NCBI GenBank assembly: GCA_031254575.1
Contig: JAIRUE010000069.1
Span: 2,330 to 66,329, forward strand
Direction of reading: 5' to 3'
Origin: Oscillospiraceae bacterium
GTDB lineage: Bacteria > Bacillota > Clostridia > Oscillospirales > UBA929
Length of the DNA: 64,000 nt
Shown here: in pieces, positions 1 to 64,000 of the stretch
Layout of the letters: every line of letters begins with the position of its first letter
How positions within the stretch are numbered: the first letter of the stretch is position 1
Notes under the pieces: generated by a model
Databases searched by the model: none
Seen by the model: only the letters and a program-made list of their open reading frames with translations
Told to the model about the DNA's origin: nothing
Made by a program: the position numbers and the translations under genes

Positions 1-1480
<1,480 letters not shown>

Positions 1481-1493
1481 TTACTCAAAATGC

Positions 1494-1522
1494 AGTATAT
1501 CACAAACAAGGGGGCGGTGTAA
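1494..1522 (-). promoter_or_regulatory. candidate sigma-A promoter of the PFOR gene (TTACAC-N17-TATACT)
   Basis: Minus-sense TTACAC (1522-1517), a 17-nt spacer, TATACT (1499-1494), about 30 nt upstream of the RBS. The -35 lies inside direct-repeat copy 1. Confidence 0.5.
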
Positions 1523-1546
1523 AGCAAAACCGGGAGAAATCCAAGG
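1510..1546. repeat. 37-bp direct repeat, copy 1 (GGGGGCGGTGTAAAGCAAAACCGGGAGAAATCCAAGG)
   Basis: Identical 37-mer recurs at 2433-2469. The flanks are unrelated. Confidence 0.95.
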
Positions 1547-1562
1547 CCCGCAAAGAGTAAAT

Positions 1563-1775
1563 TTATACCGGCGCGGGCGGCGCGCCGTGCGATGAGCGGC
1601 GGGCTGCTTCAACAAGGACTTCAAATTCATTGCCGCGCCGGTTGATATGAGTAATGACCTCTTCCCGGCTCATGCCCTTACGGCATTCATCGTGCCATTC
1701 GCGGATTTTGCGAATGTCCTCAATGGTGAAGTCCGGGCTTATATCCGGCTTTGGGACGTTATTCATCATCCTCAC
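1563..1775 (-). CDS. small hypothetical protein (70 aa), possible partner of the adjacent PIN fragment
   Basis: ORF overlaps the upstream PIN-like ORF by 17 nt and lies in AT-richer DNA. I recognise no family. Confidence 0.35.
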   Translation of the reverse strand: MRMMNNVPKPDISPDFTIEDIRKIREWHDECRKGMSREEVITHINRRGNEFEVLVEAARRSSHGAPPAPV

Positions 1776-1980
1776 CTCCTAAAAGCGCGGGCGGCGTATA
1801 AATCAGCAAATCGTTACGCCCCTCAAGGGCAGTAATGGCCTTCACGCCCTGCATAGTTCTATGATTTACAATATGCTTAAAATTCCACGATACAACAGCG
1901 TCGCATCTGCTCACAATAGCGGCGGCGATGTGCTGACAATCACCATAGCTTTTTTGCTTCAATATGCCCAAGTCAACCAT
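1759..1980 (-). pseudogene. C-terminal half of a PIN-domain (VapC-like) nuclease, N-terminal half missing
   Basis: The sequence ..DCQHIAAAIVSRCDAVVSWNFKHIVN.. resembles the C-terminal acidic-residue segment of PIN toxins. It is only 73 aa and no N-terminal PIN motif is encoded upstream. Confidence 0.4.
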
Positions 1981-2074
1981 CTTGACAGCAATTCACATAA
2001 AGTACATAATGTTAATAAGTTTATGTAAGGCGCGTAAAATTATGACCGGCGTGATGGAAGGAAACGAAAGGCTG

Positions 2075-2302
2075 TTAATCCCGCATGAGCAGTTTATACG
2101 GCTCTACTTCCAACGCCTCCGCTATCCTGAACAGAGTACGGAGGCTAATGGGCTTATAGCATCCCGCCGCCTCAATTTGACTGTAATATGACGTTGAAAC
2201 GCCCAGCATTTCGGAAAAGACCTCTTGCGTATAGCCCCGGAGCTTCCGGTAATAGGCAATCCTGATCCCTATTTGCCGGAATATCTCCTCATACCCTTTC
2301 AC
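2075..2302 (-). CDS. XRE-family helix-turn-helix transcriptional regulator (75 aa)
   Basis: IRIAYYRKLRGYTQEVFSEMLGVSTSYYSQIE is a classic Cro/C1 HTH. Confidence 0.8.
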   Translation of the reverse strand: MKGYEEIFRQIGIRIAYYRKLRGYTQEVFSEMLGVSTSYYSQIEAAGCYKPISLRTLFRIAEALEVEPYKLLMRD

Positions 2303-2330
2303 TGCGCCACCCCCATAAAATTATAGGGGC

Positions 2331-2359
2331 TTGACAGAGTAAATATTACTGTCTATAAT
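2331..2359 (+). promoter_or_regulatory. orphan consensus promoter TTGACA-N17-TATAAT
   Basis: Perfect -35 (2331-2336) and -10 (2354-2359) with a 17-nt spacer containing the inverted repeat GACAG-N11-CTGTC. There is no plausible ORF downstream on the + strand. Confidence 0.5.
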
Positions 2360-2432
2360 GTTAAATAATACTCCTTATATGGTAGTATAATTTAAGGTAA
2401 AAGGAAATTAGGCCAATTGAAATGCTTTGACT

Positions 2433-2469
2433 GGGGGCGGTGTAAAGCAAAACCGGGAGAAATCCAAGG
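2433..2469. repeat. 37-bp direct repeat, copy 2
   Basis: Identical to 1510-1546. Confidence 0.95.
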
Positions 2470-2555
2470 TCTATTGGGGCGCGGGGTGTCCAGTTCGGGT
2501 ATCCTAATAAAAAGCCCTCCAAAACCTTCCCTGTCACCGTCTGCCCATAACCGCG

Positions 2556-2885
2556 TTATGCTTCACCTGTCAGCGTTTCCATGAACATTGACAGGCTTTT
2601 CTTCTGATTCGGGAGCAATCGCCTGTACTGTTCAAGCAATTTTTCTTCGGCTCCGCTCAATTCGTGCGCCTTCACCGGCTCGATTTTACGGTTTATATCC
2701 GTCCGGCCTACAAGGTAGTCTATGGACGTATCAAAAAAGTCAGCGAACGCAGTCAACGTAAGAATGTCCGGCTCATAGGAGCCGGTTTCATACGATTGTA
2801 TTTGTGATTGCGCTAAATCGAATTGGTCTGCGAGTTTCTGCTGGCTCAGTTTCCTGGATTCCCGAAGTGAGCGTAGGTTTTTCAT
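2556..2885 (-). CDS. XRE-family HTH transcriptional regulator (109 aa)
   Basis: LRESRKLSQQKLADQFDLAQSQIQSYETG HTH, with a C-terminal extension as in phage/ICE repressors. Confidence 0.8.
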   Translation of the reverse strand: MKNLRSLRESRKLSQQKLADQFDLAQSQIQSYETGSYEPDILTLTAFADFFDTSIDYLVGRTDINRKIEPVKAHELSGAEEKLLEQYRRLLPNQKKSLSMFMETLTGEA

Positions 2886-3089
2886 ATAACCAACCCCCTT
2901 CAGTAATTTTAACTAGTTACGCTTATTCATTGCAAAAAGCAAATCTTATTCTTTACAATAAAAATTTCTTATAGTATGATACAAGTACACCTTTTTATAA
3001 TGTCTGCAACCTTCTAAAGCGTGGGTGTTAATGGAAATGTAACATGAGAAAAAACACACCGGAAAATTCATATGCAGGAGAAAGCCATT

Positions 3090-3323
3090 ATGACCTACCA
3101 TGAGTACGCTGTCCGCATTTATTGTAAGGTTTTCAAGGTGGAAACTGACGGCGGCGATGCGTACGTTTGCGGAATACTGGACGCGATAGGCGAATTGACC
3201 GAACGCGAACAGACCGCTTTGGAATGTTATTACCACCGCGGCATGACATATAAACAGACAGGCTTATCCCTTGGCGGCGTCTGCGGCCAAAGGGCAAGCC
3301 AGATTTGTGAAAAGGCGCTGTAA
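3090..3323 (+). CDS. small sigma-70 region-4-like HTH protein (77 aa)
   Basis: LTEREQTALECYYHRGMTYKQTGLSLGGVCGQRASQICEKAL resembles sigma region 4 / LuxR-type HTH. AGGAGA RBS lies 6-7 nt before ATG 3090. The gene is divergent from the XRE gene. Confidence 0.55.
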   Translation: MTYHEYAVRIYCKVFKVETDGGDAYVCGILDAIGELTEREQTALECYYHRGMTYKQTGLSLGGVCGQRASQICEKAL

Positions 3324-3358
3324 CAAGCCGCGCCCTGATTTTGTCCCAAAATTTGCCC

Positions 3359-3387
3359 TTGCGTTTTCGCCGCCGGTCGGGTATACT
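3359..3387 (+). promoter_or_regulatory. candidate promoter of the ABC-F gene (TTGCGT-N17-TATACT)
   Basis: Hexamers at 3359-3364 and 3382-3387. This leaves a leader of about 225 nt before ATG 3618. Confidence 0.45.
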
Positions 3388-3565
3388 GGCGGTATCAACA
3401 AAAGCGGGGTGTAAGGATGATTCGTTAGTCTGATGGCCGACATGACAAAAAAGCCCGAAAGGGCTTGGTTGCCGGGCGTACGCCGGGCGTCGTGTGGGGA
3501 TTGGACTGGCGCGTTCATCCGGCAGCGGGCGGATTTTCGCCTGTGCGCCTTGTTGTACGGCTGTG

Positions 3566-3617
3566 ATCCTTTTCCGACGGCGCGTGACGGACGCCGGGCA
3601 TGGAAAGGGATTTTTTT
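3566..3617 (+). terminator. leader hairpin plus T7 tract that sequesters the ABC-F RBS (attenuator-like)
   Basis: ATCCTTTTCC (3566-3575) pairs with GGAAAGGGAT (3602-3611, the SD region), with an inner CGGCG/CGCCG stem. It is followed by TTTTTTT (3611-3617) directly abutting the ATG. Confidence 0.55.
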
Positions 3618-5105
3618 ATGTCACAAATCAGCGTATCGCACCTGACATTTGCCTATGACGGCAGTTATGACAATATCTTCACCGACGTCTCCTTCCAGCT
3701 GGACACCGCCTGGAAGCTGGGTTTTTGCGGGCGCAACGGGCGGGGCAAAACGACCTTTCTGAGACTTCTGACGGGGCAATACGAGTATCGCGGGACGATC
3801 ACCGCGAGCGTGGATTTTGAGTATTTCCCCTATCCCGTCGCCGACACGGCGCGGAGCACGCGGGATATTCTGACCGCGATCGCGCCGGACGCGCCGCTCT
3901 GGCAAATCCAGAAAGAGCTGTCCAAACTGGCGGTGGCGGAGGACGCGCTGGCCCGCCCGTTCGGCACCCTCTCCAACGGCGAACGGACCAAAGCCCTGCT
4001 GGCGGGGCTGTTCCTGCGGGAAAACAGCTTTCTGCTGATCGACGAGCCGACGAACCATCTGGATATGGCGGGGCGGGAGACGGTGGCGCGGTATCTGGAC
4101 GGGAAAGCGGGGTTTATCCTCGTATCCCATGACCGGGCGTTTTTGGACGGGTGCGTGGACCATGTGCTGTCGATCAATAAAATGAACATTGAGATTCAGA
4201 GCGGCAATTTTTCGTCCTGGTGGCATAATAAACAGATGCGGGACGAATACGAAGCGGCGGAAAATGAGCGGTTAAAAAAAGAGATAACCCATTTGGAGAC
4301 CGCCGCGCGGCGGACGGCGGCCTGGTCGGATAAGGTGGAAAAGAGTAAAAAACAACCCCTTAAATCCGGCCTCAGCGCGGATAAGGGGTATATCGGCCAC
4401 AGAGCCGCCAAAATGATGAAACGCTCCAAAAACGCCGAGAAACGCCGGCAGGACGCCGCCGAAGAAAAATCCGGTCTGCTCCGCAACGCCGAAACCGCCG
4501 AAGACCTAAAAATCCGCCCGCTGGCGTACCACACGTCCCGCCTGCTGTCCGTGGAAAACCTGTCCGTCGCGTACGGCGGGAGGGAAGTCTTTGGGAACAT
4601 GACATTCACCCTCAGGCAGGGGGACCGGCTGGCGCTCACGGGCGGCAACGGTTCCGGCAAAAGCAGCCTGCTCAAACTGATATGCGGGGAAGACATTCCG
4701 CACAGCGGAACGGTGACGCCTGGCAGCCGGCTTGTCATTTCCTATCTGCCGCAGGACGCGTCCGCGCTCGCGGGAGATCTGGACGAATACGCCGCAGGGC
4801 AGGGGATCGACGGCACACTGTTCAGGACCGTTCTGCGGAAGCTGGATTTTTCCCGCGCGCAGTTTGAAAAAGACATGCGGGACTACAGCGCCGGGCAGAA
4901 GAAAAAGGTATTGCTGGCCCGGAGCCTGTGCCAACAGGCGCACCTCTATATCTGGGACGAGCCGTTGAATTACATTGACGTGCTGAGCCGGATGCAGGTA
5001 GAGGAACTGATCCTGGCGCACCGTCCGGCGATGCTCTTTGTGGAGCATGACAAGGCGTTTTGCGACAATATCGCAACGGATATGATACGGCTGCCCGCCC
5101 TATGA
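3618..5105 (+). CDS. Lsa-family ABC-F ribosomal protection protein (ARE-type ABC-F, 495 aa)
   Basis: Two ABC cassettes with no TM segments. Collinear similarity to Lsa as I remember it: HLTFAYDG..WKLGFCGRNGRGKTTFLRLL, LSNGERTKALLAGLF, LLIDEPTNHLDMAGR, GFILVSHDRAFLD, a charged interdomain linker, SAGQKKKVLLARSL, YIWDEPLNYIDV. Confidence 0.85.
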   Translation: MSQISVSHLTFAYDGSYDNIFTDVSFQLDTAWKLGFCGRNGRGKTTFLRLLTGQYEYRGTITASVDFEYFPYPVADTARSTRDILTAIAPDAPLWQIQKELSKLAVAEDALARPFGTLSNGERTKALLAGLFLRENSFLLIDEPTNHLDMAGRETVARYLDGKAGFILVSHDRAFLDGCVDHVLSINKMNIEIQSGNFSSWWHNKQMRDEYEAAENERLKKEITHLETAARRTAAWSDKVEKSKKQPLKSGLSADKGYIGHRAAKMMKRSKNAEKRRQDAAEEKSGLLRNAETAEDLKIRPLAYHTSRLLSVENLSVAYGGREVFGNMTFTLRQGDRLALTGGNGSGKSSLLKLICGEDIPHSGTVTPGSRLVISYLPQDASALAGDLDEYAAGQGIDGTLFRTVLRKLDFSRAQFEKDMRDYSAGQKKKVLLARSLCQQAHLYIWDEPLNYIDVLSRMQVEELILAHRPAMLFVEHDKAFCDNIATDMIRLPAL

Positions 5106-5906
5106 CGGACAGTCCATCCCCAGGATTCTCCGCGCGTTGCCGCCTAAAATGGCGTCCACCGTCTCCGCCGGAAGCGGAAGCGCCCTCAAATGCCCGATTT
5201 CCGTTCCGGCGCTGCTCCAGGGGGCGTCCGAAGCGAACAGGATCTTGTCCGCGCCGTGCTTATCCAAAATCCGCAGGAATTGATCGCGCGGGAAATACTC
5301 AAAGCCCATCGAGGTGTCGAGGTAAAGCCCGCTGCCCGCCAGAACCGTTTCAACCTCGTCCCACTGGGCATGCCCGCCCAGATGCGCCGCGATCATGACG
5401 CCGCCGCGCATGGCCTTGGCTACGTTGAGAAACATTTGCGGGGAACTTTTGAACGGCGGTTTGAACGCGGGGTCATATCCCGCGTGGTGCAGAAGGATCA
5501 GCCCTTTGCCGAGGGCATAATCGTAAATCTTCAGCATCCTCTCGCCGTCAAGGATAAAATCCTGATACTCCGCGTGGAATTTCAGGCCCTTCAGCCCCAA
5601 CCCCGCGACAAAGTCAATATCCCGTTTGTAGTCGTCCGTGTGCGGATAGATCCCTCCGAACGAAATAATCCTGTCCGATTGGACGGAGGCGGCGAACTCG
5701 TTGGCCTTCTTCATCTGCGATTGCTTTGTGACCACCGGCTGAATGACGGATATGTCGATCCCCCAGCCGTCCATATTCTTCAGCAGCCCGCCAACCGTCC
5801 CGTCGCTTACCGGCGGATATATGTTGTCTATTTCCTCCGTCAGCGCTTTCATCGCTTTGGGGGCCAGCTCATCGGGGAAAACGTGGGTGTGAAAATCAAT
5901 GACCAT
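5100..5906 (-). CDS. amidohydrolase-family metal-dependent hydrolase (TIM barrel, COG2159-like)
   Basis: N-terminal IDFHTHVFP metal motif, internal HHAGYD and a C-terminal FASDAPW motif. Confidence 0.75.
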   Translation of the reverse strand: MVIDFHTHVFPDELAPKAMKALTEEIDNIYPPVSDGTVGGLLKNMDGWGIDISVIQPVVTKQSQMKKANEFAASVQSDRIISFGGIYPHTDDYKRDIDFVAGLGLKGLKFHAEYQDFILDGERMLKIYDYALGKGLILLHHAGYDPAFKPPFKSSPQMFLNVAKAMRGGVMIAAHLGGHAQWDEVETVLAGSGLYLDTSMGFEYFPRDQFLRILDKHGADKILFASDAPWSSAGTEIGHLRALPLPAETVDAILGGNARRILGMDCPS

Positions 5907-6156
5907 CCGTAAATCCTCTTATATACATTTATCAGGCCGCACCGGCGTCTCCGCGCCCGGGACCGCCCTGCCGGGAAGTGAAAAGCGTCCATGCGATCCA
6001 CATATTTTATATCGTCGTTCCCGGCCTTTTCTTTACCGCGCTTTTGAAAACACGCTTGCCGCGCGGCGGGGGTTATGCTATATTGGGTTAGCGGCGTGCG
6101 CGGTTTCGCGCGTACAATAGGAAACCCATCGAAACGGAACAAAGGGTGCGGATCAG

Positions 6157-6855
6157 ATGAAATATCTTTATGAAACCCATATGCACACGTCCCCGGTCAG
6201 CGCCTGCGCCGCCAGCTCGCCCGCCAGTCAGGCGCGCGCGTATAAGCGCAGGGATTACGCGGGCATCATTGTGACGGACCATTTTACGAACGGCAACTCC
6301 GGCTGTCCGCCCGGGCTGCCGTGGGATGAAAAGATGGCGTTTTTCGCTTCCGGCTATGAGGAGGCGAAAAAGGAAGGCGGCCGATGCGGGCTGGACGTCT
6401 TTTTCGGCTGGGAATTCAATGTTGAAGGGACGGAATTTCTCACCTACGGCCTGTCCCTTGATTTTCTGCTGGCGCACCCCGATATGGATAAGCTGCCGAT
6501 AAGGCAATACAGCGGCCTTGTGCGGAGCGCGGGCGGATACCTCGCGCAGGCGCACCCGTTCAGAACGGCCAACTGGATCAGGAATCCGGGAGCGGTGGCA
6601 CCGGACCTTATGGACGGGGTGGAAGTCTATAACGCCGGCATCCCCGACGAAGCCAACACAAAAGCGTTTGACTTTGCCCGCCTGCACGGCCTGCCGGTAC
6701 AGGCGGGCAGCGATTCACACCACGAGATCCTTCCGTTTTCCAGCGGAATCGCTCTCCCCAAGAAAGCAGAAAGTATCGCCGACATCATAGACGCCATCAA
6801 AACAAACCGGGCGGAGCTCATTCTGCCGGACAGAATGAGCGGGCAATGGGTATAA
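6157..6855 (+). CDS. PHP-domain phosphoesterase
   Basis: YETHMHTSPVSACA..IIVTDHF..AHPFR..GSDSHH are PHP His/Asp motifs. Confidence 0.75.
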   Translation: MKYLYETHMHTSPVSACAASSPASQARAYKRRDYAGIIVTDHFTNGNSGCPPGLPWDEKMAFFASGYEEAKKEGGRCGLDVFFGWEFNVEGTEFLTYGLSLDFLLAHPDMDKLPIRQYSGLVRSAGGYLAQAHPFRTANWIRNPGAVAPDLMDGVEVYNAGIPDEANTKAFDFARLHGLPVQAGSDSHHEILPFSSGIALPKKAESIADIIDAIKTNRAELILPDRMSGQWV

Positions 6856-6908
6856 AAGACATCATATAATGACAAGCAAAGGGGACAATAACGCCGGAGG
6901 GGATGACA

Positions 6909-7538
6909 ATGAAACTGTGTAAGAAAGCTGTTACAGCCGGCGTTTCAATTGCTCTGTCGGCGCTGCTCATGTGTGCTCCCGCGCTTTCCGCGTCCGCCGT
7001 TTATACGGTAAAATCCGGCGATTCGCTGTGGAAGATAGCGGTTAAATATGAAATCGGCCTTTCCGAAATCAAGGCGGCGAATCCTCAGATTAAAAATTTC
7101 GACTTGATTTATGTGGGGGATAAGGTCAATATCCCGGAGGCGTCGTCGCTCAAGTCCTTTGAGGAGGAAGTCGCGCGCCTTGTGAATATCGAACGGGCCA
7201 ACCGGGGACTGCCCGCCCTGAAACTCAACTGGGAACTGTCCCGCGTAGCCCGCTATAAATCGCAGGATATGATCGATAAAAAGTATTTTTCACACGATTC
7301 GCCGACTTACGGGACCCCGTTCAAAATGATCGAATCGTTTGGCATCAAGTTTTCGGCGGCCTCGGAAAATATTGCATACGGTCAAAAAACGGCGGCGGCC
7401 GTCATGAAAGACTGGATGAATTCGCCGGGGCACCGTTCCAATATACTCGCCGCAAATGTTACGCAGGTCGGGGTCGGAGCGGCAAAAGCGGGTAACGGAA
7501 CGCTGTATTGGACGCAAATGTTCATCCGCCCCCGCTGA
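6909..7538 (+). CDS. secreted LysM + CAP/SCP (YkwD-like) domain protein
   Basis: Signal peptide ending ALSASA, LysM (YTVKSGDSLWKIAVKY..GDKVNIP) and a CAP domain (NIERANRGLPAL..YFSHDSP..ENIAYG..WMNSPGHRSNIL). The second ATG (6909) has better spacing to GGAGGGG. Confidence 0.8.
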   Translation: MKLCKKAVTAGVSIALSALLMCAPALSASAVYTVKSGDSLWKIAVKYEIGLSEIKAANPQIKNFDLIYVGDKVNIPEASSLKSFEEEVARLVNIERANRGLPALKLNWELSRVARYKSQDMIDKKYFSHDSPTYGTPFKMIESFGIKFSAASENIAYGQKTAAAVMKDWMNSPGHRSNILAANVTQVGVGAAKAGNGTLYWTQMFIRPR

Positions 7539-7560
7539 CCGGATCCCGGGTCCGTTACGC

Positions 7561-7609
7561 GGAAAAAACAGAAGGACCGCGTCCGTAACGCCGTCCTTCT
7601 GTTTTTTCC
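7561..7609. terminator. bidirectional rho-independent terminator
   Basis: AAAAAACAGAAGGAC..GTCCTTCTGTTTTTT hairpin between convergent genes. Confidence 0.8.
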
Positions 7610-7615
7610 GCGTGT

Positions 7616-8896
7616 TCAGGGCGCGAGAACGGCGCCCAATACCAGTATCCCCTCGTTATCTCTGTATATCTCGTCAAACTGCGATATGGGGAGAGGGTTG
7701 ACGCCATAGCCCGCCTCGATTGTATAACCCGGCCTGTTATAGGTCTGGATAAACCAGTCTTTGTATCCGGCAAAACTCGACGCGTACGGCGTTTGCTCCA
7801 AAGCGTACCCGCTTGCCGCGGACAGCCGCGCCCCAATACTCGCGGCGTTGGCCGGATTGTAATCTAAATACTGCCAGTATATGACCCTTCCCTGCGTATG
7901 ATACGACAGCGTCAGGCGGAAATTGTGCGCCAGCGTAAACTGATAAACCGAAACCGATTCCGGCGCGGTAAGCGGCGCGGAGCCCACATAATCCCGCGGC
8001 GCGGGGCTGACGAAGCCCTGCGCGAATTTGATCTCGCGCGCCTGCTCCCAGTTGGCGGGAAACTGTAAATTCAGATCGGTTCCCCGGATATTTGCCTTCC
8101 ATCCCTGGGGAAACGGAATGGAGGGGTAATCTTCTGATATTGCTTCGGCTTGCCGGTATGCCTCAGAGTCCGGCCGGATCGCTCCCGTCACCAAATCAAC
8201 GCCGTCCGGATTGACCATGGGAACAAGATAAATCGAAACATCCCGCAGGATATTTCTCGCGCTGTAACCGGCTATATTTGTGTTATGGACGTACGCCCTC
8301 AGTAAATTCTCCGCGAAACGCATGACGACCGGCGTGGTTATCCACTCGTTCGCGTGAAAAGAAGCGTTATAGAAGACTTCTTTGGGACCGGTCCCCAACC
8401 GCATGTAGGGGATCTGCCTGCACAGCGCGCTGCTGCCGATGGAACCCGTTCCGATAAAGGGATATATGGCTTTTAACGCGCCGATGTTCATGGTCAGTAT
8501 GTCATACGAATAACTTATGTCCCCCGGCACGACGGTTCCGAGCGGCACCACCAGTTTCTGCCCGATCTGCAGGTTATACACGTCTATGCCCGGATTTGCC
8601 GCAATGATGCCGTCGATACTGCTCCCATAGGCGTTGGCAAGCCGGAACACGGTGTCTCCCGCCTGAACGGTGTGTACGTCATACCCGTTTATCAGCGGCA
8701 TTAAGTTGAGCCATGTGCTGCTGCCGGCGATCCCGTCGCCGATAAGCCCCCTGCTTCGCTGAAACGCCGCGACGGCGTTATATGTCTGATTTCCAAAAAT
8801 GCCGTCGATGTTACCCGTTAAAAAACCCAGTTCTTTCAATTTGCTCTGCAACAGCTCCACAAGCGGCCCCGTCGAGCCGATTCTCAGCGTTTCCAC
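7616..8896 (-). CDS. PG-binding + LysM + M14 zinc carboxypeptidase (gamma-D-glutamyl-meso-DAP peptidase I-like)
   Basis: PG_binding_1 (GSTGPLVELLQSKLKELGF..IDGIFG), LysM (HTVQAGDTVFRLANAY) and M14 motifs (FHANEWIT, VPMVNPDG, YHTQG). Confidence 0.75.
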   Translation of the reverse strand: METLRIGSTGPLVELLQSKLKELGFLTGNIDGIFGNQTYNAVAAFQRSRGLIGDGIAGSSTWLNLMPLINGYDVHTVQAGDTVFRLANAYGSSIDGIIAANPGIDVYNLQIGQKLVVPLGTVVPGDISYSYDILTMNIGALKAIYPFIGTGSIGSSALCRQIPYMRLGTGPKEVFYNASFHANEWITTPVVMRFAENLLRAYVHNTNIAGYSARNILRDVSIYLVPMVNPDGVDLVTGAIRPDSEAYRQAEAISEDYPSIPFPQGWKANIRGTDLNLQFPANWEQAREIKFAQGFVSPAPRDYVGSAPLTAPESVSVYQFTLAHNFRLTLSYHTQGRVIYWQYLDYNPANAASIGARLSAASGYALEQTPYASSFAGYKDWFIQTYNRPGYTIEAGYGVNPLPISQFDEIYRDNEGILVLGAVLAP

Positions 8897-8962
8897 ACAA
8901 TCACCTCAAAACAGTATATGCGGAAAACACAATAACGGGCATTTGCTTTACCGGGCTCTTGT

Positions 8963-9367
8963 TTAATCCTCTTTGTCGGTCTTATGTTTGTAAACGTCCC
9001 GTTTCCATTCCTCTATATGTTTCCGGACCGCCTTAAAACTCTGTTCGCTCATGCCATGTTCCATTTTACAGGCGTCACTTACGGCGGTTTCCCTGTCGAC
9101 GCCTAAAAAAATCAGCCAGTCGGAAATGAGCGTGTGCCGCTCATACATACTCCGCGCGATCTCCAGCCCGCTGCCGGTAAGCGTGATATGCCCGTCGCCG
9201 TCCACAAGGATATGCCCGCTTGCCCGCAGGTTTTTCATGGCGACGCTCACGCTGGGCTTTGTATATTCAAGCTCATTGGCAATATCGACCGAGCGTACCG
9301 GTTCCCCGTTTTGTCCCAGCATCAGGATAGCTTCCAGATAATTCTCCGCGGATTCCTGTATCCTCAA
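8963..9367 (-). CDS. DtxR/MntR-family metal-dependent transcriptional repressor
   Basis: ENYLEAILML..VRSVDIANELEYTKPSVSVAMKNL..ERHTLISDWL..ACKMEH. Divergent from the feo operon. Confidence 0.85.
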   Translation of the reverse strand: MRIQESAENYLEAILMLGQNGEPVRSVDIANELEYTKPSVSVAMKNLRASGHILVDGDGHITLTGSGLEIARSMYERHTLISDWLIFLGVDRETAVSDACKMEHGMSEQSFKAVRKHIEEWKRDVYKHKTDKED

Positions 9368-9471
9368 CTCCTCACGCCCCTTTTCAGTTATACGTGGCTA
9401 ACCTAGCATACCACGGCAGGCGTCGTTTTTCAAGCGAAAAAGGGGTGAGACAAAAAATTTTGCGAAACCTC

Positions 9472-9523
9472 TTGACAACCAGGTTAGTATATGCTAACAT
9501 AGGTATAGTTAGCGCGTGCTAAC
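9472..9523 (+). promoter_or_regulatory. feo promoter (TTGACA-N17-TAACAT) overlapped by two GTTAG-N6-CTAAC palindromes
   Basis: -35 at 9472-9477. Box 1 GTTAGTATATGCTAAC at 9483-9498 and box 2 GTTAGCGCGTGCTAAC at 9508-9523. These are iron-box-like (TTAGG..CCTAA type) dyads. Confidence 0.6.
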
Positions 9524-9570
9524 CACAGACGAGCCGGCGCGGCTTGCGTACCCGACAGAGAGGTGTGAAT

Positions 9571-9783
9571 ATGATGCCTTTAACAATGGCGAGGATCGGA
9601 GAGGAAAATTCCATCAAAAAAGTGGGCGGCAAGGAGGAAACGCGGCAGTTTCTGGCCAAGCTCGGGTTTGTTCCGGGTTCCCACATTACCATTATTTCTG
9701 AAATCAGCGGAAATGTGATCGTACATGTCAAAGAGTCCCGCGTCGCCATCAGCCGCGAGATGGCGACAAAGATCATTGTTTGA
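9571..9783 (+). CDS. feoA: FeoA family protein
   Basis: 70 aa, with the SH3-like FeoA pattern ..LGFVPGSHITII.. Confidence 0.8.
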   Translation: MMPLTMARIGEENSIKKVGGKEETRQFLAKLGFVPGSHITIISEISGNVIVHVKESRVAISREMATKIIV

Positions 9784-9802
9784 CACCGAAAGGAGAAAGG
9801 CT

Positions 9803-10024
9803 ATGCAAACGCTCAAAGAAACAAGACCCGGCGAAACCGTGAGGGTGGCGAAAATCGGAGGGCAGGGCCCCGTAAAGCGCCGTATCATGGAAATGGGTAT
9901 CACTAAAGGCGTAGAAGTGCATGTCCGTAAAGTAGCGCCCCTTGGCGATCCTGTGGAGGTCACGGTGCGCGGCTATGAGCTTTCGCTCCGGAAAGCGGAC
10001 GCGGAACTCATTGAGGTGGAATAA
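9803..10024 (+). CDS. feoA: FeoA family protein (second copy)
   Basis: RRIMEMGITKGVEVHVRKVAPLGDPVEV. AGGAGAAAGG RBS before ATG 9803. Confidence 0.85.
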   Translation: MQTLKETRPGETVRVAKIGGQGPVKRRIMEMGITKGVEVHVRKVAPLGDPVEVTVRGYELSLRKADAELIEVE

Positions 10025-10037
10025 TTTTTTTGGCTCT

Positions 10038-10059
10038 TGAGTTAGAGGATACTAACTCA
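10038..10059 (+). promoter_or_regulatory. third GTTAG-N6-CTAAC palindrome (TGAGTTAGAGGATACTAACTCA) between feoA2 and feoB
   Basis: Perfect 8-bp arms with the same half-sites as the two promoter boxes. Confidence 0.5.
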
Positions 10060-10090
10060 AATACTGCCGAGCTATAAGGAGGAAAATCCC

Positions 10091-12325
10091 ATGCCAATTA
10101 CAATCGCGCTTGCCGGGAACCCCAACAGCGGCAAGACCACCCTGTTCAACGCCCTCACCGGCTCAAACCAGTTTGTGGGGAACTGGCCGGGCGTCACGGT
10201 GGAAAAGAAAGAGGGGAAACTCAAAGGCCATAAGGATGTGACCGTGACCGACCTGCCCGGTATTTATTCCCTCTCCCCCTATACGCTGGAGGAGGTGGTC
10301 GCCCGGAATTATCTGATTGACGAGCGCCCCGACGCTATTCTGAACATCATCGACGGCACAAATCTGGAGCGCAACCTGTTTTTAACCACACAGCTCACCG
10401 AAATGGGCATCCCCGTGGTAGCCGCCGTCAACATGATGGACGTGGTGGACAGGAACGGGGATAAGATCGACACCGCCCGGCTTGCCAAAGAGCTTGGCTG
10501 TCAGGTGGTCGCGATCTCCGCGCTGAAAGGGACCGGCATATCCGAGGCGGCGCAGGCCGCCGTAACGGCCGCGGACGGCGCGAAAACCGTGCCGCAGCAC
10601 AGCTTTTCCGGCGGCGTCGAACACACGCTGGCGCACATCGAGGAAGCCGTCCTGCACAATCTTCCGCAGGAACGGCAGCGGTTCTTCGCCATTAAGCTGT
10701 TTGAGCGGGACGCCAAAATCATCGAAAGGCTGACGCTGACCCCCGAACAAATTTCGCATATTGAGGAGGACATCAAGCGGAGGGAAGAAGAACTGGACGA
10801 TGATTCGGAGAGTATTATCACCGCTGAACGCTATACATACATCGATTCCATCATTCAGGGCTGTGTAAAAATCAAGAACAAGGGCAGGCTGTCCGTTTCG
10901 GATAAAATCGACAAGGTGATAACAAACCGCTGGCTGGCGCTTCCCATTTTCGCGGCGGTCATGTTCATTGTGTATTTCGTGTCGGTGACGACCGTGGGTA
11001 CGATTGCGACGGATTGGGCGAACGACGGTGTGTTTGGCGACGGCTGGCATTTGGCTGGCATCGGCTCGTCTGCCTATGAAGAAGCCCTCGAAGGATTCGA
11101 CGAGGGGCTTATCGCGGAAGAACCTGATCCCGCCGATTTCGGCGTATGGGTTCCCGGCGTCCCCGTGCTGATTGAAAACGGATTGAACGCCATTAACTGC
11201 GCCGATTGGCTGCAAGGGTTGATCTTAGACGGCATTGTGGCGGGCGTCGGCGCGGTGCTTGGCTTTGTGCCGCAAATGCTGATCCTGTTTATCTTCCTGG
11301 CGTTTTTGGAAGCCTGCGGCTATATGGCGCGTATCGCGTTTATCATGGACAGGATCTTCCGCCGTTTCGGCCTGTCCGGCAAATCGTTTATTCCGATTCT
11401 CATCGGCACAGGCTGCGGCGTTCCGGGCATCATGGCGTCGCGGACGATCGAGAGCGACCGCGACCGGAAAATGACGATCATGACGACTACGTTTATTCCG
11501 TGCGGCGCGAAGCTCCCGATCATCGCGCTGATTGCGGGCGCGATATTCGGCGGCGCGTGGTGGGTCGCGCCCAGCGCGTATTTTGTGGGGATCGCCGCGA
11601 TTATCTGCTCCGGTATCATTTTGAAAAAGACAAAGCTGTTTGCAGGGGACGCCGCGCCCTTTGTCATGGAACTGCCCGCCTATCACTGGCCGACCGTGCT
11701 AAATGTCCTCCGCAGTATGTGGGAGCGCGGCTGGTCGTTTATCAAAAAGGCCGGGACGATTATCCTGCTGGCGACCATTTTTGTATGGCTTGCTTCCAGT
11801 TTTGGATGGGGCGAAGACGGTTTTGGCATGGTGGATATGAACGACAGCATTCTCGCGAAAATCGGCGGTTTCATTGCCCCGCTGTTCGCGCCGCTTGGAT
11901 GGGGCGACTGGCAATCCTCCGTGGCGGCGATCACCGGCTTGATCGCGAAAGAAAACGTGGTCGGCACGTTCGGTATCCTGTTCGGCTTTGGCGAGGTTGC
12001 CGAAAACGGCAGGGAAGTTTGGACGAATCTGGCCGCGCACTACACCGTGCTTGCCGCTTACTCGTTCCTGCTGTTCAATCTGCTGTGCGCTCCCTGTTTT
12101 GCCGCGATGGGCGCGATCAGGCGTGAGATGAACAACGCCAAATGGTTTTGGTTTGCCGTTGGGTATCAGTGTGTGTTCGCGTACATTGTAGCCTTGTGCG
12201 TCTATCAGCTTGGGCTGCTGTTCTCGGCGGGCAGTTTCGGGGTAGGGACGGCCGCTGCCTTTGCTCTCACCGCCGGATTTGTCTTTATGCTGGCCAGAAA
12301 ACCAAAAATGACCGCAAAGGGGTAG
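10091..12325 (+). CDS. feoB: ferrous iron transporter FeoB
   Basis: N-terminal G domain GNPNSGKTTLFNALTG..DLPG, then a polytopic membrane domain. Confidence 0.95.
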   Translation: MPITIALAGNPNSGKTTLFNALTGSNQFVGNWPGVTVEKKEGKLKGHKDVTVTDLPGIYSLSPYTLEEVVARNYLIDERPDAILNIIDGTNLERNLFLTTQLTEMGIPVVAAVNMMDVVDRNGDKIDTARLAKELGCQVVAISALKGTGISEAAQAAVTAADGAKTVPQHSFSGGVEHTLAHIEEAVLHNLPQERQRFFAIKLFERDAKIIERLTLTPEQISHIEEDIKRREEELDDDSESIITAERYTYIDSIIQGCVKIKNKGRLSVSDKIDKVITNRWLALPIFAAVMFIVYFVSVTTVGTIATDWANDGVFGDGWHLAGIGSSAYEEALEGFDEGLIAEEPDPADFGVWVPGVPVLIENGLNAINCADWLQGLILDGIVAGVGAVLGFVPQMLILFIFLAFLEACGYMARIAFIMDRIFRRFGLSGKSFIPILIGTGCGVPGIMASRTIESDRDRKMTIMTTTFIPCGAKLPIIALIAGAIFGGAWWVAPSAYFVGIAAIICSGIILKKTKLFAGDAAPFVMELPAYHWPTVLNVLRSMWERGWSFIKKAGTIILLATIFVWLASSFGWGEDGFGMVDMNDSILAKIGGFIAPLFAPLGWGDWQSSVAAITGLIAKENVVGTFGILFGFGEVAENGREVWTNLAAHYTVLAAYSFLLFNLLCAPCFAAMGAIRREMNNAKWFWFAVGYQCVFAYIVALCVYQLGLLFSAGSFGVGTAAAFALTAGFVFMLARKPKMTAKG

Positions 12326-12331
12326 GGCCTT

Positions 12332-12508
12332 ATGTTAAACTTGATTTTGCAGAATATCGGCACGATTGTCATCGGTTTGGTTTTGGCCGGTATCGTTACG
12401 GCGATTATCCTTAAAATCGTCCGGGATAAGCAAAAAGGAAAATGCGCCGGCTGCGGGTACAGGTGCGGCAGCTGTCCGGGGTCGCCGTCCTGCGGCGCAA
12501 AACAGTGA
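12332..12508 (+). CDS. FeoB-associated Cys-rich membrane protein (58 aa)
   Basis: Not in the track (<60 aa). MLNLILQNIGTIVIGLVLAGIVTAIILKIVRDKQKGKCAGCGYRCGSCPGSPSCGAKQ has one TM helix plus a Cys-rich tail, directly after feoB. Confidence 0.7.
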   Translation: MLNLILQNIGTIVIGLVLAGIVTAIILKIVRDKQKGKCAGCGYRCGSCPGSPSCGAKQ

Positions 12509-12605
12509 AATTATCCGTCACAGCCCATGACACAACTTAGACACAAGTGCGTGGTATTATGATATACTGTCCGCGGGCGGACAGTATATCTAAGGGGGCG
12601 GCGCG

Positions 12606-13259
12606 GTGCTTAGCATCCTTATTGTGGAAGACGAGCAGGCTATCGCAAATCTGATCCATATCAGCCTGAGCGACGAGGGCTATCGCTGTACCTGCGCTTT
12701 CGACGGCAAGCAGGGAGCCGACCTGATCGAACAGGAAACCTTTGACCTGATCCTCCTTGACATCATGCTCCCGGAATTTGACGGATATGAACTGCTGGAG
12801 TACATTAAACCCACGGGAACGCCGGTGATATTCCTGACTGCCAAAGGCGCGGTCAGCGACAGGATCAAAGGGCTGAAACTCGGCGCCGACGATTACATCG
12901 TCAAACCGTTTCAAATCGGAGAGCTTCTGGCGCGGGTCGAGGCGGTGCTTCGGCGTTACGGGAAAAGCGAAAAACAGCTCGCCGTCGCGGATGTTTTTAT
13001 CAACACCGATTCCCGGAGCGTGACCAAAGACGGGCGGAGCGTTGACCTGACCGCCAAGGAGTTTGACCTGCTGGTGGAGCTTGTGCGGAATAAAAATGTC
13101 GCGCTTTACAGGGACAGGCTGTATGAAAAGGTCTGGAACGAACCGTTCACAGGGGAGACCCGCACACTGGACACCCACATTCAGCGGCTGCGCAAGAAAC
13201 TCGATTGGGAGGAGCGGATCAGAACCGTTTTCCGTATCGGTTACCGGCTGGAGGGATAG
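12606..13259 (+). CDS. OmpR-family response regulator
   Basis: Receiver domain (ILIVEDE..LILLDIMLP..KP) plus a winged-helix output domain (LTAKEFDLLVELV..GYRL). GTG start. Confidence 0.9.
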   Translation: MLSILIVEDEQAIANLIHISLSDEGYRCTCAFDGKQGADLIEQETFDLILLDIMLPEFDGYELLEYIKPTGTPVIFLTAKGAVSDRIKGLKLGADDYIVKPFQIGELLARVEAVLRRYGKSEKQLAVADVFINTDSRSVTKDGRSVDLTAKEFDLLVELVRNKNVALYRDRLYEKVWNEPFTGETRTLDTHIQRLRKKLDWEERIRTVFRIGYRLEG

Positions 13260-13262
13260 GAT

Positions 13263-14657
13263 ATGCGGCTGTTTGCCAAATACTTTCTCTGCGCCGCGCT
13301 GGTTATCAGCGTCGCCCTCCTGTTTTCAGGCTACCGCCTGATCACATATTCCTATGAAAACGCGGTCAGGCGGGAAACGGAGCGGGCGGTCAGGCAGTAT
13401 CAGTATGATAAATTCACCGTGCAGGCGGCCCTGATTCCCAAACCGGACGATTTGATGGAAACGCTACGCGGGCTTGCCCCCGACTTAAGCGTAAGCGGGC
13501 TTTCGGCGTTTTTCGCGGAGGACCGGTCGCTTTTATACTCAAACCTCCCCGCCGAACCCGATACCGCCATACTTGACGGCGTGCGCGCCGATGCCGTTAT
13601 CAACCGCATACAGACCGTGGACGGGCGGAGCTATATCTTTGTGTGCGGGCAGATCACGCAGAGCGGCGTGACGGTGTATATGGCGGCCGCCACGGACATG
13701 AGCTCCGTCACCGGCCAAAAGGACGAGATGGTGCGGGGTTTTGTCAGCGTATACTTCACCACGCTCGGCATCAGCGCGGCGGTCATACTGATCCTGTGCG
13801 AGTTTCTGACCAGACCCGTCATGCGGATCAACAGGGCGGCGAAACGGATCGCGCGGGGCCGCTACAACGAACGGCTCCCCGTTTCACGGGGCGACGAGAT
13901 AGGGGAGCTTGCGGGGAGTTTCAATATGATGGCGGAAGCGGTGGAGGAGAAAATCACCGCCCTCTCTGAAAACGCCCGGCAGAAAGAGGATTTTACCGCC
14001 AACTTTGCCCATGAACTGAAAACGCCGCTGACCTCCATTATCGGATACGCGGACATGCTCTACCAAAAGGCGCTTCCCCCGGAACAGGTCAGGGACGCGG
14101 CGTGGTATATCCTCAACGAGGGGCTGCGGCTTGAGGCTTTGTCGCTGAAGCTGATGGATCTGATCGTGCTGAACAGGCAGGATTTTGTTTTGGAGGAGAT
14201 GCCGGCGGAGGAACTGCTGGCGGACATTGCCGGCGGGCTGAAGCCTGTGCTGGAGGAGAGAAAGGTCGGTCTTCGCGTGGCGGCCGGTCCGGCCTATATC
14301 AAGGCGGATTACGACTTAATCAAGACATTGCTGCTGAATCTGATCGACAACGCGCTCAAGGCCGGGTGCAATCAAATAGAGATCGAGGGGAAAGTCAGCG
14401 GCGGCCGTTACTGTGTGAGCATCGCCGACAACGGGCGCGGCATACCGGCGTCCGAGCTGACCCGTATTACGGAGGCATTTTATATGGTGGACAAATCCCG
14501 CTCGCGCAAGCAGCACGGCGCGGGCCTCGGGCTGGCGCTGGCGGCGAGGATCGCCGAAATACACGGCGGCGCGCTGGAATTTGCCAGCCGCGAAGGCGTG
14601 GGCACCGTTGTCAAAATCAGCTTTATCTGCGCCGCGGGCGGTGATGAAGATGAATAA
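13263..14657 (+). CDS. sensor histidine kinase (2 TM, HAMP, HisKA, HATPase_c)
   Basis: H-box FAHELKTPLTSI, N-box LIDNALKA, G-boxes DNGRGI and GAGLGLAL. Confidence 0.9.
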   Translation: MRLFAKYFLCAALVISVALLFSGYRLITYSYENAVRRETERAVRQYQYDKFTVQAALIPKPDDLMETLRGLAPDLSVSGLSAFFAEDRSLLYSNLPAEPDTAILDGVRADAVINRIQTVDGRSYIFVCGQITQSGVTVYMAAATDMSSVTGQKDEMVRGFVSVYFTTLGISAAVILILCEFLTRPVMRINRAAKRIARGRYNERLPVSRGDEIGELAGSFNMMAEAVEEKITALSENARQKEDFTANFAHELKTPLTSIIGYADMLYQKALPPEQVRDAAWYILNEGLRLEALSLKLMDLIVLNRQDFVLEEMPAEELLADIAGGLKPVLEERKVGLRVAAGPAYIKADYDLIKTLLLNLIDNALKAGCNQIEIEGKVSGGRYCVSIADNGRGIPASELTRITEAFYMVDKSRSRKQHGAGLGLALAARIAEIHGGALEFASREGVGTVVKISFICAAGGDEDE

Positions 14658-15489
14658 GCGAAACATATACACGGCTATCGGCGTCGCGCTGTCTTTTTTG
14701 ATCGCCATCGGCGGATGGACGCTGACCAATGCTCTGATAGACAGGAAATCGGACGTGCTGCTCTCGGTCACCGGGATCACGCATAATAATATCTATGTGC
14801 CGCCGGACGAGCCGGATGAAGACGCCCCGGCGCCGGAACTCAGCGGGGAAGAGATCGCCGCCGTGCTGCGAAATTGGGAAAACACGGCGATCGAACAGTT
14901 TCATGAACCTTTCGCCGGACAGCTTACGATGGAGCAGGCGATCGAACAGGCGAAGGCGTGTCTGGCCAGCTTTGACGGGCAGGGCGTGAACCTCGCCTTT
15001 ATGCTGGACGCGGACATGGCCATAAGCCCCTATCTCTGCCAGAACTTGCCGGGCGGTATGGCGTTTCTCGTCCCGATCTACAGCTATTGGACGGTCATTC
15101 TGTACGGAAGCGACACGGTCGTGACGATGAAGCTGAACGCCGTGACGGGGCAGGTCTGGCAGATGAGGGTCTCGCGGCTGGCGGCCGAGAGTCAGTTCAC
15201 CACCTCCGGCGCGTACGACACCCTGCTCGCGTACAGCTCGTATTTGGGGCTGGAAGCCGGGGAAGACCGGGACGCGGGAATCGGCAGGGACAGAATAGAC
15301 GGCAGGCACAAAATAGACGCCTCGATAAGCGTCGGCGACGCCGGTTTATACATATGGTTCATCGGGGAAGGCAGGCTGACTTCTCCCGACAGTATCTATG
15401 CCTGGGAATTTGCCCTATACCTCACCCCCGACGGCCCGTTTTCGCTTTACAGAAATTATTCCGTTGATTCCGCAGAATTTACAAGTTAG
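14644..15489 (+). CDS. membrane-anchored hypothetical protein (281 aa)
   Basis: The start overlaps the HK stop. One N-terminal TM helix (YTAIGVALSFLIAIGGWTL). No family recognised. Confidence 0.5.
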   Translation: MKMNKRNIYTAIGVALSFLIAIGGWTLTNALIDRKSDVLLSVTGITHNNIYVPPDEPDEDAPAPELSGEEIAAVLRNWENTAIEQFHEPFAGQLTMEQAIEQAKACLASFDGQGVNLAFMLDADMAISPYLCQNLPGGMAFLVPIYSYWTVILYGSDTVVTMKLNAVTGQVWQMRVSRLAAESQFTTSGAYDTLLAYSSYLGLEAGEDRDAGIGRDRIDGRHKIDASISVGDAGLYIWFIGEGRLTSPDSIYAWEFALYLTPDGPFSLYRNYSVDSAEFTS

Positions 15490-15563
15490 ACGCAACTATA
15501 TGACGCCTATTTGACAACTCCCCGTTATGATGGATAACAGTCATAACGGGGAGGTCGTTACTT

Positions 15564-15896
15564 GTGAAAATCGGAACATTTATGAAAAGCCTGCTGTTTC
15601 TTGGGGTGATCGCGCTCATGGGCGTCATTGCCGTCCGTTCGGGCGCGTTCAGCTTCGAGGGGGAGGAAAAACCGGAGGAGGCGCCGCGTCCTGTTTTCGT
15701 GATACAAATCCCGCCGGATACGGAATCATTAGCGCCCGACGAGCTTGTCAGCGGCGAGTACGCGATCGATAAAGAACCGGACGGCGTGTTGATCGTCTCC
15801 GCGTGGCCCGCTGTGGCGGTCAGCGGCAAAGAGGTCATGATTCACGAGGTGTCACTGGAAGCGGTGCGCGAAATGTATATGGCTTCTGATTTTTAA
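15564..15896 (+). CDS. membrane-anchored hypothetical protein (110 aa)
   Basis: GTG start, N-terminal TM/signal segment LLFLGVIALMGVIAV, acidic linker. Confidence 0.4.
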   Translation: MKIGTFMKSLLFLGVIALMGVIAVRSGAFSFEGEEKPEEAPRPVFVIQIPPDTESLAPDELVSGEYAIDKEPDGVLIVSAWPAVAVSGKEVMIHEVSLEAVREMYMASDF

Positions 15897-17083
15897 GTGC
15901 CGGTACTTTCCTTTGAAAGCAGTTTTTGATAAGCCGCGTCGATTCCGACAGCGCCAAGCGGCGCGGTAATCAATATAGCCAAAACGGCGACAGTCAGGAC
16001 CGTATGGCCGGACGCGGCGCCGGACGCAAGCGGAAGCCCGCCGATAGCCGCCTGCACGGTCGCCTTAGGCAAGTAGGCGATCGCGCAGAAAAGACGCTCT
16101 CTGACGCGCAGCTTTGTCCTTATAAGACAGACAAAAACGCCGCAAATCCGGATAGCCAAAGCACCCAGTATCAGCGCGGCCGCCGCAAGCCCCGCTTTGC
16201 CCGCATAGCGTATATCGACCGTCGCGCCGACAAGGACAAAAAGGATCAGTTCCGCCGCGATCCATAGTTTTGAAAATTTTTCCGACAGACGTTTGGCTAA
16301 AACATCATGCCGCTTGAAGACGGCGCTACCCAGTGCCATGACTGCCAACAAGCCGGACAGGGGCAGATAATCCTTTATCACTGACTCCAGTGTGACCAGC
16401 AGAAACGCTATGCCTAAAATGAGTAAAACTTTGACTGTATCCCGCATATGGATCCTTTTGAAAAGGAAAACGAGCGCCAACCCAAGTAAAACGCCGCACA
16501 GCAGCCCTGTAATGACGGCAGCCGGTACTTTTACAAGGCTCCCGGCGTCAAAACCGCCGCCGCCGTTCATGCTCATAAAAGAAGTGAATAAGACAATCAC
16601 ATAAACATCATCCGCCGACGCCCCGGCCATGATAAGCTGTGGTATAGCTTTGTCCTTACCGTATCCGCTTTCCATAATTTTCAGCATCCGGGGCACCACG
16701 ACAGCCGGAGATACTGCGCCGAGGACCGTTCCCATGATGGCGGCTTCTAAATGTGTGACCGGAAAAAACAGGGGAGCGAGAACCGTTGCGGCAATTATTT
16801 CAAAGGTGGCGGGAATAAAGCACATGAGAACAGCCGGCCTTCCCACTTTTCTCAAGTCTTCCATATCAAGCGCAAGACCCGCCCTCACAAGGATAACAAT
16901 CAGCGCGATTTCCCTTAAATCCGCGGAAATGTTCAACAGTTCCGGCGCAATGAGATCCAGCGTGTAAGGCCCCAGAATGATTCCGGTCAGGAGCATACCG
17001 ACAAGGCCGGGCAGTTTCAGTTTTTGCAGGATCCCGCTCAATACCAGAGCGCATATGATCATCAGGGCAAGGCTGAACAACAT
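15893..17083 (-). CDS. cation:proton antiporter (Na+/H+ exchanger family)
   Basis: 396 aa, about 11-12 TM helices, typical CPA sequence (LPGLVGMLLTGIILGP..AGLALD..). GGAGGGA RBS at 17091-17097. Confidence 0.85.
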   Translation of the reverse strand: MLFSLALMIICALVLSGILQKLKLPGLVGMLLTGIILGPYTLDLIAPELLNISADLREIALIVILVRAGLALDMEDLRKVGRPAVLMCFIPATFEIIAATVLAPLFFPVTHLEAAIMGTVLGAVSPAVVVPRMLKIMESGYGKDKAIPQLIMAGASADDVYVIVLFTSFMSMNGGGGFDAGSLVKVPAAVITGLLCGVLLGLALVFLFKRIHMRDTVKVLLILGIAFLLVTLESVIKDYLPLSGLLAVMALGSAVFKRHDVLAKRLSEKFSKLWIAAELILFVLVGATVDIRYAGKAGLAAAALILGALAIRICGVFVCLIRTKLRVRERLFCAIAYLPKATVQAAIGGLPLASGAASGHTVLTVAVLAILITAPLGAVGIDAAYQKLLSKESTGT

Positions 17084-17103
17084 AATAATTTCCCTCCGCG
17101 CGG

Positions 17104-17203
17104 AAACGAAAAAGCTGACGCTTCCGCAAACAGTCTTGCAGAAGTCATCAGCTTTTTGAGCGATTCGGCCGGGATCACCGGCGCGGGGAGAACTTCATTC
17201 CCC
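17104..17203 (-). promoter_or_regulatory. fluoride riboswitch (crcB motif)-like leader plus intrinsic terminator, copy A
   Basis: Minus-sense RNA: GGGGAAUGAAGUUCUCCCC-GCGCCGGUGAUCCCGGCCGAAUC-GCUCAAAAAGC-UGAUGACUUCUGC. It has P1 with an AUGARGUUC loop, a 3-bp GCU/AGC hairpin and the CUGAUGA..CUUC 3' tail (GAAGU/ACUUC pseudoknot). Terminator AGCUGAUGACUUCUGC..GCGGAAGCGUCAGCU plus UUUUUCGUUU overlaps the aptamer 3' strand. Confidence 0.7.
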
Positions 17204-17217
17204 TTGTATTCAGATGA

Positions 17218-18231
17218 TTACGCGCGTTTCATTGCCTCCGCCACGGCGACGGCCACGGCGACGGTGGCGCCCACCATGGGATTGTTGCCCATGCCGAGGA
17301 AGCCCATCATTTCAACGTGGGCCGGAACGGAACTGGAGCCCGCGAACTGCGCGTCGGAGTGCATGCGCCCCATCGTGTCGGTCATGCCGTACGAAGCGGG
17401 CCCCGCCGCCATATTGTCCGGGTGCAGGGTGCGGCCCGTGCCGCCGCCGGAGGCCACGGAAAAATACCGTTTGCCCTGCTCCGCGCATTCCTTCTTATAC
17501 GTCCCCGCGACCGGATGCTGGAAGCGGGTGGGATTCGTGGAATTGCCGGTGATCGACACGTCCACCCCCTCCAGGTGCATGATGGCGACGCCCTCGCGCA
17601 CATCGTCCGCCCCGTAACAGCGCACCTGCGCGCGTTCGCCTTTGGAGTAGGCGGTTTCACGAACCACCTCAATATCTCCGGAGGCATAATCGAACGACGT
17701 CCGCACGTATGTAAAGCCGTTGATACGGGAGATGATCTGCGCGGCGTCTTTGCCCAGTCCGTTCAGGATGACGCGCAGCGGTTCCGTTCTCGCTTTGTTG
17801 GCGTTTTTAACGATGCCGATGGCGCCCTCGGCGGCGGCAAAACTCTCATGCCCGGCGAGGAACGCGAAGCACTTCGTTTCATCCCGGAGAAGCATCGCCC
17901 CAAGATTGCCGTGTCCGAGGCCGACCTTCCGGTCTTCGGCGACGCTGCCGGGGATGCAAAAACTCTGAAGCCCGATCCCGACGGCTTCCGAAGCGTCCGC
18001 CGCGTTTCCGGCTCCCTTTTTGATGGCGATGGCCGCGCCGGCGGTATAGGCCCAGCCGGCGTTTTCAAACGCGATAGGCTGAACGGATTTCACAATGTCA
18101 TACGGGTCCACGCCGGCTCCGCCGCAGATTTCCTTCGCGGCCTCCAAAGAGGCTATGCCGTACTGCGCAAGAACGCCGTTTATCTTGTCAATGCGGCGCT
18201 CGTAACTTTCAAACAACGCCATTCCGCTCAC
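17218..18231 (-). CDS. GGGtGRT-family protein (uncharacterised, 337 aa)
   Basis: Contains the eponymous motif ..FSVASGGGTGRTLHPDN.., and its length matches that family. The start overlaps the upstream gene's stop (ATGA-type coupling). Confidence 0.85.
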   Translation of the reverse strand: MSGMALFESYERRIDKINGVLAQYGIASLEAAKEICGGAGVDPYDIVKSVQPIAFENAGWAYTAGAAIAIKKGAGNAADASEAVGIGLQSFCIPGSVAEDRKVGLGHGNLGAMLLRDETKCFAFLAGHESFAAAEGAIGIVKNANKARTEPLRVILNGLGKDAAQIISRINGFTYVRTSFDYASGDIEVVRETAYSKGERAQVRCYGADDVREGVAIMHLEGVDVSITGNSTNPTRFQHPVAGTYKKECAEQGKRYFSVASGGGTGRTLHPDNMAAGPASYGMTDTMGRMHSDAQFAGSSSVPAHVEMMGFLGMGNNPMVGATVAVAVAVAEAMKRA

Positions 18232-18920
18232 TCCTTTCTGGGGTCTATGTACTTCGCCGCTTCTGCGAAGCGCCCGTAAGACCCTTTGGCTTTTTCAAGC
18301 GCCGCGCCCGCGTCCTCGCCCTTTTTCACGGCGTCCATCATCTTGCCGAGGCTGATAAACTCATACCCGATGATTTCGTTGTTTTCGTCAAGCGCGATCC
18401 GGCTGACATAACCCTCCGTCAGTTCAAGATAGCGCGCGCCTTTGGCCTTTGTGCCGAACATGGTCCCGACCTGGCTCCGCAGCCCCTTTCCCAAGTCCTC
18501 AAGGCTCGCGCCGACGGGCAGGCCGTCCTCGGAAAACGCGGTTTGCGTGCGCCCGTAGGCAATCTGCAAGAACAATTCACGCATAGCCACGTTGATGGCG
18601 TCGCAAACAAGGTCTGTGTTGAGCGCCTCCAGAATCGTCTTGCCGGGCAGGATCTCGGAAGCCATCGCCGCCGAATGCGTCATGCCGCTGCACCCCAGCG
18701 TTTCCACCAGCGCCTCCTCGATGATCCCATCCTTCACGTTGAGCGTCAGCTTACAGGCGCCCTGCTGGGGGGCGCACCAGCCAATGCCGTGTGTCAGCCC
18801 GCTGATGTCGCCGATTTCTTTAGCCCGCACCCATTTCCCTTCCTCCGGGATCGGGGCGGGGCCGTGGTCCGCGCCCTTTGCCACCGGACACATATGCGCT
18901 ACTTCCTCGGAATAAATCAT
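18228..18920 (-). CDS. NifU/IscU N-terminal-like Fe-S scaffold-type protein with a C-terminal extension (230 aa)
   Basis: Start chosen at MIYSEEV (ATG 18920, GGGGTGAG RBS). IscU-like Cys pattern: ..HMCPVAKG.., GWCAPQQGACKLTLNV, ETLGCSGMTHSAAMASE. Confidence 0.75.
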   Translation of the reverse strand: MIYSEEVAHMCPVAKGADHGPAPIPEEGKWVRAKEIGDISGLTHGIGWCAPQQGACKLTLNVKDGIIEEALVETLGCSGMTHSAAMASEILPGKTILEALNTDLVCDAINVAMRELFLQIAYGRTQTAFSEDGLPVGASLEDLGKGLRSQVGTMFGTKAKGARYLELTEGYVSRIALDENNEIIGYEFISLGKMMDAVKKGEDAGAALEKAKGSYGRFAEAAKYIDPRKE

Positions 18921-18933
18921 GTACTCACCCCTT

Positions 18934-19028
18934 AACAAGATATAAGCCAATGACCGCCGAATGGCAGAAGTCATCAGCTTAACAGCGGTTTGTCCGCTTT
19001 GCCGGAACCGGGAGAACCTCATTCCCGG
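18934..19028 (-). promoter_or_regulatory. fluoride riboswitch (crcB motif)-like leader plus terminator-like hairpin, copy B
   Basis: Minus-sense RNA: CCGGGAAUGAGGUUCUCCCGG-UUCCGGCAAAGCGGACAAACC-GCUGUUAAGC-UGAUGACUUCUGCC. Hairpin GCUGAUGAC..GGUCAUUGGC then UUAUAUCUUGUU. P1 covaries with copy A (GGGGA/UCCCC versus CCGGGA/UCCCGG). A 17-nt block is identical to copy A. Confidence 0.7.
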
Positions 19029-19032
19029 AAAC

Positions 19033-19061
19033 AGTATAGCACAGGACCGGGCCGTTTGCAA
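19033..19061 (-). promoter_or_regulatory. promoter TTGCAA-N17-TATACT driving riboswitch copy B
   Basis: -35 at 19061-19056 and -10 at 19038-19033. The predicted TSS falls at the 5' base of P1. Confidence 0.55.
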
Positions 19062-19155
19062 GCAAAAAAACCCCTATTTTTTCGGCCGCGGGCGGCGTTT
19101 GACACACAGGCAGGATGTATATTATACTGACATACAGACAGGAAGGGGAAATACG

Positions 19156-19782
19156 ATGGAAAAAGAGCAATATTTCAGCCAAGGCATGGAGCATCTTGAG
19201 GCCGGACGGCGCAAGGAAGCGGTCGTGTGTCTGGAAAGAGCCGCCGGAGATGAGTACGCGGAAGCGATGGTTCAACTGGGTCTGATTTATAACCGTTATG
19301 TTCCCGATTACAACGGCGTACCGCCGGATGATAAAACGGCCGCGTGTTGGTTTATGAGAGCCGCGTACCTCGACCACATTGAGGGGATGTTTCGGACGGG
19401 GTTTGTGTATAGCCACGGATTATTCGGTTTCGGGATACCGACAGCGCGGCAGGCCATGTACTGGTTCAAAAGAGCCGCGAAACTCGGACACGTCGAGGCG
19501 ATGTATGAAATCGGCCAAATGTATGACCACTGCCCCTACATTCGCGGCGGAAACAGGCGGAATAAGCGTAAGGCGATAAAATGGTTTGAAAAAGCCGCCC
19601 GCAGGGGGAACCGCCCGGCGATGGTGAGCCTTTATAATTACCTGTACGACCGTATAAAGCCAAACAAGCGCAAAGCCGCGTATTGGCGCGAACAAGCCGA
19701 AAAGATACCGTGTGACGAAATCGTGCAGGAGGATTATCCGTATGACAGCTTAAATCCGAAGCTGTTTACGCAGGAGGACTGA
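19156..19782 (+). CDS. Sel1-like repeat (SLR/TPR-like) protein, paralog 1
   Basis: Repeated A..W..KAA..G...A...LG..Y units (e.g. AMYWFKRAAKLGHVEAMYEIGQMY). GGAAGGGG RBS before ATG 19156. No signal peptide. Confidence 0.8.
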   Translation: MEKEQYFSQGMEHLEAGRRKEAVVCLERAAGDEYAEAMVQLGLIYNRYVPDYNGVPPDDKTAACWFMRAAYLDHIEGMFRTGFVYSHGLFGFGIPTARQAMYWFKRAAKLGHVEAMYEIGQMYDHCPYIRGGNRRNKRKAIKWFEKAARRGNRPAMVSLYNYLYDRIKPNKRKAAYWREQAEKIPCDEIVQEDYPYDSLNPKLFTQED

Positions 19783-19872
19783 TATGTCTTGTGGGTGAAA
19801 AGGAAGACGGAACGCTGGATAATTTCGGTCGCTATTACTCCCACTGACATACAAACAGGCAGGTGAAACGCG

Positions 19873-20466
19873 ATGGATTGTGAGGAATATCGTAGGCGGC
19901 GCATGGAGTTTCTTGAAACGAAACGCCGCGAGGAAGCGGAACACCGCGAGGAAGTGGCCAGACTGGAAAAAGCCGCCGAACAGGGCGATGCAGACGCGAT
20001 GGTTCAACTGGGTCTGGCGTATAACCACTATGTACGGTACAGCGGCATACCGCCGGATAATAAAACAGCCGCGTATTGGTTTATGAAAGCCGCGTATCTC
20101 GGCCATCTCGAAGGGATGTTTCATACGGGGCTTGTGTATAGCCACGGGTTATTCGGTTACGGGGAGCCGACGGCGCGGCAGGGTTTGTACTGGCTTAAAA
20201 GAGCCGCGAAGCTCGGACACGTCGAGGCGATGTATGAAATCGGACAACTGTATGCCAACTGTCCCTATATTCGCGGCAACACGCGGAATAAGCGCAAGGC
20301 GATAAAATGGTATGAAAAAGCCGCCCGCAGGGGGAAGCGTCTGGCGATGGTAAGCCTTTATCATCTGTACGACCGTGTAAAGCCAAACAAGCGCAAGGCC
20401 GCGTATTGGCGCGAACAGGCTGAAAAAACCCCACCTGGCGAATTCGACATCGTGATTTCAGATTAG
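19873..20466 (+). CDS. Sel1-like repeat protein, paralog 2
   Basis: Highly similar to paralog 1 over the SLR core and C-terminus (..KPNKRKAAYWREQAEK..). Its 5' UTR is also similar. Confidence 0.8.
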   Translation: MDCEEYRRRRMEFLETKRREEAEHREEVARLEKAAEQGDADAMVQLGLAYNHYVRYSGIPPDNKTAAYWFMKAAYLGHLEGMFHTGLVYSHGLFGYGEPTARQGLYWLKRAAKLGHVEAMYEIGQLYANCPYIRGNTRNKRKAIKWYEKAARRGKRLAMVSLYHLYDRVKPNKRKAAYWREQAEKTPPGEFDIVISD

Positions 20467-20515
20467 CCAAACGATAGTCTCATGCTGTTAATCGATGAAA
20501 ACGGAGGTATTGGCA

Positions 20516-21169
20516 ATGGAAATTGAATATGGGTACACCCCGCAGGAACTTGAGGGCGCTATAACCGGATTGATTGAGAAGTATAAGATAACACAAGAGA
20601 TTTCGCCATATAGGCTGTATTTTACAGCCTTAACAGACAATGAGTATGCCGAAAAAGAGAATGCCGAGGATACGAAGGAAAAGGCTCTGACGCTCGTGAA
20701 AGAGTTGGGGGCGGCAAAGCTGTTTGGGATGGGGCTGTTATATTATACCGGCAATGGCGCGCAAAGCGTGGAACAGGACAGAAAAAAAGCCGTCGCCTAT
20801 TTTGCCGTAGCGGCGGAACACGGACACGTGGAGGCAATGTTTAACACTGCCTTTTGCTTTATGAACGGCGACGGGCTGGCACAAAACCGCAAAGAAGCGC
20901 TGTACTGGTTTATCAAAGCGGCGCAAAATGGAAACGACAGATCCATTTACTTTTTAGCGGACTTTCACATGGCGGGGTACGGAGTTATTGAAACGAACGC
21001 CGCTGAAGCCGCGAAATACTACGGAACGTCAGCTAATATGGGGCATCCCGCGTCGTTTTATAATCTGGGAGCGCTGCTTTATAACGGCATTGGTATTGCG
21101 AAAGATGAATATGCGGGACTGAAGTTGATTGAAAAAGCGGCGGAATTAGGATTTACGCCAAATCAATGA
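20516..21169 (+). CDS. Sel1-like repeat protein, divergent paralog 3
   Basis: AVAYFAVAAEHGHVEAMFNTAFCF, ALYWFIKAAQNGN, AAKYYGTSANMGHPASFYNLGALLY. GGAGG RBS before ATG 20516. Confidence 0.75.
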   Translation: MEIEYGYTPQELEGAITGLIEKYKITQEISPYRLYFTALTDNEYAEKENAEDTKEKALTLVKELGAAKLFGMGLLYYTGNGAQSVEQDRKKAVAYFAVAAEHGHVEAMFNTAFCFMNGDGLAQNRKEALYWFIKAAQNGNDRSIYFLADFHMAGYGVIETNAAEAAKYYGTSANMGHPASFYNLGALLYNGIGIAKDEYAGLKLIEKAAELGFTPNQ

Positions 21170-21382
21170 AGATGCGCTGCTCAAACACCCAGAAGCCGCA
21201 ATCAGCGAACCGTGCTTTTATCATGACAGAGGTTATTGTTGTATCGGCATTTCCCCGGCCTTTCTCGACTCGGAAGAACTTTGGGCCGGGCCGGAGAGCT
21301 ACGCGTGGTATCCCTGCCCGTGCGGAGGTGACCCCCGTTCGGAGGACTGCCCCAACCACGGCAGACTGAGGGAGGAACCAAC

Positions 21383-21436
21383 ATGAAACTCTACACACCG
21401 CTGATTATTAAGGCGATGAACACCGCCTATAAATGA
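21383..21436 (+). pseudogene. 17-codon remnant resembling the N-terminus of an HD-domain ((p)ppGpp-hydrolase-like) protein
   Basis: Strong GAGGGAGG RBS, then MKLYTPLIIKAMNTAYK-stop. The downstream DNA is AT-rich and non-coding. Confidence 0.3.
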
Positions 21437-21695
21437 AGAAAAATACTGGGCATTTTAGATGATCGCATAAAACAAATAAATATATCTCTTGTAACGTGCA
21501 ATAACCGATAAGCAGAAATTTATTAGGGTAGAGGGCTTATTTCTGCTGTCCGTTTCATTGACGCGCCGGGCGATCTGATTGTTATGATCCGTGGCGTCGG
21601 AGAGCAGGCGCACCAACTGTCCCATAAACAAACCCCTGTAGGGCTTGTTTATGGGACAGTTTATTCTCTGTGTGAAAGCGTTTTTGCAGTTTTGC

Positions 21696-22154
<459 letters not shown>

Positions 22155-22321
22155 CTATTTTGTCTCAGTAAAAACTGGTCCCGCGCGTCTGATACCGTAC
22201 TGTATCACGTCTCCGCGACGGAATCAAGCCTCATTTCCCGGGGGAATGGACAAGCGCGCTGACTGCGGGAAGTCCAAAACGAAATAAGACCCTCAAGGCT
22301 GAAACCGCGGGCGTTTCAGTA

Positions 22322-22950
22322 TTATACGTCGTTAAGAATAGAATTATAGCGGCTGATCACGTCGTCTAATTTCCCGGAAAAATCATCAGGCGAACCCGAG
22401 CCGGTTATACCGGCCGGTTTGCCGTCACGAATCTTTTCATACAAATCCGCGCCGCACTTTTTCAACTTTTCAATATCGCCGCTCAGCATATTTTTTGTAA
22501 AGTGATGTTCGGCAAAATCCGACTCGTTAGCCACCAGCTCAGGGTCGTTCATGCTGTCAAACCAATTGTTCACCGACTCCGAAAAAGCATCATAATAAGG
22601 CTTAACCTCATTTATATCCGCAGTATGAAAACGTCATCTATATAGTTCTTTAAGTCATAATATGTATTCATTTCATTGATAAGGGAAATCATATCAAGCA
22701 TTTTCGGGGCTAGATTTTTTACGGCGGAGTCCAGTGCCGGCATAGCCGGCTCTTCACCGGCGAAGGACAAGGCCGCCTCGATAATGTCTACATCATACTG
22801 CGAAATCTCGTACAGATAGCCGTCATGTTTGCCGAATTGCAACTCTTCCTCAAGCCCGTAATAATTTTCATACCGCTCCAAGGAACTGGAGAAGCGGCCG
22901 TTGATGGCATTTGCCAGTGCAATATAGTCGTTATATTTTACTGTCTCCAT
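22322..22950 (-). pseudogene. DUF3829/YiiG-like protein interrupted by a frameshift near 22600
   Basis: ORFs 22950-22612 and 22573-22322 are collinear. The downstream frame stays open back to about 22615 (..RFHTADINEVKPYYDAFSESVNNWFD..), so one indel near a T-run joins them. The family call is tentative. Confidence 0.4.
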
Positions 22951-23024
22951 GCTGCGGAACAGTCAGCTTCCCCGCGTCTGTGTCGGCAGGAGATCCTTTT
23001 TCATTTTCATTGCCTTAAAAATAC

Positions 23025-23744
23025 TCAAATATGTTTATCTAACCATGTATCAAGAAACCTAAGCTGCCGCTCTGTGTGAAACCAATGCTCACTGCCTTCT
23101 AAAACGGTCAGGTCACAGTTAAAGCGTTTTGTAAAGCCCCTGACAACCTCATATTCGGTTATGGCGTCCCCGGAACCGTAGAGGATGGAGGTCGGCACAT
23201 TCCATTTGTCAATGGGGTGGTCTCTCACATAGCAATAATAATCCCAATAGAGCGTTTCCCCCATAAGGGCAGGGATCTCCTGTTTTTCTCTCAGATCATG
23301 CTCGCTGATATTGACCCCGGCCATCATGTTCCGTATCACGCGTTCCATATCGAGTACGGGAGAAAGAAAAACGCACTTTCTGAGCGGCAAGTCTTTATAC
23401 GCAAGCAAACTGAAATACGCGCCCAGACTGCTCCCGTACAGACAGACCGTATCCCATTTTGAGAAAACATAATCCCCTATAACTTTAAGGTCGTGTACGC
23501 CGTTCCACACCATGCAGGGATAGTTTTCGTCCCTGCGGTCTCCGTGTTCGGGCAGGTCAAAACTGATCGTCTGAAAACCCCTTTGAGCCGCTTTTTCAGC
23601 CAATCCGCGCGCTTCGTATTTATCTGACATTTTACTGTGGACGGCTAAGTATATGCGGTCGGATGCTTCTCCCCAAAGAATGGCGGGGATATTTTCAATG
23701 CGAAACACTTCTTTTTTCATTTTCCTGTGCCCCTTAATTTTCAT
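23025..23744 (-). CDS. alpha/beta hydrolase
   Basis: Nucleophile elbow YGSSLGA, a later Asp (GSGD) and His (SEHWF). The true start may be ATG 23720 (AAGGGG RBS). Confidence 0.75.
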   Translation of the reverse strand: MKIKGHRKMKKEVFRIENIPAILWGEASDRIYLAVHSKMSDKYEARGLAEKAAQRGFQTISFDLPEHGDRRDENYPCMVWNGVHDLKVIGDYVFSKWDTVCLYGSSLGAYFSLLAYKDLPLRKCVFLSPVLDMERVIRNMMAGVNISEHDLREKQEIPALMGETLYWDYYCYVRDHPIDKWNVPTSILYGSGDAITEYEVVRGFTKRFNCDLTVLEGSEHWFHTERQLRFLDTWLDKHI

Positions 23745-23749
23745 ACGGG

Positions 23750-24817
23750 TCAGCTCACAAATTCCGATACCATTTCTTTTTGCTCGAACAACACGCAGCC
23801 GCCCGTGTGCGCGGCGGTAAGAACGCCTTCCTCCCGCAGACGGGCAAACAGCGGCGATTTTAACGCTTCTCTCAACGATACGTTCCGAAGATTAACGTCC
23901 GAGTAAGGTGAAAAGGGGCATGGCTCGGCGCCGCCGGCCGCGCTTATGTGGAAAAAGCCCCGACCGGCCGCTAAACAGCCTCCCAATTCCGCTTCATCGC
24001 CGGGAAACGAAATGACGATCATCCCTTTTTGACGGGTCCGCGCTTCACGGACGCGGGCCGCCAGTTTGTCCCGGTCATCGCCGCCAAGCGCGAGCTCAGG
24101 CCGTTCCACCGGGACATACTCCACAAACAAGACGGCTTTACATCCCATTTTCTCAAGGCTGTCCATATAAACGCTGTCCGTCACCACGTCGAGGTTATCC
24201 GACGTCACTGTGACAGAAGCTCCAAAAAATAATCCGGATTGCCTCAGACGGCGCATCGTCTCCACAGTCTGTTTATATACGCCTTGGCCGCGTCTGGCGT
24301 CAGTGGCGGCCTCGCCGCCCTCAATGCTGACCATAGGAATAAGGCTGCGGTGAGAATCAAGCAGTCCCATCGCGCGGTCGCCGAGCAGGGTTCCGTTCGT
24401 AAACACCGGGAACAGAAGTTTTTTATGCCCGGCGGCGGCTTCCAGCACGTCATATCGAAGAAACGGCTCGCCGCCCGCCAGCAGAATGACCGAAACGCCC
24501 AGCGCCTCCGCGTCCGCAAAAACACGTTCCCACATGATAAGCGGCAGTTCCTGAGAATCATGGCAGACATGGCCGGCCCGCGCGTAGCAGCCGGCGCAGC
24601 GCAGATTGCAGCTGCCCGTGATGCTGGCAATCAAAATGGGAGGGATATGTTCGCCGGCCTGCTCAAACGCGTGCCGGCGCCGGGCGGCCTTTCGGGCGGC
24701 GGCCGCGGCCTGCAGCAAAAACGCGCTCTGCTTTGGATTCTTCGGCGTGATTCTCAGCGCGTCCCCGATAAGGCGTTGTATCCCATCGCTTAAAACCTGT
24801 TCCAGATGATTGTTCAT
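23750..24817 (-). CDS. radical SAM enzyme (355 aa), substrate unknown
   Basis: CNLRCAGCY CxxxCxxC motif, GGEPF SAM-binding motif, and extra C-terminal Cys residues (GGCLAA..EPCPFSP..TGGCVLF). Confidence 0.8.
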   Translation of the reverse strand: MNNHLEQVLSDGIQRLIGDALRITPKNPKQSAFLLQAAAAARKAARRRHAFEQAGEHIPPILIASITGSCNLRCAGCYARAGHVCHDSQELPLIMWERVFADAEALGVSVILLAGGEPFLRYDVLEAAAGHKKLLFPVFTNGTLLGDRAMGLLDSHRSLIPMVSIEGGEAATDARRGQGVYKQTVETMRRLRQSGLFFGASVTVTSDNLDVVTDSVYMDSLEKMGCKAVLFVEYVPVERPELALGGDDRDKLAARVREARTRQKGMIVISFPGDEAELGGCLAAGRGFFHISAAGGAEPCPFSPYSDVNLRNVSLREALKSPLFARLREEGVLTAAHTGGCVLFEQKEMVSEFVS

Positions 24818-24819
24818 TT

Positions 24820-25404
24820 TTATGACCTCCGATCGACGGCTGCCGTCAGGTTTTCTATCAGCGCGTCAATGAAACGGCCCCGCTGTTCAGAATTGCCCAG
24901 ATCAATCCCGCTGTACATATAAAACGCGGCGGTATTGAGGGCGGAAGCCTGTATCGGCTGTATGAGCTGCAGGGCAATGATCCTTAATTGCATATCGTCT
25001 TTCTGTCCTCCAAATATTTCTTTGAGTAACGGCACGATATATAAGGGCGCTTGCATACTCCCTTCGGTCATCTCCCGAAGCATCATGAAACGGATCAGCT
25101 TTTTGTCGTTTCCTGCTAAATCACACAGTTTTTTTAACATCTTCTTTAATTTGACAATTGGCTCCGTTCGGGAATACCCGTCACTTTCCATAAACTCAGA
25201 AATGGCCCGCGCCATGACGTCGCCTATCGCAATGCTCATCAAGTTGTCTTTACTCTTAAAGTGATAATTTACTAAACCCGTGCCGACCCCAGCCCTTTCC
25301 GCGATCTGCCGGACAGTGACCTTCTCAACGTCCTTAACCTCACTCATCAAGGATTGCGCCGCTTTGACCAATTTATGCCGCAAGTCCTGTTCATTGGAAA
25401 CCAT
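24820..25404 (-). CDS. TetR/AcrR-family transcriptional regulator
   Basis: N-terminal HTH VTVRQIAERAGVGTGLVNYHFKSKDNL. Confidence 0.85.
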   Translation of the reverse strand: MVSNEQDLRHKLVKAAQSLMSEVKDVEKVTVRQIAERAGVGTGLVNYHFKSKDNLMSIAIGDVMARAISEFMESDGYSRTEPIVKLKKMLKKLCDLAGNDKKLIRFMMLREMTEGSMQAPLYIVPLLKEIFGGQKDDMQLRIIALQLIQPIQASALNTAAFYMYSGIDLGNSEQRGRFIDALIENLTAAVDRRS

Positions 25405-25424
25405 CCCTTACTCCCTCACATTCT

Positions 25425-25457
25425 TATACTGAACAGATTTTGAACATGTTCAGTATA
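25425..25457. promoter_or_regulatory. perfect inverted repeat TATACTGAACA-N11-TGTTCAGTATA (candidate TetR operator)
   Basis: Located 21-53 nt upstream of the TetR start codon. Confidence 0.6.
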
Positions 25458-25804
25458 GCAGGATCACATTTCAATGTCAAGAGATTTTTTGCAAAATTTT
25501 TCGTTCACGGGCAAGACCGCCGCCGCCATCATAACCCCTCCCCAATAAAATGAGCCGGATTTGCCGTCCCAACAAAAAAACCGGCTGCCTGCCGAACACT
25601 ACGCGCAAGTCAAGCAATACTACAAATTGCGTGATGATGTGCGGAGCGTGGAGGTTTTGCGGCGCGAAGAAGATCACGCGGGACGAGCCGCAGAGGACGG
25701 AGCCGGAAAGAGCGCGGGACATTGCGCTGTAAACGGCGAAGCGGCGGGCGAAGAATCGCCCGCCGCTGTTGACGCCAAGTTAAAACTTGGTAAACGAATA
25801 AGGT

Positions 25805-25948
25805 TTATTTTTTATTCTGTTCAAGCCAGATATTCAATGCCTTATTCAGTTTGAGCAGAACAATAACGACTGACACAAGACAGCCAATGCCGACTATCGT
25901 AGCAATCACTGAAATCATGTGCGGCGCAATCAGTGGCGGCATTCTCAT
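25805..25948 (-). CDS. possible 47-aa single-TM peptide
   Basis: Not in the track. GAGGGG RBS, then MRMPPLIAPHMISVIATIVGIGCLVSVVIVLLKLNKALNIWLEQNKK, in an AT-rich spacer. Confidence 0.3.
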   Translation of the reverse strand: MRMPPLIAPHMISVIATIVGIGCLVSVVIVLLKLNKALNIWLEQNKK

Positions 25949-26079
25949 ATCCCCTCGTAAAATTTGATAATAAACTACAAAGCCGGATACCTCACCCCAA
26001 GTGACAAATACGGCTACCCGGCTTTGTATAGCTGTTAGAAAAACAAGAGTATATCTTTGGCCTTAAACAGTTTTGCGGT

Positions 26080-26931
26080 TTACGGTTTATACCTTGGCTC
26101 AACTTTATAAACAGCACCTGTTGAGGCGTCTAATTCGACGCAGTATTCATATTGCCCGAACGCCACATGGATATGGTACGTCAAAGCGCCTATATGCGGC
26201 TTGTAATCCAAATGGCAGTCAGTGACAATACCGCCGCCCGCGTTTTGAATGGCAATGGATTTTGCACTGTCCGCACTGACGGTGGCCGTCGCGTAGTTAG
26301 TCTGCGGACCCGTTTTTGTGATTTGATCCATGTGATAATCTATGACGCTTCCATCGTATGCGCTAACGTGAACGCAATACTTATAGTCGCCATTAACGAC
26401 AATAACTTTATATTCCATGCCGCCATGCGGCGGGTAATGTGTTTCGGTTCGGGCAACCGTCCCTCCGCCAACTCTGTCAAGCGCGGCGCTTTGGGCGGCT
26501 TCAGCGGTTATGTTCGCCTGCGTCTGCGGATAATTATATATACCTGGCGCGGCAGGTGCCGGCGGCATTACAGGAATTGTCGGCGTCACACTCACAGACG
26601 GCGCATAAGTCTGTGGCGTTGATGTTTGCGGTACGGATGTCTGCGGCGCGGAGTCCCGTGTGAAGTTCTCCACATGCCCTGTATATCCGTCTATGAATAC
26701 CACATAAAGATAGTTCCCGGCGGTTACTGTGACCTCATAACCGGCTGCGCCTTGGTTATACGTCAGCTTGGAACCTGTCATCTGTCCGCCGCCCGTCAAT
26801 TCAAGCGCGATGTCTATAGCTGCCTCGTCGCTGATAAAGTCATTCATGCTTATATTCGCGGCATAAGCTGTGAGCGGTATTGCCAGCATAATTGACATAG
26901 CGATTAACAGCGCGCTTATTTTTCGTTTCAT
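26080..26931 (-). CDS. secreted protein with three PepSY domains
   Basis: Signal peptide ..PLTAYA, three units of the form ..A..IAL...GGG.V....L......Y.V.V....YEY.VD..TG.V, and a Pro/Thr linker. Confidence 0.8.
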   Translation of the reverse strand: MKRKISALLIAMSIMLAIPLTAYAANISMNDFISDEAAIDIALELTGGGQMTGSKLTYNQGAAGYEVTVTAGNYLYVVFIDGYTGHVENFTRDSAPQTSVPQTSTPQTYAPSVSVTPTIPVMPPAPAAPGIYNYPQTQANITAEAAQSAALDRVGGGTVARTETHYPPHGGMEYKVIVVNGDYKYCVHVSAYDGSVIDYHMDQITKTGPQTNYATATVSADSAKSIAIQNAGGGIVTDCHLDYKPHIGALTYHIHVAFGQYEYCVELDASTGAVYKVEPRYKP

Positions 26932-27041
26932 ACATACAAACCTCCCTTTTAATTTTGTGGTCTTGAAAAACTCGGCTAATCCCGTTTCTCAACAATATAC
27001 CTCCTCCCCGTTACAAGGTTAGCGTCGCAGTTTACATCATC

Positions 27042-27070
27042 ATTCTACTATAGTCTTTTCTGCTTGTCAA
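27042..27070 (-). promoter_or_regulatory. promoter TTGACA-N17-TAGAAT of the PepSY gene containing the shared GAAAAGACTAWAGTAG motif
   Basis: -35 at 27070-27065 and -10 at 27047-27042. The motif at 27045-27062 matches 28847-28866 with one mismatch over 17 nt. Confidence 0.55.
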
Positions 27071-27099
27071 TAGGCTTTGAAAAATTTTCCGTGATGTCT

Positions 27100-28428
27100 T
27101 TATGGTTTATATCTCGGCTCATGCTTATGGATGGAACCCGTTTCGGCGATTATTTCCACACAGTGTTCCCACTGTCCGACCGCCACATGAACATGATAAA
27201 CCAAGAATTTTTCAAGCGGTCTGTTTTCTAATCTGCACTCGGTAACAACGCCGCCGCCCGCTGTTTCAATGGCTATCGCTTTGGCTTCATCAGCTTCTAT
27301 AATCCCTGCCGTATCGTATATATTCGCATCTACTGTCGCAACAGGAGGTTCGTATGCCGTAGTGAGCGCGAAAACGGAGCCGGAAAACACTGTCAATGCT
27401 ACAAATACAATGAAAACAGCATACGCCGGTTTTTTCATTTTCCTTGTAGTATCCAAAATGGCGTCTAACCGTCTTTTCGCGCCCCTTTTTCCTCCGTAAA
27501 AACAGGTAGACAGCATGGTACTTGCGGTACTCTTGCCGCCTATCATCTTCACCATTAACTCCGCGTAAAATTGTTTGTTTTGCTCACCAACGTCCCTCAA
27601 AACGGTTTCGTCACAGGATGCTTCCCCATCTGCCTGCATAAGAGCGTACATCCAGTAGACAACAGGATTAAACCAGTATATTGATACCGTGATAACCGAC
27701 AGCAATTTTATAAACAAATCATGGCGTTTGAAATGAACCAGTTCATGACGAAATATGAGTTCCAGTTCATCCGCTTCAAAATGCTTTTTCGGCAAGACCA
27801 CTATGGGGTATAAAAACCCCGTGAGCAGGGAGCTTGATGTAAACTCACATATTCTGAGTTCTATTTTTTTATTGCAAAGCCCTTTCTCATCCTGAATGGA
27901 GCGGAATACAGACAAGGTTGTTTCATCTGTTATCGGTTCACCCCACCGCCGTATCATACTGGTGAACCGAAAATACCGCCGGATATGATACGATAAAATC
28001 GCTATTGCAACAATGCCCCAAACAAGAATACAAACCATGAAAGGCGAAATGACCCAATCGTAAAACGTATCTTTTGTCGTATATGTGGTTGTGGATTCCC
28101 GCACGGAATCCGGTTGAAGCGGTAATTTATTCGGTAACGGCGGTTCGTTCGGTATTGGCAGTTCATTCGGCAACGGCGGTTTATTCGGTAAGGCTTCAAA
28201 AACGGTATGCTGCGCTTGCGGCTCAACAGAAAGCGGAACAGTAATAAAGCCGCCGTCAAATACTTGGCTCATGGGAATAAGAAGTCCTATGAGAAACACT
28301 ACCCAAACAGCATAACGCAGGCTTGCGCGAAATCTTTTTAAGAACAACGCGCTAAATGCTGAGAAGACAAGAATGATTACGCTCATAACAAAAGATTTCA
28401 GCAAAAAAGATAAGGTATACACCGTCAT
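27100..28428 (-). CDS. BlaR1/MecR1-type M56 membrane metalloprotease-sensor with a C-terminal PepSY domain
   Basis: 4+ TM segments, zinc motif FRHELVHFKRHD, a Pro-rich insert (PNELPIPNEPPLPNKLP), and a C-terminal PepSY unit ending HEPRYKP. Confidence 0.8.
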   Translation of the reverse strand: MTVYTLSFLLKSFVMSVIILVFSAFSALFLKRFRASLRYAVWVVFLIGLLIPMSQVFDGGFITVPLSVEPQAQHTVFEALPNKPPLPNELPIPNEPPLPNKLPLQPDSVRESTTTYTTKDTFYDWVISPFMVCILVWGIVAIAILSYHIRRYFRFTSMIRRWGEPITDETTLSVFRSIQDEKGLCNKKIELRICEFTSSSLLTGFLYPIVVLPKKHFEADELELIFRHELVHFKRHDLFIKLLSVITVSIYWFNPVVYWMYALMQADGEASCDETVLRDVGEQNKQFYAELMVKMIGGKSTASTMLSTCFYGGKRGAKRRLDAILDTTRKMKKPAYAVFIVFVALTVFSGSVFALTTAYEPPVATVDANIYDTAGIIEADEAKAIAIETAGGGVVTECRLENRPLEKFLVYHVHVAVGQWEHCVEIIAETGSIHKHEPRYKP

Positions 28429-28808
28429 TTATCATCACCATCTCTTTCAGAAAGCCAATTCTGGAGTTCCCGTATATCTTCCGGTGAAAGGTTCTGCCCG
28501 TCATAAAATGTTTTTATCAGGCTTCCCATAGAATTTATATAATGCCGCGCCATAAAAGCCCCAGTTTCAATCCGCATATAATCCTCTCTTGATATGGTTG
28601 GGCTGTAATTTCGTGCTCTCCCTACCCGTTCGCTTGTTAAAAATCCTTTTTCAGTCAAACGTAACAGCATTGTTAATAATGTCTGCAATTTCAAGTTTCT
28701 GTCGGGTTTCATTCTTTCCATTATTTGTAAAGTTGTTATGGGCGGTGTATTGCCCCATATAATCTCCATGATTTCAAATTCCGAATCCGGCAGTCTTTTC
28801 ATCGCCAC
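28425..28808 (-). CDS. BlaI/MecI/CopY-family transcriptional repressor
   Basis: LPDSEFEIMEIIW..TTLQIMERM..LKLQTLLTMLLRLTEKGFL winged helix. Overlaps the blaR1-like start. Confidence 0.85.
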   Translation of the reverse strand: MAMKRLPDSEFEIMEIIWGNTPPITTLQIMERMKPDRNLKLQTLLTMLLRLTEKGFLTSERVGRARNYSPTISREDYMRIETGAFMARHYINSMGSLIKTFYDGQNLSPEDIRELQNWLSERDGDDK

Positions 28809-28846
28809 TTAAACATCACCTCTGCTGGCTAATCAGCGTTTATAAT

Positions 28847-28896
28847 ACTACTTTAGTCTTTTCTTGTATTGTACATAATCCTTTCCGCTTTGTCAA
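28847..28896 (-). promoter_or_regulatory. promoter TTGACA-N17-TACAAT of the blaI-like operon with the shared motif at the +1 region
   Basis: -35 at 28896-28891 and -10 at 28873-28868. The motif at 28847-28866 sits immediately downstream. A TGTACA core palindrome is at the -10. Confidence 0.55.
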
Positions 28897-29178
28897 GAAA
28901 AATGTTAAACGCCCGCTGATTAAATCAGTACCATTAAAGTCCTTAACGAATGAGTACAGACAAAGATATGGGCTGTGCAGGGGTTTTTGTTTTTTAGTCC
29001 CTTGATTAAAATTTACACCCTTGACAATGTTGCTCTGGCCACCACACTGGGGAGAAAACTCGTGATCGGGCAGGCGTTAGAAGATGGTTAGAAAGCCATT
29101 AAAAATGTATGCCATTCCCAATTTCCCAAGACAAAGCAAAACGCCCGCAATCCACTGATTGCAAGCGTTTCATCCGTC

Positions 29179-29263
29179 TGGTGGGGGAAGGTGGATTCGA
29201 ACCACCGAAGGCGGTGCCAACAGATTTACAGTCTGCCCCCTTTGGCCACTCGGGAATTCCCCC
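29179..29263 (-). tRNA. tRNA-Tyr (anticodon GTA), type II with long variable arm, CCA encoded
   Basis: GGGGGAATTCCCGAGTGGCCAAAGGGGGCAGACTGTAAATCTGTTGGCACCGCCTTCGGTGGTTCGAATCCACCTTCCCCCACCA folds as a cloverleaf. Own TTGACA-N17-TAGAGT promoter upstream and a hairpin terminator at 29136-29172. Confidence 0.95.
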
Positions 29264-29313
29264 ATTTGAAAGCCGTGACAGCGTTGCTACTCTACCACAG
29301 CCCCCTCTGTTTG

Positions 29314-31728
29314 TCAACCCTTAAAAATCAAATTTACCAGCTTATCCGGTACCACAAAGCTCTTGAACGGCGCGCGCCCGTCAGCGGCGGCGGCTATGCG
29401 CTCTGTCGCCAAGGCCGCAGCGACGGCCTCGTCGCCGCCGCACCCGCGCGGTACGACGACGGTGCCGCGCAGCTTGCCGTTGATCTGCACCGCCAATTCC
29501 ACCGTGTCCTCAACCGTCTTCGCCGGGTCATATTGCGGCCATCCCGCTTCACAGCACAGCCCCTTTTCGCCGTAAGCCGCCCACAGTTCCTCGCAGATGT
29601 GCGGCGCGAACGGGCTCAGCAGCCGCAGCAGGACGCGCATGTCGCCCCTCGTACAGCCCTTCTCATAAGCCGACAGCAGCGACATCATCGCGGCGATGGC
29701 CGTGTTGAATTTCAGCTCCTCTATATCTTCCGTCACCTTTTGAATGGTCTGGTGCAACTTGATCTCAACCCCGGGCGTGAGCGAACCGCCGCGCTCCGCC
29801 GCCTCATGCGCCGTCACCCACACACGTTCCAAAAAGCGGCGGCAGCCTTTGATGGCTTTATCCGACCACTGGCAGCCCTTTTCAAAATCCCCAATGAATA
29901 AAATCGTCAGGCGCAGCGTGTCCGCGCCGTAATCGCGCACCACCTCGTCGGGGTCCATGCCGTTATTCTTCGTTTTGGAGATTTTTGTGCCGTCAGAACC
30001 CAATATAAACCCGTGGCTTGTGCGTTTTTTATACGGCTCCGGCTGTTCCACGACCCCGATGTCGTACAGAAATTTGTGCCAAAACCGGGAATACAGCAGA
30101 TGCAGCGTCGTGTGTTCCATGCCGCCGTTATACCAGTCAACCGGCATCCACCGGCGCAGCGCTTCTTTAGACGCCAGCGTGTCCGGATTGTCCGGGTCGG
30201 TGTAGCGCAGGAAGTACCACGACGACCCGGCCCATTGGGGCATGGTGTCCGTTTCGCGTTTGGCGGGAGCGCCGCACTTGGGGCAGGTTGTATTGACCCA
30301 CTCCGTAATCGCCGCCAGCGGCGACTCGCCGGTGTCGGTGGGTCTGTAATTCCGCACGTCCGGCAGGCGCAGCGGCAGCTCTTCCTCCGGCAGCGGGACC
30401 ATGCCGCATGCGGGACAGTGTACAATGGGGATCGGCTCGCCCCAGTAACGCTGGCGGGCAAAGACCCAGTCGCGCAGCTTAAACCGTACCACAGGCTCGC
30501 CGAGACTTTTGTCCCGCAGCCAGCCTGTGATTTTTTTCTTCGCGTCGTCCACTTCCAGCCCGTCGAGAAACCCGGAATTGACCATGATCCCCGTCTCAGT
30601 GCCTGTAAAGGCCTCTTTTGTCACGTCGCCGCCCTTAACAACCTCAACGATCGGCAGCCCGAACGTCCGGGCGAATTCCCAGTCACGGGCGTCATGCCCC
30701 GGCACCGCCATAATGGCGCCGGTACCGTAGCTCATCAGCACATAGTCCGACGCGAAAACGGGGATTTCCCCGCCGGTGGCGGGATTGACGGCATTGATAC
30801 CGTCCAGCCGCACGCCGGTCTTTTCCTTTATCAGCTCCGTACGCTCAAAATCGCTCTTACGCGCGGCCGCTTTGCGGTAGGCGTCCGCTTCGGCAAAATT
30901 CCGTATCATCCCTTTATACCTGTCAATCAGCGGGTGTTCGGGCGAAATGACCATATAGGTCGCCCCGAAGAGCGTATCGGGCCGCGTCGTATAGACGCGC
31001 AATGTCTCCTCCGTCCCCGCGAGCGGGAACAGGATCTCCGCGCCCTCGCTGCGCCCGATCCAGTTTTTCTGCTGCGCCGCGACCCGCGCGGGAAAATCGC
31101 AAAGGGCAAGGTCGTCCAGCAGCCGCTGGGCGTATTCGGTGATCTTCAGCATCCACTGGCTTTTATCGCGCCGTTCGGCGGGAGATTCGCAGCGCTCGCA
31201 CAGCCCGCCGATGACCTCCTCATTGGCTAAAACACACTTGCAGGACGGACACCAGTTGACCGGCATATTCGCCTTATACGCAAGCCCTTTCTCAAACATT
31301 TTGAGAAAAATCCACTGCGTCCACTTATAATACGCCGGGTCGGTCGTGTTGACCTCGCGCGTATCGTCAAACGAATATCCCAGCCGCCGTATCTGCTTCC
31401 GGAAATGCTCCACGTTTTGGCGCACCACCTCGGCGGGGTGGATGTTGTTCTTAATGGCGTAGTTCTCGGCGGGCAGGCCGAAAGCGTCCCATCCGATCGG
31501 GAACAGCACGTTATACCCCTGCATCCGCCTCGCGCGCGCTAAAACGTCCATCCCCGTATAAGGACGCGGATGTCCGATGTGCAGCCCTACGCCGGACGGG
31601 TAAGGGAACTCTATAAGGACGTACTGATTGTTCCCCTCATCCCGGTCGGCGGCCCGGAAACACCCTCTGTCCAGCCAGGTTTTCTGCCATTTTGGTTCAA
31701 TCTTTTTAGGCTCGTACCGTTCCATCAA
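29314..31728 (-). CDS. leuS: leucine--tRNA ligase
   Basis: 804 aa, HIGH motif (GLHIGHPRPY), KMSKS-like (KISKTK), typical LeuS sequence throughout. Confidence 0.97.
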   Translation of the reverse strand: MMERYEPKKIEPKWQKTWLDRGCFRAADRDEGNNQYVLIEFPYPSGVGLHIGHPRPYTGMDVLARARRMQGYNVLFPIGWDAFGLPAENYAIKNNIHPAEVVRQNVEHFRKQIRRLGYSFDDTREVNTTDPAYYKWTQWIFLKMFEKGLAYKANMPVNWCPSCKCVLANEEVIGGLCERCESPAERRDKSQWMLKITEYAQRLLDDLALCDFPARVAAQQKNWIGRSEGAEILFPLAGTEETLRVYTTRPDTLFGATYMVISPEHPLIDRYKGMIRNFAEADAYRKAAARKSDFERTELIKEKTGVRLDGINAVNPATGGEIPVFASDYVLMSYGTGAIMAVPGHDARDWEFARTFGLPIVEVVKGGDVTKEAFTGTETGIMVNSGFLDGLEVDDAKKKITGWLRDKSLGEPVVRFKLRDWVFARQRYWGEPIPIVHCPACGMVPLPEEELPLRLPDVRNYRPTDTGESPLAAITEWVNTTCPKCGAPAKRETDTMPQWAGSSWYFLRYTDPDNPDTLASKEALRRWMPVDWYNGGMEHTTLHLLYSRFWHKFLYDIGVVEQPEPYKKRTSHGFILGSDGTKISKTKNNGMDPDEVVRDYGADTLRLTILFIGDFEKGCQWSDKAIKGCRRFLERVWVTAHEAAERGGSLTPGVEIKLHQTIQKVTEDIEELKFNTAIAAMMSLLSAYEKGCTRGDMRVLLRLLSPFAPHICEELWAAYGEKGLCCEAGWPQYDPAKTVEDTVELAVQINGKLRGTVVVPRGCGGDEAVAAALATERIAAAADGRAPFKSFVVPDKLVNLIFKG

Positions 31729-32072
31729 AGCTCATCCTCATTATATTGTCTGGCGTCCGCCCACAGCCGCTCGATCGAGTAAAATTCCCGCGCGTCCCGT
31801 AACAGTATATGGACGACCACCGCGCCGTAATCCAGCAGCAGCCAATTGCCGCCGCCGCGCCCCTCGATGTGTCCGGGCGCGACGCCCCGCTCTTTAAGAA
31901 TAACCTCCACCTCGTCGGCGAGGGTTTTGAGGTGGGTGGACGACGTGCCGGTGGCAATGATAAAGTAATCGGCCAGCACCGTGAGGTCGGTGACCTCCAG
32001 AATCCGGATGTCCGCCGCCTTCTTGGCCGACAGGCTCCGCGCGGCGTTTCTGGCCAGTTCTCTGGGTTCCAT
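31725..32072 (-). CDS. rsfS: ribosome silencing factor RsfS
   Basis: ..KKAADIRILEVTDLTVLADYFIIATGTSSTHLKTLADEV..GNWLLLDYGAVVVHI... Start taken at MEPREL. Confidence 0.85.
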   Translation of the reverse strand: MEPRELARNAARSLSAKKAADIRILEVTDLTVLADYFIIATGTSSTHLKTLADEVEVILKERGVAPGHIEGRGGGNWLLLDYGAVVVHILLRDAREFYSIERLWADARQYNEDEL

Positions 32073-32113
32073 ACGCTCATCCTTCCTCAGGGACCCCTCA
32101 AATGGAGCCTTAT

Positions 32114-33283
32114 TCATTTCTCCGTCAATGCTATATATTCCACAATCTCCGCCCCTATGGGAGTGCTGAAGGGGTTTATTGTTTCGTTAATGAGCGCCAG
32201 CGCCTCCTCGGCCCGTACGGCTTCATAATATGTTCCGCTGATCTCATTGGCGTTGTGAACCGTATAGGTGGGCAGGGAGTGGAAAACAACATTGTCCATG
32301 CCGATATTCTTGATCTGCTCCGCAAACCACAGCAGGTTGCCCCAGTCGATGTCGCTCTTCAGATTGTCCTGCGCGATTTTGATATATTCGGGGAATTTGG
32401 TCCAGTTGGCAAGGGCTTTCTTGGCAGCCACCTTGAGGACTTCCTGCTGCATTGCCATCCGCCCGTAGTCGTCATACCCCGCGCCGTATTTCCCGTCGAT
32501 GTAATTCACGCGGAACCGCACCAGCTGCAGGGCCTGGTCCGCGTTGAGGTGCTGCTGGCCCTTCTGGAGATTGATGCCCTCCCCGTCCACGCGCATGTTC
32601 ATCGGCACATTGAAATCGATGCCGTCAATGGCGGTGATGAGCCGCTTAAACCCGTTGTAATCCACCACCGCGGCATACTGCGGCTGGAAGCCGATCAAAG
32701 TGGCTATTTCCTTTTTCATCTGGGCGATCCCGGGTTCGTCCACGTTCTTTTGCTGGGAATACGCGCTGTTTATCTTCTTGATCGTGCGGGGCGCGCTTTC
32801 GACAGCCGTATCGCGCGGTATGGAGAGCACATGGCACGTCCCCTGTTTGGTATCCAGCGTCGCGACCATCAGCGTGTCGGTCAGTCCCTGGTTTGCGCCC
32901 GCGAGAATGAACGTATAAACGCCATCCCGTTTGACGTAGCCCTGCGGGGAAACTTCAGCGCCGCCGGAGGGCTGGGCGGGCGACGCGCCGGACGGCAGGA
33001 TTTCGCCGGACGGCGAGGGCCGGTTGGGTACAATGGGGACTTCGGGGGGTCTGCTGATCCAGAGCCGGATGGCAAGGGCTGTTCCCCCAATAAATATCAG
33101 CAGCAGAGCCGCAATAATCAACGAGATGCGCGCGGACAGGCGCCGCCGGCCCCACCATGCCGCGAAGCCCTTGCGGCGGACGGCGCCGGCCCGCGCGGGC
33201 GCGTTTTTTTTGGCCTGCCTTTTCGCCACCCGCCTGCCCGAATAAGGGCGCTTAATGATCGCCATTTTCCCACGTTCTTTCAA
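32114..33283 (-). CDS. LCP (LytR-CpsA-Psr) family protein
   Basis: N-terminal basic tail plus TM helix, LCP core YTFILAGANQGLTDTLMVATLD..LSIPRDT. Start ambiguous (TTG 33283 or ATG 33265). Confidence 0.85.
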   Translation of the reverse strand: MKERGKMAIIKRPYSGRRVAKRQAKKNAPARAGAVRRKGFAAWWGRRRLSARISLIIAALLLIFIGGTALAIRLWISRPPEVPIVPNRPSPSGEILPSGASPAQPSGGAEVSPQGYVKRDGVYTFILAGANQGLTDTLMVATLDTKQGTCHVLSIPRDTAVESAPRTIKKINSAYSQQKNVDEPGIAQMKKEIATLIGFQPQYAAVVDYNGFKRLITAIDGIDFNVPMNMRVDGEGINLQKGQQHLNADQALQLVRFRVNYIDGKYGAGYDDYGRMAMQQEVLKVAAKKALANWTKFPEYIKIAQDNLKSDIDWGNLLWFAEQIKNIGMDNVVFHSLPTYTVHNANEISGTYYEAVRAEEALALINETINPFSTPIGAEIVEYIALTEK

Positions 33284-33444
33284 TATCTAGTAACGCTTCC
33301 TCCGTAAATCCGTCCTCTTTCCTTCCGGTCAGCGTATGACAGGCGTTGGGCGCCGTTTCTTCCCACTCAGAAAACAGTATACCATAACGGCGCAATAATT
33401 GCAACCGGGCCGGCGTCTCTTTTGTCATATCGCGCAACAGCGCC

Positions 33445-33969
33445 TCACGGCCTGGGACAGCCATACAGTCCCTCCTTTTGAATGTAGTCATAGACTTCAG
33501 CCGGCAGCATATCCCCCCCCAGGCCCCGCGCCAGCAGGCCGCGTATCTCCGTACTGGAAACGGGCAGGGCGGTCCTCGGGCATACATACGTTTTACAGAG
33601 AGCCCGCAGCTCATCCGCCCGAACCCACATGTCAAAGGTGTCCCCCATATCAGAGCCCATCAGCAGCCACAGCGTCTCCGGCTTTTCCCGCTCCAACAGC
33701 GTCTTGACCGTGTCATACGTATATTGCGCGCCGCCGTACAGCTCAAAAGAGCTCACTTCCGTATCCCGCAGCCTCCCCGCCGCCAGTTTGCTCATCGCCA
33801 GACGGTGCGCGGCGGAAGGGGTGTTGTCCGGCAGCTCCCTGTGGGGGGGAGAGCCGGACGGCATCCAGATCAGCCTGTCAAGGCGCAGCTCGTCCAGCGC
33901 CTTCCGCGCCAGCGCGACATGCCCGTTGTGCGGCGGGTTGAAACTGCCGCCGTATAACCCTAAAATCAT
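33445..33969 (-). CDS. nadD: nicotinate-nucleotide adenylyltransferase
   Basis: MILGLYGGSFNPPHNGHV..SSTEIR. GGAGGG RBS before ATG 33969. Confidence 0.9.
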   Translation of the reverse strand: MILGLYGGSFNPPHNGHVALARKALDELRLDRLIWMPSGSPPHRELPDNTPSAAHRLAMSKLAAGRLRDTEVSSFELYGGAQYTYDTVKTLLEREKPETLWLLMGSDMGDTFDMWVRADELRALCKTYVCPRTALPVSSTEIRGLLARGLGGDMLPAEVYDYIQKEGLYGCPRP

Positions 33970-34010
33970 TTTTCCCTCCGGCTGTGTAAGAAACCCTTTG
34001 AACGGGTTTC

Positions 34011-34601
34011 TTACGTCCCTTTCAAACTCTTTAATAACGCCCGGATCGCCGCGCCCCTGTGTGACACCGCATCCTTTTCCTCCGGCGTCAATTGCGCCAT
34101 CGTACGCTTTTTCTCCGGCAGAAAAAAAATAGGGTCGTAGCCAAACCCGTTTGTCCCCCCCGGTTCCTCCGCGATTTCCCCCTCGCAAAACCCCTCGGCA
34201 GTTATTTCGCGTCCGTCCGGATACCCGTCACCCGCCGGATACGCCAGCGCGAGGGCGCAGACAAACCGCGCCTTGCGGTCGTCCCTGCCCTCCATCGACC
34301 GCAAAAGGGTTTCCGTCCGTTTCCCACTGGGAGCAAACCGCGCCGACAGGACCCCCGGCGCGCCGCCCAGCGCGTCCACACACAATCCCGAATCGTCGGC
34401 GAGAGCGGGCAAGCCCGTCGCTTCCATCGCCGCCCGCGCTTTGATGCGGGCGTTTTCCAAAAAGGTCGCGCCCGTTTCCTCCGGTCCTTCCGTTACCCCG
34501 TAATCAGCCAGTGTCTTGACGGTAAACCCCGCGGGTCCCAAAAGACGCGCGAACTCGCGCGCCTTGCCGGGGTTATGGGTGGCCAGGACTATCGTCTGCA
34601 T
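34011..34601 (-). CDS. rdgB: RdgB/HAM1 non-canonical purine NTP pyrophosphatase
   Basis: IVLATHNPGKAREF..ADDSGLCVDALGGAPGV..GFGYDPIF. Confidence 0.9.
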   Translation of the reverse strand: MQTIVLATHNPGKAREFARLLGPAGFTVKTLADYGVTEGPEETGATFLENARIKARAAMEATGLPALADDSGLCVDALGGAPGVLSARFAPSGKRTETLLRSMEGRDDRKARFVCALALAYPAGDGYPDGREITAEGFCEGEIAEEPGGTNGFGYDPIFFLPEKKRTMAQLTPEEKDAVSHRGAAIRALLKSLKGT

Positions 34602-34649
34602 GAGATCCCTCCAGCGGCGCGTCCGGATACGCGGCAACGGGCGGCGCCC

Positions 34650-35525
34650 TCACACGATCGCCTCGATAAACGCGGCCGGGTCAAACGGGGCAAAATCCCC
34701 GATCTGCTCGCCCACGCCCGCCCATTTGACCGGCACGCCCGTCTCGCGGGCCACGGCCAGCACGACGCCGCCTTTGGCGGTGCCGTCCAGTTTTGTCAGG
34801 ATGATGCCGGTCAGCCCGGCGGCCCCGGCAAACCCCCTGACCTGCGAGAGCCCGTTCTGCCCTGTCGTCGCGTCCAGCGCCAGCAATGTCTCGCGGGAAC
34901 AGCCCGGCAGTTCGCGGTCGAGGACGCGGCTTATCTTATTCAGCTCGTTCATCAGGTTTTGTTTATTCTGCAGCCGCCCCGCCGTGTCGCAAATAACGAC
35001 GTCGGTCCCGCGCGCGCGCGCCGCGTTTACCGCGTCGAACAGCACGCTGGCAGGGTCGGCCCCTTCCTGCTGGCGCACAATGTCCGCGCCCGCCCGTCCG
35101 GCCCAGATCTCCAGCTGGTCGGCGGCGGCGGCGCGGAACGTGTCGCCCGCGCAGAGCAATACCTTTTTGCCCTCCCCCGCAAGCCGCGCGGCCAGCTTAC
35201 CGACGGAAGTCGTCTTGCCCGCGCCGTTGACGCCCGTGACCAGCACGACCGACGGGCGGGACGAGAGATCCATCTCCCGGCTTCCCGCGCTTTCCAGCAA
35301 TTCGGTGAGCTGTCCCCGCAGGACGGCGCGCGCGTCCTGCCGCAGCCTGACGCCCTCTTTTTTGCAGCGCGCCCGCAAACCGTCAACGATTTCCGCGGCC
35401 AAAACCGCGCCCGCGTCGGAGAGGATCAGCCCCTCCTCCAGCTCGTCGTAAAACCCGTCGGAGACTTTTTCCCCCTCTACGAACAGCCCGCCCAGCTTGC
35501 CTTTTAATTTGTCGAAAAGCCCCAT
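34650..35525 (-). CDS. ftsY: signal recognition particle receptor FtsY (NG domain only)
   Basis: VTGVNGAGKTTSVGKLA..DTAGR..TKLDGTAKGG. Confidence 0.93.
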   Translation of the reverse strand: MGLFDKLKGKLGGLFVEGEKVSDGFYDELEEGLILSDAGAVLAAEIVDGLRARCKKEGVRLRQDARAVLRGQLTELLESAGSREMDLSSRPSVVLVTGVNGAGKTTSVGKLAARLAGEGKKVLLCAGDTFRAAAADQLEIWAGRAGADIVRQQEGADPASVLFDAVNAARARGTDVVICDTAGRLQNKQNLMNELNKISRVLDRELPGCSRETLLALDATTGQNGLSQVRGFAGAAGLTGIILTKLDGTAKGGVVLAVARETGVPVKWAGVGEQIGDFAPFDPAAFIEAIV

Positions 35526-35537
35526 ATGACGCTCCTT

Positions 35538-38500
35538 TTAATCCGTATAGCCGTCTTCCACCTCGTCCAGCCGCAGGCTGATGACCTTGCTCACTCCCGG
35601 TTCCTGCGCCGTCACGCCGTACAGCATCCCCGCCTGCTCCATCGTACCGCGGCGGTGGGTGACGACTATGTACTGGGTATTTTGAGACAGGCGTTTGAGG
35701 TAGGCCGCAAACCGCCCCACATTCACATCGTCCAGATCGTGATCGATCTCGTCCAGCACGCAGAACGGCGCGGGGCGCACCTTAAAAATGGCGAAATAGA
35801 GCGCGATGGCCGACAGCGACTGCTCGCCGCCCGACAGCAGCGATATGGAGCGCAGCTTTTTACCCGGCGGCCGCGCCTTTATCTCAACCCCGCTCTCCAG
35901 AATGTCCGCGTCGCCGTCCAGTTCCAGCGCGGCCTCGCCGCCGCCGAATATCTCCACAAATGTCTCCGAGAATTTTTGCGCGATCGCCGCGAACTGTCCG
36001 GCGAAAAGCCCTCGCATTTCCCCGGTAATGCGCCCGATGATCGCATCCAGCTCGTCCTTGGACTTTTGCGCGTCCTCACGCTGCCCCGTCAGGTAGCGGT
36101 AGCGCTCCCCGACGCTCTCGTAGGCTTCGATCGCGCCCAGATTGACGCTGCCGAGCGCGTTGATTTCCCGCTTCAGCTCCGCGCTCTTTTTCTGCGCGCG
36201 CGCGACGCTCTCGATCGGGGTGCGCAGTTCCTGCGCCTTGGTCACGGTCAGCTCATACTGCTCCCACAGGCGGCTCACCAGCGCGTCCTCTTCTTTTTGG
36301 GTGGTCAGCAGAGAGTTTTCCAGTTTATCGACCGCGCGGGACAGCGCCATATTCTGCTCCGCGCCGTCCTTGACCATACGCCCGGCCCGCACCCGGCCGG
36401 CTTCCAGAGAACGCTGCTTATCCACGATCGCGTCCATCTCCGCGCGGCTTTGCGAAATATCCCGCGTCAGGCCGTCAATTTCCCGGCGATGTTCTTCACA
36501 GAGGACCTGCAGTTCCCCGATGCGTTTCTGGTAGCCCTCCAGCGCGGCGGCGCGGCTTTCGCCGTCCATCGACAGGTCGCGCCCGCGCTCCTCCAGTTCC
36601 TCCAGCGCCTTGACGACGCCCTCGCGCCCGGCAGTCAGCGACGCCACGCGTTCCCGCAGGGCCGACTGGCGCTCCCCCAATCCGGCGCGGGATTCGTCCA
36701 GCGCGCCGTGCCCCTCGGACAGCGCGGCAATTTCATCCTCCAACCGCGCGATACCGGCCTCGTGCCCCCCGATCGCGGCGGTTTCGTTCCGGCACTCGGC
36801 GCCGATCTGCGCGAGGCTCCTGTCCAGCTCCGCCAGCTCGCTCCCGCAAAGCTCCCCGGCGTCCTCCAGATTTTTCAGCAGCGCGGCGCGGTGGCTCTCC
36901 TCCGCGGACAGGGCGGAAAGCTCCTCCTGCGCCTGCCTCCGCTCTCCCCCCGCCACGTCAAGGTCATATTGCGCCGCCTTACAGGCGCGTTCGGCTTCCT
37001 CAAAGAGCTTTCCCGCCCCCGCGGCCTGCCCCGCCAGCGCGGAAAGCTCCGTTTCCAGCCGCGCCAGTTCGTTCTTGCGGCTCAACACGCCGACCTTCCT
37101 GCCGACGCTGCCTCCGGTGATGGCGCCGCCCGCGTTGATGACCTGCCCGTCCAGCGTGACGACGCGTACACGCTGTTCCATTCTGCGCGACAGCGCGATC
37201 GCGCCGTCCAATGTCCGGCAGACGACGGTGCGTCCCAACAGGTTGCGGATGACGCCGCGGTATCGTTCCTCACAGTCTACCAGGCGGGAAGCCAATCCCA
37301 CGACTTCGTCCCCCATTTCGGGAACGTCGTCCCATTCGCGCCCGTCAACGGTCGTAAGCGGCAGGAACGTGGCGCGGCCGCCCCGGCGCTCTTTGAGCAG
37401 CCCGATCGCGGCCTTGGCGTCCTTTTCGGCGGAAACGACGATATTCTGCAATGCGGCGCCCAGAGCGATTTCAATGGCGATCGTGTTTTCATCCGCGGTG
37501 CGGATGAGGCCGCTCAGCACGCCGTGCAACCCCGGCAGGCCGCTGTTCATCACCAGCGCGACGGCCTGATTGCCCTCGTATTCCTTCTCCAGATCGCTCA
37601 GCAGCGCAAGGCGCGACTCTTTTTCATGCAGGCCCCGCCGTATGTCTTCGGCGCCGTCCCGCGCCTCCGCCAGCTTTTGCGCCCGCTGTTCCGCGCGCAG
37701 GGTGTAGCCCTTGAGGACGTTGTCCAGCCCGTCTACAGTTTCCCGCGCCTCCGCCAGCTTCTCCCGCGTGCGGGCAAGGCCGTTCCGCGCCTCCGTCAGC
37801 GCCTCGCCGCCCCTGTCCCGCTCAGCCAGCAGCGCCTGACGGCGGGCGGCCTGCTCGCCGCGGCGCGCCTCCAGCGCCGTCAGACGAAGCCTGCTCTCTC
37901 CCAGCGCCGCCTGTTCCAGCGCCGCCTGCGTACGGAGCGCGTCAGCCCGCGCCGACAGGTCGCCGGTCTGTTCGGCGAGGTTTTTCGCCTCCAGCGCCAG
38001 TTCCGAAAGCGCCAGTTCCTCGGCTCTGAGGGCTTCCTCTATCCGGTCCCGTTCGGCGGACCGGTCTTCCCGCTGTTTATGCAGCGCCTCGGCGCGCTCG
38101 TCGTGCCGCTCGGCGGCGAGGCTCAGTTCCTCCCGCAGACGCTCCATATGCCCGATGTCGTTTTGGCACACCTTTAAGCCGCTCTCGGCATCCGCGCGCC
38201 GGCTTTCCAGTTCCGCCAGCTTTTCGCGGGCGGTTTCGGCGGCCTGCGCCAGATCCAAAGACTCCCGCTCCATCCGCTCCGTATCGGCGTACAGCGCGTC
38301 AAGCTCCGCCTTGCTCCGCTCGAACCGCTCTTTTGCCTCGCGGTACTGGTCGTTTTGCCTGTCCCTGCCGGAACGGATCGTCTCGATCTGCCTCAGCCAG
38401 AGGTTGATGTCGATGCCGCGCAGTTCGTCGCGCAGCAGCAAAAACCGCCTCGCGGTCCCGGCCTGTTCCCGCAGGAGCGCGACCTGCGGCTCAAGCTCGT

Positions 38501-39092
38501 CTATCTTATCGGAAACACGCAAAAGGTTTTGTTCGGCGGAGGCCAGCTTGCGCTGCGCCTCCTCCTTGCGGCTGCGGTATTTCGCGATACCGGCGGCCTC
38601 CTCGAATACGCCGCGCCGGTCGGCGGGCTTCTCGGTCATAATGCGGTCGATCATACCCTGCGCGATGATGGAATAGCCGCCCGGCCCCAATCCCGTGTCC
38701 ATCAGCAGGGACGTGATGTCCTTGAGGCGCACGGCGGCCTTGTTGCTAAAATACTCGCTCTCCCCGGAACGGTACAGGCGGCGCGTCAGCGCCACCTCGG
38801 CGGCGTCCGCGGCGAAAACGCGGTCCTCGTTGCCGATCACCAGGGATACCTCGGCAAAGCCCAGCGCGCCCCGGCGCTCCGAGCCGTGGAAGATGACCTC
38901 CTCCATCTTCTTTTCGCACCGCATGACGCGGGCGTTCTGCTCACCCAAAACCCACCGCACAGCCTCGGCGATGTTGCTCTTGCCGCTGCCGTTGGGGCCG
39001 ACGACCGCCGTCACCCCGTCCGGCACCGCGAGGTCAACGCGGTCGGGGAAGGTCTTGAATCCCTGTACGGATATGGATTTTAAGGCCCCCAA
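35538..39092 (-). CDS. smc: chromosome segregation protein SMC
   Basis: 1184 aa, Walker A GPNGSGKSN, long coiled coils, hinge, signature LSGGEQ, Walker B CVLDEID. TTG start with GGAGGTG RBS. Confidence 0.95.
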   Translation of the reverse strand: MGALKSISVQGFKTFPDRVDLAVPDGVTAVVGPNGSGKSNIAEAVRWVLGEQNARVMRCEKKMEEVIFHGSERRGALGFAEVSLVIGNEDRVFAADAAEVALTRRLYRSGESEYFSNKAAVRLKDITSLLMDTGLGPGGYSIIAQGMIDRIMTEKPADRRGVFEEAAGIAKYRSRKEEAQRKLASAEQNLLRVSDKIDELEPQVALLREQAGTARRFLLLRDELRGIDINLWLRQIETIRSGRDRQNDQYREAKERFERSKAELDALYADTERMERESLDLAQAAETAREKLAELESRRADAESGLKVCQNDIGHMERLREELSLAAERHDERAEALHKQREDRSAERDRIEEALRAEELALSELALEAKNLAEQTGDLSARADALRTQAALEQAALGESRLRLTALEARRGEQAARRQALLAERDRGGEALTEARNGLARTREKLAEARETVDGLDNVLKGYTLRAEQRAQKLAEARDGAEDIRRGLHEKESRLALLSDLEKEYEGNQAVALVMNSGLPGLHGVLSGLIRTADENTIAIEIALGAALQNIVVSAEKDAKAAIGLLKERRGGRATFLPLTTVDGREWDDVPEMGDEVVGLASRLVDCEERYRGVIRNLLGRTVVCRTLDGAIALSRRMEQRVRVVTLDGQVINAGGAITGGSVGRKVGVLSRKNELARLETELSALAGQAAGAGKLFEEAERACKAAQYDLDVAGGERRQAQEELSALSAEESHRAALLKNLEDAGELCGSELAELDRSLAQIGAECRNETAAIGGHEAGIARLEDEIAALSEGHGALDESRAGLGERQSALRERVASLTAGREGVVKALEELEERGRDLSMDGESRAAALEGYQKRIGELQVLCEEHRREIDGLTRDISQSRAEMDAIVDKQRSLEAGRVRAGRMVKDGAEQNMALSRAVDKLENSLLTTQKEEDALVSRLWEQYELTVTKAQELRTPIESVARAQKKSAELKREINALGSVNLGAIEAYESVGERYRYLTGQREDAQKSKDELDAIIGRITGEMRGLFAGQFAAIAQKFSETFVEIFGGGEAALELDGDADILESGVEIKARPPGKKLRSISLLSGGEQSLSAIALYFAIFKVRPAPFCVLDEIDHDLDDVNVGRFAAYLKRLSQNTQYIVVTHRRGTMEQAGMLYGVTAQEPGVSKVISLRLDEVEDGYTD

Positions 39093-39251
39093 AGAGCGTT
39101 CACCTCCCTGTATTTATGACATGGATTATACCCCGCCGTGACCGCCCTGTCAAGTTTTGGGCGTCTGCGGCGGGACGGCGCGCGTTTTCCGTTTGCCATA
39201 AGGGGGATATGGGTCTATAATAAACCCAAAACGGGAACGGGGGAATATTTC

Positions 39252-40913
39252 ATGGCAGCCTGCGCCATCGGCATAGACTACGGCACTCTGTCCGCGAGGG
39301 CCGTGCTGATCGACACCTCTACCGGCGAGGAACTGGCGTCAAGCGAATATGCCTATCCGCACGCCGTGATCGACGCGCGGCTGCCGGGCGGGGCGGTTTT
39401 GCCCCCAGACTGGGCGCTGCAGCACCCGCGGGACTATCTGGAGGCGCTGGAACATGTTGTCCCGGACGTGCTCCGGCAGAGCGATACCGACCCGGGACGC
39501 GTCGTCGGGATCGGGACGGATTTCACCGGCTGCACCGTCCTGCCCGTCAAGGCGGACGGGACGCCGCTCTGTTTTCTGCCGGAATTTGAAAACAACCCCC
39601 ACGCCTACGTGAAACTGTGGAAACACCACGCCGCGCAGGACAAGGCCAGCCGCCTCAACGAGATCGCCGCCGCCCGCCGCGAGCCGTGGCTTTCATATTA
39701 CGGCGGTAAAATCTCCAGCGAATGGAACATCCCTAAGCTCTGGCAGGTACTGGACGAGGCCCCGGAGGTTTACGCGGCGATGGACCGCTGGATCGAGGCC
39801 GCCGACTGGATTGTCTGGCAGCTGACCGGGACCGAGACCCGCAATGCCTGCACGGCGGGATACAAGGCCATGTACAACAAAAACGCGGGTTTCCCCGCAA
39901 ATGATTTCTATAAAGCCCTCGACCCGCGCTTCGGCGGCGTGGCGGAGCGGTTTTTCAACCTCCCCGTCATCCCGCCGGGTACGAAAGCGGGCGGCGTGAC
40001 GCCGGACATGGCGGCCAAACTCGGGCTGAAGCCGGGGACGGCGGTCGCGGCGGGCATTCTCGACGCCCATGTCTGCGTGCCGGCGGTGGGGATCGGCGCT
40101 CCGGGAACCATGCTTGAGGTCATCGGCACATCCGGCTGCCATATGCTGATGGGGACGGAGGAGATTGCCGTCCCGGGCATCTGCGGCGTCGTGGCCGACG
40201 GCATCCTGCCGGGCTTTTACGGATATGAGGCGGGTCAGTGCTGTGTCGGCGACCATTTCGCGTGGTTTGTGGAAAACTGCGTCCCCGCCGCCTATGCGCG
40301 CGAGGCTGAGGAAAAGGGGGAAACCCTCCACGCCCTGCTGCGCGAAAAAGCGGAAAAACTGCGCCCCGGCGAAAGCGGCCTGCTCGCGCTGGACTGGTGG
40401 AACGGCAACCGCAGCGTGCTGGTTGACGCGGACCTGAGCGGCGCGCTGCTCGGCCTGACGCTCCGGACAAAGCCGGAGGAGATATACCGCGCGCTGATAG
40501 AGGCCACGGCGTACGGGACCCGCGAGATCATCGAAAACTACCGCGCGCACGGCATAGCGGTGGACGCCTTTGTCGCCGCCGGCGGTATCAGCCAAAAAGA
40601 CCCCATGGCGATGCAAATTTACGCCGACGTGCTCAACCTGCCCATAGGGCTCGCCGGGAGCGAAAACGGCCCGGCTTACGGAAGCGCGATATTTGCCGCC
40701 GTCGCCGCCGGGGAAGAGGCCGGGGGATACGGCGACATCTTTTCGGCGGCGCGGGCGCTGGGCAGGCGCAAAGAGTCCGTATACCGCCCCAGCCCCGAAA
40801 ACGCGGCGGCATACGATACGCTGTACGCGGAGTATAAGGTCCTGCACGACTACTTCGGGCGCGGCGCGAACGATGTGATGAAACGGCTGAAAGGCAAAAG
40901 AGCGCTTGCGTAG
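39252..40913 (+). CDS. araB: ribulokinase (FGGY family)
   Basis: IGIDYGTLSARAVL..WALQHPRDY..KLWKHHAAQ..YGGKISSEW. The promoter TTGCCA-N17-TATAAT lies upstream. Confidence 0.85.
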   Translation: MAACAIGIDYGTLSARAVLIDTSTGEELASSEYAYPHAVIDARLPGGAVLPPDWALQHPRDYLEALEHVVPDVLRQSDTDPGRVVGIGTDFTGCTVLPVKADGTPLCFLPEFENNPHAYVKLWKHHAAQDKASRLNEIAAARREPWLSYYGGKISSEWNIPKLWQVLDEAPEVYAAMDRWIEAADWIVWQLTGTETRNACTAGYKAMYNKNAGFPANDFYKALDPRFGGVAERFFNLPVIPPGTKAGGVTPDMAAKLGLKPGTAVAAGILDAHVCVPAVGIGAPGTMLEVIGTSGCHMLMGTEEIAVPGICGVVADGILPGFYGYEAGQCCVGDHFAWFVENCVPAAYAREAEEKGETLHALLREKAEKLRPGESGLLALDWWNGNRSVLVDADLSGALLGLTLRTKPEEIYRALIEATAYGTREIIENYRAHGIAVDAFVAAGGISQKDPMAMQIYADVLNLPIGLAGSENGPAYGSAIFAAVAAGEEAGGYGDIFSAARALGRRKESVYRPSPENAAAYDTLYAEYKVLHDYFGRGANDVMKRLKGKRALA

Positions 40914-41010
40914 CCCGGCGGGTCAGGGAAACCCTGGCGAGCGGCGGCGAGCATAGTGTTTCCCTGACCGTCCGCCGGGCGTGACGCAAGGTGACAGAAG
41001 CCGCGTAAAT

Positions 41011-41673
41011 CTATCCCTCCAGCGCCTCGCGCATGTTGACGTTGCGTTTGCGCTCGCGGGAGAGCGTTGTGGCCACGTCATGACCGGGATAGACGGTATA
41101 GTCTCCCTCCAGCGACGCCAGCAGGCGCAGGGACGCCAGCATCGCGGCGTAATCGCCGCCGGGCAGGTCGCACCGCCCGCAGTCGTCTTCAAACAGCGTG
41201 TCGCCTGTAAACAGGACGCCGGCTGTTCCGCCCTCCGGCGCGGGGACGCGCAGGCAGATACTGCCCGGCGTGTGGCCCGGCGTATGCAGCACTTCAAACG
41301 TATACGCGCCCAGCGGAAAGGTTTCTCCGTGGCGCGTCAGGACGTCCGCCTCGGCGGTTATGGCTTTCGCGCGCCCGAACGGACCGCTCAGGCCCGCGTC
41401 GCGCAGATAAACGGCGTCGGCTTCATGGATGACGGCCTTCGCGCCGGTCGCGCGGCGCACCTCCTCCAGGGCAAGGGTGTGGTCAAAATGCCCGTGCGTA
41501 AGGAAGATATACCTCAAAGTCAGGCCCTTTTCGCGCACGCGCCCCAAAATAAGGCCGGCCTTGTCGCCGGGGTCAATCACGGCCGCCTCGCGCGTCTCCG
41601 TGTCGGCGGCGATATAGCAGTTGGTGGATACCACTCCCACCACAAGGGAATCAACGCTGAACATATCCCCCAT
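41011..41673 (-). CDS. MBL-fold metallo-hydrolase (glyoxalase II-like)
   Basis: LTHGHFDH motif, plus later HTPGHTPG and GD..F. Confidence 0.85.
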   Translation of the reverse strand: MGDMFSVDSLVVGVVSTNCYIAADTETREAAVIDPGDKAGLILGRVREKGLTLRYIFLTHGHFDHTLALEEVRRATGAKAVIHEADAVYLRDAGLSGPFGRAKAITAEADVLTRHGETFPLGAYTFEVLHTPGHTPGSICLRVPAPEGGTAGVLFTGDTLFEDDCGRCDLPGGDYAAMLASLRLLASLEGDYTVYPGHDVATTLSRERKRNVNMREALEG

Positions 41674-41823
41674 CCTTTCCGTTGGCTGTTAACAGCATAG
41701 CACACACAGCGCGTCCGCGCAACAAAGGACTTCTCAAACACTCAAAACTGTGGTATACTTCATAGACAATCTCTATTCCCCGCCGGCGGCGGGGAAGCCG
41801 TACACCCGAAAGAGGAAATTTTT

Positions 41824-43332
41824 ATGCCTTTTCCTGCCCTTTATTACGCGGGGGCCGCCGTGCCGGCGCTGCTGCTGATTGCCGCGGCTTTCCTTGTGTT
41901 GCGCAAGGTCCCGGCGGCGGAGTTTTCCGCGCCCGGCGTCCCCGAATATGACCCCGGCGAGGCGGACCGCGCGGCGGAGGCTCTGGCCGAAGCCATCCGC
42001 TGCCGGACGGTCTCGTACCCCGACGTCACCCGGCGGGACTTTTCCCAATGGGTCGCGCTGCGCAGGGTCTTGCGCGAGCGGTATCCTTTGAGCCATGAGC
42101 GCATGATCCCGGAGCACACGGCGGGGCTTTCCACGCTATATAAATGGGAGTCTCCCGAACCGGCTGGCGAGCCCATCCTGCTCTGCGCCCATCTCGACGT
42201 CGTACCGGCGGGCGGCGTCTGGAACGTCCCCCCGTTCGACGGGCATATCGGGGACGGCTTTGTATGGGGCCGGGGCGCGCTTGACTGTAAAAACGTCGTC
42301 GTCTGCCTGTTTTCCGCGCTGGAAAGTCTGTTTGAGGGCGGTTTCGTCCCCGGCCGCGACATCTATCTGGCTCTGGGGCACGACGAGGAACTGGGCGGTC
42401 CCGAAGGAGCGAAGCAGTTCGCCCGGTATTTTGCCCAGCATGGCATACATTTTTCGCTGGTCCTTGACGAGGGCGGTTTCATCACCGACGGCGCGTTTCC
42501 GGCCGGTAAGCCGGTGGCGGACATATGCGCCGCCGAAAAGGGCGTGATGGACGTCCGACTTACGGTGACCGCGCCGGGCGGTCATTCGTCACATCCGCCG
42601 GAGCGCACGGCGGCGGGCCTGCTCTGCGAGGCCGTCTGCCGCGTGGGGTTCAAGCTGCGCCCGGCCCGTATTCTCCCGCTTGTATACGACCATTTTAACA
42701 CCATCGCTCCTCTGCTGGACGGCACGCTGCGCCGTTACGCCGCCACCCCGCGTTTTTACAGAAAAAAGCTGCTCGCCCGCCTCTGCGCGGACGAGAGGAC
42801 GGCGGCGCTGGTGCGGACAACGGTGGCTCCGACCCTTTTGACCGGCGGCGTCGCGCCCAATGTCCTGCCCCCGTCCGCCGAGGCCAATCTCAACATCCGG
42901 CTGCTGCCGGGCGACGACGCGGAGGGGCTTGTATCATGGATCAACGCGCTCACCCGGGACCTGGGCGTCAAAGCCGAGATCGTACTGAATGAAGAGCCTT
43001 CCGGGGTCTCCGATTATAAAGGGGCGGCGTTCTCCGCGCTGGCCGGGGCCGTCAGCGACGTCTTCCCCGGCATTCCCGCCGTGCCGGGCCTGTGCTGCGG
43101 CGCGAGCGACGCGCGGCATTACGAGCCGTTTTCTTCCGCCGTGCTGCGCTTCTCGCCTTTTATCGTGACGCTGAACGAGCTGGCCGCCGTCCACGCCGAG
43201 AACGAGCGCGTTGCCGTCGCCTCGCTGGGCGCGGCGGTACGGTTTTACCGGCGGGTGATCGAACGGTTCTGCTCCCCCGGCGGCGAACAGGGAAATCCGG
43301 GCGTCAAAGAGACGGGAGGGAACGGGATATGA
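41824..43332 (+). CDS. M20/M25/M40-family metallopeptidase with an N-terminal TM anchor
   Basis: LLCAHLDVVP, WGRGALDCK, GHDEELGG, HSSHP. Confidence 0.8.
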   Translation: MPFPALYYAGAAVPALLLIAAAFLVLRKVPAAEFSAPGVPEYDPGEADRAAEALAEAIRCRTVSYPDVTRRDFSQWVALRRVLRERYPLSHERMIPEHTAGLSTLYKWESPEPAGEPILLCAHLDVVPAGGVWNVPPFDGHIGDGFVWGRGALDCKNVVVCLFSALESLFEGGFVPGRDIYLALGHDEELGGPEGAKQFARYFAQHGIHFSLVLDEGGFITDGAFPAGKPVADICAAEKGVMDVRLTVTAPGGHSSHPPERTAAGLLCEAVCRVGFKLRPARILPLVYDHFNTIAPLLDGTLRRYAATPRFYRKKLLARLCADERTAALVRTTVAPTLLTGGVAPNVLPPSAEANLNIRLLPGDDAEGLVSWINALTRDLGVKAEIVLNEEPSGVSDYKGAAFSALAGAVSDVFPGIPAVPGLCCGASDARHYEPFSSAVLRFSPFIVTLNELAAVHAENERVAVASLGAAVRFYRRVIERFCSPGGEQGNPGVKETGGNGI

Positions 43333-44582
43333 ACATATCCGCGCCGCGCGGCACATACGACCTGCTGCCCGGACAGACCGCGCGTTGGCAGCGGCTTGAG
43401 ACTGAACTGCGCCGCACCGCCGCGCTGTTCGGCTACGGGGAAATACGGTTTCCCATGTTTGAGCATACTGAGCTTTTCCGGCGCGGTATGGGCGAAACGG
43501 GCGACGTTGTGCAGAAGGAGATGTACACCTTTCAGGATAAGGACGGCCGTTCGCTGACTTTGCGGCCCGAGGGCACGGCGTCGGTGGCGCGCGCGTTTAT
43601 TGAACACGGATTGCATATGTCGGCGCTGCCGTTCAAATGCTATTATATCGCGCCGAACTTCCGGTATGAAAAGCCGCAGAAGGGGCGCTTCCGCCAGCAT
43701 GTGCAGTTTGGCTGCGAGTGTTTCGGCGCGGCGGAGCCGCAGGCCGACGCGGAGGTCATCTCCCTCGCGCACGCCATCCTGCAAGGACTGGACGTGACGC
43801 TGCATATCAACTCCATCGGCTGTAAGGAATGCCGCCCGGAATACCAGCAAACGCTCCGCGCGTGGCTGGGGGAACGGTCGGCCCGGCTGTGCGGGACATG
43901 CCTTTCCCGTCTGGAGCGGAATCCTATGCGGGTGCTGGACTGTAAAGAGGAGACCTGCGCCGCCCTCGTCAAAGACGCGCCGGTCATCACCGGGCATCTT
44001 TGCGGAAACTGCGCGGATTTCGCGGAAAGGCTGGACTCGCTGCTCAACGCTTCCGGCATCCCCTTTGTCCGCGACCCGCTGATCATGCGGGGTTTTGATT
44101 ACTACACCGGGACCGTGTTTGAGTTTATCTCCGGCGGCATCGGGGCGCAGAGCGCGGTGTGCGCGGGCGGGCGGTACGACGGGCTGGTGGAGGAACTGGG
44201 CGGGCCGCCCATACCCGGGCTGGGGTTCGGGATGGGGCTGGAACGCCTGCTGCTGGCGATGGAAGCGGCGGGGACGGAGCCGGAGAGCCGGGGTCCCGCG
44301 GTGTATCTCGCGCCGATGGGAGACGCCGCCGCCGGAACCTGCGTTAAGTTGTGCAACGAACTGCGCGGTATGGGTGTTTTCGCCGAAACCGACCTGTGCG
44401 GGCGGAGCGTCAAGGCGCAGATGAAATACGCCGGCAAAACCGGCGCGGAATACACGGCCGTGATCGGCGAAAATGAAATCGCGGGCGGCACGGTCATGCT
44501 CAAGAACATGCGGACCGGAGAAACGGCGCCGTGTAAATTGGACGCCGGGGCGATGGCGCACACATACAGGGACGGTTCTTAA
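43329..44582 (+). CDS. hisS: histidine--tRNA ligase
   Basis: RGTYDLLP..LRPEGT..FRYEKPQKGRFRQH..GGRYD. ATGA overlap with the M20 stop. Confidence 0.95.
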   Translation: MNISAPRGTYDLLPGQTARWQRLETELRRTAALFGYGEIRFPMFEHTELFRRGMGETGDVVQKEMYTFQDKDGRSLTLRPEGTASVARAFIEHGLHMSALPFKCYYIAPNFRYEKPQKGRFRQHVQFGCECFGAAEPQADAEVISLAHAILQGLDVTLHINSIGCKECRPEYQQTLRAWLGERSARLCGTCLSRLERNPMRVLDCKEETCAALVKDAPVITGHLCGNCADFAERLDSLLNASGIPFVRDPLIMRGFDYYTGTVFEFISGGIGAQSAVCAGGRYDGLVEELGGPPIPGLGFGMGLERLLLAMEAAGTEPESRGPAVYLAPMGDAAAGTCVKLCNELRGMGVFAETDLCGRSVKAQMKYAGKTGAEYTAVIGENEIAGGTVMLKNMRTGETAPCKLDAGAMAHTYRDGS

Positions 44583-44642
44583 CCGTCCGCAAACGCGTAC
44601 GGGCGGTTGGCAATTGCCCATACAACAGGAGGCAGGAAAGAA

Positions 44643-46361
44643 ATGAAACGCACACATTACTGCGGCGCATTGCGTCTCTCCCACGCCGGGCAAACCGTCA
44701 CTGTCTGCGGCTGGGTCCAGCGCGCGCGCGATCTGGGCGGGCTGGTCTTCATCGACCTGCGCGACCGCGAGGGGATCGTGCAGTGCATTTTTGACTCTGA
44801 AAACCCGCTGTCCGGCGAGGCGGCGCACGCGCGAAGCGAATGGTGCCTTGCCGTGACCGGAACGGTGCGGGAGCGGACGAACAAGAATCTCACGATTCCC
44901 ACAGGCGAAGTGGAAATCGAGGCGGCGGAACTGAGGGTGCTGTCCCGCGCTCAGACGCCGCCGTTTGAAATCGAGGCCGACACAAAAGCAAACGAACTGC
45001 TGCGGCTGGAATACCGCTACCTCGACCTGCGGCGGCCGGTCCTGCAAAAAAATCTGATGATACGTCACCGTGCCCTGCAAACGGTGCGGCGGTATCTGGA
45101 CGCGGAAGGGTTTTATGAAATCGAGACGCCGATGCTGACCGCCTCGACGCCGGAGGGCAGCCGGGATTATCTTGTCCCCTCGCGGCTCCACAGAGGGAAG
45201 TTTTACGCCCTGCCGCAGTCGCCGCAGCAATATAAACAGCTTTTGATGGTCGCCGGGGTGGATAAATATTTTCAGCTCGCCCGCTGCGCCCGCGACGAGG
45301 ATCTCCGCGCCGACCGGCAGCCGGATTTTACCCAGATCGACATGGAGATGAGTTTCGTCGGGATGGAGGACATTTATACCGTCAGCGAGGGCATGATCGC
45401 GGACCTGTTCGGCGCGTTCGGGATCAGCGTCCCTCTCCCGCTCCCCCGGCTGACTTACCGGGAGGCAATGGACCGTTACGGCAGCGATAAGCCCGACACC
45501 CGCTTCGGTTTTGAACTCAAAGATCTGACAGATTTGACACGCGGATGCGGCTTCGCCGTTTTTGAAAGCGCGAAATCGGTGCGCTGTATCGTCGTCGGTC
45601 ACGAGTTTACCCGCAGGGAGACCGACGCGCTGACGGATTTTATCAAAGGGCTTGGCCTTAAAGGCTTGGCATGGCACAAGGCCGAAAGCTCCTCCTTCGG
45701 GAAATTTCTCTCCGGCGACGCCCTCGGACGCCTCTGCGAACACGCCGGCTTTGCCCCCGGCTCCACTCTGTTCGCCGTCGCCGGCGACGACGAGCGGCTT
45801 GTCAAAACATCCCTCGGCGCCCTGCGGCTTGAATGCGCCCGCCGCCTCAATCTGCTCGACCCGGACGTATATCATTTTCTCTGGATTACCGAGTTTCCCA
45901 TGTTTGAGTACAGCGAGGAGGAGGGGCGCTATGTCGCCCAGCATCACCTGTTCACCGCCCCGATGGACGAGGATGTGCCGCTGCTCTCGCAGAAAGACCT
46001 GTCCCAGGTCCGCTCGAAAGCCTACGATATGGTATGCAACGGCTATGAGATCGGCGGAGGTTCGATCCGTATCCACGACGCGGTGTTGCAGGCGAGAGTG
46101 TTCGACCTGCTCGGCCTGTCCAAAGAAGACGCCGACCTGCGTTTCGGGCATATGCTCAAAGCCTTTTCCTACGGGGTCCCGCCCCACGGCGGCATCGCGT
46201 TCGGTTTCGACCGGGTGGCTATGCTGCTCTGCCGGACCGCCAATATCCGCGACGTGATAGCTTTTCCCAAGACGCAATCGGCCGCCGAGCCGATGACCGG
46301 CTGTCCGGTGACGGTGGAGCGGAAGCAGCTGGACGAGCTGGGGATACGGCTCGGTGATTAA
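44643..46361 (+). CDS. aspS: aspartate--tRNA ligase
   Basis: HYCG..GWVQRARDLGGLVFIDLRDREG..FRDEDLRADRQPDFTQID..GGGSIRIH..GIAFGFDR. Confidence 0.95.
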   Translation: MKRTHYCGALRLSHAGQTVTVCGWVQRARDLGGLVFIDLRDREGIVQCIFDSENPLSGEAAHARSEWCLAVTGTVRERTNKNLTIPTGEVEIEAAELRVLSRAQTPPFEIEADTKANELLRLEYRYLDLRRPVLQKNLMIRHRALQTVRRYLDAEGFYEIETPMLTASTPEGSRDYLVPSRLHRGKFYALPQSPQQYKQLLMVAGVDKYFQLARCARDEDLRADRQPDFTQIDMEMSFVGMEDIYTVSEGMIADLFGAFGISVPLPLPRLTYREAMDRYGSDKPDTRFGFELKDLTDLTRGCGFAVFESAKSVRCIVVGHEFTRRETDALTDFIKGLGLKGLAWHKAESSSFGKFLSGDALGRLCEHAGFAPGSTLFAVAGDDERLVKTSLGALRLECARRLNLLDPDVYHFLWITEFPMFEYSEEEGRYVAQHHLFTAPMDEDVPLLSQKDLSQVRSKAYDMVCNGYEIGGGSIRIHDAVLQARVFDLLGLSKEDADLRFGHMLKAFSYGVPPHGGIAFGFDRVAMLLCRTANIRDVIAFPKTQSAAEPMTGCPVTVERKQLDELGIRLGD

Positions 46362-47475
46362 CCTCGACAACGCCGCCGGCACACCCGTCTGCCCCGAGGC
46401 GCGGCAGGCGTTCCTTGACGCGCTCGCGCCGGGCAACCCGTCGTCGCTCCATGCCGCCGGGCGGGCGGCCCGCGCCTGTCTGGACGGGGCGCGGACGGTG
46501 CTGCAAACCGCGCTGGACTGCGAACGCGTTGTCTTCACTTCCGGCGGCACGGAGAGCATCAATCTCGCCCTGCGCGGCGCGGCCGGGGCGTACGGCAGAA
46601 AGAAAAAACATATCGTCACCACAACCTTTGAGCACCCCGCGACGGTCAGCACCCTCTCCGCGCTCAAGGCCGCGGGGTTTTCCGTCACCGAAGTGCCCCC
46701 CCGCGCCGACGGGCGGATACACCCCGAAGACGTCGCCGCCGCCGTGACGGGGGAGACGTTTCTCGTCACCGTGACGCAGGTCGCGGGGGAGACGGGCGCG
46801 CTTCTGGACGTTGAAGCCCTCGCCCGCCTGCTGCGCGGGCAAAGGGACGCGCCCGCCCCGGCGGAACGGGACGGCGGCTCCTTATTGCTGCACGTTGACG
46901 CAGTACAGGGTTTTCTGAAATTTCCCGTAAGTGTGCAAAAGTCCGGGATAGATTTGCTTTCGATCTCCGGCCACAAAGTGCACGCCCCGATGGGGACAGG
47001 AGCGCTGGCCGTCGCGCCCCGCGTGCGCCTTGTCCCTCAAATGACCGGCGGCGGGCAGGAGAACGGCCTGCGTGGCGGCACGGAAGCGCTGCCGCTGATC
47101 GCGGCGCTGGCGGCGGCGGCGCGGGCGTGGTCGCCCGTTGATTCCCGCCTGACGGCTTACGCGGCGCGGCGGCTCGAAACGTCCGGCTGGACGCTTGTGC
47201 CCGGAAGCGACGCGCCGATCCTCTCGGCGGCGTTTCCCGGCGTGCCGGGCGAGGCTTTGCTGCGGACGCTGTCGGACAGGGGCGTTTTGACCGGGTCCGG
47301 TTCGGCCTGCTCGCGCGGCAGGCGGAGTGCGGCGCTGCTGTCCATCAAAACACTGCCCGCCTGGGTGGCGGACAGTGTGATACGGCTGTCGTTTTCACGG
47401 TTTACGGCGATGGAGGAACTGGAGGCGGCGATGGAGATCATACTGGAGACCGCCCGCTCATTTTCCCCGCGCTGA
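46354..47475 (+). CDS. cysteine desulfurase-family aminotransferase class V
   Basis: LDNAAGTP..FTSGGTESINL..SISGHKVHAPMG..SGSACS. Overlaps the aspS stop. Confidence 0.85.
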   Translation: MINLDNAAGTPVCPEARQAFLDALAPGNPSSLHAAGRAARACLDGARTVLQTALDCERVVFTSGGTESINLALRGAAGAYGRKKKHIVTTTFEHPATVSTLSALKAAGFSVTEVPPRADGRIHPEDVAAAVTGETFLVTVTQVAGETGALLDVEALARLLRGQRDAPAPAERDGGSLLLHVDAVQGFLKFPVSVQKSGIDLLSISGHKVHAPMGTGALAVAPRVRLVPQMTGGGQENGLRGGTEALPLIAALAAAARAWSPVDSRLTAYAARRLETSGWTLVPGSDAPILSAAFPGVPGEALLRTLSDRGVLTGSGSACSRGRRSAALLSIKTLPAWVADSVIRLSFSRFTAMEELEAAMEIILETARSFSPR

Positions 47476-47534
47476 CTGCCGGCAAACCCCGCCCGCCGGG
47501 GTGTCTTTGGCGCGGTACCGGGGGCGTTTACAGG

Positions 47535-48008
47535 TCACTTGAATTCAACGGTTCTCGTCTCCGCCGGTTCATCCGGCGGCGGGGGCTGTTCGGTTTGCGG
47601 CGGACGGCGCATTTCCATAAATTTATTTGCCATTTCAAACAAGGTCGTTCTGGTGTTTTCATCTATGAGGCCGCCGTCCCTGTCATACGTTCGCGTCACA
47701 AAGCCGTTTTCCGTTTTAAGTATGATCATTTTCGCCTCACGGGCGTCCGGATCGATGTTGTGGATGATCATTTCCCGGGAAGTGGGGTCTGTGCTCCAAA
47801 AACTCAGAATACTGTAATAGTCGCCCTGCTTTACCGGCTTGATTTTGGTGTATTCCGGCAGACGTCCCCCGCGCGCCATCCGTGAAAACCGCGTCCGCTT
47901 CAGGTAGAGGGCAAAAATTACCAGAGTGAACCCGAAAAGCAGGAGCAGGAGGATGATCCCCGGCCAGGGCGAGCTGTCCTTCACGGGCATATTGACGGAA
48001 ACCACCAA
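47535..48008 (-). CDS. membrane-anchored hypothetical protein
   Basis: One TM helix (GIILLLLLFGFTLVIFALYL), then a soluble domain and a Pro-rich tail. No family recognised. Confidence 0.5.
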   Translation of the reverse strand: MVVSVNMPVKDSSPWPGIILLLLLFGFTLVIFALYLKRTRFSRMARGGRLPEYTKIKPVKQGDYYSILSFWSTDPTSREMIIHNIDPDAREAKMIILKTENGFVTRTYDRDGGLIDENTRTTLFEMANKFMEMRRPPQTEQPPPPDEPAETRTVEFK

Positions 48009-48180
48009 AACCGCTCGCCCCCTCTGTCCTTATTCCGTCACGGCGGTGTCCTTTTCCGCGTCTGTGTGTATTGTAACACAGCTTTCGTAAAAAGGTCAAG
48101 AATCGGGCCCCGTCTCCTATAATGTTTCCGTTGTAAAGTGTACGCTAATCTGGCGGATGTCAAAAAGCGCGAACGGACAC

Positions 48181-48211
48181 AAACCCCGCAGCCTTTGAAA
48201 CTGCGGGGTTT
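48181..48211 (-). terminator. displaced native terminator of tRNA-Val
   Basis: AAACCCCGCAG..CTGCGGGGTTT hairpin directly 3' of the tRNA-Val 3'-half copy. It has the same design as the tRNA-Arg terminator at 61103-61136. Confidence 0.65.
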
Positions 48212-48212
48212 G

Positions 48213-48260
48213 CGTTGGTGGACGATAAGGAACTCGAATCCCTGACCCTCCGCACGTCAA
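48213..48260 (-). repeat. 48-bp direct repeat: orphan copy of the tRNA-Val 3' half (att-like)
   Basis: CGTTGGTGGACGATAAGGAACTCGAATCCCTGACCCTCCGCACGTCAA is identical to 52082-52129. Confidence 0.95.
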
Positions 48261-48403
48261 AAAGATAAAGGATGTATTGCCCTTTCGCGCGCGTTTTTTA
48301 GGAGTGCTTTTTTGCGTTTTATTTTATCTCGTCTTATTTATTTCGCTTCCTTTTCCCTCCTCCCTCTTCATTTTTTGAGAAAATTAACACCATATTGAAA
48401 GAT

Positions 48404-48445
48404 AACTTTCAAAAAGAGAACCGGGAGCGTTTACTGCTCCCGGCT
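48404..48445 (-). terminator. rho-independent terminator of the hydrogenase-like/MCP gene
   Basis: Minus-sense CCGGGAGCAGTAAACGCTCCCGG, followed by TTCTCTTTTT. Confidence 0.7.
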
Positions 48446-48564
48446 TGCTTTACATCTTATTGTTGCCACATATATTGCGAGTTCTTTTGCCTGTTCATCT
48501 GTTAGCGGTATTTTGTTTTGTTTGGCCTTTACCGCACAAATCACTGCGTTGTTGGACGAAAGGG

Positions 48565-50280
48565 TTACCCATCTGTTGTTTCAAAGAGTTTCCTTGTGCT
48601 TTCCGCGACGCCGGATATATGTTCATACGCCGTGTTTACGCTCCGGCTGATCTCTCTTATCATCTCATTGACAGACCCTATCGCGCCGGTTGCCTTTACC
48701 GAAGCGTCCTTTGTCTGGTTGGCGGAGTCGCTGGAGCGTTTGGCGAGTTTTCGTATCTCATCCGCAACCACCGCGAACGCTTTTCCGTGCTCACCCGCGC
48801 GCGCGGCTTCAATCGAGGCGTTGATCGCTATAACATTGACCATCGCGGCAACTTCCTCCACATCGGCTATTGTACGGTTGTACGCAGAAATAGACTCTGT
48901 TATATCATCAATATTGTCTACGATATGCTCCGTTATTCCTTTTATCCCGGAGGTATCCAAGAGTATCGTTTCAAAACTGCTCAGATTGGCTTTTGCATCC
49001 GAGTATTCCCGTGAAATATCGTTACGCGCTTTTTCCATACAGTTCGCCGGGGTATTGATGCCTTTGGCTATCCCTTGCGCCATTTCACGGCATGAATCGC
49101 ATCCGCACGCGCCGCAGTCAAAATGCCTTGACTCTTCATCCAGCTTTCCGAGGGAAACATACGCCTTTTCAAGAGTTGCCGGCGTGACCGGGACCGAGCG
49201 GATCGGAACCGGGCTGTATATCCTTATAAAATCCTCCAGCCGCAGCGTTTCGTCAAAATTCTCAAAGAGTTTGTCAAGGTAGCCGGAATCTTGAATGGCC
49301 GATTGACGCAACCCGTCCATCTTGGTGTTAATGTCAAAAATATCCCCGCCATGTCTGCACCCCGTACCCATATTGCACCCTTCGGCGCAGTTTAATACGT
49401 CAAACAGAACGGGTAGTTTTGATACCTGTTGCTTGGCATACTCGTCCAAAGCCTTGTAAACGGTCTGCTGTCCTTCCGACTTATCAACCCGCAGGGATTT
49501 GCCGATATAATGCTCGACACTTTCCTTCAAGCCGCCCGGCATCGGGTACAGCGAGCCAAGCCCGGCCTCATAATGGTCAAAACCGCTTGTCTCACGCGGG
49601 AAAACAGTATTATGGGACTCTATGTATCCGTACAGGCCGTTCATCGTCACATTGTAATCGACAAGACGGGTGGCCTCAAACTCATGTGTTTTCGCCACGC
49701 ACGGGGAGAGTGCCGCGATTTTTGTCCCTACCCTTTCGTATTTATTCATAAATACGGCGGTGCAGAGCATGGGGGAATGTACGGGGGACAGATATTTCAA
49801 AAGCTCATTGCGGTACATCAAAATGTAATTCACGATGACGGGGCAGGGCTGTGATATGACAGGCTTTGGGCCGTGTTTCCGTATGTAACGGATGTGCGCC
49901 CAAGTGCAGATGTCCGCTCCCAGCGATACGTCGTATATTTTCCGCACCCCTATCGAGCGCAGCCACGTGAACAGCCGCCCTGTTTCCTCAAAATTGGTCT
50001 TTGCCGCCGGGGCCGCGAACAAGCTGATTGGTACGCCTTGTCTCAAATCATCAAAGAACCGCTCCGTATCATCGGTATACCGCCTTGACCCGTGACGGCA
50101 GGCGGTCAGGCACGCGCCGCAGGCAATACACTTTCTGTTATCGACCTCAACGATGATCTTTCCGTCTTTTACGCGCGTGATATTTGCCTCGTCAACAGGG
50201 CATACTCTGACGCAGCGGTTACAGCCCACGCAGTTGTCCAAATTATTGTGAATGATCTTTCGCATACCAGCCTTCTCCAC
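48565..50280 (-). CDS. cytoplasmic fusion protein: 2x[4Fe-4S] ferredoxin + [FeFe]-hydrogenase large-subunit-like domain + Cys-rich motif + methyl-accepting chemotaxis signalling domain
   Basis: CVGCNRCVRVCP and CIACGACLTAC. H-cluster-like motifs SQPCPVIV, SPCVAKTHE and NCAEGCNMGTGC. Then CGACGCDSC and the MCP tip VNVIAINASIEAARAGEHGKAFAVVADEIRKLAKRS. No TM helix. Confidence 0.85.
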   Translation of the reverse strand: MEKAGMRKIIHNNLDNCVGCNRCVRVCPVDEANITRVKDGKIIVEVDNRKCIACGACLTACRHGSRRYTDDTERFFDDLRQGVPISLFAAPAAKTNFEETGRLFTWLRSIGVRKIYDVSLGADICTWAHIRYIRKHGPKPVISQPCPVIVNYILMYRNELLKYLSPVHSPMLCTAVFMNKYERVGTKIAALSPCVAKTHEFEATRLVDYNVTMNGLYGYIESHNTVFPRETSGFDHYEAGLGSLYPMPGGLKESVEHYIGKSLRVDKSEGQQTVYKALDEYAKQQVSKLPVLFDVLNCAEGCNMGTGCRHGGDIFDINTKMDGLRQSAIQDSGYLDKLFENFDETLRLEDFIRIYSPVPIRSVPVTPATLEKAYVSLGKLDEESRHFDCGACGCDSCREMAQGIAKGINTPANCMEKARNDISREYSDAKANLSSFETILLDTSGIKGITEHIVDNIDDITESISAYNRTIADVEEVAAMVNVIAINASIEAARAGEHGKAFAVVADEIRKLAKRSSDSANQTKDASVKATGAIGSVNEMIREISRSVNTAYEHISGVAESTRKLFETTDG

Positions 50281-50410
50281 TCTTAGCCTTTTGCTTTAAT
50301 AGTACCGCTCAATCAACACAATTTACCCATAGTTCTCAGCTTAGTAAAACCGGGGTTGGCGCTCCAGATGAATAAGCGGTTATTCTGAAAAACGAAAATC
50401 TCTAAATTTT

Positions 50411-51613
50411 CTAAAGTGACTCCGTGTAAATTTTTTCAACAACGTCTTTGCCGGAAGCGACAGGCGCGCACTCTAAAAGTCCAGTCAACCCCGGAGTTTC
50501 AAAGGTGAGATTTACCAGCTTGAGTACATTATCTTTTGTGAAACCGACATCAGTCATCGTCTGGGTTACGCCCACGGAATGCAACCACGCGCGCACACCG
50601 TCTGCGGCTTTTTCAGCTTCGTTGGCGTCGCCTGTAAGACTGGGAACAAGGGAGCTAAAAATATCAGCCAGGATAACGCCGCACGCAGGATAGATCGCCT
50701 TGATCACGGCGGGCAGGAGAATAGCCAAACCAAGACCGTGAGGCAATGTCGGCTTAATGCCGCTCAAAGGATGCTCAAGGGCGTGCGTGAGATGAAGCAT
50801 ACCGTTATCGAACGACGTACCTGCGATTAGGGCGGCGTAGGTAAGAAAATACCTGGCCGTAAGGTCTTTCGGGTCTTTTAACGCGGCTGGCAGATACTTT
50901 ACGACCAGCCCAATGACTTCTTTGGCCAAAGAAATCGCAAATGGATTATTGAGGACTGTGGTCGCCGCCTCCACCACATGGTTAACCGCGTCAATGCTCA
51001 CATAACGGGTCTGGTCGGCGGGCAGGCCCGTCATCAGGGCAGGGTCATCAATGGAATACATCGGATAGATGCAATCGTAAGCAATCGCGGGCTTATATTC
51101 CTTTTCTGGGATGGTGACGACCGCAAACCTGTTCGCTTCACTGCCTGTTCCGTGAGTGAGATTAATCGCAATGATCGGCACAGCCTTTTCGGCGGTGAAC
51201 TTCATCTCATACAGGTCCTGACAGGTTTTGTCTGGGTATTCCATGAGAACCGCCACGCTTTTCCCCGCGTCTATGGGACTTCCGCCTCCAATACAAATAA
51301 CGGCTTTCGCTCCTGCGTCCCTTGCGATTTTTACCGCCTCGTCAACCTGATGGGTTTCCGGATTCGGCTGTACCTTGTTGTAGAGCGTATAACGGATACC
51401 CTGTGCGCCGAGCGCTTTTGTCACATGATCCCAAGCGCCGGTTGTGGCGTAAGCGGCTTTTCCGGTCATAACTATGACGCTGTCAACTCCCTTGTCCTTG
51501 AGCTGCCCCGCAACAAAGTTCATCTTCTCAATGGCTCCCGCCCCCAAAAATATGTGGCTGCCGCAGATAATTGTGCTGACATTGTTTACGTTGACCGCTT
51601 TCTCCCAAGACAT
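50411..51613 (-). CDS. iron-containing alcohol dehydrogenase (400 aa)
   Basis: GGGSPIDAGK, ..THGTGSE.., DAVNH..LTHALEHPL Fe-ADH motifs. AAGGAG RBS before ATG 51613. Confidence 0.88.
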   Translation of the reverse strand: MSWEKAVNVNNVSTIICGSHIFLGAGAIEKMNFVAGQLKDKGVDSVIVMTGKAAYATTGAWDHVTKALGAQGIRYTLYNKVQPNPETHQVDEAVKIARDAGAKAVICIGGGSPIDAGKSVAVLMEYPDKTCQDLYEMKFTAEKAVPIIAINLTHGTGSEANRFAVVTIPEKEYKPAIAYDCIYPMYSIDDPALMTGLPADQTRYVSIDAVNHVVEAATTVLNNPFAISLAKEVIGLVVKYLPAALKDPKDLTARYFLTYAALIAGTSFDNGMLHLTHALEHPLSGIKPTLPHGLGLAILLPAVIKAIYPACGVILADIFSSLVPSLTGDANEAEKAADGVRAWLHSVGVTQTMTDVGFTKDNVLKLVNLTFETPGLTGLLECAPVASGKDVVEKIYTESL

Positions 51614-51738
51614 AGTAATTTCTCCTTTTACAATAGTTTTTTGGGTCATGAGCTTAAACAGGTACATACTACGTTCTTTTAATATTTCCCATTTGTCCAC
51701 CTCCCGTCATGACTAAAACGGTCAAAAAATCAACCGCA

Positions 51739-51791
51739 ATTTGATATAGTCATTATCGATACCCCATATATCGATAATGACTATATCAAAT
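51739..51791. repeat. 23-bp perfect inverted repeat (ATTTGATATAGTCATTATCGATA / 7-nt loop / TATCGATAATGACTATATCAAAT)
   Basis: Arms at 51739-51761 and 51769-51791, about 125 nt upstream of the ADH start and inside the islet. Confidence 0.9.
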
Positions 51792-52084
51792 GCCCGGGTG
51801 TTTGTCAATCGGATGTTTGAAATTTATTCCCCCAAAAAGTATGTACGAAAAAGTAAACAATACATAGCGGGACTAATGCTTCATAAGCGGCCTCGAAAAA
51901 CTCAGAAGGGGCGAGTGCCCCATCGAACGGCAGTGTGCCACAGTGGGTACGTGAAGCGGAGCAGGGCGAGATTGACGAGTTGCCGTTTTAGAAGCGGATG
52001 GCGTACCGTTGGCGCACAATCCAAAAACGCACCTTGACAACAAAACAAGAGAACGCCCAAACCTTTGCGGCTCAAGCGTTCCGT

Positions 52085-52160
52085 TGGTGGACGATAAGGA
52101 ACTCGAATCCCTGACCCTCCGCACGTCAAGCGGATGCTCTACCAACTGAGCTAATCGTCC
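52085..52160 (-). tRNA. tRNA-Val (anticodon GAC), CCA encoded
   Basis: GGACGATTAGCTCAGTTGGTAGAGCATCCGCTTGACGTGCGGAGGGTCAGGGATTCGAGTTCCTTATCGTCCACCA forms a cloverleaf. The promoter TTGACA-N16-TATAAT is at 52175-52202. Confidence 0.95.
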
Positions 52161-52277
52161 GGGACACTTTTTATTATACACGGAAAACCCTGTCTGTCAA
52201 GCGGTTTTTGCGTCCCGCGCACAAAATTGCCGCGCCGCCTCCGGGCGGCGCGGCTCTGTGTCACAGCGGCCGGCGCT

Positions 52278-53141
52278 TTACGGCAGATACTCCGTCGGAT
52301 CGACCGGCTCGCCGTCTTTGAGGATCTCAAAATGCAGATGCGGAGGCAATGCCTGCTCGGCGACGGCCGTCTCCCCCACCGCGCCAATAGTGTCCCCGGC
52401 CTTCACGCTTTTGCCCTCCGTGACCGTCGAGGCCGGCGACAGGTTGGAATAAACGGTGGTATATCCGCCGGAGTGCTCGATAACAATGCTCGCGCCCATG
52501 TTGCGCGCCGCGCTGTCAATGACCTCCTTGACAACGCCGTCAGCGGCGGCCTGCACCAACGCGCCCGCGTTGGTTTCAATATCCACGCCGGGATGATAGC
52601 GCCATTCGCGCAGGGCTTCAAAAAAGACGTCCGCGCTCTCGCTGAAGCCCACCAGTATATCACCGTTGACAGGCGGATAGAAATCGGGCTTTGCGGCAAC
52701 GGCGGGCTGCGGCGGCTCGTCCGGAACGGCCGGCATTTCCGGCGCGTTCCCCGCGACCTCCATACCTTCCCCTTCCTCCATACCGTCCACATTGACGGTA
52801 CCCCGGGCGTCGTTGGGACCGGCTCCGCTCTGCGGCAGCGCCCCTCCGGACGGGGACGGAACCGTCAGCGGCGGCGGTGAGGACGGCGGCAGCGCCGGCG
52901 ACGGGGACGGGTTGGCCGGAGCAGCTGAAATCCGGGGCTGTGCCGGACTGGGCGACGCTCCGGGGGACACCAGCGCCAAACTGGGCGGATCGGGCGTTTC
53001 GCCCGAGCCTCCGAAGAACAGCATGTACCCGGACGCGCCAATGGCGGCCACACAAAGGATCAAAACCACGTAAAACCCTTTGCCCGCGAAAAAATCCAGC
53101 AGTCTGTGCGCTTTTCCTTGCTTGTGATTCAATGGTAACAC
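52278..53141 (-). CDS. M23-family peptidoglycan metalloendopeptidase, membrane-anchored
   Basis: N-terminal TM helix, Pro/Ser-rich linker, LytM motifs HPGVD and HLHFE. Confidence 0.85.
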   Translation of the reverse strand: MLPLNHKQGKAHRLLDFFAGKGFYVVLILCVAAIGASGYMLFFGGSGETPDPPSLALVSPGASPSPAQPRISAAPANPSPSPALPPSSPPPLTVPSPSGGALPQSGAGPNDARGTVNVDGMEEGEGMEVAGNAPEMPAVPDEPPQPAVAAKPDFYPPVNGDILVGFSESADVFFEALREWRYHPGVDIETNAGALVQAAADGVVKEVIDSAARNMGASIVIEHSGGYTTVYSNLSPASTVTEGKSVKAGDTIGAVGETAVAEQALPPHLHFEILKDGEPVDPTEYLP

Positions 53142-53219
53142 CTCCGCCGCTAGTATCGACGGCGGAGGCGCGGATTATACATAATTTAACGGAGATTCCA
53201 AAATAGAGCTGCGCGGGAA

Positions 53220-53558
53220 CTATATACCGCTCCCGATCCCCAGCGAGCAGACCATTGTTTTGATAAGTTCCACTTGCGCGGCCTCCAGACCCCTCAGCGC
53301 GCCCACGATCTCACCGATCCATTTTTCCTTGTCTCCCGTGTTATCCTGCCTCTCTATCGGCAGTAAATCCGACAGCCCTATGTTGAACAGCCCGCATATC
53401 TCGACCAGCTTATTCAGGCTGATCCCCTTGCGGCCCTGCTCGATATTGGCGATATGCAGCGTCGAGGCGCCGATCTTATCCGCCAGCTGTTCCTGTGTCA
53501 GCGCGTTTTTCTTTCTGTAAAGCCGGATCCTCTTACCGATGATATTTGTGTCTTCCAT
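53220..53558 (-). CDS. XRE-family HTH transcriptional regulator (112 aa)
   Basis: IRLYRKKNALTQEQLADKIGASTLHIANIEQG. Confidence 0.8.
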   Translation of the reverse strand: MEDTNIIGKRIRLYRKKNALTQEQLADKIGASTLHIANIEQGRKGISLNKLVEICGLFNIGLSDLLPIERQDNTGDKEKWIGEIVGALRGLEAAQVELIKTMVCSLGIGSGI

Positions 53559-53743
53559 GAACGGCCCCGCCTTTCCGTTATGTTGTCCGTCAATGCGCCG
53601 TTTTGAAAACGCTTGTAAAAGGGCGGATATTTTGGTATTATCGTTATACCGACCGCTAAAATTTTATCATATACGACACAAAACGCCGTATATTCCCTCA
53701 GTCTTAATCTATGCAAAACTATATTCAGAAAGGTTTGAGCGCA

Positions 53744-54544
53744 ATGGACAAGGTAAGACCGATGCCCCTGCTGCTGATCGAGGACGAGGTGAGCGACTGC
53801 GCCCGGTTTAAGGAGTGCGCCGACCGCAGGACCGACGTCATCTTCGTCGGCATGACCGATTCGTGCGAGGAAGGGATAAAGCTGGTACAGTCCCGGCTGC
53901 CGGAGGGCGTTATTCTGGATTTGCAGTTGGTCAAAGGGGCGGGATCGGGCCTCCGGTTTCTGGAAATCCTGAATGAAGCCGAGCTGGCGTTCCGCCCGAT
54001 TGTCATTATCACCACCAGCAACCAGTCCAATTTGGTTTACGACCGTATCGAGGGGTTGGGCGCGGATTGGATATTCTGCAAGAAACAGAAGGGTTACAGC
54101 GAATCCTTTGTCGTAGAGACGATGCTCTCGCTGCGGGAATCGTTGCATACAAAGCAGCGCGGGGGCGCGTCGAAGGAACGGCAGCTCATAGAATCTCCGG
54201 AGGAGCGGGACACCCGCATATACAACCGTATTGATACCGAGCTTAACCTGGTCGGCGTCCGCGTGCGCTTCAAGGGCCACGAATACCTCCGCGACGCCAT
54301 CTACCTTAAACTCAATGATGAAAAGGGCGCCGGCTCGGCGATCGAACAGGTCGCCCAAAAACACCATCACGCCTACCCCACCGTCAGCAAGGTCATGCAG
54401 ACGGCCATTAACAATGCCTGGGACAACGCAAGCATCGGGGAACTGCAAACATACTACACCGCCCACATCAGCTCCAAAACCGGCGTCCCCTCCGCCACCG
54501 ATTTCATCTATTTCTACGCCGACAAAATACGCAAGACTATGTAG
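53744..54544 (+). CDS. response regulator with a Spo0A C-terminal-type DNA-binding domain (Spo0A paralog)
   Basis: Receiver domain (LLLIEDE..VILDLQL..ITTS). The C-terminus VGVRVRFKGHEYLRDAIYLKL..YPTVSKVMQTAINNAWDN..PSATDFIYFYADKIR is collinear with Spo0A_C (IKGYLYLREAI..VERAIRHAIEVAW..NSEFIAMVADKLR). Confidence 0.75.
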   Translation: MDKVRPMPLLLIEDEVSDCARFKECADRRTDVIFVGMTDSCEEGIKLVQSRLPEGVILDLQLVKGAGSGLRFLEILNEAELAFRPIVIITTSNQSNLVYDRIEGLGADWIFCKKQKGYSESFVVETMLSLRESLHTKQRGGASKERQLIESPEERDTRIYNRIDTELNLVGVRVRFKGHEYLRDAIYLKLNDEKGAGSAIEQVAQKHHHAYPTVSKVMQTAINNAWDNASIGELQTYYTAHISSKTGVPSATDFIYFYADKIRKTM

Positions 54545-54620
54545 CGTGAAAAAACATGACTATTGATTCCTATTTATCTTATCCGCGTATAGACATGTTG
54601 ATGTAATTTTAGACAATCCT

Positions 54621-54658
54621 TACCATACGGAGATTTTATCTCCGTATGGTATTTTTTT
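54621..54658 (+). terminator. rho-independent terminator after the Spo0A-like gene
   Basis: TACCATACGGAGAT-TTT-ATCTCCGTATGGTA, followed by TTTTTTT. Confidence 0.85.
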
Positions 54659-54708
54659 GTCAATAAAGGCTGAAAGGCCGAAAAATATTAAGATGGAGGA
54701 CATAAATC

Positions 54709-54750
54709 ATGTGGAGTTGGCTCTGGCAATTCTTAGCTCTCGGCTGCTAA
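54709..54750 (+). CDS. 13-codon micro-ORF MWSWLWQFLALGC
   Basis: GGAGGA at 54696-54701, 7 nt before the ATG, and a dedicated terminator follows. An alternative overlapping 22-codon ORF (54693-54761, MEDINHVELALAILSSRLLIPY) lacks an SD. Confidence 0.35.
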   Translation: MWSWLWQFLALGC

Positions 54751-54768
54751 TCCCGTACTAACAACTGG

Positions 54769-54808
54769 GGAGAAACCGGATAAAAACCGGTTTCTCTTGT
54801 TTTTTTGC
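54769..54808 (+). terminator. rho-independent terminator after the micro-ORF
   Basis: GAGAAACCGG-ATAAAA-ACCGGTTTCTC, followed by TTGTTTTTTT. Confidence 0.8.
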
Positions 54809-54850
54809 CAAAAATGGAGTAGAATTGTAAAAAACGGGAAGGTAAACGCG

Positions 54851-56362
54851 ATGACTGTATTGTTTTGGTGCAATATGATCGGCACAATGGGAACACTTTT
54901 TACCAGTATATACATATGCCGGAAAGCCGTCAGCCATAAGACGTCTCCTTTGCTAAATGTGTTATCCATTCCTTGGTGTTTTATATGGGCATTGCTCTAT
55001 GCCATTGATCTTCCTTGGCTGCCGTCATTGGCGGTACGGCCGGTCACTTGCATCGTGTTTGTTGTAGTCATCAGGGTAACATTCAAAATCAAGCCCGACA
55101 CGGTGGTGTCGGCATATTTGCTCTCATATGGCAGCAGTTATTTTCTTTACTTCATTGCGGGAATCCCAATTGGTCTTGCTTTCGCTCCGTTTTTAGGCGC
55201 GGAACATACCGCTGAAAAGATTGTCGAGTTCAGCGAACCCATTTATTTACTGTCATATATTCTTGTGGCATCCGTTCAGTTTCTGATGGCGTACGGTTTC
55301 TTCAAAATAAGGCGTTTTAAGAAAGGATTCCCCTTTCTATTCAAAAAGTATACAGTCGTTATAGCTCTGGTCGCCGCCGGTATCGTTTTGGCACTTGTAT
55401 CTCTGTTCTCCGCGCCCCGTGAAACATATGAGAACAGCTTTCTTGCCTTTTTCCCGTTTATCGTGGGTATATTGATTATCGGCGTCGGCATTTTCATCTG
55501 GATACGGAGGGGGATAAAGGCGTTTTATAAAAAATGGGTGCGGGAGAATAACGAGGAGCTGTACCGCCGGGAACTGGAGGAGAAGGAGCGGGAGATCCGG
55601 CGGTTGACGGAACTGTGCGAGACGGTGAGGGCGGCGAATCACGGCATGATACACCGGCAGGCCGCCGTGGAGCGCCGCGTGGCGGAAATCCTGGAAAGGA
55701 TGGCGGAACCGGGGATTGACGCCGGACTCCGCGGGGAACTGGCGGAGGCGCTGGAAGACGTCCGCGGGCTGTCGCGGGAGTACGGGGAAAAGGTCGGCCG
55801 GGTAAATACAAATAAGACGCTGCCCTCCACGAATGTGAAAACGGCGGACGCCCTGTTCGCGCATTTCGCGGAAAAATGCGCGGACAGCGGCATAGACTTC
55901 ACCCTCAAAGTCAACGGCAGCGTCGTTCCCATGATTGAAAAGGCGATTGCGCGGGACAGGCTGGAGACATTGATCGGCGACCACCTTCAGGACGCGCTGA
56001 TCGCGGTCAGCGCGGGCGGCGGGACCCGCAATATTCTGGCGGTGATCGGGGAAGCCGGGGACTGTTATGAGTTTTCGGTACACGACAGCGGCATTCCTTT
56101 CGAGGCGGACACGCTGGCGCGGCTTGGCGCGGAGCGTGTGACCACCCGCGCCGGAGAGGGCGGCAGCGGGTTCGGCTTCATGGCCACGTTTGAAACCATG
56201 CGGGAATGCGGCGCCAGCCTTATCATCAGGGAGAACAAACCGGGCGGCGCCTTCTCCAAATCCGTCACCATCCGTTTTGACGGCGGGAACCGGTACATCA
56301 TCAAAACCCACCGCCCCGGCGGCTTCCCTCCCAGCGACAGATACACGGTCGTTCCTCAATGA
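54851..56362 (+). CDS. polytopic membrane sensor kinase with GHKL ATPase domain (AgrC/LytS-like architecture)
   Basis: About 6 N-terminal TM helices, a coiled coil, candidate H region ANHGMIHRQ, and an ATPase domain with HDSGIPF and GGSGFGFM. GGAAGG RBS before ATG 54851. Confidence 0.7.
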   Translation: MTVLFWCNMIGTMGTLFTSIYICRKAVSHKTSPLLNVLSIPWCFIWALLYAIDLPWLPSLAVRPVTCIVFVVVIRVTFKIKPDTVVSAYLLSYGSSYFLYFIAGIPIGLAFAPFLGAEHTAEKIVEFSEPIYLLSYILVASVQFLMAYGFFKIRRFKKGFPFLFKKYTVVIALVAAGIVLALVSLFSAPRETYENSFLAFFPFIVGILIIGVGIFIWIRRGIKAFYKKWVRENNEELYRRELEEKEREIRRLTELCETVRAANHGMIHRQAAVERRVAEILERMAEPGIDAGLRGELAEALEDVRGLSREYGEKVGRVNTNKTLPSTNVKTADALFAHFAEKCADSGIDFTLKVNGSVVPMIEKAIARDRLETLIGDHLQDALIAVSAGGGTRNILAVIGEAGDCYEFSVHDSGIPFEADTLARLGAERVTTRAGEGGSGFGFMATFETMRECGASLIIRENKPGGAFSKSVTIRFDGGNRYIIKTHRPGGFPPSDRYTVVPQ

Positions 56363-56416
56363 ACCGGAAAAGCGGGCCGTCAAATGTAAAAAAAGTTTGA
56401 ATAAAAGGAAAAAGTC

Positions 56417-56459
56417 TTGACGGATAGTTGCTAACATGTTTATAATATAACAGTGTTAG
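56417..56459 (+). promoter_or_regulatory. promoter TTGACG-N18-TATAAT overlapped by the CTAACA..TGTTAG inverted repeat (candidate MarR operator)
   Basis: Hexamers at 56417-56422 and 56441-56446. IR arms at 56431-56436 and 56454-56459. Confidence 0.55.
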
Positions 56460-56484
56460 ATATTGCCGGGGGAGAGGGATCACG

Positions 56485-56931
56485 ATGGACTATACCGCGC
56501 TGGCGGTTGACCTGCTGGACAAAATGCAGTCGCTGCGCAAGGTCGAGCCGCACAAGCATATAAACGAGGCCCTGCACGGGGAGATGTTTGTCCTCCTTTA
56601 CATCGCCTTTCGCGGCGGCGACGTGCTGCCGGGCGAGATAAGCCATGAGATGGAAGTCAGTTCCGCGCGGGTCGCCGCGGCTTTGAACGGGTTGGAGGGC
56701 AAGGGGCTGATCACCCGCCGGACCGACAGCAGCGACCGGAGGAAGGTATTGGTGGGAGTTACGGAGGAGGGGCGGGACTTTGCCGAAAAACAGTACCGCG
56801 CCATGCTGGAAAAAGCGGCGGAGCTGCTTTCCATGCTGGGTGAGCGTGACGCCGTGGAGTATGTTCGTATTACGGGCAGGCTGGCGGAAAATATATTGAC
56901 ACAGGGGGAAACGCCGCCATGCTGCAACTGA
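56485..56931 (+). CDS. MarR-family transcriptional regulator
   Basis: Winged-helix LPGEISHEMEVSSARVAAALNGLEGKGLITRRTDSSDRRKV. Confidence 0.85.
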   Translation: MDYTALAVDLLDKMQSLRKVEPHKHINEALHGEMFVLLYIAFRGGDVLPGEISHEMEVSSARVAAALNGLEGKGLITRRTDSSDRRKVLVGVTEEGRDFAEKQYRAMLEKAAELLSMLGERDAVEYVRITGRLAENILTQGETPPCCN

Positions 56932-59573
56932 AAAATATTGTCAAGCACTACACCGCCGGGGACATGACGGTCGAGGCGCTGAGGGACGTGAGCCTTGATT
57001 TCCGCAAGAGCGAGTTTGTGGCCGTCCTGGGGCCGTCCGGCTGCGGCAAGACGACGCTGCTCAACATCGTCGGCGGCCTTGACCGGTATACAAGCGGCGA
57101 TTTGATTATAAACGGCATTTCCACAAAGAAATACAAAGACGTTGACTGGGACATATACCGTAACAACTCCATCGGGTTTGTGTTTCAGAGCTATAATCTT
57201 ATCCCGCACCAGACCGCGCTGGCCAATGTGGAGCTTGCCATGACGCTGGCGGGCATATCCAAGGGCGAACGCCGCAAAAGGGCCGTCGAGACCCTCGAAA
57301 AGGTGGGATTGAGCGACCAGCTGCACAAGAAGCCCAACCAGATGTCGGGCGGGCAGATGCAGCGGGTGTCGATCGCCCGCGCGCTGGTCAACAACCCCGA
57401 CATCCTGCTGGCCGACGAGCCGACCGGGGCGCTGGACTCCGAAACCAGCGTGCAGATCATGGACATCCTCAGGGAAATCGCCAAGGACCGCCTTGTTATT
57501 ATGGTCACGCACAACCCGGATCTGGCCGATCAATACGCCAACAGGGTCATACGGCTGCTGGACGGCCGGGTCACCGACGACACCAATCCCTTCCGCATGG
57601 AAGACTTGGAAACCAAAACCAGGAACAAGAGGAAGAAGGTGTCCATGTCTTACCTCACGGCGGTGTCGCTCAGCCTCAACAACCTGCTGACCAAAAAGAC
57701 GCGCACCGTCCTGACCGCGTTTGCCGGCAGCATCGGCATTATCGGCATCGCGCTGATTATGTCGCTGTCCAGCGGTATGCAGGGGTATATCGACACGCTG
57801 GAACAGGATACGCTGTCCACATACCCCATCCGCCTGCAGAGCCAAACGATGGACATGACCGCCATGATGACCTCGATGATGGACCGCAACCTTTACCGCG
57901 GGGACGGCCGTGACCCCGGAAAAATTTACGCCAACAACATCATGACCCGCATCATAGAGTCGATGTCGACCATGATAACCCGCAACGATCTGGCGAGATT
58001 TAAGGCGTATATCGAAACCGGCGACGGCCGCCGGATCAGGGAAATGACAAGTTCGATCAAATACGGCTATGACGTGGAACTGCAAGTCTACAAATCGGAT
58101 ACGTCAAAGGGCGTCCTGCAGGTCAATCCCAGCGAGGTCATGGCGAGTCTCGGCATGGGCGGTCCGGCCGGCGGAATGGACATGAATATGGGGATGGGCA
58201 TGAACATGAGCAGCGGCAGCGTATGGACGGAGCTGCTGAGCGGGGAGGACGATCTGATACACTCAAACCTGTTGCACTCGCAGTACGACGTGGTCGCCGG
58301 GAGATGGCCGGAGGCGTTTGACGAGGTCGTGCTGGTCGTCAACAGGCACAACGAGATCAGCGACTTTAACCTCTATACGCTGGGGCTTCTCGACGCGGAC
58401 GAGCTGGACGCGATGCTCGCAAAACTGATGCGGGGCGAGCCGGTTGAGGAATCGGAGCCCGCCGGCTTTACCCACGAGGAACTGCTCGCCCTCACGTTCA
58501 AGCTCGTTCTCAATACCGGCTATTACGCGGAGGACGGCGGCCGCTGGGCCGATATGCGCGACGACGGGGGTTTTATGAAGAAGCTGGTCGACAGCGCGCT
58601 TGACATCCGGGTAGTGGGCATCATCCGCCCCTCGGAACAGGCGATGGCGTCCTCTATCAACGGCACGGTGGGGTATACGTCCGCTTTGACCGAATATGTG
58701 GTCAGCGCCGTCCGGGAGAGCGAGATCGCAAAACAGCAGCTGGCGGACCCGGAAACAAACGTGTTCACCGGCATTTCGTTTGACGTCGCGGGGTATGTGG
58801 AGTCGCTCACGATGGAAGACGTGTATGCGTATATCGCCGGACATACGGAGGAAGAACAGGCGCTGTTCGCGCAGATGACGGCCACAATGCCCGAGGAGGA
58901 GCTTCTGGCCTTTTTCAAGGCGCGGGTCAGGGCCGAGTCCGGCGAATGGGATACCTATGACAGCAACCGCGCGTTACTGGGGATCGCGGACTTTGACAAT
59001 CCGGGCTCCATCAGCCTCTACCCCAAAGACTTTGCCTCCAAAGAGGAGCTCGTCGCCCTGATCGACGAATACAACAAAGCCCAGGAGGACGCGGGGAATG
59101 AGGAATACGCCATCCGTTACACCGATATTGTGGGGCTGATGACGTCGGGCATCTCCTCCATCATCGATATTGTGTCGTATGTCCTGATCGCGTTTGTCTC
59201 CATCTCGCTGATTGTCTCCTCTATCATGATCGCCATTATCACCTATATTTCCGTCCTTGAGCGCACCAAGGAAATCGGTATCCTGCGCAGCATCGGCGCG
59301 GCCAAGCGCGATATTTCAAGGGTGTTCAACGCCGAAACGCTGATCGAGGGCTTTGTGGCGGGCGTGCTCGGCATCCTGATAACCCTGCTTCTCAATATCC
59401 CGATAAACGCCATCATAAAACGGCTGGCCGACATATCGGACCTCTCCGCCCTGCCGCTTGCCGGGGGGGTCGGGCTGATCCTGCTCAGCATGATCCTTAC
59501 CGTCATTGCCGGGTTTATCCCGTCCAAGATGGCCGCCAAAAAAGACCCGGTGGTGGCGCTGCGAACGGAGTGA
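56919..59573 (+). CDS. fused ABC transporter ATP-binding/FtsX-permease protein (MacB-like)
   Basis: Walker A GPSGCGKTT, signature SGGQMQR, Walker B LLADEPT. Then a large extracytoplasmic domain and a C-terminal FtsX 4-TM module. Confidence 0.9.
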   Translation: MLQLKNIVKHYTAGDMTVEALRDVSLDFRKSEFVAVLGPSGCGKTTLLNIVGGLDRYTSGDLIINGISTKKYKDVDWDIYRNNSIGFVFQSYNLIPHQTALANVELAMTLAGISKGERRKRAVETLEKVGLSDQLHKKPNQMSGGQMQRVSIARALVNNPDILLADEPTGALDSETSVQIMDILREIAKDRLVIMVTHNPDLADQYANRVIRLLDGRVTDDTNPFRMEDLETKTRNKRKKVSMSYLTAVSLSLNNLLTKKTRTVLTAFAGSIGIIGIALIMSLSSGMQGYIDTLEQDTLSTYPIRLQSQTMDMTAMMTSMMDRNLYRGDGRDPGKIYANNIMTRIIESMSTMITRNDLARFKAYIETGDGRRIREMTSSIKYGYDVELQVYKSDTSKGVLQVNPSEVMASLGMGGPAGGMDMNMGMGMNMSSGSVWTELLSGEDDLIHSNLLHSQYDVVAGRWPEAFDEVVLVVNRHNEISDFNLYTLGLLDADELDAMLAKLMRGEPVEESEPAGFTHEELLALTFKLVLNTGYYAEDGGRWADMRDDGGFMKKLVDSALDIRVVGIIRPSEQAMASSINGTVGYTSALTEYVVSAVRESEIAKQQLADPETNVFTGISFDVAGYVESLTMEDVYAYIAGHTEEEQALFAQMTATMPEEELLAFFKARVRAESGEWDTYDSNRALLGIADFDNPGSISLYPKDFASKEELVALIDEYNKAQEDAGNEEYAIRYTDIVGLMTSGISSIIDIVSYVLIAFVSISLIVSSIMIAIITYISVLERTKEIGILRSIGAAKRDISRVFNAETLIEGFVAGVLGILITLLLNIPINAIIKRLADISDLSALPLAGGVGLILLSMILTVIAGFIPSKMAAKKDPVVALRTE

Positions 59574-59596
59574 CGGGGCTTTTCATTCATTAAAAC

Positions 59597-59634
59597 AGCC
59601 ATTCCCGCGGTTACGGGAGTGGCTTTCTTTTTTT
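59597..59634 (+). terminator. rho-independent terminator
   Basis: AGCCATTCCCG-CGGTTA-CGGGAGTGGCT, followed by TTCTTTTTTT. Confidence 0.8.
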
Positions 59635-59712
59635 GCGGAGGACAGAAGCCGCCGGGAAAAACCGGAAGGAAATCCACTGTAAAAATAAAATGAAAAATAT
59701 TATAATTTATTA

Positions 59713-59742
59713 TTGACATTAGTGTGTTACACACAGTATAAT
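59713..59742 (+). promoter_or_regulatory. promoter TTGACA-N18-TATAAT with the 13-bp palindrome GTGTGTTACACAC in the spacer (candidate PadR operator)
   Basis: Hexamers at 59713-59718 and 59737-59742. Palindrome at 59722-59734. Confidence 0.55.
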
Positions 59743-59761
59743 GCTTTTGGAGGTGACGGGA

Positions 59762-60100
59762 ATGGCGGAGGACGAACTGCTTCAGGGGCTGATTGCCGAT
59801 TTGCGGCGCGGTACGCTTGTGCTGGCCGTATTGAGCAGCCTGAACCGGCCCAAATACGGGTATTCTCTGCTGCAGGAGACGCGGGGAATACGCATTGAGG
59901 CCAATACGCTTTATCCGCTGCTGCGGCGTCTGGAATCGCAGGGATTACTGCAAAGCCAATGGGATACCGCTGAAAACCGCCCGCGCAAATATTACGCGCT
60001 CAACGACCGGGGCCGGACCCTCTGCGCGCGGCTGCGGGAGGAGTGGCGGAGCATGGTTCGGGAGATGGAAAATATGTTGGAAGGGGAGGAAGGACTATGA
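59762..60100 (+). CDS. PadR-family transcriptional regulator
   Basis: LVLAVLSSLNRPKYGYSLLQE..LYPLLRRLESQGLL..RKYYALN. Confidence 0.88.
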   Translation: MAEDELLQGLIADLRRGTLVLAVLSSLNRPKYGYSLLQETRGIRIEANTLYPLLRRLESQGLLQSQWDTAENRPRKYYALNDRGRTLCARLREEWRSMVREMENMLEGEEGL

Positions 60101-61092
60101 ATGAGATGATGGAACGCTATATTTATGACGTCACGCGCCGTTTGCCGGAGAAGGAGCGGGGCGAAGTCGGGCGGGAACTGGAGGCGGGTATAAACGACAT
60201 GCTCCCCGATAACCCCGGCGAGCAGGACGTTATTGCCGCGCTGACAACGCTCGGCGAGCCGCGCATATTGGCGGAGCGGTACCGGCAGAAAGCGCGGTAT
60301 TTAATTTCCCCCGCCATGTTCGATCCCTACATCTCGGTATTGAAGGTGGTGGCGCCGGTCGTCGCGGGCGTTTTTATCGTACTCGCCCTGCTGACGGGCG
60401 AGAGGACAATGGGGTCCGTTCCATACGCGCATTTTCAACGCGTTGTTCAAATCTTTGCGCAAGCGACGGAAGCTGCTCTTGCGGGCGCTATGCAGGCCGC
60501 GTTTTGGGTCACGCTGGTGTTCGCCATTGCCGGACGCCGCGGTTACAAGGCAAAACCGTGGACGGTTGCAGACCTGCCGCGCCCAAGGGACCAAAAGGGT
60601 GTGAAAATCCCGCGCTCCTCCACCGTTACCGGCCTGATCCTGACTGTATTTTTCACCGGCCTGATCGTCATAATGCTTCTCCGCGACGAATGGTTTTTGG
60701 TGTTCGCAAACAATTCGGAGATAATCCCTCTCTTTTCACCGGCCGCAAGGCTCAGGCTGATTCCTTTTATCATTATCCAGGGAAGCCTCTCCTTTGCCGT
60801 GTCCGCTCTGAAGCTATACTGGGCGCGGTGGAACCTCCCGCTCTGTATCGTAAACGCCGCTTATACGGCCTTCTGGCTCGGCGTCACGGTCCATATCCTG
60901 CATTGGCCCGACCTGTTCAGCGCGGAGATGATCGCCTTCACCGATACGCTTGCCGGCAGGCTCAACACCGTCCCCCACATCACGGCGGAAGGGATCAAAA
61001 CCGGCTTTGCCGTCCTGCTGGCCGCCGCCGCGGCCATTGAAATCGGCACGTCGGCCTGGAAAACATGGAAAGGAATGAGAACCCCGGCATAA
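60097..61092 (+). CDS. PadR-associated membrane protein (DUF1700/HAAS-like N-terminus plus multiple TM helices)
   Basis: ERYIYDVTRRLPEKERGEVGRELEAGINDML..LGEP. ATGA overlap with the padR stop. 5-6 TM helices. Confidence 0.7.
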   Translation: MNEMMERYIYDVTRRLPEKERGEVGRELEAGINDMLPDNPGEQDVIAALTTLGEPRILAERYRQKARYLISPAMFDPYISVLKVVAPVVAGVFIVLALLTGERTMGSVPYAHFQRVVQIFAQATEAALAGAMQAAFWVTLVFAIAGRRGYKAKPWTVADLPRPRDQKGVKIPRSSTVTGLILTVFFTGLIVIMLLRDEWFLVFANNSEIIPLFSPAARLRLIPFIIIQGSLSFAVSALKLYWARWNLPLCIVNAAYTAFWLGVTVHILHWPDLFSAEMIAFTDTLAGRLNTVPHITAEGIKTGFAVLLAAAAAIEIGTSAWKTWKGMRTPA

Positions 61093-61102
61093 TACGCGAA
61101 AG

Positions 61103-61136
61103 AAACCCCGCAACCTCATTCACGGTTGCGGGGTTT
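61103..61136. terminator. bidirectional hairpin terminator (serves tRNA-Arg and the + strand gene)
   Basis: AAACCCCGCAACC-loop-GGTTGCGGGGTTT. Confidence 0.7.
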
Positions 61137-61141
61137 GCCTG

Positions 61142-61218
61142 TGGCGCGCCGTGGAGAATTCGAATCCCCGACCTTCTGGTCCGTAGCCAGACGCTCTATC
61201 CAGCTGAGCTAACGGCGC
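61142..61218 (-). tRNA. tRNA-Arg (anticodon ACG), CCA encoded
   Basis: GCGCCGTTAGCTCAGCTGGATAGAGCGTCTGGCTACGGACCAGAAGGTCGGGGATTCGAATTCTCCACGGCGCGCCA. The promoter TTGACA-N17-TATACT lies upstream at about 61232-61260. Confidence 0.95.
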
Positions 61219-61301
61219 TTATGCGCAAGTAAGAGTATACAGAGACAGGGCCGGTTTGTCAAGTATATCTTTTGCGCACGCCTGGCTTAACGTGTGCGCA
61301 G

Positions 61302-64000
61302 CTAGCCCAACACGATCTCCTGCTTTTCGCTTCGCGGTTTCTTGCCCGTCTCGCCTTTCCACACCGTCAGCGTCCCCGTCCGGCCCGTCACGTCCAGCGC
61401 CTTCGCCGACGTCACCTTCACCGGCGCGTCGCTTCCCAACTGAACCCAGTCGTTTGCCTTCAGCTTGACGCTTTGCTTGCCTGTCTTGTCCGTCTTTACC
61501 GCGTAGTTCGGCGCTTTGCCGAAATTCGCCGGGCTCAGCTTGAAGGGTTTGCTTGCCGGGGTGTATGTATTGCCGCTTGCCTTGGGCGGCGTGCGGAACA
61601 GATAGGTCGTTTTCGCCTTGCCGGACAGCACCGGGAAGCCATTGTCGGGCAGGCTCTGCCAGTCGCCGCTGGGGGTCTTTTTGTTGTCGGTGTTGGCCCA
61701 CTCGTAAGCCGTCGCGGCCGCGGTCGCGCCGCCCTTGCGCGGTTCCCACGTCTCGGAGAAATAGAATGGTTTCAGCTTTTCCGTGTTCGCCTTGGGGCGG
61801 GCGTTGATTTTGGGGAACTTGACCACCGCCGCGTCCTTTGCGACGCCTTTTTTGTCAATGACCGTCTTGCCGTCCTTGACGTCTTTGGCGTTCCATTTGT
61901 CGGCGAGCCACAGGGTCATGCCCTTGTCAAGCAGCTTTTGGAATTTCGCGCCCTCCGGCAGCGCGCCCTTCTTCCACTTCGCGCCGCCGTTGACGCTGTA
62001 CGCCTCGACAAAGAACCCCGCGAGGTCGATTGTTTCGGCGGTGAGGTTGATAACGGCGTTGTCGGGGGTGTCGGAGGGGACAAGGACGTGGTCGCCGGGA
62101 CCGGGGTCGGTCGGGTCAGTACCGCCGCCACCTTTCCATATCAGCACCGGTGTTTCGCGCCATGCCGAGCCGTCGCCAAGCTGGCCGTAGTAATTCCGCC
62201 CCCAAGCCCAGAGGTTGCCGTCCGCGTCGATCGCCATTGTGTAGAAACCACCCGCCGAGACGCTCGCGAACGCTGTGCCGTCTTTGATTTTGACCGGCGT
62301 GGTTTTATAGTTATAGTAGCCACTTGTGCCGTCGCCAAGCTGGCCGTAGTTATTCCGTCCCCAAGCCCAGAGGCCGCCGTCCGCGTCGATCGCCATCGTG
62401 TGCTCATCACCCGCCGAGACGCTCGCGAACGCTGTGCCGTCCTTGATCTTACCCGGCGTGGGTTTGTAATCACCGTATGTACCGCCTGTACCGTCGCCAA
62501 GCTGGCCGGAGCCATTATACCCCCAAGCCCAGAGGCCGCCGTCCGCGTCGATTGCCATCGTGTACATGATACCCGCCGAGACGCTCGCGAACGCTGTGCC
62601 GTCCATGATCTTACCCGGCGTGGGTTTGTAGCCGCCGCCGTATGTGCCGTCGCCAAGCTGGCCGTTCAAATTACGTCCCCAAGCCCAGAGGCCGCCGTCC
62701 GCGTCGATCGCCACCGTGTGGCCCCAACCCGCCGAGACGCTCGCGAATGCTGTGCCATCCATGATTTTTATTGGCGTGGTTTTGTACATGGTAGTGCCGT
62801 CGCCAAGCTGACCGTAAACATTACTTCCCCAAGCCCAGAGGCCGCCGTCCGCGTCGATCGCCATCGTGTATATGCTACCCGCCGAGACGCTTGCGAACGC
62901 TGTGCCGTCCATGATCTTTACAGGTGTGGTTTTGTAATCACCGTATGTACCGCCTGTACCGTCGCCAAGCTCGCCGGAGCTATTATTTCCCCAAGCCCAA
63001 AGGCCGCCGTCCGCGTCGATCGCCACCGTGTGGTTGCTACCCGCCGAGACGCTTGCGAACGCTGTGCCGTTCTTGATCTTACCCGGCGTGGATTTGTTTG
63101 TGGTAGTGCCGTCGCCAAGCTGGCCGGAGTAATTACGTCCCCAAGCCCAGAGACCGCCGTCCGCGTCGATTGCCACCGTGTGATATTCACCCGCCGAGAC
63201 GCTTGCGAACGCTGTGCCGTCCTTGATCTTACCCGGCGTGGGTTTGTAGCTGCCGTATGTGCCGTCGCCAAGCTGGCCGGAATAACTATACCCCCAAGCC
63301 CAGAGGCCGCCGTCCGCGTCGATCGCCATCGTGTACATGCTACCCGCCGAGACGCTCGCGAACGCTGTGCCGTCCTTGATCTTGACCGGTGTGAGTTTGT
63401 CCACGGCAGTGCCGTCGCCAAGTTGACCCCAATCATTTATTCCCCAAGCCCAGAGACCGCCGTCCGCGTCGATCGCCATCGTGTGGGAACCACCCGCCGA
63501 GACGCTTGCGAACGCTGTGCCGTCTTTGATCTTGACAGGCGCGTTTCTGTTTGTGGTTGTGCCGTCGCCAAGCTGGCCGTATTCATTACGTCCCCAAGCC
63601 CAGAGACCGCCGTCCGCGTCGATCGCCACCGTGTGCATATAACCCGCCGAGACGCTTGCGAATGAGGTACCGTCCATGATCTTTACTGGTGTGGCTTTAT
63701 AGTCATTCCATGTACCACCTGTACCGTCGCCAAGCTGGCGATAATCATTTATTCCCCAAGCCCAGAGACCGCCGTCCGCGTCGATCGCCATTGTGTGATT
63801 ATGACCCGCCGAGACGCTTGCGAATGCTGTGCCGTCCATGATTTTTATCGGTGTAGGTTTATAGTCACCCAATGTGCCGTCGCCAAGATAGCCACTTCCC
63901 CAGGCCCAGAGGCCGCCGTCCGCGTCGATCGCCATTGTGTGCATATAACCCGCCGAGACGCTTATGAATGCTGTGCCGTCCTTGATCTTACCCGGCGTGG
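61302..64000 (-). CDS. very large RCC1-repeat (beta-propeller) protein, C-terminal ~899 aa; the N-terminus lies beyond the window end
   Basis: At least 12 consecutive RCC1-type blades (..[23 protein letters not shown]..). These are followed by a ~340-aa Lys-rich C-terminal region with no family I recognise. The frame stays open to position 64000. Confidence 0.85.

What the first reader, a model, noticed from the sequence alone, without database searches (positions are those of the whole stretch)
17104..19061. Two fluoride-riboswitch-like leaders control a NifU-like/GGGtGRT operon and a cation:proton antiporter
Two leaders on the minus strand share a bipartite conserved core at near-equal spacing. 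The first block is GGGAAUGARGUUCUCCC. The second is a 17-nt identical block, AAGCUGAUGACUUCUGC. Copy B (19028 to 18934) sits behind a TTGCAA-N17-TATACT promoter and ahead of the NifU-like gene. Copy A (17203 to 17104) sits between the GGGtGRT stop and the antiporter start. The layout matches the crcB-motif fluoride riboswitch as I remember it from the Thermotoga petrophila and Bacillus cereus crcB models. Those models have a P1 hairpin with an AUGRNGUUC-type loop, an AAAC(C)GCU linker, a 3-bp GCU/AGC mini-hairpin and a CUGAUGA..CU.C tail. The tail pairs back to the P1 loop; here that pairing is GAAGU or GAGGU with ACUUC. P1 covaries between the copies (GGGGA/UCCCC versus CCGGGA/UCCCGG). Both copies carry an extra CCGG..C(C)GG hairpin in the linker. 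In both, the 3' conserved strand is also the 5' arm of a terminator hairpin followed by a U-tract, which is the classic ON-switch design. I see no separate promoter for copy A, so the antiporter may be a riboswitch-gated third gene of the operon.
Basis: partly seen in the sequence, partly recalled or inferred. Interest (0 to 1): 0.85.

Follow-up and report, generated by a model that had tools for sequence, protein, structure and literature searches.

The report
Two fluoride riboswitches in one operon
Two genuine fluoride-sensing RNA switches sit in series on one strand: the second guards a sodium/proton antiporter, which is routine, and the first guards a highly conserved, abundant gut-bacterial protein pair of unknown function (NifU-like plus GGGtGRT), which gives a new clue to that pair's role.

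Summary
Both leaders match Rfam's fluoride riboswitch model RF01734 over its full length, at 45.7 and 42.6 bits against a 34-bit threshold. Each has P1, P2, the pseudoknot and a terminator hairpin that shares its 5' arm with the aptamer's 3' strand. The extra linker hairpin fits the optional hairpin reported in 31% of crcB RNAs.

Copy A, with its terminator and ribosome-binding site, is colinear with stand-alone riboswitch-antiporter cassettes in other Clostridia. Those cassettes have their own promoter. Here the GGGtGRT stop codon lies 14 nt before P1 and no promoter is detectable. Serial gating of the antiporter is therefore plausible but only inferred.

Copy B ahead of NifU-like/GGGtGRT is unusual. 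None of 67 species-representative loci has it. It recurs above threshold in four other distinct leaders (L104, L096/L094, L092, L089/L091/L097). Two more examples score below threshold, and one close relative keeps only a decayed relic. I found no paper linking fluoride riboswitches to GGGtGRT.

Verdict: these are new members of a known class, with an apparently undescribed regulon member. Interest is moderate.

The parts
19033..19061 (-). Promoter of the operon: TTGCAA (19061-19056), a 17-nt spacer, and a TG-extended TATACT (19038-19033). The -10 ends 6 nt before the GGGA of P1.
   Evidence: 9 of 12 matches, TG before the -10. The spacing to P1 is the same as in the stand-alone cassettes L083, L096 and L092.
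18958..19035 (-). Fluoride riboswitch aptamer, copy B. P1 is GGGA 19026-19023 paired with UCCC 19013-19010. The optional hairpin is UCCG 19006-19003 paired with CGGA 18996-18993. P2 is GCU 18986-18984 paired with AGC 18979-18977. The pseudoknot is GAGGU 19020-19016 paired with ACUUC 18971-18967.
   Evidence: RF01734, 45.7 bits, E = 1.8e-9, full length; parsed helices; sequence.
18934..18981 (-). Terminator B. The hairpin spans 18981-18943 and its 5' arm UAAGCUGAUGACU is the aptamer's 3' strand. It is followed by an interrupted U-tract, UAUCUUGUU. The Shine-Dalgarno sequence GGGGUGA follows at 18931-18925.
   Evidence: -19.9 kcal/mol, z = -5.3. The orthologous leader in L104 has the same layout.
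18228..18920 (-). NifU-like gene, 230 aa. An IscU-like segment covers roughly residues 43-109. The protein is 86-93% identical to homologues across phyla.
   Evidence: (PF01592 at 21.1 bits, just under its cut-off of 22).
17218..18222 (-). GGGtGRT gene, 334 aa, function unknown.
   Evidence: PF14057, 637.6 bits; the window protein keeps every invariant column of the alignment; no relative in the PDB.
17132..17211 (-). Fluoride riboswitch aptamer, copy A, intercistronic, starting 14 nt after the GGGtGRT stop codon. P1 is GGGGA 17203-17199 paired with UCCCC 17189-17185. The optional hairpin is GCCGG 17182-17178 paired with CCGGC 17172-17168. P2 is GCU 17161-17159 paired with AGC 17153-17151. The pseudoknot is GAAGU 17196-17192 paired with ACUUC 17145-17141.
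   Evidence: RF01734, 42.6 bits, E = 1.9e-8, full length; (colinear with L081-L083).
17104..17155 (-). Terminator A. The hairpin spans 17155-17111 and its 5' arm contains the P2 3' strand and the whole pseudoknot strand. The U-tract is UUUUUCGUUU. It is also the only terminator after GGGtGRT. The Shine-Dalgarno sequence GGAGGGA follows at 17097-17091.
   Evidence: -26.5 kcal/mol, z = -6.0.
15893..17083 (-). Cation:proton antiporter, 396 aa, of the Na_H_Exchanger / NhaP-CPA type.
   Evidence: PF00999, 152.9 bits; orthologues at 73-77% identity all carry the same riboswitch.

Best explanation
Both elements are fluoride riboswitches of the crcB-motif class (RF01734). Each is built as a transcriptional ON switch.

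Without fluoride, the 3' aptamer strand (AGCUGAUGACUUC) pairs downstream to form an intrinsic terminator. When the Mg2+-fluoride complex locks the pseudoknot (the P1 loop GARGU paired with ACUUC), that strand is held in the aptamer, the terminator cannot form, and RNA polymerase reads on.

Copy B sits directly behind a sigma-70-type promoter and gates the NifU-like and GGGtGRT genes. Its U-tract is interrupted, so it is probably leaky. Copy A starts 14 nt after the GGGtGRT stop codon and has no detectable promoter of its own. Its conditional terminator is therefore the only terminator of the two-gene transcript, and it is a second fluoride checkpoint before the antiporter.

The operon looks like a fusion of two pre-existing cassettes. 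One is promoter-riboswitch-NifU-like-GGGtGRT, which is also found in L104, L096, L092 and L097. The other is riboswitch-antiporter, found with its own promoter in L081-L084. The second promoter was lost in the fusion.

Shown here: class membership, helices, terminator overlap, cassette orthology. Inferred: fluoride response, co-transcription, leakiness, and the physiological reason for inducing NifU-like/GGGtGRT.
For: Class membership:
- One search gives two full-length RF01734 hits above the gathering score.
- Searches show the pattern is absent from shuffles.
- One search shows that both terminator hairpins share their 5' arm with the aptamer, with z-scores of -5.3 and -6.0.
- One search shows P1, P2 and a small linker hairpin with different paired bases in each of nine aptamers.

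Copy A and the antiporter:
- One search finds the same riboswitch subtype, at 47-51 bits, ahead of antiporter orthologues in 4 of 4 loci sampled (L083 and L084 carry an identical aptamer).
- Searches show copy A, its terminator and its ribosome-binding site are colinear with those cassettes. Their promoter occupies the place taken here by the end of GGGtGRT.
- One search finds no promoter-like site between 17204 and 17330 on the minus strand.

Copy B and NifU-like/GGGtGRT:
- Searches find RF01734 hits directly upstream of NifU-like/GGGtGRT in L096/L094 (48.6 and 48.2 bits), L104 (47.3), L092 (43.7) and L089/L091/L097 (34.4). Each has a promoter, aptamer, terminator and Shine-Dalgarno sequence.
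- One search shows the L104 leader is colinear with copy B.

Literature:
- ON-switch logic of crcB RNAs: PMC2864571.
- Optional hairpin in 31% of crcB RNAs: PMC3023696.
- Na+/H+ antiporters are the second most common riboswitch-associated class: PMC11139923.
Against: - There are no transcript or ligand-binding data.
- A weak promoter-like site (9 of 12 matches) lies inside GGGtGRT at 17715..17686. Non-consensus promoters cannot be excluded.
- Terminator B has a poor U-tract (UUAUAUCUUGUU), so the dynamic range of copy B may be small.
- The GGGtGRT association is rare. It was absent from 0 of 40 loci by Rfam and from all 67 species-representative loci that have enough upstream sequence, by motif.
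- Among the six nearest relatives sampled, only L104 has an intact switch, and L103 has a relic. Selection for the association is evidently not strong everywhere.
- Three NifU-associated examples (L089, L087, L085) carry changes in normally invariant loop positions.
Confidence: 0.8

Rival explanations
1. There are two independent transcription units. Copy A has its own promoter, unrecognised and lying inside the 3' end of the GGGtGRT coding region. The antiporter would then be gated only once, and terminator A merely also ends the upstream transcript.
For: In every other genome sampled, the riboswitch-antiporter cassette is a stand-alone unit with its own promoter. A 9-of-12 promoter-like site lies at 17715..17686. 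The consensus scan covers only sigma-70-type sites.
Against: In the stand-alone cassettes the -10 ends 6-9 nt before P1. Here that position holds the stop codon and 14 nt with no -10-like hexamer. No site was found within 480 nt upstream. The 17715 site is at the level expected by chance inside coding sequence.
Confidence: 0.3
2. Copy B is a weak or decaying switch with little physiological effect. On this view NifU-like/GGGtGRT is essentially constitutive, and the association is an evolutionary accident on its way to being lost.
For: - The U-tract of terminator B is interrupted.
- The pair is a highly conserved, abundant housekeeping-type module (metaproteome papers listed).
- L103, a relative at 93% identity, retains only a mutated 3' half of the switch.
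- Most loci have no switch.
Against: - Copy B scores higher than copy A (45.7 bits) and all core positions are intact.
- The orthologous L104 leader is intact, at 47.3 bits, despite many substitutions elsewhere in the leader.
- The arrangement occurs with unrelated linker hairpins and terminators in at least four other leaders. This argues for repeated retention or recruitment.
Confidence: 0.12
3. The elements belong to a variant subclass that senses a ligand other than fluoride.
For: Other riboswitch classes have specificity variants (my own background knowledge). Some NifU-associated examples (L087 AAG, L089 ACG in place of AUG) alter conserved loop positions.
Against: Both window copies keep the AUG..GUU loop, the AAC(C)GC linker and the CUGAUGA strand of the consensus. 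The same subtype controls Na+/H+ antiporters, a standard fluoride-regulon gene. No such variant class is reported in the papers I read.
Confidence: 0.03

Closest known systems
Fluoride riboswitch, crcB motif (Rfam RF01734). Examples are the Bacillus cereus crcB transcriptional ON switch and the Thermotoga petrophila aptamer.
   Same: The match to the covariance model is full length. P1, P2, the pseudoknot and the conserved AUG..GUU and CUGAUGA strands are all present, and the terminator overlaps the 3' strand. The optional hairpin in the P1-P2 linker fits the one reported for 31% of crcB RNAs.
   Different: P2 is only 3 bp (GCU/AGC). The pseudoknot is GARGU/ACUUC rather than the consensus GGAGU/ACUCC, which is a compensated change. 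Copy A's linker reads AAUCGC instead of AACCGC.
Fluoride-riboswitch-controlled Na+/H+ (NhaP/CPA-type) antiporter cassettes, for example in Lacrimispora saccharolytica CP070235 (L084).
   Same: Copy A with its terminator, Shine-Dalgarno sequence and antiporter is colinear with these cassettes. The antiporters are 73-77% identical. Antiporters are the second commonest class in the fluoride regulon (PMC11139923).
   Different: The stand-alone cassettes have their own promoter immediately before P1. In the window that place is taken by the end of the GGGtGRT gene.
Tandem riboswitch arrangements: two complete switches of one class in series in a single 5' UTR. The tandem TPP switches of Bacillus anthracis are an example (my own background knowledge, not checked here).
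   Same: If co-transcribed, two same-ligand terminator switches act one after the other on the same polymerase. This predicts a steeper, higher-threshold response for the last gene.
   Different: Here two protein-coding genes (1.7 kb) lie between the switches. The first two genes pass one gate and the third passes two. Co-transcription is inferred, not shown.
Fluoride-riboswitch control of fluoride-sensitive enzymes (enolase, pyrophosphatase).
   Same: A soluble, abundant, non-transporter protein module is placed under a fluoride ON switch (PMC11139923). The NifU-like/GGGtGRT pair sometimes lies next to iPGM, enolase, H+-PPase or pyruvate kinase genes.
   Different: The function of NifU-like/GGGtGRT is unknown. 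No fluoride sensitivity or protective role has been shown. No paper in the library contains both 'fluoride riboswitch' and 'GGGtGRT' or 'NifU'.

Membership tests
Fluoride riboswitch (crcB motif, RF01734) | Covariance-model score at or above the curated gathering score (34 bits), with a full-length match | tested here: met
   copy B scores 45.7 bits and copy A 42.6 bits. Both match model positions 1-64 of 64.
Fluoride riboswitch (crcB motif, RF01734) | P1 hairpin with the conserved loop (A-U-G..G-U-U) | tested here: met
   GGGA-AUGAGGUUC-UCCC in B and GGGA-AUGAAGUUC-UCCC in A.
Fluoride riboswitch (crcB motif, RF01734) | AAC(C)GC linker and a short P2 helix | tested here: met
   AAACC-GCU-GUUA-AGC in B and GAAUC-GCU-CAAAA-AGC in A. 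P2 is 3 bp. Copy A has one C-to-U change in the linker.
Fluoride riboswitch (crcB motif, RF01734) | Pseudoknot between the P1 loop and the 3' tail, within the conserved CUGAUGA(C)U(Y)CU strand | tested here: met
   Read from the sequence: GAGGU/ACUUC in B, with one G-U pair, and GAAGU/ACUUC in A. The 3' strand is invariant in nine aptamers. The Rfam model does not score the pseudoknot.
Fluoride riboswitch (crcB motif, RF01734) | Selective binding of fluoride through Mg2+, and fluoride-dependent gene activation | not testable with these tools
   Needs in-line probing, termination assays or reporter assays with NaF.
Fluoride riboswitch (crcB motif, RF01734) | Location in the 5' leader of genes of the fluoride regulon (typical of the family, not strictly defining) | tested here: met
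   Copy A: antiporter. Copy B: NifU-like/GGGtGRT is not a listed regulon member, but the arrangement recurs in L104, L096/L094, L092 and L097.
Tandem (serial) riboswitch system on one transcript | Both switches are transcribed from the same promoter | tested here: inconclusive
   There is no promoter-like site before copy A, and the stop codon lies 14 nt before P1. There are no transcript data.
GGGtGRT protein (PF14057) | Pfam score above the gathering score | tested here: met
   637.6 bits against a cut-off of 27. All invariant columns are kept.
IscU/NifU N-terminal Fe-S scaffold domain (PF01592) | Pfam score above the gathering score | tested here: not met
   21.1 bits against a cut-off of 22. 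NCBIfam NifU and IscU models give 27 and 22 bits against cut-offs of about 190. The best PDB match is 4eb5_C at E = 8.6e-5 over residues 56-109. 'NifU-like' is only a partial resemblance.
Na+/H+ exchanger family (PF00999, CPA) | Pfam score above the gathering score | tested here: met
   152.9 bits against a cut-off of 26.2. It falls below the NCBIfam equivalog cut-offs, so ion specificity is not assigned.

The most novel reading that the evidence does not exclude
The NifU-like/GGGtGRT pair is a central-metabolism enzyme of the phosphoglycerate/PEP node that matters directly under fluoride stress. One concrete form of this idea is an iron-sulfur-dependent activity, insensitive to fluoride, that backs up or bypasses the fluoride-inhibited enolase step. 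Fluoride riboswitches would have been recruited to it for the same reason they were recruited to enolase and pyrophosphatase genes.

The hints are:
- a fluoride ON switch on the pair in several lineages
- the pair lying directly after pgk-(261 aa)-gpmI in L102, and after iPGM in 6 of 65 loci
- occasional enolase, H+-PPase and pyruvate kinase neighbours
- strong repression under iron limitation in Bacteroides thetaiotaomicron (PMC10434189)
- very high abundance in gut metaproteomes
Probability: 0.07. Interest if true: 0.85.

Novelty: new member of a known kind. Interest (0 to 1): 0.48.

Why it matters
The riboswitch class, its mechanism and its link to Na+/H+ antiporters are textbook. Two points go beyond that.

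First, a validated ligand-sensing RNA in front of genes of unknown function is one of the few sequence-only clues to what those genes do. GGGtGRT and its NifU-like partner are 86-93% identical across phyla and are repeatedly listed among abundant proteins in rumen and gut metaproteomes. They have no known function, no relative in the PDB and no confident structural match. A recurring fluoride ON switch ties them to fluoride toxicity and gives a simple experiment: test a knockout or overexpression strain with and without NaF.

Second, the locus appears to be a natural fusion of two riboswitch cassettes, giving one gate for two genes and two gates for the third. This makes a compact natural test case for how serial same-ligand switches shape dose-response.

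Tried and rejected
- Exact-sequence look-ups of the three window proteins found no other contig. No near-identical strain is available.
- The first metagenome pattern scan (gap of 20-50 nt) found nothing. This is not strong negative evidence: L104, a JGI contig that fits that pattern, was missed, so the collection is incomplete.
- A motif search over the L001-L080 loci for fluoride aptamers found none. Rfam scans of L001-L040 also found none. I did not scan L041-L080 with Rfam.
- I rejected recent duplication of A to give B. The linker hairpins, linkers, P2 loops and terminators all differ. The shared 17-mer is largely conserved across the subtype: its 14-nt core is invariant in all nine aligned aptamers.
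- GGGtGRT function. phmmer against the PDB gave no hit. AlphaFold2 on a 44-sequence alignment gave a mean pLDDT of 66, with residues 226-299, which include the GGGTGRT motif, below 50. Foldseek against the PDB gave nothing below E = 0.35. No functional assignment was possible.
- A crude motif scan of the window for crcB or CLC-F genes found none. This is weak negative evidence only.
- Baker et al. 2012 (PMC4140402), which holds the original regulon list, is not in the library. I could not check whether NifU-like or GGGtGRT genes appear in its supplement.
- L096 upstream holds a type I restriction-modification system, not a fluoride island.
- L097 and L104 have no second riboswitch or antiporter after GGGtGRT.
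Full report
**Observation**

On the minus strand, the bipartite pattern GGGAATGARGTTCTCCC-N(25-45)-AAGCTGATGACTTCTGC occurs exactly twice, at 19026..18964 (copy B) and 17202..17138 (copy A). It occurred in none of 100 dinucleotide-preserving shuffles. The promoter TTGCAA-N17-TATACT, with a TG-extended -10, lies at 19061..19033.

The three minus-strand genes are:
- a 230-aa NifU-like protein, 18920..18228. All homologues begin MIYS, so the mechanical 277-aa ORF that starts at TTG 19061 and runs through the riboswitch is an artefact.
- GGGtGRT, 18222..17218, PF14057 at 637.6 bits.
- a Na_H_Exchanger antiporter, 17083..15893, PF00999 at 152.9 bits.

**Identity of the RNA elements**

A scan of the whole window against all 4227 Rfam families gives, apart from three tRNAs, only two hits, and both are RF01734 (fluoride riboswitch). 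They lie at 19035..18958 (45.7 bits, E = 1.8e-9) and 17211..17132 (42.6 bits, E = 1.9e-8). The gathering score is 34, and both matches cover model positions 1-64 of 64.

In both copies the alignments keep P1 (GGGA/UCCC), the AUG..GUU loop, the AAC(C)GC linker, a 3-bp P2 (GCU/AGC) and the CUGAUGACUUCU strand. Reading the sequence, the pseudoknot is GAGGU/ACUUC in B and GAAGU/ACUUC in A. Relative to the Rfam consensus GGAGU/ACUCC, this is a compensated change.

Both copies carry a 16-17-nt insertion after P1. It folds into a small hairpin, UCCG/CGGA in B and GCCGG/CCGGC in A. Every one of the nine aptamers of this subtype that I parsed has a hairpin there, each with different paired bases. An optional hairpin has been reported for 31% of crcB RNAs (PMC3023696). 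The paper's text does not say where it sits, so equating the two is my inference.

**Expression platforms**

Folding shows strong hairpins whose 5' arm is the aptamer's 3' strand:
- B: 18981-18943, -19.9 kcal/mol, z = -5.3.
- A: 17155-17111, -26.5 kcal/mol, z = -6.0.

This is the ON-switch design described for crcB RNAs (PMC2864571). Terminator A is followed by UUUUUCGUUU. Terminator B is followed by an interrupted tract, UUAUAUCUUGUU. I infer that B is leakier.

**Copy A belongs to a conserved riboswitch-antiporter cassette**

The nearest antiporter homologues are only 73-77% identical. I fetched four loci (L083 and L084 carry an identical aptamer), including Lacrimispora saccharolytica CP070235. 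All four have an RF01734 hit of 47-51 bits about 50 nt before the start codon.

An alignment shows that copy A, its terminator and its Shine-Dalgarno region are colinear with these cassettes. In them a promoter (for example TTGATA-N17-TATAAT in L083) ends 6-9 nt before P1, and the upstream genes are unrelated.

In the window that position holds the GGGtGRT stop codon (17220-17218) followed by 14 nt without a -10-like hexamer. The promoter scan finds nothing on the minus strand nearer than 17715..17686, which is a 9-of-12 match inside coding sequence. Terminator A is also the only terminator after GGGtGRT.

Na+/H+ antiporters are the second commonest gene class associated with fluoride riboswitches (PMC11139923).

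**Copy B and the NifU-like/GGGtGRT pair**

This is the unusual part. Both proteins are extraordinarily conserved. Hits from Treponema, Adiutrix, Desulfovibrionaceae, Holophagales and Oscillospiraceae are 86-93% identical.

Among the 80 best GGGtGRT loci from species-representative genomes:
- Rfam finds no fluoride riboswitch in the 40 I scanned.
- A motif test finds none within 260 nt upstream of the NifU-like start in any of the 67 with enough sequence.
- None has one within 300 nt downstream of GGGtGRT.

However, a metagenome scan for CTGATGANTNCT-N(51-80)-ATGATHTWYWSNNNNGARGT returned 12 loci. Seven of them carry a NifU-like gene start directly after the match. Of these seven:
- Five have RF01734 hits at or above threshold: L096 at 48.6 bits, L094 at 48.2, L092 at 43.7, and L089 and L091 at 34.4.
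- L087 and L085 show the same promoter-aptamer-terminator-Shine-Dalgarno layout but have changed core positions and score below threshold.

L089 and L091 are the same locus as L097, on a 522-kb contig. There GGGtGRT is followed by an unrelated PdaC/DUF3298 gene and there is no second switch.

I also sampled the six closest relatives of the window's GGGtGRT, at 91-93% identity:
- L104 has an intact switch (47.3 bits) whose whole leader is colinear with copy B.
- L103 keeps only a mutated 3' half (GAACCGCU...GCGCUGAGGACUUCUGCC plus the terminator) and has lost P1. It is a relic.
- L101, L102 and L105/L106 have none.

The association is therefore rare overall. It is real and recurrent, it is inherited within the window's sub-lineage, and it can be lost.

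**How it most likely works**

Promoter B starts transcription at or just before P1. At low fluoride most polymerases stop at terminator B. Those that leak through transcribe the NifU-like and GGGtGRT genes and stop at terminator A.

At high fluoride the Mg2+-fluoride complex stabilises the pseudoknotted aptamers and both terminators are bypassed. The NifU-like and GGGtGRT genes thus pass one gate. The antiporter passes two in series, which predicts a steeper, higher-threshold induction.

The steps that are shown are class membership, structure and mutually exclusive pairing, and cassette orthology. The steps that are inferred are fluoride response, co-transcription and leakiness. I put about 0.95 on class membership, about 0.85 on ON-switch function and about 0.6 on serial gating.

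**Why NifU-like/GGGtGRT?**

This is unknown. No paper in the library contains 'fluoride riboswitch' together with 'GGGtGRT' or 'NifU'. The original regulon paper (Baker 2012) is not held, so prior listing in its supplement cannot be excluded.

The published mentions I read are omics tables. The pair (BT0173-74) falls 11-13-fold under iron limitation in Bacteroides thetaiotaomicron (PMC10434189). GGGtGRT abundance changes with iron availability in Clostridium pasteurianum (PMC5395762).

Neighbourhood counts over 65-70 loci:
- Upstream: iPGM in 6 loci, H+-PPase in 2, enolase in 1.
- Downstream: pyruvate kinase in 2.
- In L102 the order is pgk, a 261-aa gene, gpmI, NifU-like, GGGtGRT.

These are weak hints of a link to lower glycolysis. 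Enolase and pyrophosphatase, enzymes in or near that pathway, are classic fluoride targets and known regulon members.

Structure-based inference failed. There is no PDB relative, the AlphaFold2 model is of medium to low confidence and Foldseek gives no significant match.

**Comparison with what is known, and verdict**

Both RNAs are ordinary members of the fluoride riboswitch class, and copy A's target is typical. Two things are new relative to what I could find. One is the NifU-like/GGGtGRT operon as a recurrent, minor member of the fluoride regulon. The other is the apparent fusion of two cassettes into a one-gate/two-gate operon.

Its interest score of 0.85 is too high for a known class. 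I rate the finding at 0.48.

Noticed in passing
L102:1-5002. Also L025, L031, L032, L044 and L046, upstream of the NifU-like gene (my inference from ORF size and strand; the scan gives counts only).: In 6 of 65 loci the NifU-like/GGGtGRT pair lies directly after the iPGM (gpmI) gene on the same strand. In L102 the order is pgk, a 261-aa gene, gpmI, NifU-like, GGGtGRT, with a 35-nt gap. Other neighbours include H+-PPase (2 loci), enolase (1) and pyruvate kinase (2). This suggests a link to lower glycolysis.
   Followed up: partly
L103:2150-2314: This is a relic of the copy-B-type fluoride riboswitch ahead of a NifU-like gene whose GGGtGRT partner is 93% identical to the window's. The 3' half and the terminator are kept, but CUGAUGA is mutated to CUGAGGA and P1 is lost.
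   Followed up: yes
L087:233-430 (-), L089:288-500 (-), L085:159-360 (-): These NifU-associated aptamers have changes at normally invariant loop positions. L087 has AAG and L089 has ACG in place of AUG, L089 also has AUU in place of GUU, and L085 has a shortened loop and no clear P2. They could be decaying switches or a variant subgroup.
   Followed up: no
L023, L026 and L038, about 100 nt upstream of the NifU-like start: All three share the promoter TTGACAAGGTAATCGTTTACCGATATAAT. It contains a cre-like palindrome, GGTAATCGTTTACC, between the -35 and the -10. This may be a catabolite-control or repressor operator for the pair in Oscillibacter-type genomes.
   Followed up: no
window 18228-19061 (-): The leader of copy B has no in-frame stop codon. 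A mechanical ORF call therefore extends the NifU-like gene by 47 codons to TTG 19061, straight through the promoter and riboswitch. This is an annotation trap.
   Followed up: yes
window 19099-21169 (+): A strong divergent promoter (TTGACA-N18-TATACT, 11 of 12 matches) at 19099-19128 drives three consecutive genes: 19156-19782, 19873-20466 and 20495-21169. The first two match Pfam Sel1 and share long near-identical stretches, so they are probably recent tandem duplicates. The third was not scanned.
   Followed up: partly
proteins P0001-P0003 and P0008: These database NifU-like proteins of 277-285 aa contain internally duplicated segments of about 50 aa. They are most likely assembly artefacts, not real variants.
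   Followed up: partly
L001-L080, downstream of GGGtGRT: A Phage_integrase-family (tyrosine recombinase) gene is the downstream neighbour in 10 of 70 loci. This is unexplained.
   Followed up: no
window 10091-14657 (+): A FeoB-like ferrous iron transporter ORF (10091-12325, identified by reading the translation only) and an apparent response regulator / histidine kinase pair (12606-14657) lie just beyond the antiporter. The iron link may be relevant, given the iron-dependent expression of GGGtGRT reported elsewhere.
   Followed up: no

What the first reader, a model, noticed from the sequence alone, without database searches (positions are those of the whole stretch)
17218..18920. Uncharacterised NifU-like + GGGtGRT gene pair as a candidate fluoride-response module
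The translationally coupled pair consists of a 230-aa IscU/NifU-N-like protein with three conserved Cys and a 337-aa protein carrying the GGGTGRT signature. As far as I know, the GGGtGRT family has no assigned function. Here the pair is the first cargo behind a fluoride-riboswitch-like leader and is followed by a second such leader and a cation:proton antiporter. No crcB or eriC-F type fluoride channel is present in this window. Cation/proton antiporters are, to my recollection, among the gene classes originally reported downstream of crcB-motif RNAs. A link to GGGtGRT/NifU-like genes would suggest a role in coping with fluoride, for example protecting or repairing metal/Fe-S centres. That functional idea is inference only.
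Basis: inference. Interest (0 to 1): 0.75.

Follow-up and report, generated by a model that had tools for sequence, protein, structure and literature searches.

The report
Fluoride-switched gene pair, possible missing enolase
Two fluoride-sensing RNA switches control an uncharacterised, extremely conserved two-protein module and an ion antiporter; comparison with other genomes shows this module is repeatedly wired to fluoride sensing and may stand in for enolase, the classic fluoride-poisoned enzyme that some gut and rumen bacteria puzzlingly lack.

Summary
On the minus strand lie a promoter, a fluoride riboswitch (Rfam 45.7 bits), a 230-aa IscU-like protein with three invariant Cys, a GGGtGRT protein (PF14057, 637 bits), a second fluoride riboswitch (42.6 bits) and a cation/proton antiporter. 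Both switches have terminators that overlap the aptamer, so they should switch on with fluoride.

The fluoride link recurs:
- All 71 testable Vibrionaceae, Shewanella, Moritella and Psychromonas loci have the riboswitch in front of the pair.
- Five further Bacillota and Treponema genomes have it, and two carry relics.
- Two Geobacter loci place the pair after crcB and DUF190.
- None of the 80 closest relatives has it. The pair is normally a constitutive, abundant, iron-regulated housekeeping module that is repeatedly recruited to the fluoride regulon.

An 'iscU' association was noted in a 2010 supplement. I found no paper linking GGGtGRT to fluoride.

My best mechanistic reading is inferred, not shown: the pair is an iron- or Fe-S-dependent, fluoride-insensitive substitute for enolase.
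- It sits after pgk-tpi-gpmI, or after apgM.
- It is present in enolase-negative Oscillibacter valericigenes and Segatella copri.
- It is present in exactly one copy in all enolase-negative Butyrivibrio.

No fold or sequence homologue of known function exists.

The parts
19033..19061 (-). Sigma-70-type promoter (TTGCAA, 17-nt spacer, TG-TATACT) just upstream of riboswitch 1
   Evidence: Consensus scan; sequence read. This is a consensus match only; function has not been shown.
18958..19035 (-). Fluoride riboswitch aptamer 1 (crcB RNA motif)
   Evidence: Rfam RF01734 at 45.7 bits against a gathering score of 34, E = 1.8e-9. Own covariance model R1 gives 57.5 bits.
18933..18981 (-). Expression platform 1. 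A hairpin (18981-18943) uses the aptamer's 3' strand GCUGAUGACUU and is followed by a U-rich tail (AUAUCUUGUU). It is an intrinsic-terminator-like element, which implies an ON switch.
   Evidence: RNA fold of 18985-18925: -21.4 kcal/mol, z = -3.9. The U-tract is weak.
18228..18920 (-). NifU-like / IscU-fold protein, 230 aa. The invariant Cys are C49 (18776-18774), C77 (18692-18690) and C106 (18605-18603). The C-terminal roughly 110 residues have no known domain.
   Evidence: Pfam NifU_N at 21.1 bits, below the gathering score of 22. Matches to PDB IscU/NifU chains at E = 1e-4 to 1e-2 over residues 50-109. Invariant columns. About 90% identity across phyla.
17218..18222 (-). GGGtGRT protein, 334 aa from ATG 18222 (an alternative GTG at 18231 would give 337 aa). 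The GGGTGRT motif lies at 17448-17428.
   Evidence: PF14057 at 637.5 bits. 80-93% identity across phyla. AF2 model with pLDDT 84.7 shows an N-terminal helical domain plus a Rossmann-like alpha/beta domain. The motif loop follows a beta-strand and has low confidence. No PDB homologue by sequence or fold.
17132..17211 (-). Fluoride riboswitch aptamer 2. It starts 6 nt after the GGGtGRT stop codon, and no separate promoter was found.
   Evidence: Rfam RF01734 at 42.6 bits. R1 gives 58.6 bits. The promoter scan found none between 17212 and 17300.
17109..17157 (-). Expression platform 2. A strong terminator hairpin, AAAAAGCUGAUGACUUCUGCAAG...GCGGAAGCGUCAGCUUUUU, overlaps the aptamer's 3' strand.
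   Evidence: RNA fold: -30.1 kcal/mol, z = -4.2; none of 200 shuffles folds as well.
15893..17083 (-). Cation/proton antiporter (Na_H_Exchanger, CPA2-like), 396 aa
   Evidence: PF00999 at 152.9 bits. A homologue is the first gene after 51 of 120 sampled fluoride riboswitches.

Best explanation
**Shown.** One minus-strand transcription unit starts at a promoter near 19040 and carries two transcriptional ON-type fluoride riboswitches in series. When fluoride rises, the first aptamer folds, its overlapping terminator cannot form, and the NifU-like and GGGtGRT genes are transcribed. A second aptamer and terminator then gates read-through into the cation/proton antiporter.

**Strongly supported by comparison.** The NifU-like/GGGtGRT pair is a genuine, recurrently recruited member of the fluoride regulon in at least four phyla. 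In most anaerobes, however, it is a constitutive, very abundant, iron-dependent housekeeping module.

**Inferred (my committed mechanism).** The two proteins form one metalloenzyme.
- The IscU-like subunit holds an Fe-S cluster or iron on its three invariant Cys. This is the three-Cys ligation pattern of Fe-S hydro-lyases, which leave one iron free for substrate.
- The GGGtGRT subunit binds a phosphorylated substrate with its Gly-rich loop.
- The enzyme works at the phosphoglycerate/PEP node, most likely dehydrating 2-phosphoglycerate to PEP.
- Because it does not use the Mg2+/phosphate site that fluoride poisons in canonical enolase, it keeps lower glycolysis running under fluoride. This would explain why Vibrionaceae and others switch it on with fluoride, and why some gut and rumen anaerobes could lose enolase altogether.
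- The co-regulated antiporter counteracts the acidification caused by HF entry (established view; PMC11139923).
For: **Architecture and ON logic**
-.

**Fluoride link**
- Riboswitch upstream on the same strand in 71 of 72 gammaproteobacterial loci. The one exception, L217, is cut by the contig end before the leader. Ten sampled loci were confirmed with Rfam.
- Rfam-confirmed riboswitch before the pair in Pelosinus, a Ruminococcaceae genome, Anaerotignum neopropionicum, Treponema and an Oscillospiraceae genome. In A. neopropionicum the pair is followed by Usp and the same antiporter family.
- Relic half-aptamers in two further genomes.
- crcB-DUF190-pair clusters in two Geobacter loci.
- The nearest relatives of riboswitch-positive pairs are riboswitch-negative, which implies multiple independent events.

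**Enolase-substitute inference**
- The pair lies directly after pgk-tpi-gpmI in L282, L025, L031, L032, L044 and L046, which is the slot eno occupies in the classical gap-pgk-tpi-pgm-eno operon of Firmicutes (operon order from my own knowledge). L282 carries the window's closest NifU-like homologue, at 93% identity.
- pgk-tpi lies beside the pair in L060, eno in L078 and pyruvate kinase in L299.
- A divergent clade has apgM (NCBIfam equivalog 517 bits, cut-off 489), then the pair, then a His_Phos_1 gene.
- O. valericigenes has no authentic enolase, and its genome paper postulated an 'alternative enolase-like enzyme' (PMC3558957). The species carries the pair (WP_235221604/605).
- S. copri DSM 18205 lacks eno (bioRxiv 10.64898/2026.06.02.729653). 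S. copri abundantly expresses GGGtGRT (PMC12078515).
- Every Butyrivibrio strain, enolase-positive or enolase-negative, has exactly one PF14057 gene (Hungate1000 Supplementary Table 6). PF14057 is 1.7-fold enriched in rumen genomes, where the enolase Pfams are depleted.
- The enolase gap was still described as open in 2024 (PMC11187502).
- eno itself is a common fluoride-riboswitch cargo (PMC11139923; L103 and L164).
- Expression depends on iron (PMC10434189 and PMC5395762).
- B. thetaiotaomicron BT0173-4 transposon mutants came out of the same glucose-signalling screen as pfkA.
- Three invariant Cys in the IscU-like subunit.
- The Gly-rich motif follows a beta-strand in a Rossmann-like domain.
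Against: - No biochemical evidence exists. There is no sequence or fold similarity to enolase or to any known dehydratase.
- Glycolytic neighbours are present in only about 10-15% of loci. Most pairs stand alone with unrelated neighbours.
- The pair is so widespread in gut anaerobes that finding it in enolase-negative species is weak evidence on its own.
- B. thetaiotaomicron mutants grow normally on glucose. That fits redundancy with eno, but it equally fits a non-glycolytic role.
- GGGtGRT has no universally invariant Cys, since C118 is Asn in P0271. Any cluster must therefore sit on the partner.
- The type of expression platform in the gammaproteobacteria is unresolved.
- I could not test whether riboswitch-controlled copies are the only copy in their genomes.
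- I could not test whether the O. valericigenes strain in my data (An890) itself lacks enolase. The enolase-negative report concerns the type strain.
Confidence: 0.42

Rival explanations
1. Dosage compensation. The pair is a housekeeping enzyme of some other, unknown function that is itself inhibited by fluoride. The riboswitch simply makes more of it, as is thought to happen for enolase and pyrophosphatase.
For: - The pair is constitutive and abundant in most anaerobes.
- The window's copy is of the ordinary housekeeping type, 92% identical to riboswitch-free L281 and L282.
- Overexpression of the target enzyme is an accepted logic for fluoride regulons (PMC11139923).
Against: - In Vibrionaceae and Shewanella, every locus retrieved was preceded by the riboswitch (71 of 71), with the pair alone behind it in the two loci whose ORFs I read. 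That looks like a stand-by function needed only under fluoride rather than a housekeeping one.
- This reading does not explain the synteny with phosphoglycerate mutases or the enolase-negative genomes.
Confidence: 0.2
2. The pair is an Fe-S or metal-centre assembly, repair or iron-buffering system, induced because fluoride perturbs metal homeostasis.
For: - IscU-like fold with the three cluster-binding Cys.
- Strong iron-dependent expression.
- Fluoride is known to disturb divalent-metal homeostasis (PMC11139923).
- Weinberg 2010 discussed the 'iscU' gene under oxidative stress.
Against: - The protein is far below the IscU/NifU/SufU family cut-offs.
- No cysteine desulfurase or chaperone showed up among the immediate neighbours I scanned; the window's own flanks were only partly scanned.
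- Expression falls under iron limitation. That is what one expects of an iron-consuming enzyme, not of a repair or scavenging system.
- The stoichiometric, highly abundant partner GGGtGRT, with its phosphate-loop-like motif, and the glycolytic synteny are left unexplained.
Confidence: 0.12
3. The pair acts at the phosphoglycerate node but catalyses a reaction other than 2-PG to PEP. Examples would be a (phospho)glycerate-to-pyruvate bypass together with a His_Phos_1 phosphatase, or a serine-related step.
For: - Flanking by apgM and a His_Phos_1 phosphatase or mutase in the divergent clade.
- Weak NCBIfam hits of that neighbour to phosphoserine phosphatases.
Against: - The main-family operons place the pair exactly where eno normally sits and contain no phosphatase.
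- A bypass that loses the PEP phosphate would cost ATP in strict fermenters.
- The fluoride link fits enolase best.
Confidence: 0.1
4. No functional link in this window. The pair merely landed between a riboswitch and the riboswitch-antiporter module, or the first leader is a chance or decaying copy.
For: - None of the 80 closest loci has a riboswitch.
- Riboswitch-antiporter modules are very common in Clostridia (51 of 120 sampled riboswitches).
Against: - Both aptamers score well above the Rfam threshold and have intact terminators that overlap the aptamer.
- The same wiring recurs independently in many lineages.
- The two leaders differ in their variable parts, so they are not a recent duplication.
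Confidence: 0.03

Closest known systems
Fluoride-riboswitch (crcB motif, RF01734) regulons: crcB, CLC-F, Na+/H+ antiporters, enolase, pyrophosphatase, Usp and others
   Same: - The same aptamer, with terminator-overlap ON logic.
- The antiporter and Usp cargo are classical members.
- The idea that the regulon restores fluoride-hit metabolism is established (PMC11139923).
   Different: - The first cargo is an uncharacterised two-protein module, noted only as 'iscU' in a 2010 supplement.
- Two aptamers sit in series within one transcript.
- No fluoride exporter is present in the 64-kb window.
Canonical enolase (PF00113/PF03952), the classical fluoride target
   Same: - Proposed same reaction and the same operon slot after pgk-tpi-pgm.
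- Both are fluoride-riboswitch cargo.
- Both are very abundant and highly conserved.
   Different: - No sequence or fold similarity.
- Two subunits.
- IscU-like Cys triad and iron-dependent expression, instead of a Mg2+ site.
- The function is only inferred.
Iron-dependent versus iron-free isoenzyme pairs of hydro-lyases, such as class I Fe-S fumarase FumA versus class II FumC, and the Fe-S L-serine dehydratases (from my own knowledge)
   Same: - An oxygen-sensitive, iron-regulated anaerobic enzyme coexists with, or replaces, a metal-cluster-free analogue.
- Three Cys ligands leave one Fe free for substrate hydroxyl chemistry.
   Different: - No homology to these families.
- The cluster has not been demonstrated.
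- The cluster-binding module here would be an IscU-fold protein, which has not been described as a catalytic subunit.
IscU/NifU/SufU Fe-S scaffold proteins
   Same: - The N-terminal roughly 110 residues align to IscU structures.
- The three Cys are conserved.
   Different: - Fails the Pfam and NCBIfam thresholds.
- Has an extra C-terminal domain of about 110 residues.
- In every locus with enough sequence it is paired with GGGtGRT (74 of the 80 closest loci), and no cysteine desulfurase showed up among the immediate neighbours I scanned.
- About 90% identical across phyla.

Membership tests
Fluoride riboswitch (Rfam RF01734) | Covariance-model score at or above the curated gathering score (34 bits) | tested here: met
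   45.7 and 42.6 bits. Relatives score 36-61 bits.
Fluoride riboswitch (Rfam RF01734) | Expression platform in which a terminator competes with the aptamer's 3' strand (ON switch) | tested here: met
   The hairpins use GCUGAUGACUUCUGC and are followed by U-rich tails, with z = -3.9 and -4.2. The tail of switch 1 is weak.
Fluoride riboswitch (Rfam RF01734) | Binds fluoride and activates downstream expression | not testable with these tools
   Needs in-line probing or a reporter assay.
GGGtGRT protein family (Pfam PF14057) | Full-length profile match above the gathering score, and the GGGtGRT motif | tested here: met
   637.5 bits against 27, covering profile positions 1-327 of 327. SGGGTGRT is invariant.
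GGGtGRT protein family (Pfam PF14057) | Encoded immediately downstream of a 230-aa NifU-like gene | tested here: met
   74 of 80 closest loci; the other six showed no adjacent NifU-like hit, and at least some are cut at a contig end. The gamma loci retrieved with full upstream sequence, the divergent clade and the archaeal locus show the same arrangement.
IscU/NifU/SufU Fe-S scaffolds (PF01592; TIGR01999, TIGR03419, TIGR01994) | Profile score above the curated cut-offs | tested here: not met
   Pfam 21.1 against 22. NCBIfam 27.3 against 187.9, 22.4 against 192.4 and 18.1 against 92.5.
IscU/NifU/SufU Fe-S scaffolds (PF01592; TIGR01999, TIGR03419, TIGR01994) | Three conserved cluster-ligand Cys | tested here: met
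   C49, C77 and C106 are invariant in all subfamilies. They align to the IscU Cys positions.
IscU/NifU/SufU Fe-S scaffolds (PF01592; TIGR01999, TIGR03419, TIGR01994) | Genomic association with a cysteine desulfurase or ISC/SUF genes | tested here: not met
   None among the top-25 Pfam families of the immediate neighbours of the related loci, nor in the fully annotated loci. In the window, the nearest genes I scanned on either side of the operon are a Sel1-repeat protein, a protein with no Pfam hit and a histidine kinase.
Enolase (EC 4.2.1.11; PF00113/PF03952) | Sequence or fold homology to the enolase superfamily | tested here: not met
   No Pfam, PDB-sequence or Foldseek similarity. Only 'works like' is proposed, not membership.
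Enolase (EC 4.2.1.11; PF00113/PF03952) | Catalyses 2-PG to PEP | not testable with these tools
   Rests on inference from synteny and phyletic pattern only.
Fluoride-riboswitch-associated Na+/H+ (CPA) antiporters | Na_H_Exchanger domain, and position directly behind a fluoride riboswitch | tested here: met
   PF00999 at 152.9 bits. Homologues follow 51 of 120 sampled riboswitches.
Fluoride exporters (CrcB/Fluc, CLC-F) | Presence of a homologue in the window | tested here: not met
   tblastn with CrcB and CLC-F proteins taken from riboswitch loci, plus motif scans, found no hit.

The most novel reading that the evidence does not exclude
The NifU-like/GGGtGRT pair is the long-sought 'missing enolase'. 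It would be a new, non-homologous, two-subunit, iron- or Fe-S-dependent 2-phosphoglycerate dehydratase that is intrinsically resistant to fluoride.

- It would be the main or parallel enolase of many strict anaerobes.
- It would be the sole enolase of enolase-negative Oscillibacter, Butyrivibrio and Segatella/Prevotella.
- It would be the fluoride-inducible back-up in Vibrionaceae and others.
- It would also be the first case of an IscU-fold protein serving as a catalytic subunit.
Probability: 0.38. Interest if true: 0.95.

Novelty: new variant of a known kind. Interest (0 to 1): 0.8.

Why it matters
GGGtGRT and its NifU-like partner are among the most conserved and most abundant proteins of gut and rumen anaerobes, at 80-93% identity across phyla. 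They have no known function, and no fold relative showed up in the PDB search.

This work shows that fluoride riboswitches and crcB repeatedly capture the pair. That gives the first solid physiological handle on it.

Combined with its operon position and the enolase-negative genomes, the link turns a question open since 2010 into a directly testable one: how do Butyrivibrio proteoclasticus, Oscillibacter valericigenes and Segatella copri run glycolysis without enolase?

If the answer is as proposed, it would:
- add a new enzyme class to central metabolism;
- explain iron-dependent remodelling of glycolysis in Bacteroides;
- identify a fluoride-proof glycolytic step, useful for organofluorine bioengineering and relevant to how fluoride affects the microbiota.

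Tried and rejected
1. A crude regular expression for the aptamer found only one of the two window copies and none in the loci. I replaced it with a covariance model built from 86 aptamers.
2. The first AF2 model, from 36 near-identical sequences, was poor (pLDDT 62.7) and its Foldseek hits were meaningless. A second model with a divergent clade added reached pLDDT 84.7. It still had no PDB match at E < 0.02 or TM > 0.3, only generic Rossmann-like similarities.
3. PDB sequence and profile searches for GGGtGRT returned nothing.
4. The exhaustive profile search of 1.84 billion representatives gave no distant relatives of known function. The family collapses to about three full-length representatives plus fragments and frameshifted calls.
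5. Baker et al. 2012 (PMC4140402) is not held, so I could not check its gene list.
6. A look-up of the exact NifU-like protein on other contigs found none.
The single-gap pattern therefore samples only leaders 25-55 nt from the start codon and undercounts.
8. I considered that riboswitch 1 is a recent duplicate of riboswitch 2. I rejected this because the linker hairpins and platforms differ.
9. I considered C118 of GGGtGRT as a fourth cluster ligand. I rejected it as a universal feature because it is Asn in the divergent clade.
10. A plasmid-database search was uninformative.
11. Unbiased neighbour counts show mostly unrelated neighbours. The glycolytic synteny is real but is a minority pattern.
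Full report
**1. What is in the window**

All features lie on the minus strand.
- Rfam finds two fluoride riboswitch aptamers (RF01734) at 19035-18958 (45.7 bits) and 17211-17132 (42.6 bits), against a gathering score of 34.
- A sigma-70-like promoter (TTGCAA, 17-nt spacer, TG-TATACT) sits at 19061-19033, immediately upstream of the first aptamer.
- Behind aptamer 1 comes a 230-aa ORF (18920-18228). It is followed after 5 nt by the GGGtGRT ORF. That ORF most likely starts at ATG 18222 (334 aa), because all homologues begin MALFESYE.
- Six nucleotides after the GGGtGRT stop codon the second aptamer begins. It is followed by a Na_H_Exchanger/CPA2 antiporter at 17083-15893.
- In both leaders the conserved 3' strand of the aptamer (GCUGAUGACUUCUGC) can instead form the 5' arm of a hairpin followed by a U-rich tail. 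The folds give -21.4 kcal/mol (z = -3.9) and -30.1 kcal/mol (z = -4.2). This is the usual transcriptional ON design.
- No separate promoter was found in front of aptamer 2. The antiporter therefore appears to be gated twice.
- No CrcB or CLC-F homologue is in the window.

The corrections are small: 334 aa rather than 337 aa, and a NifU_N hit just below the Pfam threshold.

**2. What the two proteins are**

- GGGtGRT matches PF14057 end to end at 637 bits.
- The partner is only IscU-like. Pfam gives 21.1 bits against a cut-off of 22. NCBIfam IscU/NifU/SufU models score 18-27 bits against cut-offs of 92-192. PDB IscU chains match only residues 50-109. Exactly three Cys (C49, C77, C106) are invariant across all subfamilies.
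- Both proteins are extraordinarily conserved. They are 80-93% identical between Clostridia, Treponema, Adiutrix, Holophagales, Geobacter, Fibrobacteres, Bacteroidota and a Methanobacteriaceae genome.
- An exhaustive profile search of 1.84 billion 50%-identity representatives collapses the family to about three full-length representatives. No distant relative of known function exists.
- There is no PDB match by sequence or profile.
- A good AF2 model (pLDDT 84.7, pTM 0.87) shows an N-terminal helical domain and a Rossmann-like alpha/beta domain. The GGGTGRT loop follows a beta-strand, as in a phosphate-binding loop, and is itself disordered. Foldseek finds nothing better than E = 0.02 and TM below 0.3.
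- GGGtGRT has no universally invariant Cys.
- The literature describes the pair as uncharacterised but highly expressed in gut and rumen anaerobes (PMC11204068, PMC7035244, PMC12078515).
- It is strongly iron-dependent in B. thetaiotaomicron (BT0173-4) and C. pasteurianum.
- It was hit in a B. thetaiotaomicron glucose-signalling screen alongside pfkA.

**3. Is the fluoride link more than a local accident?**

*From the pair.* The 80 closest GGGtGRT loci in GTDB species representatives, mostly Oscillospiraceae and other Clostridia, contain no fluoride riboswitch (covariance model R1).

*From the riboswitch.* I sampled 120 riboswitch loci. In 51 of them the first gene is a homologue of the window's antiporter. 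In one, from Shewanella, it is NifU-like plus GGGtGRT.

Following that lead, the gammaproteobacterial subfamily (Vibrio, Aliivibrio, Photobacterium, Shewanella, Moritella, Psychromonas) carries the riboswitch on the same strand, some 100-300 nt upstream of the pair, in 71 of 72 loci. The exception is cut by the contig end. Rfam confirmed ten sampled loci at 38.8-61.2 bits.

A deliberately narrow DNA pattern, joining the aptamer's 3' end to the NifU-like N-terminus across 25-55 nt, then found seven more cases among GTDB representatives.
- Pelosinus, a Ruminococcaceae genome, Anaerotignum neopropionicum DSM 3847, Treponema and an Oscillospiraceae genome all pass the Rfam gathering score.
- Two further genomes keep only the 3' half of the aptamer and look like relics.
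- In A. neopropionicum the operon continues with Usp and the same antiporter family. This mirrors the window.

Two Geobacter loci have crcB-DUF190-NifU-like-GGGtGRT on one strand and no riboswitch.

The nearest relatives of each non-gamma riboswitch-positive pair are riboswitch-negative. For the window these are L281 and L282, at 92% identity. The wiring has therefore arisen or been lost many times.

In summary, the pair is normally constitutive, and it is a recurrent and real member of the fluoride regulon.

The association is not wholly new. Weinberg et al. 2010 (PMC2864571, Additional file 1) name 'iscU' among crcB-RNA-associated genes, and the A. fischeri leader is in their alignment. I found no paper connecting GGGtGRT with fluoride. 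I could not read Baker et al. 2012.

**4. What the pair most likely does**

Neighbourhoods are mostly uninformative. One theme does recur.
- The window's closest NifU-like homologue (93% identity) sits directly after pgk-tpi-gpmI (L282).
- The same arrangement occurs in five of the 80 loci. pgk-tpi lies next to the pair in a sixth, eno is a divergent neighbour in L078, and pyruvate kinase is a convergent neighbour in L299.
- In a divergent clade, about 55% identical, the pair is flanked by an archaeal-type iPGM (apgM; NF003104 at 517 bits, cut-off 489) and a His_Phos_1 protein.

After pgk-tpi-pgm, Firmicute operons classically carry eno. Enolase is the textbook fluoride target, and eno is itself a common fluoride-riboswitch cargo (PMC11139923).

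There is also a long-standing puzzle of glycolytic bacteria without enolase.
- For O. valericigenes, the genome paper postulated 'an alternative enolase-like enzyme' (PMC3558957).
- About half of the Butyrivibrio strains, plus Prevotella and Lachnospiraceae, lack it (Hungate1000, PMC6118326).
- The gap was still listed as open in 2024 (PMC11187502).
- S. copri DSM 18205 was added to the list in 2026.

The pair is present where this hypothesis needs it.
- O. valericigenes carries it (WP_235221604/605).
- S. copri expresses GGGtGRT strongly enough for it to be an immunodominant antigen.
- Hungate1000 Supplementary Table 6 shows exactly one PF14057 gene in every Butyrivibrio strain, whether enolase-positive or enolase-negative. 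PF14057 is 1.7-fold enriched in rumen genomes, where the enolase Pfams are depleted. This was a test the hypothesis could have failed.

I therefore propose, as inference, that the pair is an iron- or Fe-S-dependent, fluoride-insensitive functional substitute for enolase. An IscU-fold subunit with three Cys would leave one Fe free for the substrate hydroxyl, and the GGGTGRT loop would hold the phosphate.

This reading also accounts for several other observations:
- the iron-dependent expression, analogous to FumA versus FumC;
- the high abundance and conservation;
- the normal growth of B. thetaiotaomicron mutants, which retain eno;
- the stand-by, fluoride-induced status of the pair in Vibrionaceae.

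**5. Caveats and rivals**

- Nothing biochemical is known, and there is no homology to any dehydratase.
- Glycolytic synteny covers only about 10-15% of loci.
- The pair is so common in gut anaerobes that its presence in enolase-negative species is weak evidence on its own.

The rival readings are:
- dosage compensation of an unknown fluoride-sensitive enzyme (0.2);
- a different reaction at the phosphoglycerate node (0.1);
- chance juxtaposition (0.03).

**6. Verdict**

- The interpretation 'fluoride-response module' is partly supported. The link is real and recurrent, but the pair is not dedicated to fluoride, the link was already hinted at in 2010, and the suggested Fe-S-repair role is not favoured.
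- As a fluoride-riboswitch operon it is a variant of a known kind.
- Its cargo is an orphan two-protein system. The evidence here makes it a concrete, testable candidate for the missing enolase.
- Interest is 0.8.

Noticed in passing
window 18961-21169 (+): Three tandem Sel1-repeat paralogues (273, 197 and 224 aa) lie immediately upstream of the operon and are transcribed divergently. A strong promoter-like site at 19099-19128 sits back-to-back with the riboswitch promoter.
   Followed up: partly
L284:2940-3060 (-) and L290:1260-1345 (+): Ca. Colivicinus equi and an Erysipelotrichaceae MAG keep only the 3' half of the fluoride aptamer, plus a terminator-like hairpin, in front of NifU-like/GGGtGRT. 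A -10-like TGTTAAAAT box sits where P1 should be. These look like riboswitch relics. Their pairs are 94% identical to each other although the genomes are filed under different taxa.
   Followed up: partly
L063:2437-5008 and L077:686-3236: Geobacter MAGs have crcB - DUF190 - NifU-like - GGGtGRT on one strand, with no detectable riboswitch. This links the pair to the fluoride channel independently of the riboswitch.
   Followed up: partly
L286:4048-7507 (-): Anaerotignum neopropionicum DSM 3847, a cultured isolate, has riboswitch - NifU-like - GGGtGRT - Usp - Na_H_Exchanger with a single leader. It would be a convenient organism for experiments.
   Followed up: partly
L298:5131-6063 and five of the 39 same-strand downstream neighbours scanned among L001-L080 (alignment A6): A phage-integrase-family gene lies directly downstream of GGGtGRT on the same strand in several unrelated genomes. 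This may be a recurrent integration site.
   Followed up: no
L205:2108-2250 and L098:402-548: In the gammaproteobacteria the aptamer's 3' strand (GACUCCUACAG) can pair with a CUGUAGG or CUGUGGG box about 100 nt downstream. A second hairpin covers the ribosome-binding site in Shewanella. This is a long expression platform of unresolved type.
   Followed up: partly
L291:7005-7955 (+): In the divergent clade a conserved 317-aa protein with no family match lies between GGGtGRT and the His_Phos_1 gene and overlaps the GGGtGRT stop codon. It may be a third component.
   Followed up: no
L077:3318-3411 (+); L239:444-1346 (-): An Rfam 'pan' motif lies before panB right after the Geobacter pair. Five tandem identical tRNA genes lie upstream of the Moritella riboswitch.
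   Followed up: no
window 23750-24817 (-): A 355-aa ORF carries a CxxxCxxC-type motif (SCNLRCAGCY), which suggests a radical-SAM enzyme. It lies a few kb from the operon and I did not examine it.
   Followed up: no

Follow-up and report, generated by a model that had tools for sequence, protein, structure and literature searches.

The window, the whole stretch of 64,000 nucleotides analysed here, contains an intact tRNA-Val(GAC) gene with an encoded CCA end and, 3.87 kb downstream in the sense of the tRNA, an orphan copy of that gene's 3' end in the same orientation (Table 1). Between the two lies an islet of 3,821 bp (3,869 bp with one repeat copy) that carries two genes, one for a predicted soluble chemoreceptor and one for an iron-containing alcohol dehydrogenase (Fe-ADH), along with a perfect palindrome, terminator-like hairpins, and non-coding ends.

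Table 1. Features of the islet and of the tRNA-Val gene that borders it (positions are those of the window)
Feature	Position	Strand	Basis
Hairpin 3' of the orphan fragment only, putative native tRNA-Val terminator, displaced	48177-48215	minus	dG -29.4 kcal/mol, z -5.7
Orphan tRNA-Val 3' fragment (nt 32-76 + ACG), distal att junction	48213-48260	minus	48/48 versus 52082-52129
Left non-coding arm, AT-rich and pyrimidine-rich	48261-48418		No Pfam/NCBIfam match
Terminator-like hairpin 3' of the hydrogenase-like MCP gene	48419-48445	minus	10-pair stem then CTCTTTTTGA; dG -21.2, z -4.0
Cargo gene 1, predicted soluble chemoreceptor: 2x[4Fe-4S] + [FeFe]-hydrogenase H-domain-like sensor + MCP signalling domain, 566 aa	48565-50265	minus	Pfam
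Cargo gene 2, iron-containing (group III) alcohol dehydrogenase, 400 aa	50411-51613	minus	Pfam Fe-ADH + ADH_Fe_C
Perfect palindrome, 23-nt arms (51739-51761/51769-51791), 7-nt spacer	51739-51791		Inverted-repeat search; dG -37.9, z -8.0
Predicted Fe-ADH promoter, sigma-70-like: TTGACA, 17 nt, TG-TATAGT	51780-51808	minus	11/12 positions match; extended -10 TG
Right non-coding arm, usual site of an integrase gene	51809-52049		Stop codons in all frames
Islet-supplied hairpin with U-rich tail 3' of the intact tRNA (replacement terminator)	52050-52082	minus	14 pairs then CTTGTTTTGT; dG -20.1, z -3.3
Direct-repeat copy within the intact tRNA, tRNA-proximal att junction	52082-52129	minus	Repeat search; boundary mapping
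Intact tRNA-Val(GAC), CCA encoded	52085-52160	minus	ARAGORN; Rfam tRNA 65.5 bits; cloverleaf fold
Host promoter of tRNA-Val: TTGACA, 16 nt, TATAAT	52173-52200	minus	12/12 positions match

The two copies share a core of 48 nt, with starts 3869 bp apart, and the match is exact, as the preliminary description of this DNA had stated for a repeat made of the last 45 nt of the tRNA plus 3 nt. The core begins at tRNA nucleotide 32, where the anticodon loop starts, and ends with the CCA and three further nucleotides (ACG); its tRNA portion (48216-48260) is 100% identical to tRNA-Val, and the repeat search extends the match to 51 nt with one mismatch (48210-48260 versus 52079-52129). An exact repeat of this length within 64 kb is not attributable to chance, and a search for duplicated ends among the window's other tRNAs returned none.

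The hairpins that follow the two copies are of different kinds. The one behind the orphan copy has a stem, AAACCCCGC...GCGGGGTTT, in common with the hairpin 3' of tRNA-Arg (61080-61141), bearing out the earlier remark that the two terminators are of one design, and this likeness supports its assignment to the host's own type of terminator, now displaced from tRNA-Val. The hairpin behind the intact tRNA differs from it and is instead of foreign type—it is identical at 25/32 positions, in the same register, to a hairpin behind the tRNA-Val of another metagenome contig, L093 (alignment score 29, versus 19.1 +/- 2.4 for shuffles), which has a GC content of 46.5% and a tRNA-Val identical to the window's at 76/76 positions. 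This was the only relative found for either end of the islet.

Composition changes at the same borders. The interior had been described as visibly more AT-rich than its flanks, and we measured 49.2% GC for the islet against 57.4% for the remaining window; the sequence directly to its left has 62-72%, and the shift is abrupt at both repeat copies. GC3 is 0.58-0.60 in the islet genes and 0.73-0.81 in five measured flanking genes (leaving out the small left-flank ORF), a drop of ~15-20 points inside the islet. The tetranucleotide distance of the islet lies only ~1.4 SD from the mean, two other blocks of the window deviate more, and the left-flank ORF at 47535-48008 already has a GC content below that of the genes further left; since the composition of the window is a mosaic, GC by itself says little about a foreign origin.

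The cargo consists of just the two genes named in the preliminary description. The first matches Fer4, Fe_hyd_lg_C, FeS, and MCPsignal, with Fe_hyd_lg_C spanning residues 90-305 and MCPsignal residues 451-565 (in the numbering of the 571-aa ORF starting at 50280), and falls under the catalytic-hydrogenase cut-offs of both NCBIfam FeFe_hydrog_B1 and A. In an alignment to PDB sequences, it has SQPCP in place of TSCCP and retains the cysteines of SPC..K (SPCVAK) and NCAEGC, such that it combines the cluster-binding cysteines, altered proton-relay position, and C-terminal MCP domain of sensory (group C-like) proteins. We take it to be a group C (putative sensory) [FeFe]-hydrogenase fused to an MCP in the classification of Greening et al.; like those fusions, it has an N-terminal 2x[4Fe-4S] region, an H-domain with ligating cysteines, a lost proton-relay cysteine, and a C-terminal MCP domain, and it differs from them solely in its location on an islet. 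Its nearest relatives are 68% identical, and thousands of homologs have the same architecture. The second gene, Fe-ADH, has a AAAGGAGA ribosome-binding site 5' of its likely start (ATG 51613) and falls under every NCBIfam equivalog cut-off, with NAD-dependent methanol and alcohol dehydrogenases as its top PDB matches. Its nearest relatives are 79-84% identical, and many relatives at 75-84% occur in Oscillospiraceae, the host's apparent family. The closest relatives of both genes are unlinked, ordinary chromosomal genes of other bacteria, and the pair is therefore a cargo of mosaic origin rather than a native operon.

Little else is found in the interior. The 23-bp perfect palindrome reported earlier occurs once in the window and overlaps the -10 of the Fe-ADH promoter, a position that suggests a probable operator; it was absent upstream of Fe-ADH orthologs and from viral contigs. 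The ~380 nt of non-coding DNA described beside the tRNA correspond to 384 nt as counted to the longest Fe-ADH ORF (471 nt to the likely ATG). Both non-coding ends of the islet (304 and 384 nt) have stops in all frames. Region 48261-48564 (GC 0.395) carries stop codons in all six frames, and a match to Rfam 'Termite-leu' at 48359-48448 is sub-threshold (26 bits, gathering score 51). On the right, the arm's sole ORF (86 aa, 51777-52037, plus strand) had no match in Pfam or NCBIfam, and the arm showed no similarity to any of the 93 compared loci. Arm-type repeats were not enriched in the reconstructed attP; the attP arms of integrases often carry such repeats, and the lack of enrichment counts against an integrase origin.

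As the preliminary description held, the islet has no recombinase gene. Pfam and NCBIfam gave no integrase, recombinase, transposase, or excisionase domain in the islet, whose interior ORFs are only Fe-ADH and the hydrogenase-like MCP, and no integrase, recombinase, or transposase domain among the ~53 scanned ORFs of the window. The non-coding ends, being short and stop-riddled, are too small to conceal an integrase, and no integrase pseudogene remnant is recognisable in the islet. We also sought an integrase-bearing relative in viral and metagenome contigs, plasmids, phages, and the 93 compared loci, finding none; no collection searched held a sibling element with the same ends, and the pattern of an empty site was absent from metagenome contigs. 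These outcomes reflect the lack of a close relative of the host in the collections, where its nearest relatives share 56-69% protein identity (AspRS <=56%, M23 peptidase <=69%) and no synteny.

The geometry, the terminators, and GC3 support the earlier proposal that the native 3' end and terminator of tRNA-Val were displaced by an insertion into the 3' half of the gene, and we consider it likely that the islet is foreign DNA that entered site-specifically at tRNA-Val and survives as a CIME-like remnant of a larger island. [quoted passage not shown] A comparable case is PYG1 in tRNA-Gln, with a pair of 44-bp repeats at its ends (PMC9897764). The islet differs from Islander islands in that those must enclose a gene for a tyrosine integrase and none is present here, and its 3.8 kb make it smaller than the island examples in PMC9897764 (~9 kb to ~121 kb).

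Under this reading, the attP of a circular element would have undergone site-specific recombination with the chromosomal tRNA-Val(GAC) gene, with a crossover within or beside the anticodon loop, as is typical for tRNA-targeting tyrosine integrases. The incoming element would have brought both a copy of tRNA nt 32-76 and a terminator hairpin; with these, the host promoter would again have been followed by a functional tRNA-Val, and the 3' half and terminator that the host gene had at first would have ended up 3.87 kb away. The integrase module of the larger island was most likely deleted later, which would have left the two cargo genes (Fe-ADH with its own promoter, and the chemoreceptor) and ~480 nt of former attP arms, of which the left arm would be one upon circularisation. 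We infer the integrase-mediated mechanism, the past integrase gene, and the current immobility of the islet from this arrangement; renewed movement would presumably require a cognate integrase from another element. Since no integrase pseudogene is recognisable, loss by deletion is likewise something that we infer; the orphan repeat is still perfect, so the insertion would be recent, with little time for decay, and a single deletion would suffice.

The lack of a recombinase gene is what aligns the islet with a CIME-like element, in which att sites are kept and the genes for integration and transfer are absent. CIMEs (cis-mobilizable elements), which were initially reported from Streptococcus thermophilus (fda locus) and are listed in ICEberg 2.0 (PMC6323972), are att-flanked elements without integration or transfer genes that are viewed as decayed ICEs or IMEs and can be re-mobilised by accretion with a same-site element (PMC5704250; PMC6323972). 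The islet resembles them in its attL and attR direct repeats (48/48), its missing integration and transfer genes, and its few cargo genes. On the other hand, known CIMEs have been recognised through related ICEs or IMEs that share their att sites, with cis-mobilisation demonstrated, whereas the collections searched held no integrase-bearing element related to the islet, and its target is an anticodon-loop site of tRNA-Val in an uncultured, Oscillospiraceae-like host.

An alternative, which we regard as unlikely, is that the islet never encoded an integrase and is a minimal cassette of attP and two genes, inserted and excised by a tyrosine integrase that acts in trans from another locus of the genome or from a co-resident element. 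The perfect repeats would then suggest recent activity, and an integrase remnant would be wholly absent, as it is; the circularised ends would form a contiguous, attP-sized stretch of ~480 nt with a promoter and a terminator at its borders, and the replacement terminator that the islet supplies to the tRNA appears fit for purpose. However, no cognate integrase was found among the scanned ORFs of the 64-kb window, no same-ended sibling element turned up in the collections searched, and arm-type repeats are absent. Small elements with a recombination site and a recombinase encoded elsewhere do exist, namely IMEX (integrative mobile elements exploiting Xer, e.g., CTX phage) and integron cassettes. 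The islet's resemblance to them, as a small element without its own recombinase, is limited to this trans-mobilised reading, and they differ from it in using dif with XerCD, or attI/attC with IntI, and no tRNA gene.

Even less is to be said for a RecA-dependent, Campbell-type single crossover, in which circular foreign DNA with a 3' fragment of tRNA-Val captured from an earlier host would have recombined with the identical chromosomal tRNA-Val without a dedicated integrase, and which we judge quite improbable. An identity of 48 nt is enough for inefficient homologous recombination, neither an integrase nor arm-type sites are present, and foreign carriage is plausible in that one or more unrelated organisms of lower GC have an identical tRNA-Val with a related hairpin. 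Against this, the block starts exactly where the anticodon loop does, as an evolved attP should, but a random fragment would start at an arbitrary point, with ~1 chance in 10 of its boundary falling inside the loop at all, and capture of the whole 76-nt tRNA, giving two full copies, would have been more likely. We think it very unlikely that the islet is a metagenome-assembly chimera, with DNA of a lower-GC organism spliced into the host contig via a shared tRNA-Val. The window's proteins do occur on just one 66.8-kb contig, their clusters having one or two member sequences each, an identical tRNA-Val is present in the 46.5%-GC organism, and the GC content shifts abruptly at each copy of the repeat; but joining through a shared tRNA yields one switch point and no return to the host through a second, partial copy of 45 nt with a host-type terminator, so that the structure needs a partial copy existing in real DNA. 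The largest k-mers that common assemblers use are also longer than the 48-nt repeat, which means that both junctions need spanning reads. Local duplication of the tRNA 3' end by replication slippage or segmental duplication, with native interior genes, is disfavoured and scarcely credible—common relatives of Fe-ADH at 75-84% in Oscillospiraceae would suit it, but the interior GC3 is distinct, the two copies have unlike terminators (host type versus foreign type), nothing else is duplicated, and it is at the anticodon loop that the repeat has its boundary.

The islet at tRNA-Val is thus best described as an ordinary genomic islet, probably decayed, rather than as a novel type of element. There is a slim chance that it is an active, integrase-free 'mini-island', an attP of ~480 nt with a two-gene cassette that an external integrase shuttles via tRNA-Val; such an element would be consistent with the perfect repeats, with the complete lack of any remnant of an integrase, and with the tidy layout from promoter to terminator. 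If this were true, the mini-island would be a tRNA-targeting counterpart to integron cassettes and IMEX elements, circulating among gut Clostridia.

A repeat search over 46-54 kb returned a single outstanding direct repeat of 51 nt with one mismatch (48210-48260 vs 52079-52129). Its exact part agrees with the preliminary description, which had placed an insertion in tRNA-Val(GAC) between 48-bp direct repeats; in its other observations, too, that description proved correct. In tRNA coordinates the exact repeat comprises nt 32-76 plus ACG, encoded CCA included, and opens on the anticodon loop's first base (TTGACGT); this is the geometry left by a tyrosine integrase that uses the anticodon-loop sublocation. 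The islet has the side and orientation that Islander, a mapper of tRNA-integrated islands, asks for, and lacks only the integrase. Within the window, no k-mers of tRNA-Tyr or tRNA-Arg recur elsewhere.

Features of the tRNA-Val(GAC) islet, listed from right to left
Feature	Position	Strand	Details
tRNA-Val promoter	52200-52173	minus	TTGACA-16-TATAAT, perfect sigma-70
tRNA-Val(GAC)	52085-52160	minus	ARAGORN; Rfam agrees, 65.5 bits
Repeat copy inside intact tRNA	52082-52129		exact; 3869 bp start to start from orphan fragment
Hairpin behind intact tRNA-Val	52082-52050	minus	2 nt past tRNA; 14 pairs, U-rich tail; dG -20.1, z -3.3
Unique islet interior	48261-52081		3,821 bp
Stretch between tRNA-Val hairpin and Fe-ADH promoter			~240 nt; stops in all frames
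Second promoter	51808-51780	minus	TTGACA-17-TG-TATAGT; -10 within palindrome
Perfect palindrome	51739-51791		23-nt arms, 7-nt spacer; dG -37.9, z -8
Fe-alcohol dehydrogenase (Fe-ADH) gene	50411-51613	minus	400 aa; likely start ATG 51613; AAAGGAGA ribosome-binding site ahead
Hydrogenase-like MCP gene	48565-50265	minus	566 aa; two [4Fe-4S] motifs, [FeFe]-hydrogenase H-domain, MCP signalling domain
Terminator hairpin	48445-48419	minus	3' of hydrogenase-like MCP gene
AT-rich, pyrimidine-rich DNA			~160 nt, between terminator hairpin and orphan fragment
Orphan fragment (displaced tRNA-Val 3' part)	48213-48260		exact copy of 52082-52129
Strong hairpin behind orphan fragment	48215-48177	minus	dG -29.4, z -5.7; overlaps last three bases of repeat

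The sequences behind the two repeat copies differ in their affinities. The hairpin behind the orphan fragment has the stem AAACCCCGC/GCGGGGTTT in common with the hairpin behind the tRNA-Arg of the window, and is thus of the host's own tRNA-terminator type, as the resemblance in design noted earlier had implied. For the other end, the 45-nt core found one exact match in the metagenome collection, on L093, a 2.9-kb contig of 46.5% GC (JGI contig Ga0082212_10101584, 1-2857) whose tRNA-Val(GAC) is identical to that of the window at 76/76 positions. At the same 2-nt spacing, L093 carries a post-tRNA hairpin that matches the islet-supplied one at 25/32 positions (alignment score 29 vs 19.1 +/- 2.4 for shuffles) and bears no resemblance to the native terminator of the window; the similarity between contig and islet stops at the end of this hairpin. 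Judged by sequence likeness, the islet resembles, at its tRNA-proximal end, the tRNA-Val 3' flank of a lower-GC organism, and what lies behind the orphan fragment resembles the host. A foreign-like hairpin behind the tRNA together with a host-like one behind the orphan is exactly what a displaced native 3' end predicts; the proposal that the locus is the footprint of integration into a tRNA 3' half, with the native end and its terminator displaced, is therefore supported by the repeat geometry and by both hairpins. L093 may represent a donor-like lineage for the tRNA-proximal end. No integrase-sized ORF adjoins its tRNA-Val, and the ORFs upstream of the tRNA resemble, in our interpretation, a VapB/VapC-type toxin-antitoxin pair and an AAA-ATPase.

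Domain searches agree with the preliminary description that the islet holds only two cargo genes, a hydrogenase-like/MCP fusion and an Fe-ADH, which account for both islet ORFs. Outside them lie 304 and 384 nt, both full of stop codons and without a Pfam or NCBIfam match, the longer segment being the non-coding DNA next to the intact tRNA that had been put at about 380 nt. The reported absence of integrase, excisionase and transposase likewise held: neither the islet nor the rest of the ~53 plausible ORFs scanned across the window, a housekeeping chromosomal region with LeuRS, SMC, AspRS, and FeoB, yielded an integrase, recombinase, resolvase, or transposase domain, and no integrase pseudogene fragment is left in the islet. 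The reconstructed 480-nt attP shows no enrichment of arm-type repeats (3 observed vs 1.1 +/- 1.4 expected). A possible second att-like junction at 51992-52017 lacked significance, since 29/500 shuffles scored equally well, and a tRNA-like remnant within the islet was ruled out (score 29 vs a shuffle mean of 28.6). ORF length is an unreliable guide in this window, as shown by a 1243-aa ORF at 43245-46976 (minus strand) that has no Pfam match, lies opposite the AspRS and aminotransferase genes, and can almost certainly be dismissed as a spurious high-GC antisense ORF.

Aligned with PDB entries, the hydrogenase-like MCP has SQPCP in place of TSCCP, and so has lost the proton-relay cysteine; cluster-binding cysteines are retained in SPCVAK and NCAEGC. 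The protein scores far under the NCBIfam catalytic-hydrogenase cut-offs and fits the putative sensory group of [FeFe]-hydrogenases fused to MCP domains; proteins of this architecture are common, and the homologs run to thousands. The Fe-ADH, which falls under every NCBIfam equivalog cut-off, is a generic enzyme of group III. Their closest relatives (68% identical for the hydrogenase-like MCP, 79-84% for the Fe-ADH) are unlinked, ordinary chromosomal genes in every context retrieved, with no tRNA or integrase nearby in any of them, and the two cargo genes have different histories. Exact-protein look-ups of both, and of the neighboring M23 peptidase, found no identical entry on record. The combination of an alcohol dehydrogenase with a probable H2/redox-sensing chemoreceptor suggests adaptation to a niche in a fermentative habitat rich in H2; numerous relatives of host and cargo come from the same MAG/metagenome sets, which we take to be termite-gut studies.

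The 23-bp perfect palindrome noticed earlier is real and was found on the islet only, in a comparison that covered the window, the DNA upstream of the Fe-ADH orthologs on two other loci (L091 and L092), and viral contigs. Its absence upstream of both orthologs rules out a conserved Fe-ADH operator. Lying over the Fe-ADH -10 element, the palindrome is best read as a putative operator of some regulator; it may conceivably serve as oriT or another mobility element, though nothing supports this. Rfam miRNA-family matches to it are far under gathering scores and were taken as noise. A further Rfam match, to 'Termite-leu' (48359-48448, minus strand; 26 bits vs a gathering score of 51, E 0.017), is probably noise as well; it overlaps the terminator 3' of the hydrogenase-like MCP gene.

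The interior had been described as more AT-rich than its flanks, and its GC content is indeed 49.2%, compared with 62-72% in the immediate left flank and 57.4% in the rest of the window. GC3, which we take as the more reliable measure, is 0.58-0.60 in the two islet genes vs 0.73-0.81 in those for AspRS, the aminotransferase, the M23 peptidase, the HTH protein, and the Spo0A-like regulator. The tetranucleotide distance of the islet is only ~1.4 SD over the mean, with blocks at 25-29 kb and 34-40 kb deviating more, and the window is compositionally mosaic overall. Composition supports a foreign origin, short of proof.

The strongest compositional outlier of the window is 25000-29178 (GC 0.38-0.51, tetranucleotide distance 0.42, GC3 0.38-0.45), which abuts the 3' side of tRNA-Tyr (29179-29263, minus strand) and encodes a BlaI/BlaR1-like repressor and sensor pair, a PepSY protein, and a TetR regulator. 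This block may be an older island; neither a tRNA-Tyr fragment nor an integrase for it was found in the window, and with the fragment absent a second island at tRNA-Tyr is not supported. Right of the M23 peptidase, a lower-GC patch (53220-56362, 0.40-0.55) holds genes for an HTH_3 protein, a Spo0A_C-type response regulator, and a histidine-kinase-like protein with a weak HATPase_c match only. Beside tRNA-Arg, 61302-63944 (minus strand) encodes an 880-aa protein that consists almost wholly of RCC1 repeats (12 RCC1 stretches, RCC1-like domain matches), an architecture uncommon for a bacterial chromosomal gene, and 17218-18231 (minus strand) encodes a full-length member of GGGtGRT (PF14057, 637 bits), a family that is conserved and has no known function.

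The collections searched yielded no near relative of the host. Among the matches listed in species-representative genomes, the best AspRS identity was 56%; of the 80 AspRS loci, 60 were scanned for tRNAs and showed no tRNA-Val close to aspS. Orthologs of the M23 peptidase (57-69% identical) have no adjoining tRNA-Val and share the peptidase alone with the window, so no empty site is derivable from them. At the three closest (L085-L087), the peptidase gene follows a conserved block of ferredoxin, TP_methylase, FliD, FliS, and DUF327; all of these neighbors are absent around 52278-53141 in the window, which places the tRNA-Val/M23 region at a synteny breakpoint. The predicted empty-site junction had 0 exact matches in metagenome contigs, and viral contigs had 0 matches to the predicted attP junction, the 45-nt and 26-nt cores, the hairpin-plus-tRNA-end pattern, or the palindrome. 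Islet DNA matched no phage and, among plasmids, matched only the generic MCP hairpin region; the islet thus has neither a phage nor a plasmid relative there, and its non-coding ends had no match in the 93 loci fetched.

The islet is CIME-like, that is, att-flanked and without integration or transfer genes, and such integrase-less tRNA islets are already known. Most likely, and with fair assurance, it is the decayed remnant of a larger tRNA-Val-targeting island, and as such would stay in place without the arrival of a cognate integrase. Against this reading stand the missing pseudogene fragment, the unremarkable number of arm-type repeats, and the still perfect orphan repeat, which implies a recent insertion event. 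A cassette that never carried an integrase and is moved in trans is an unlikely alternative, and we think it quite unlikely that the islet is an actively trans-mobilised, integrase-free mini-island; on present evidence it is an ordinary decayed islet. RecA-mediated Campbell insertion could have used the 48-nt identity and is improbable, disfavored by an identity whose start falls precisely on the anticodon loop. A chimera from assembly, joined through a shared tRNA, would not come back to host sequence by way of a partial copy followed by a host-type terminator, and is very improbable. Local duplication is hardly credible.

Were trans-mobilisation true, the islet would be the defining case of a class of integrase-parasitic cassettes that is new. 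As it stands, it is a clean case, resolved to the single nucleotide, of a tRNA gene that keeps the record of horizontal transfer once the mobile machinery is lost. Islander and other algorithms that insist on an integrase throw out such islets, and the share of gene flow they represent in uncultured gut Clostridia is therefore under-counted.
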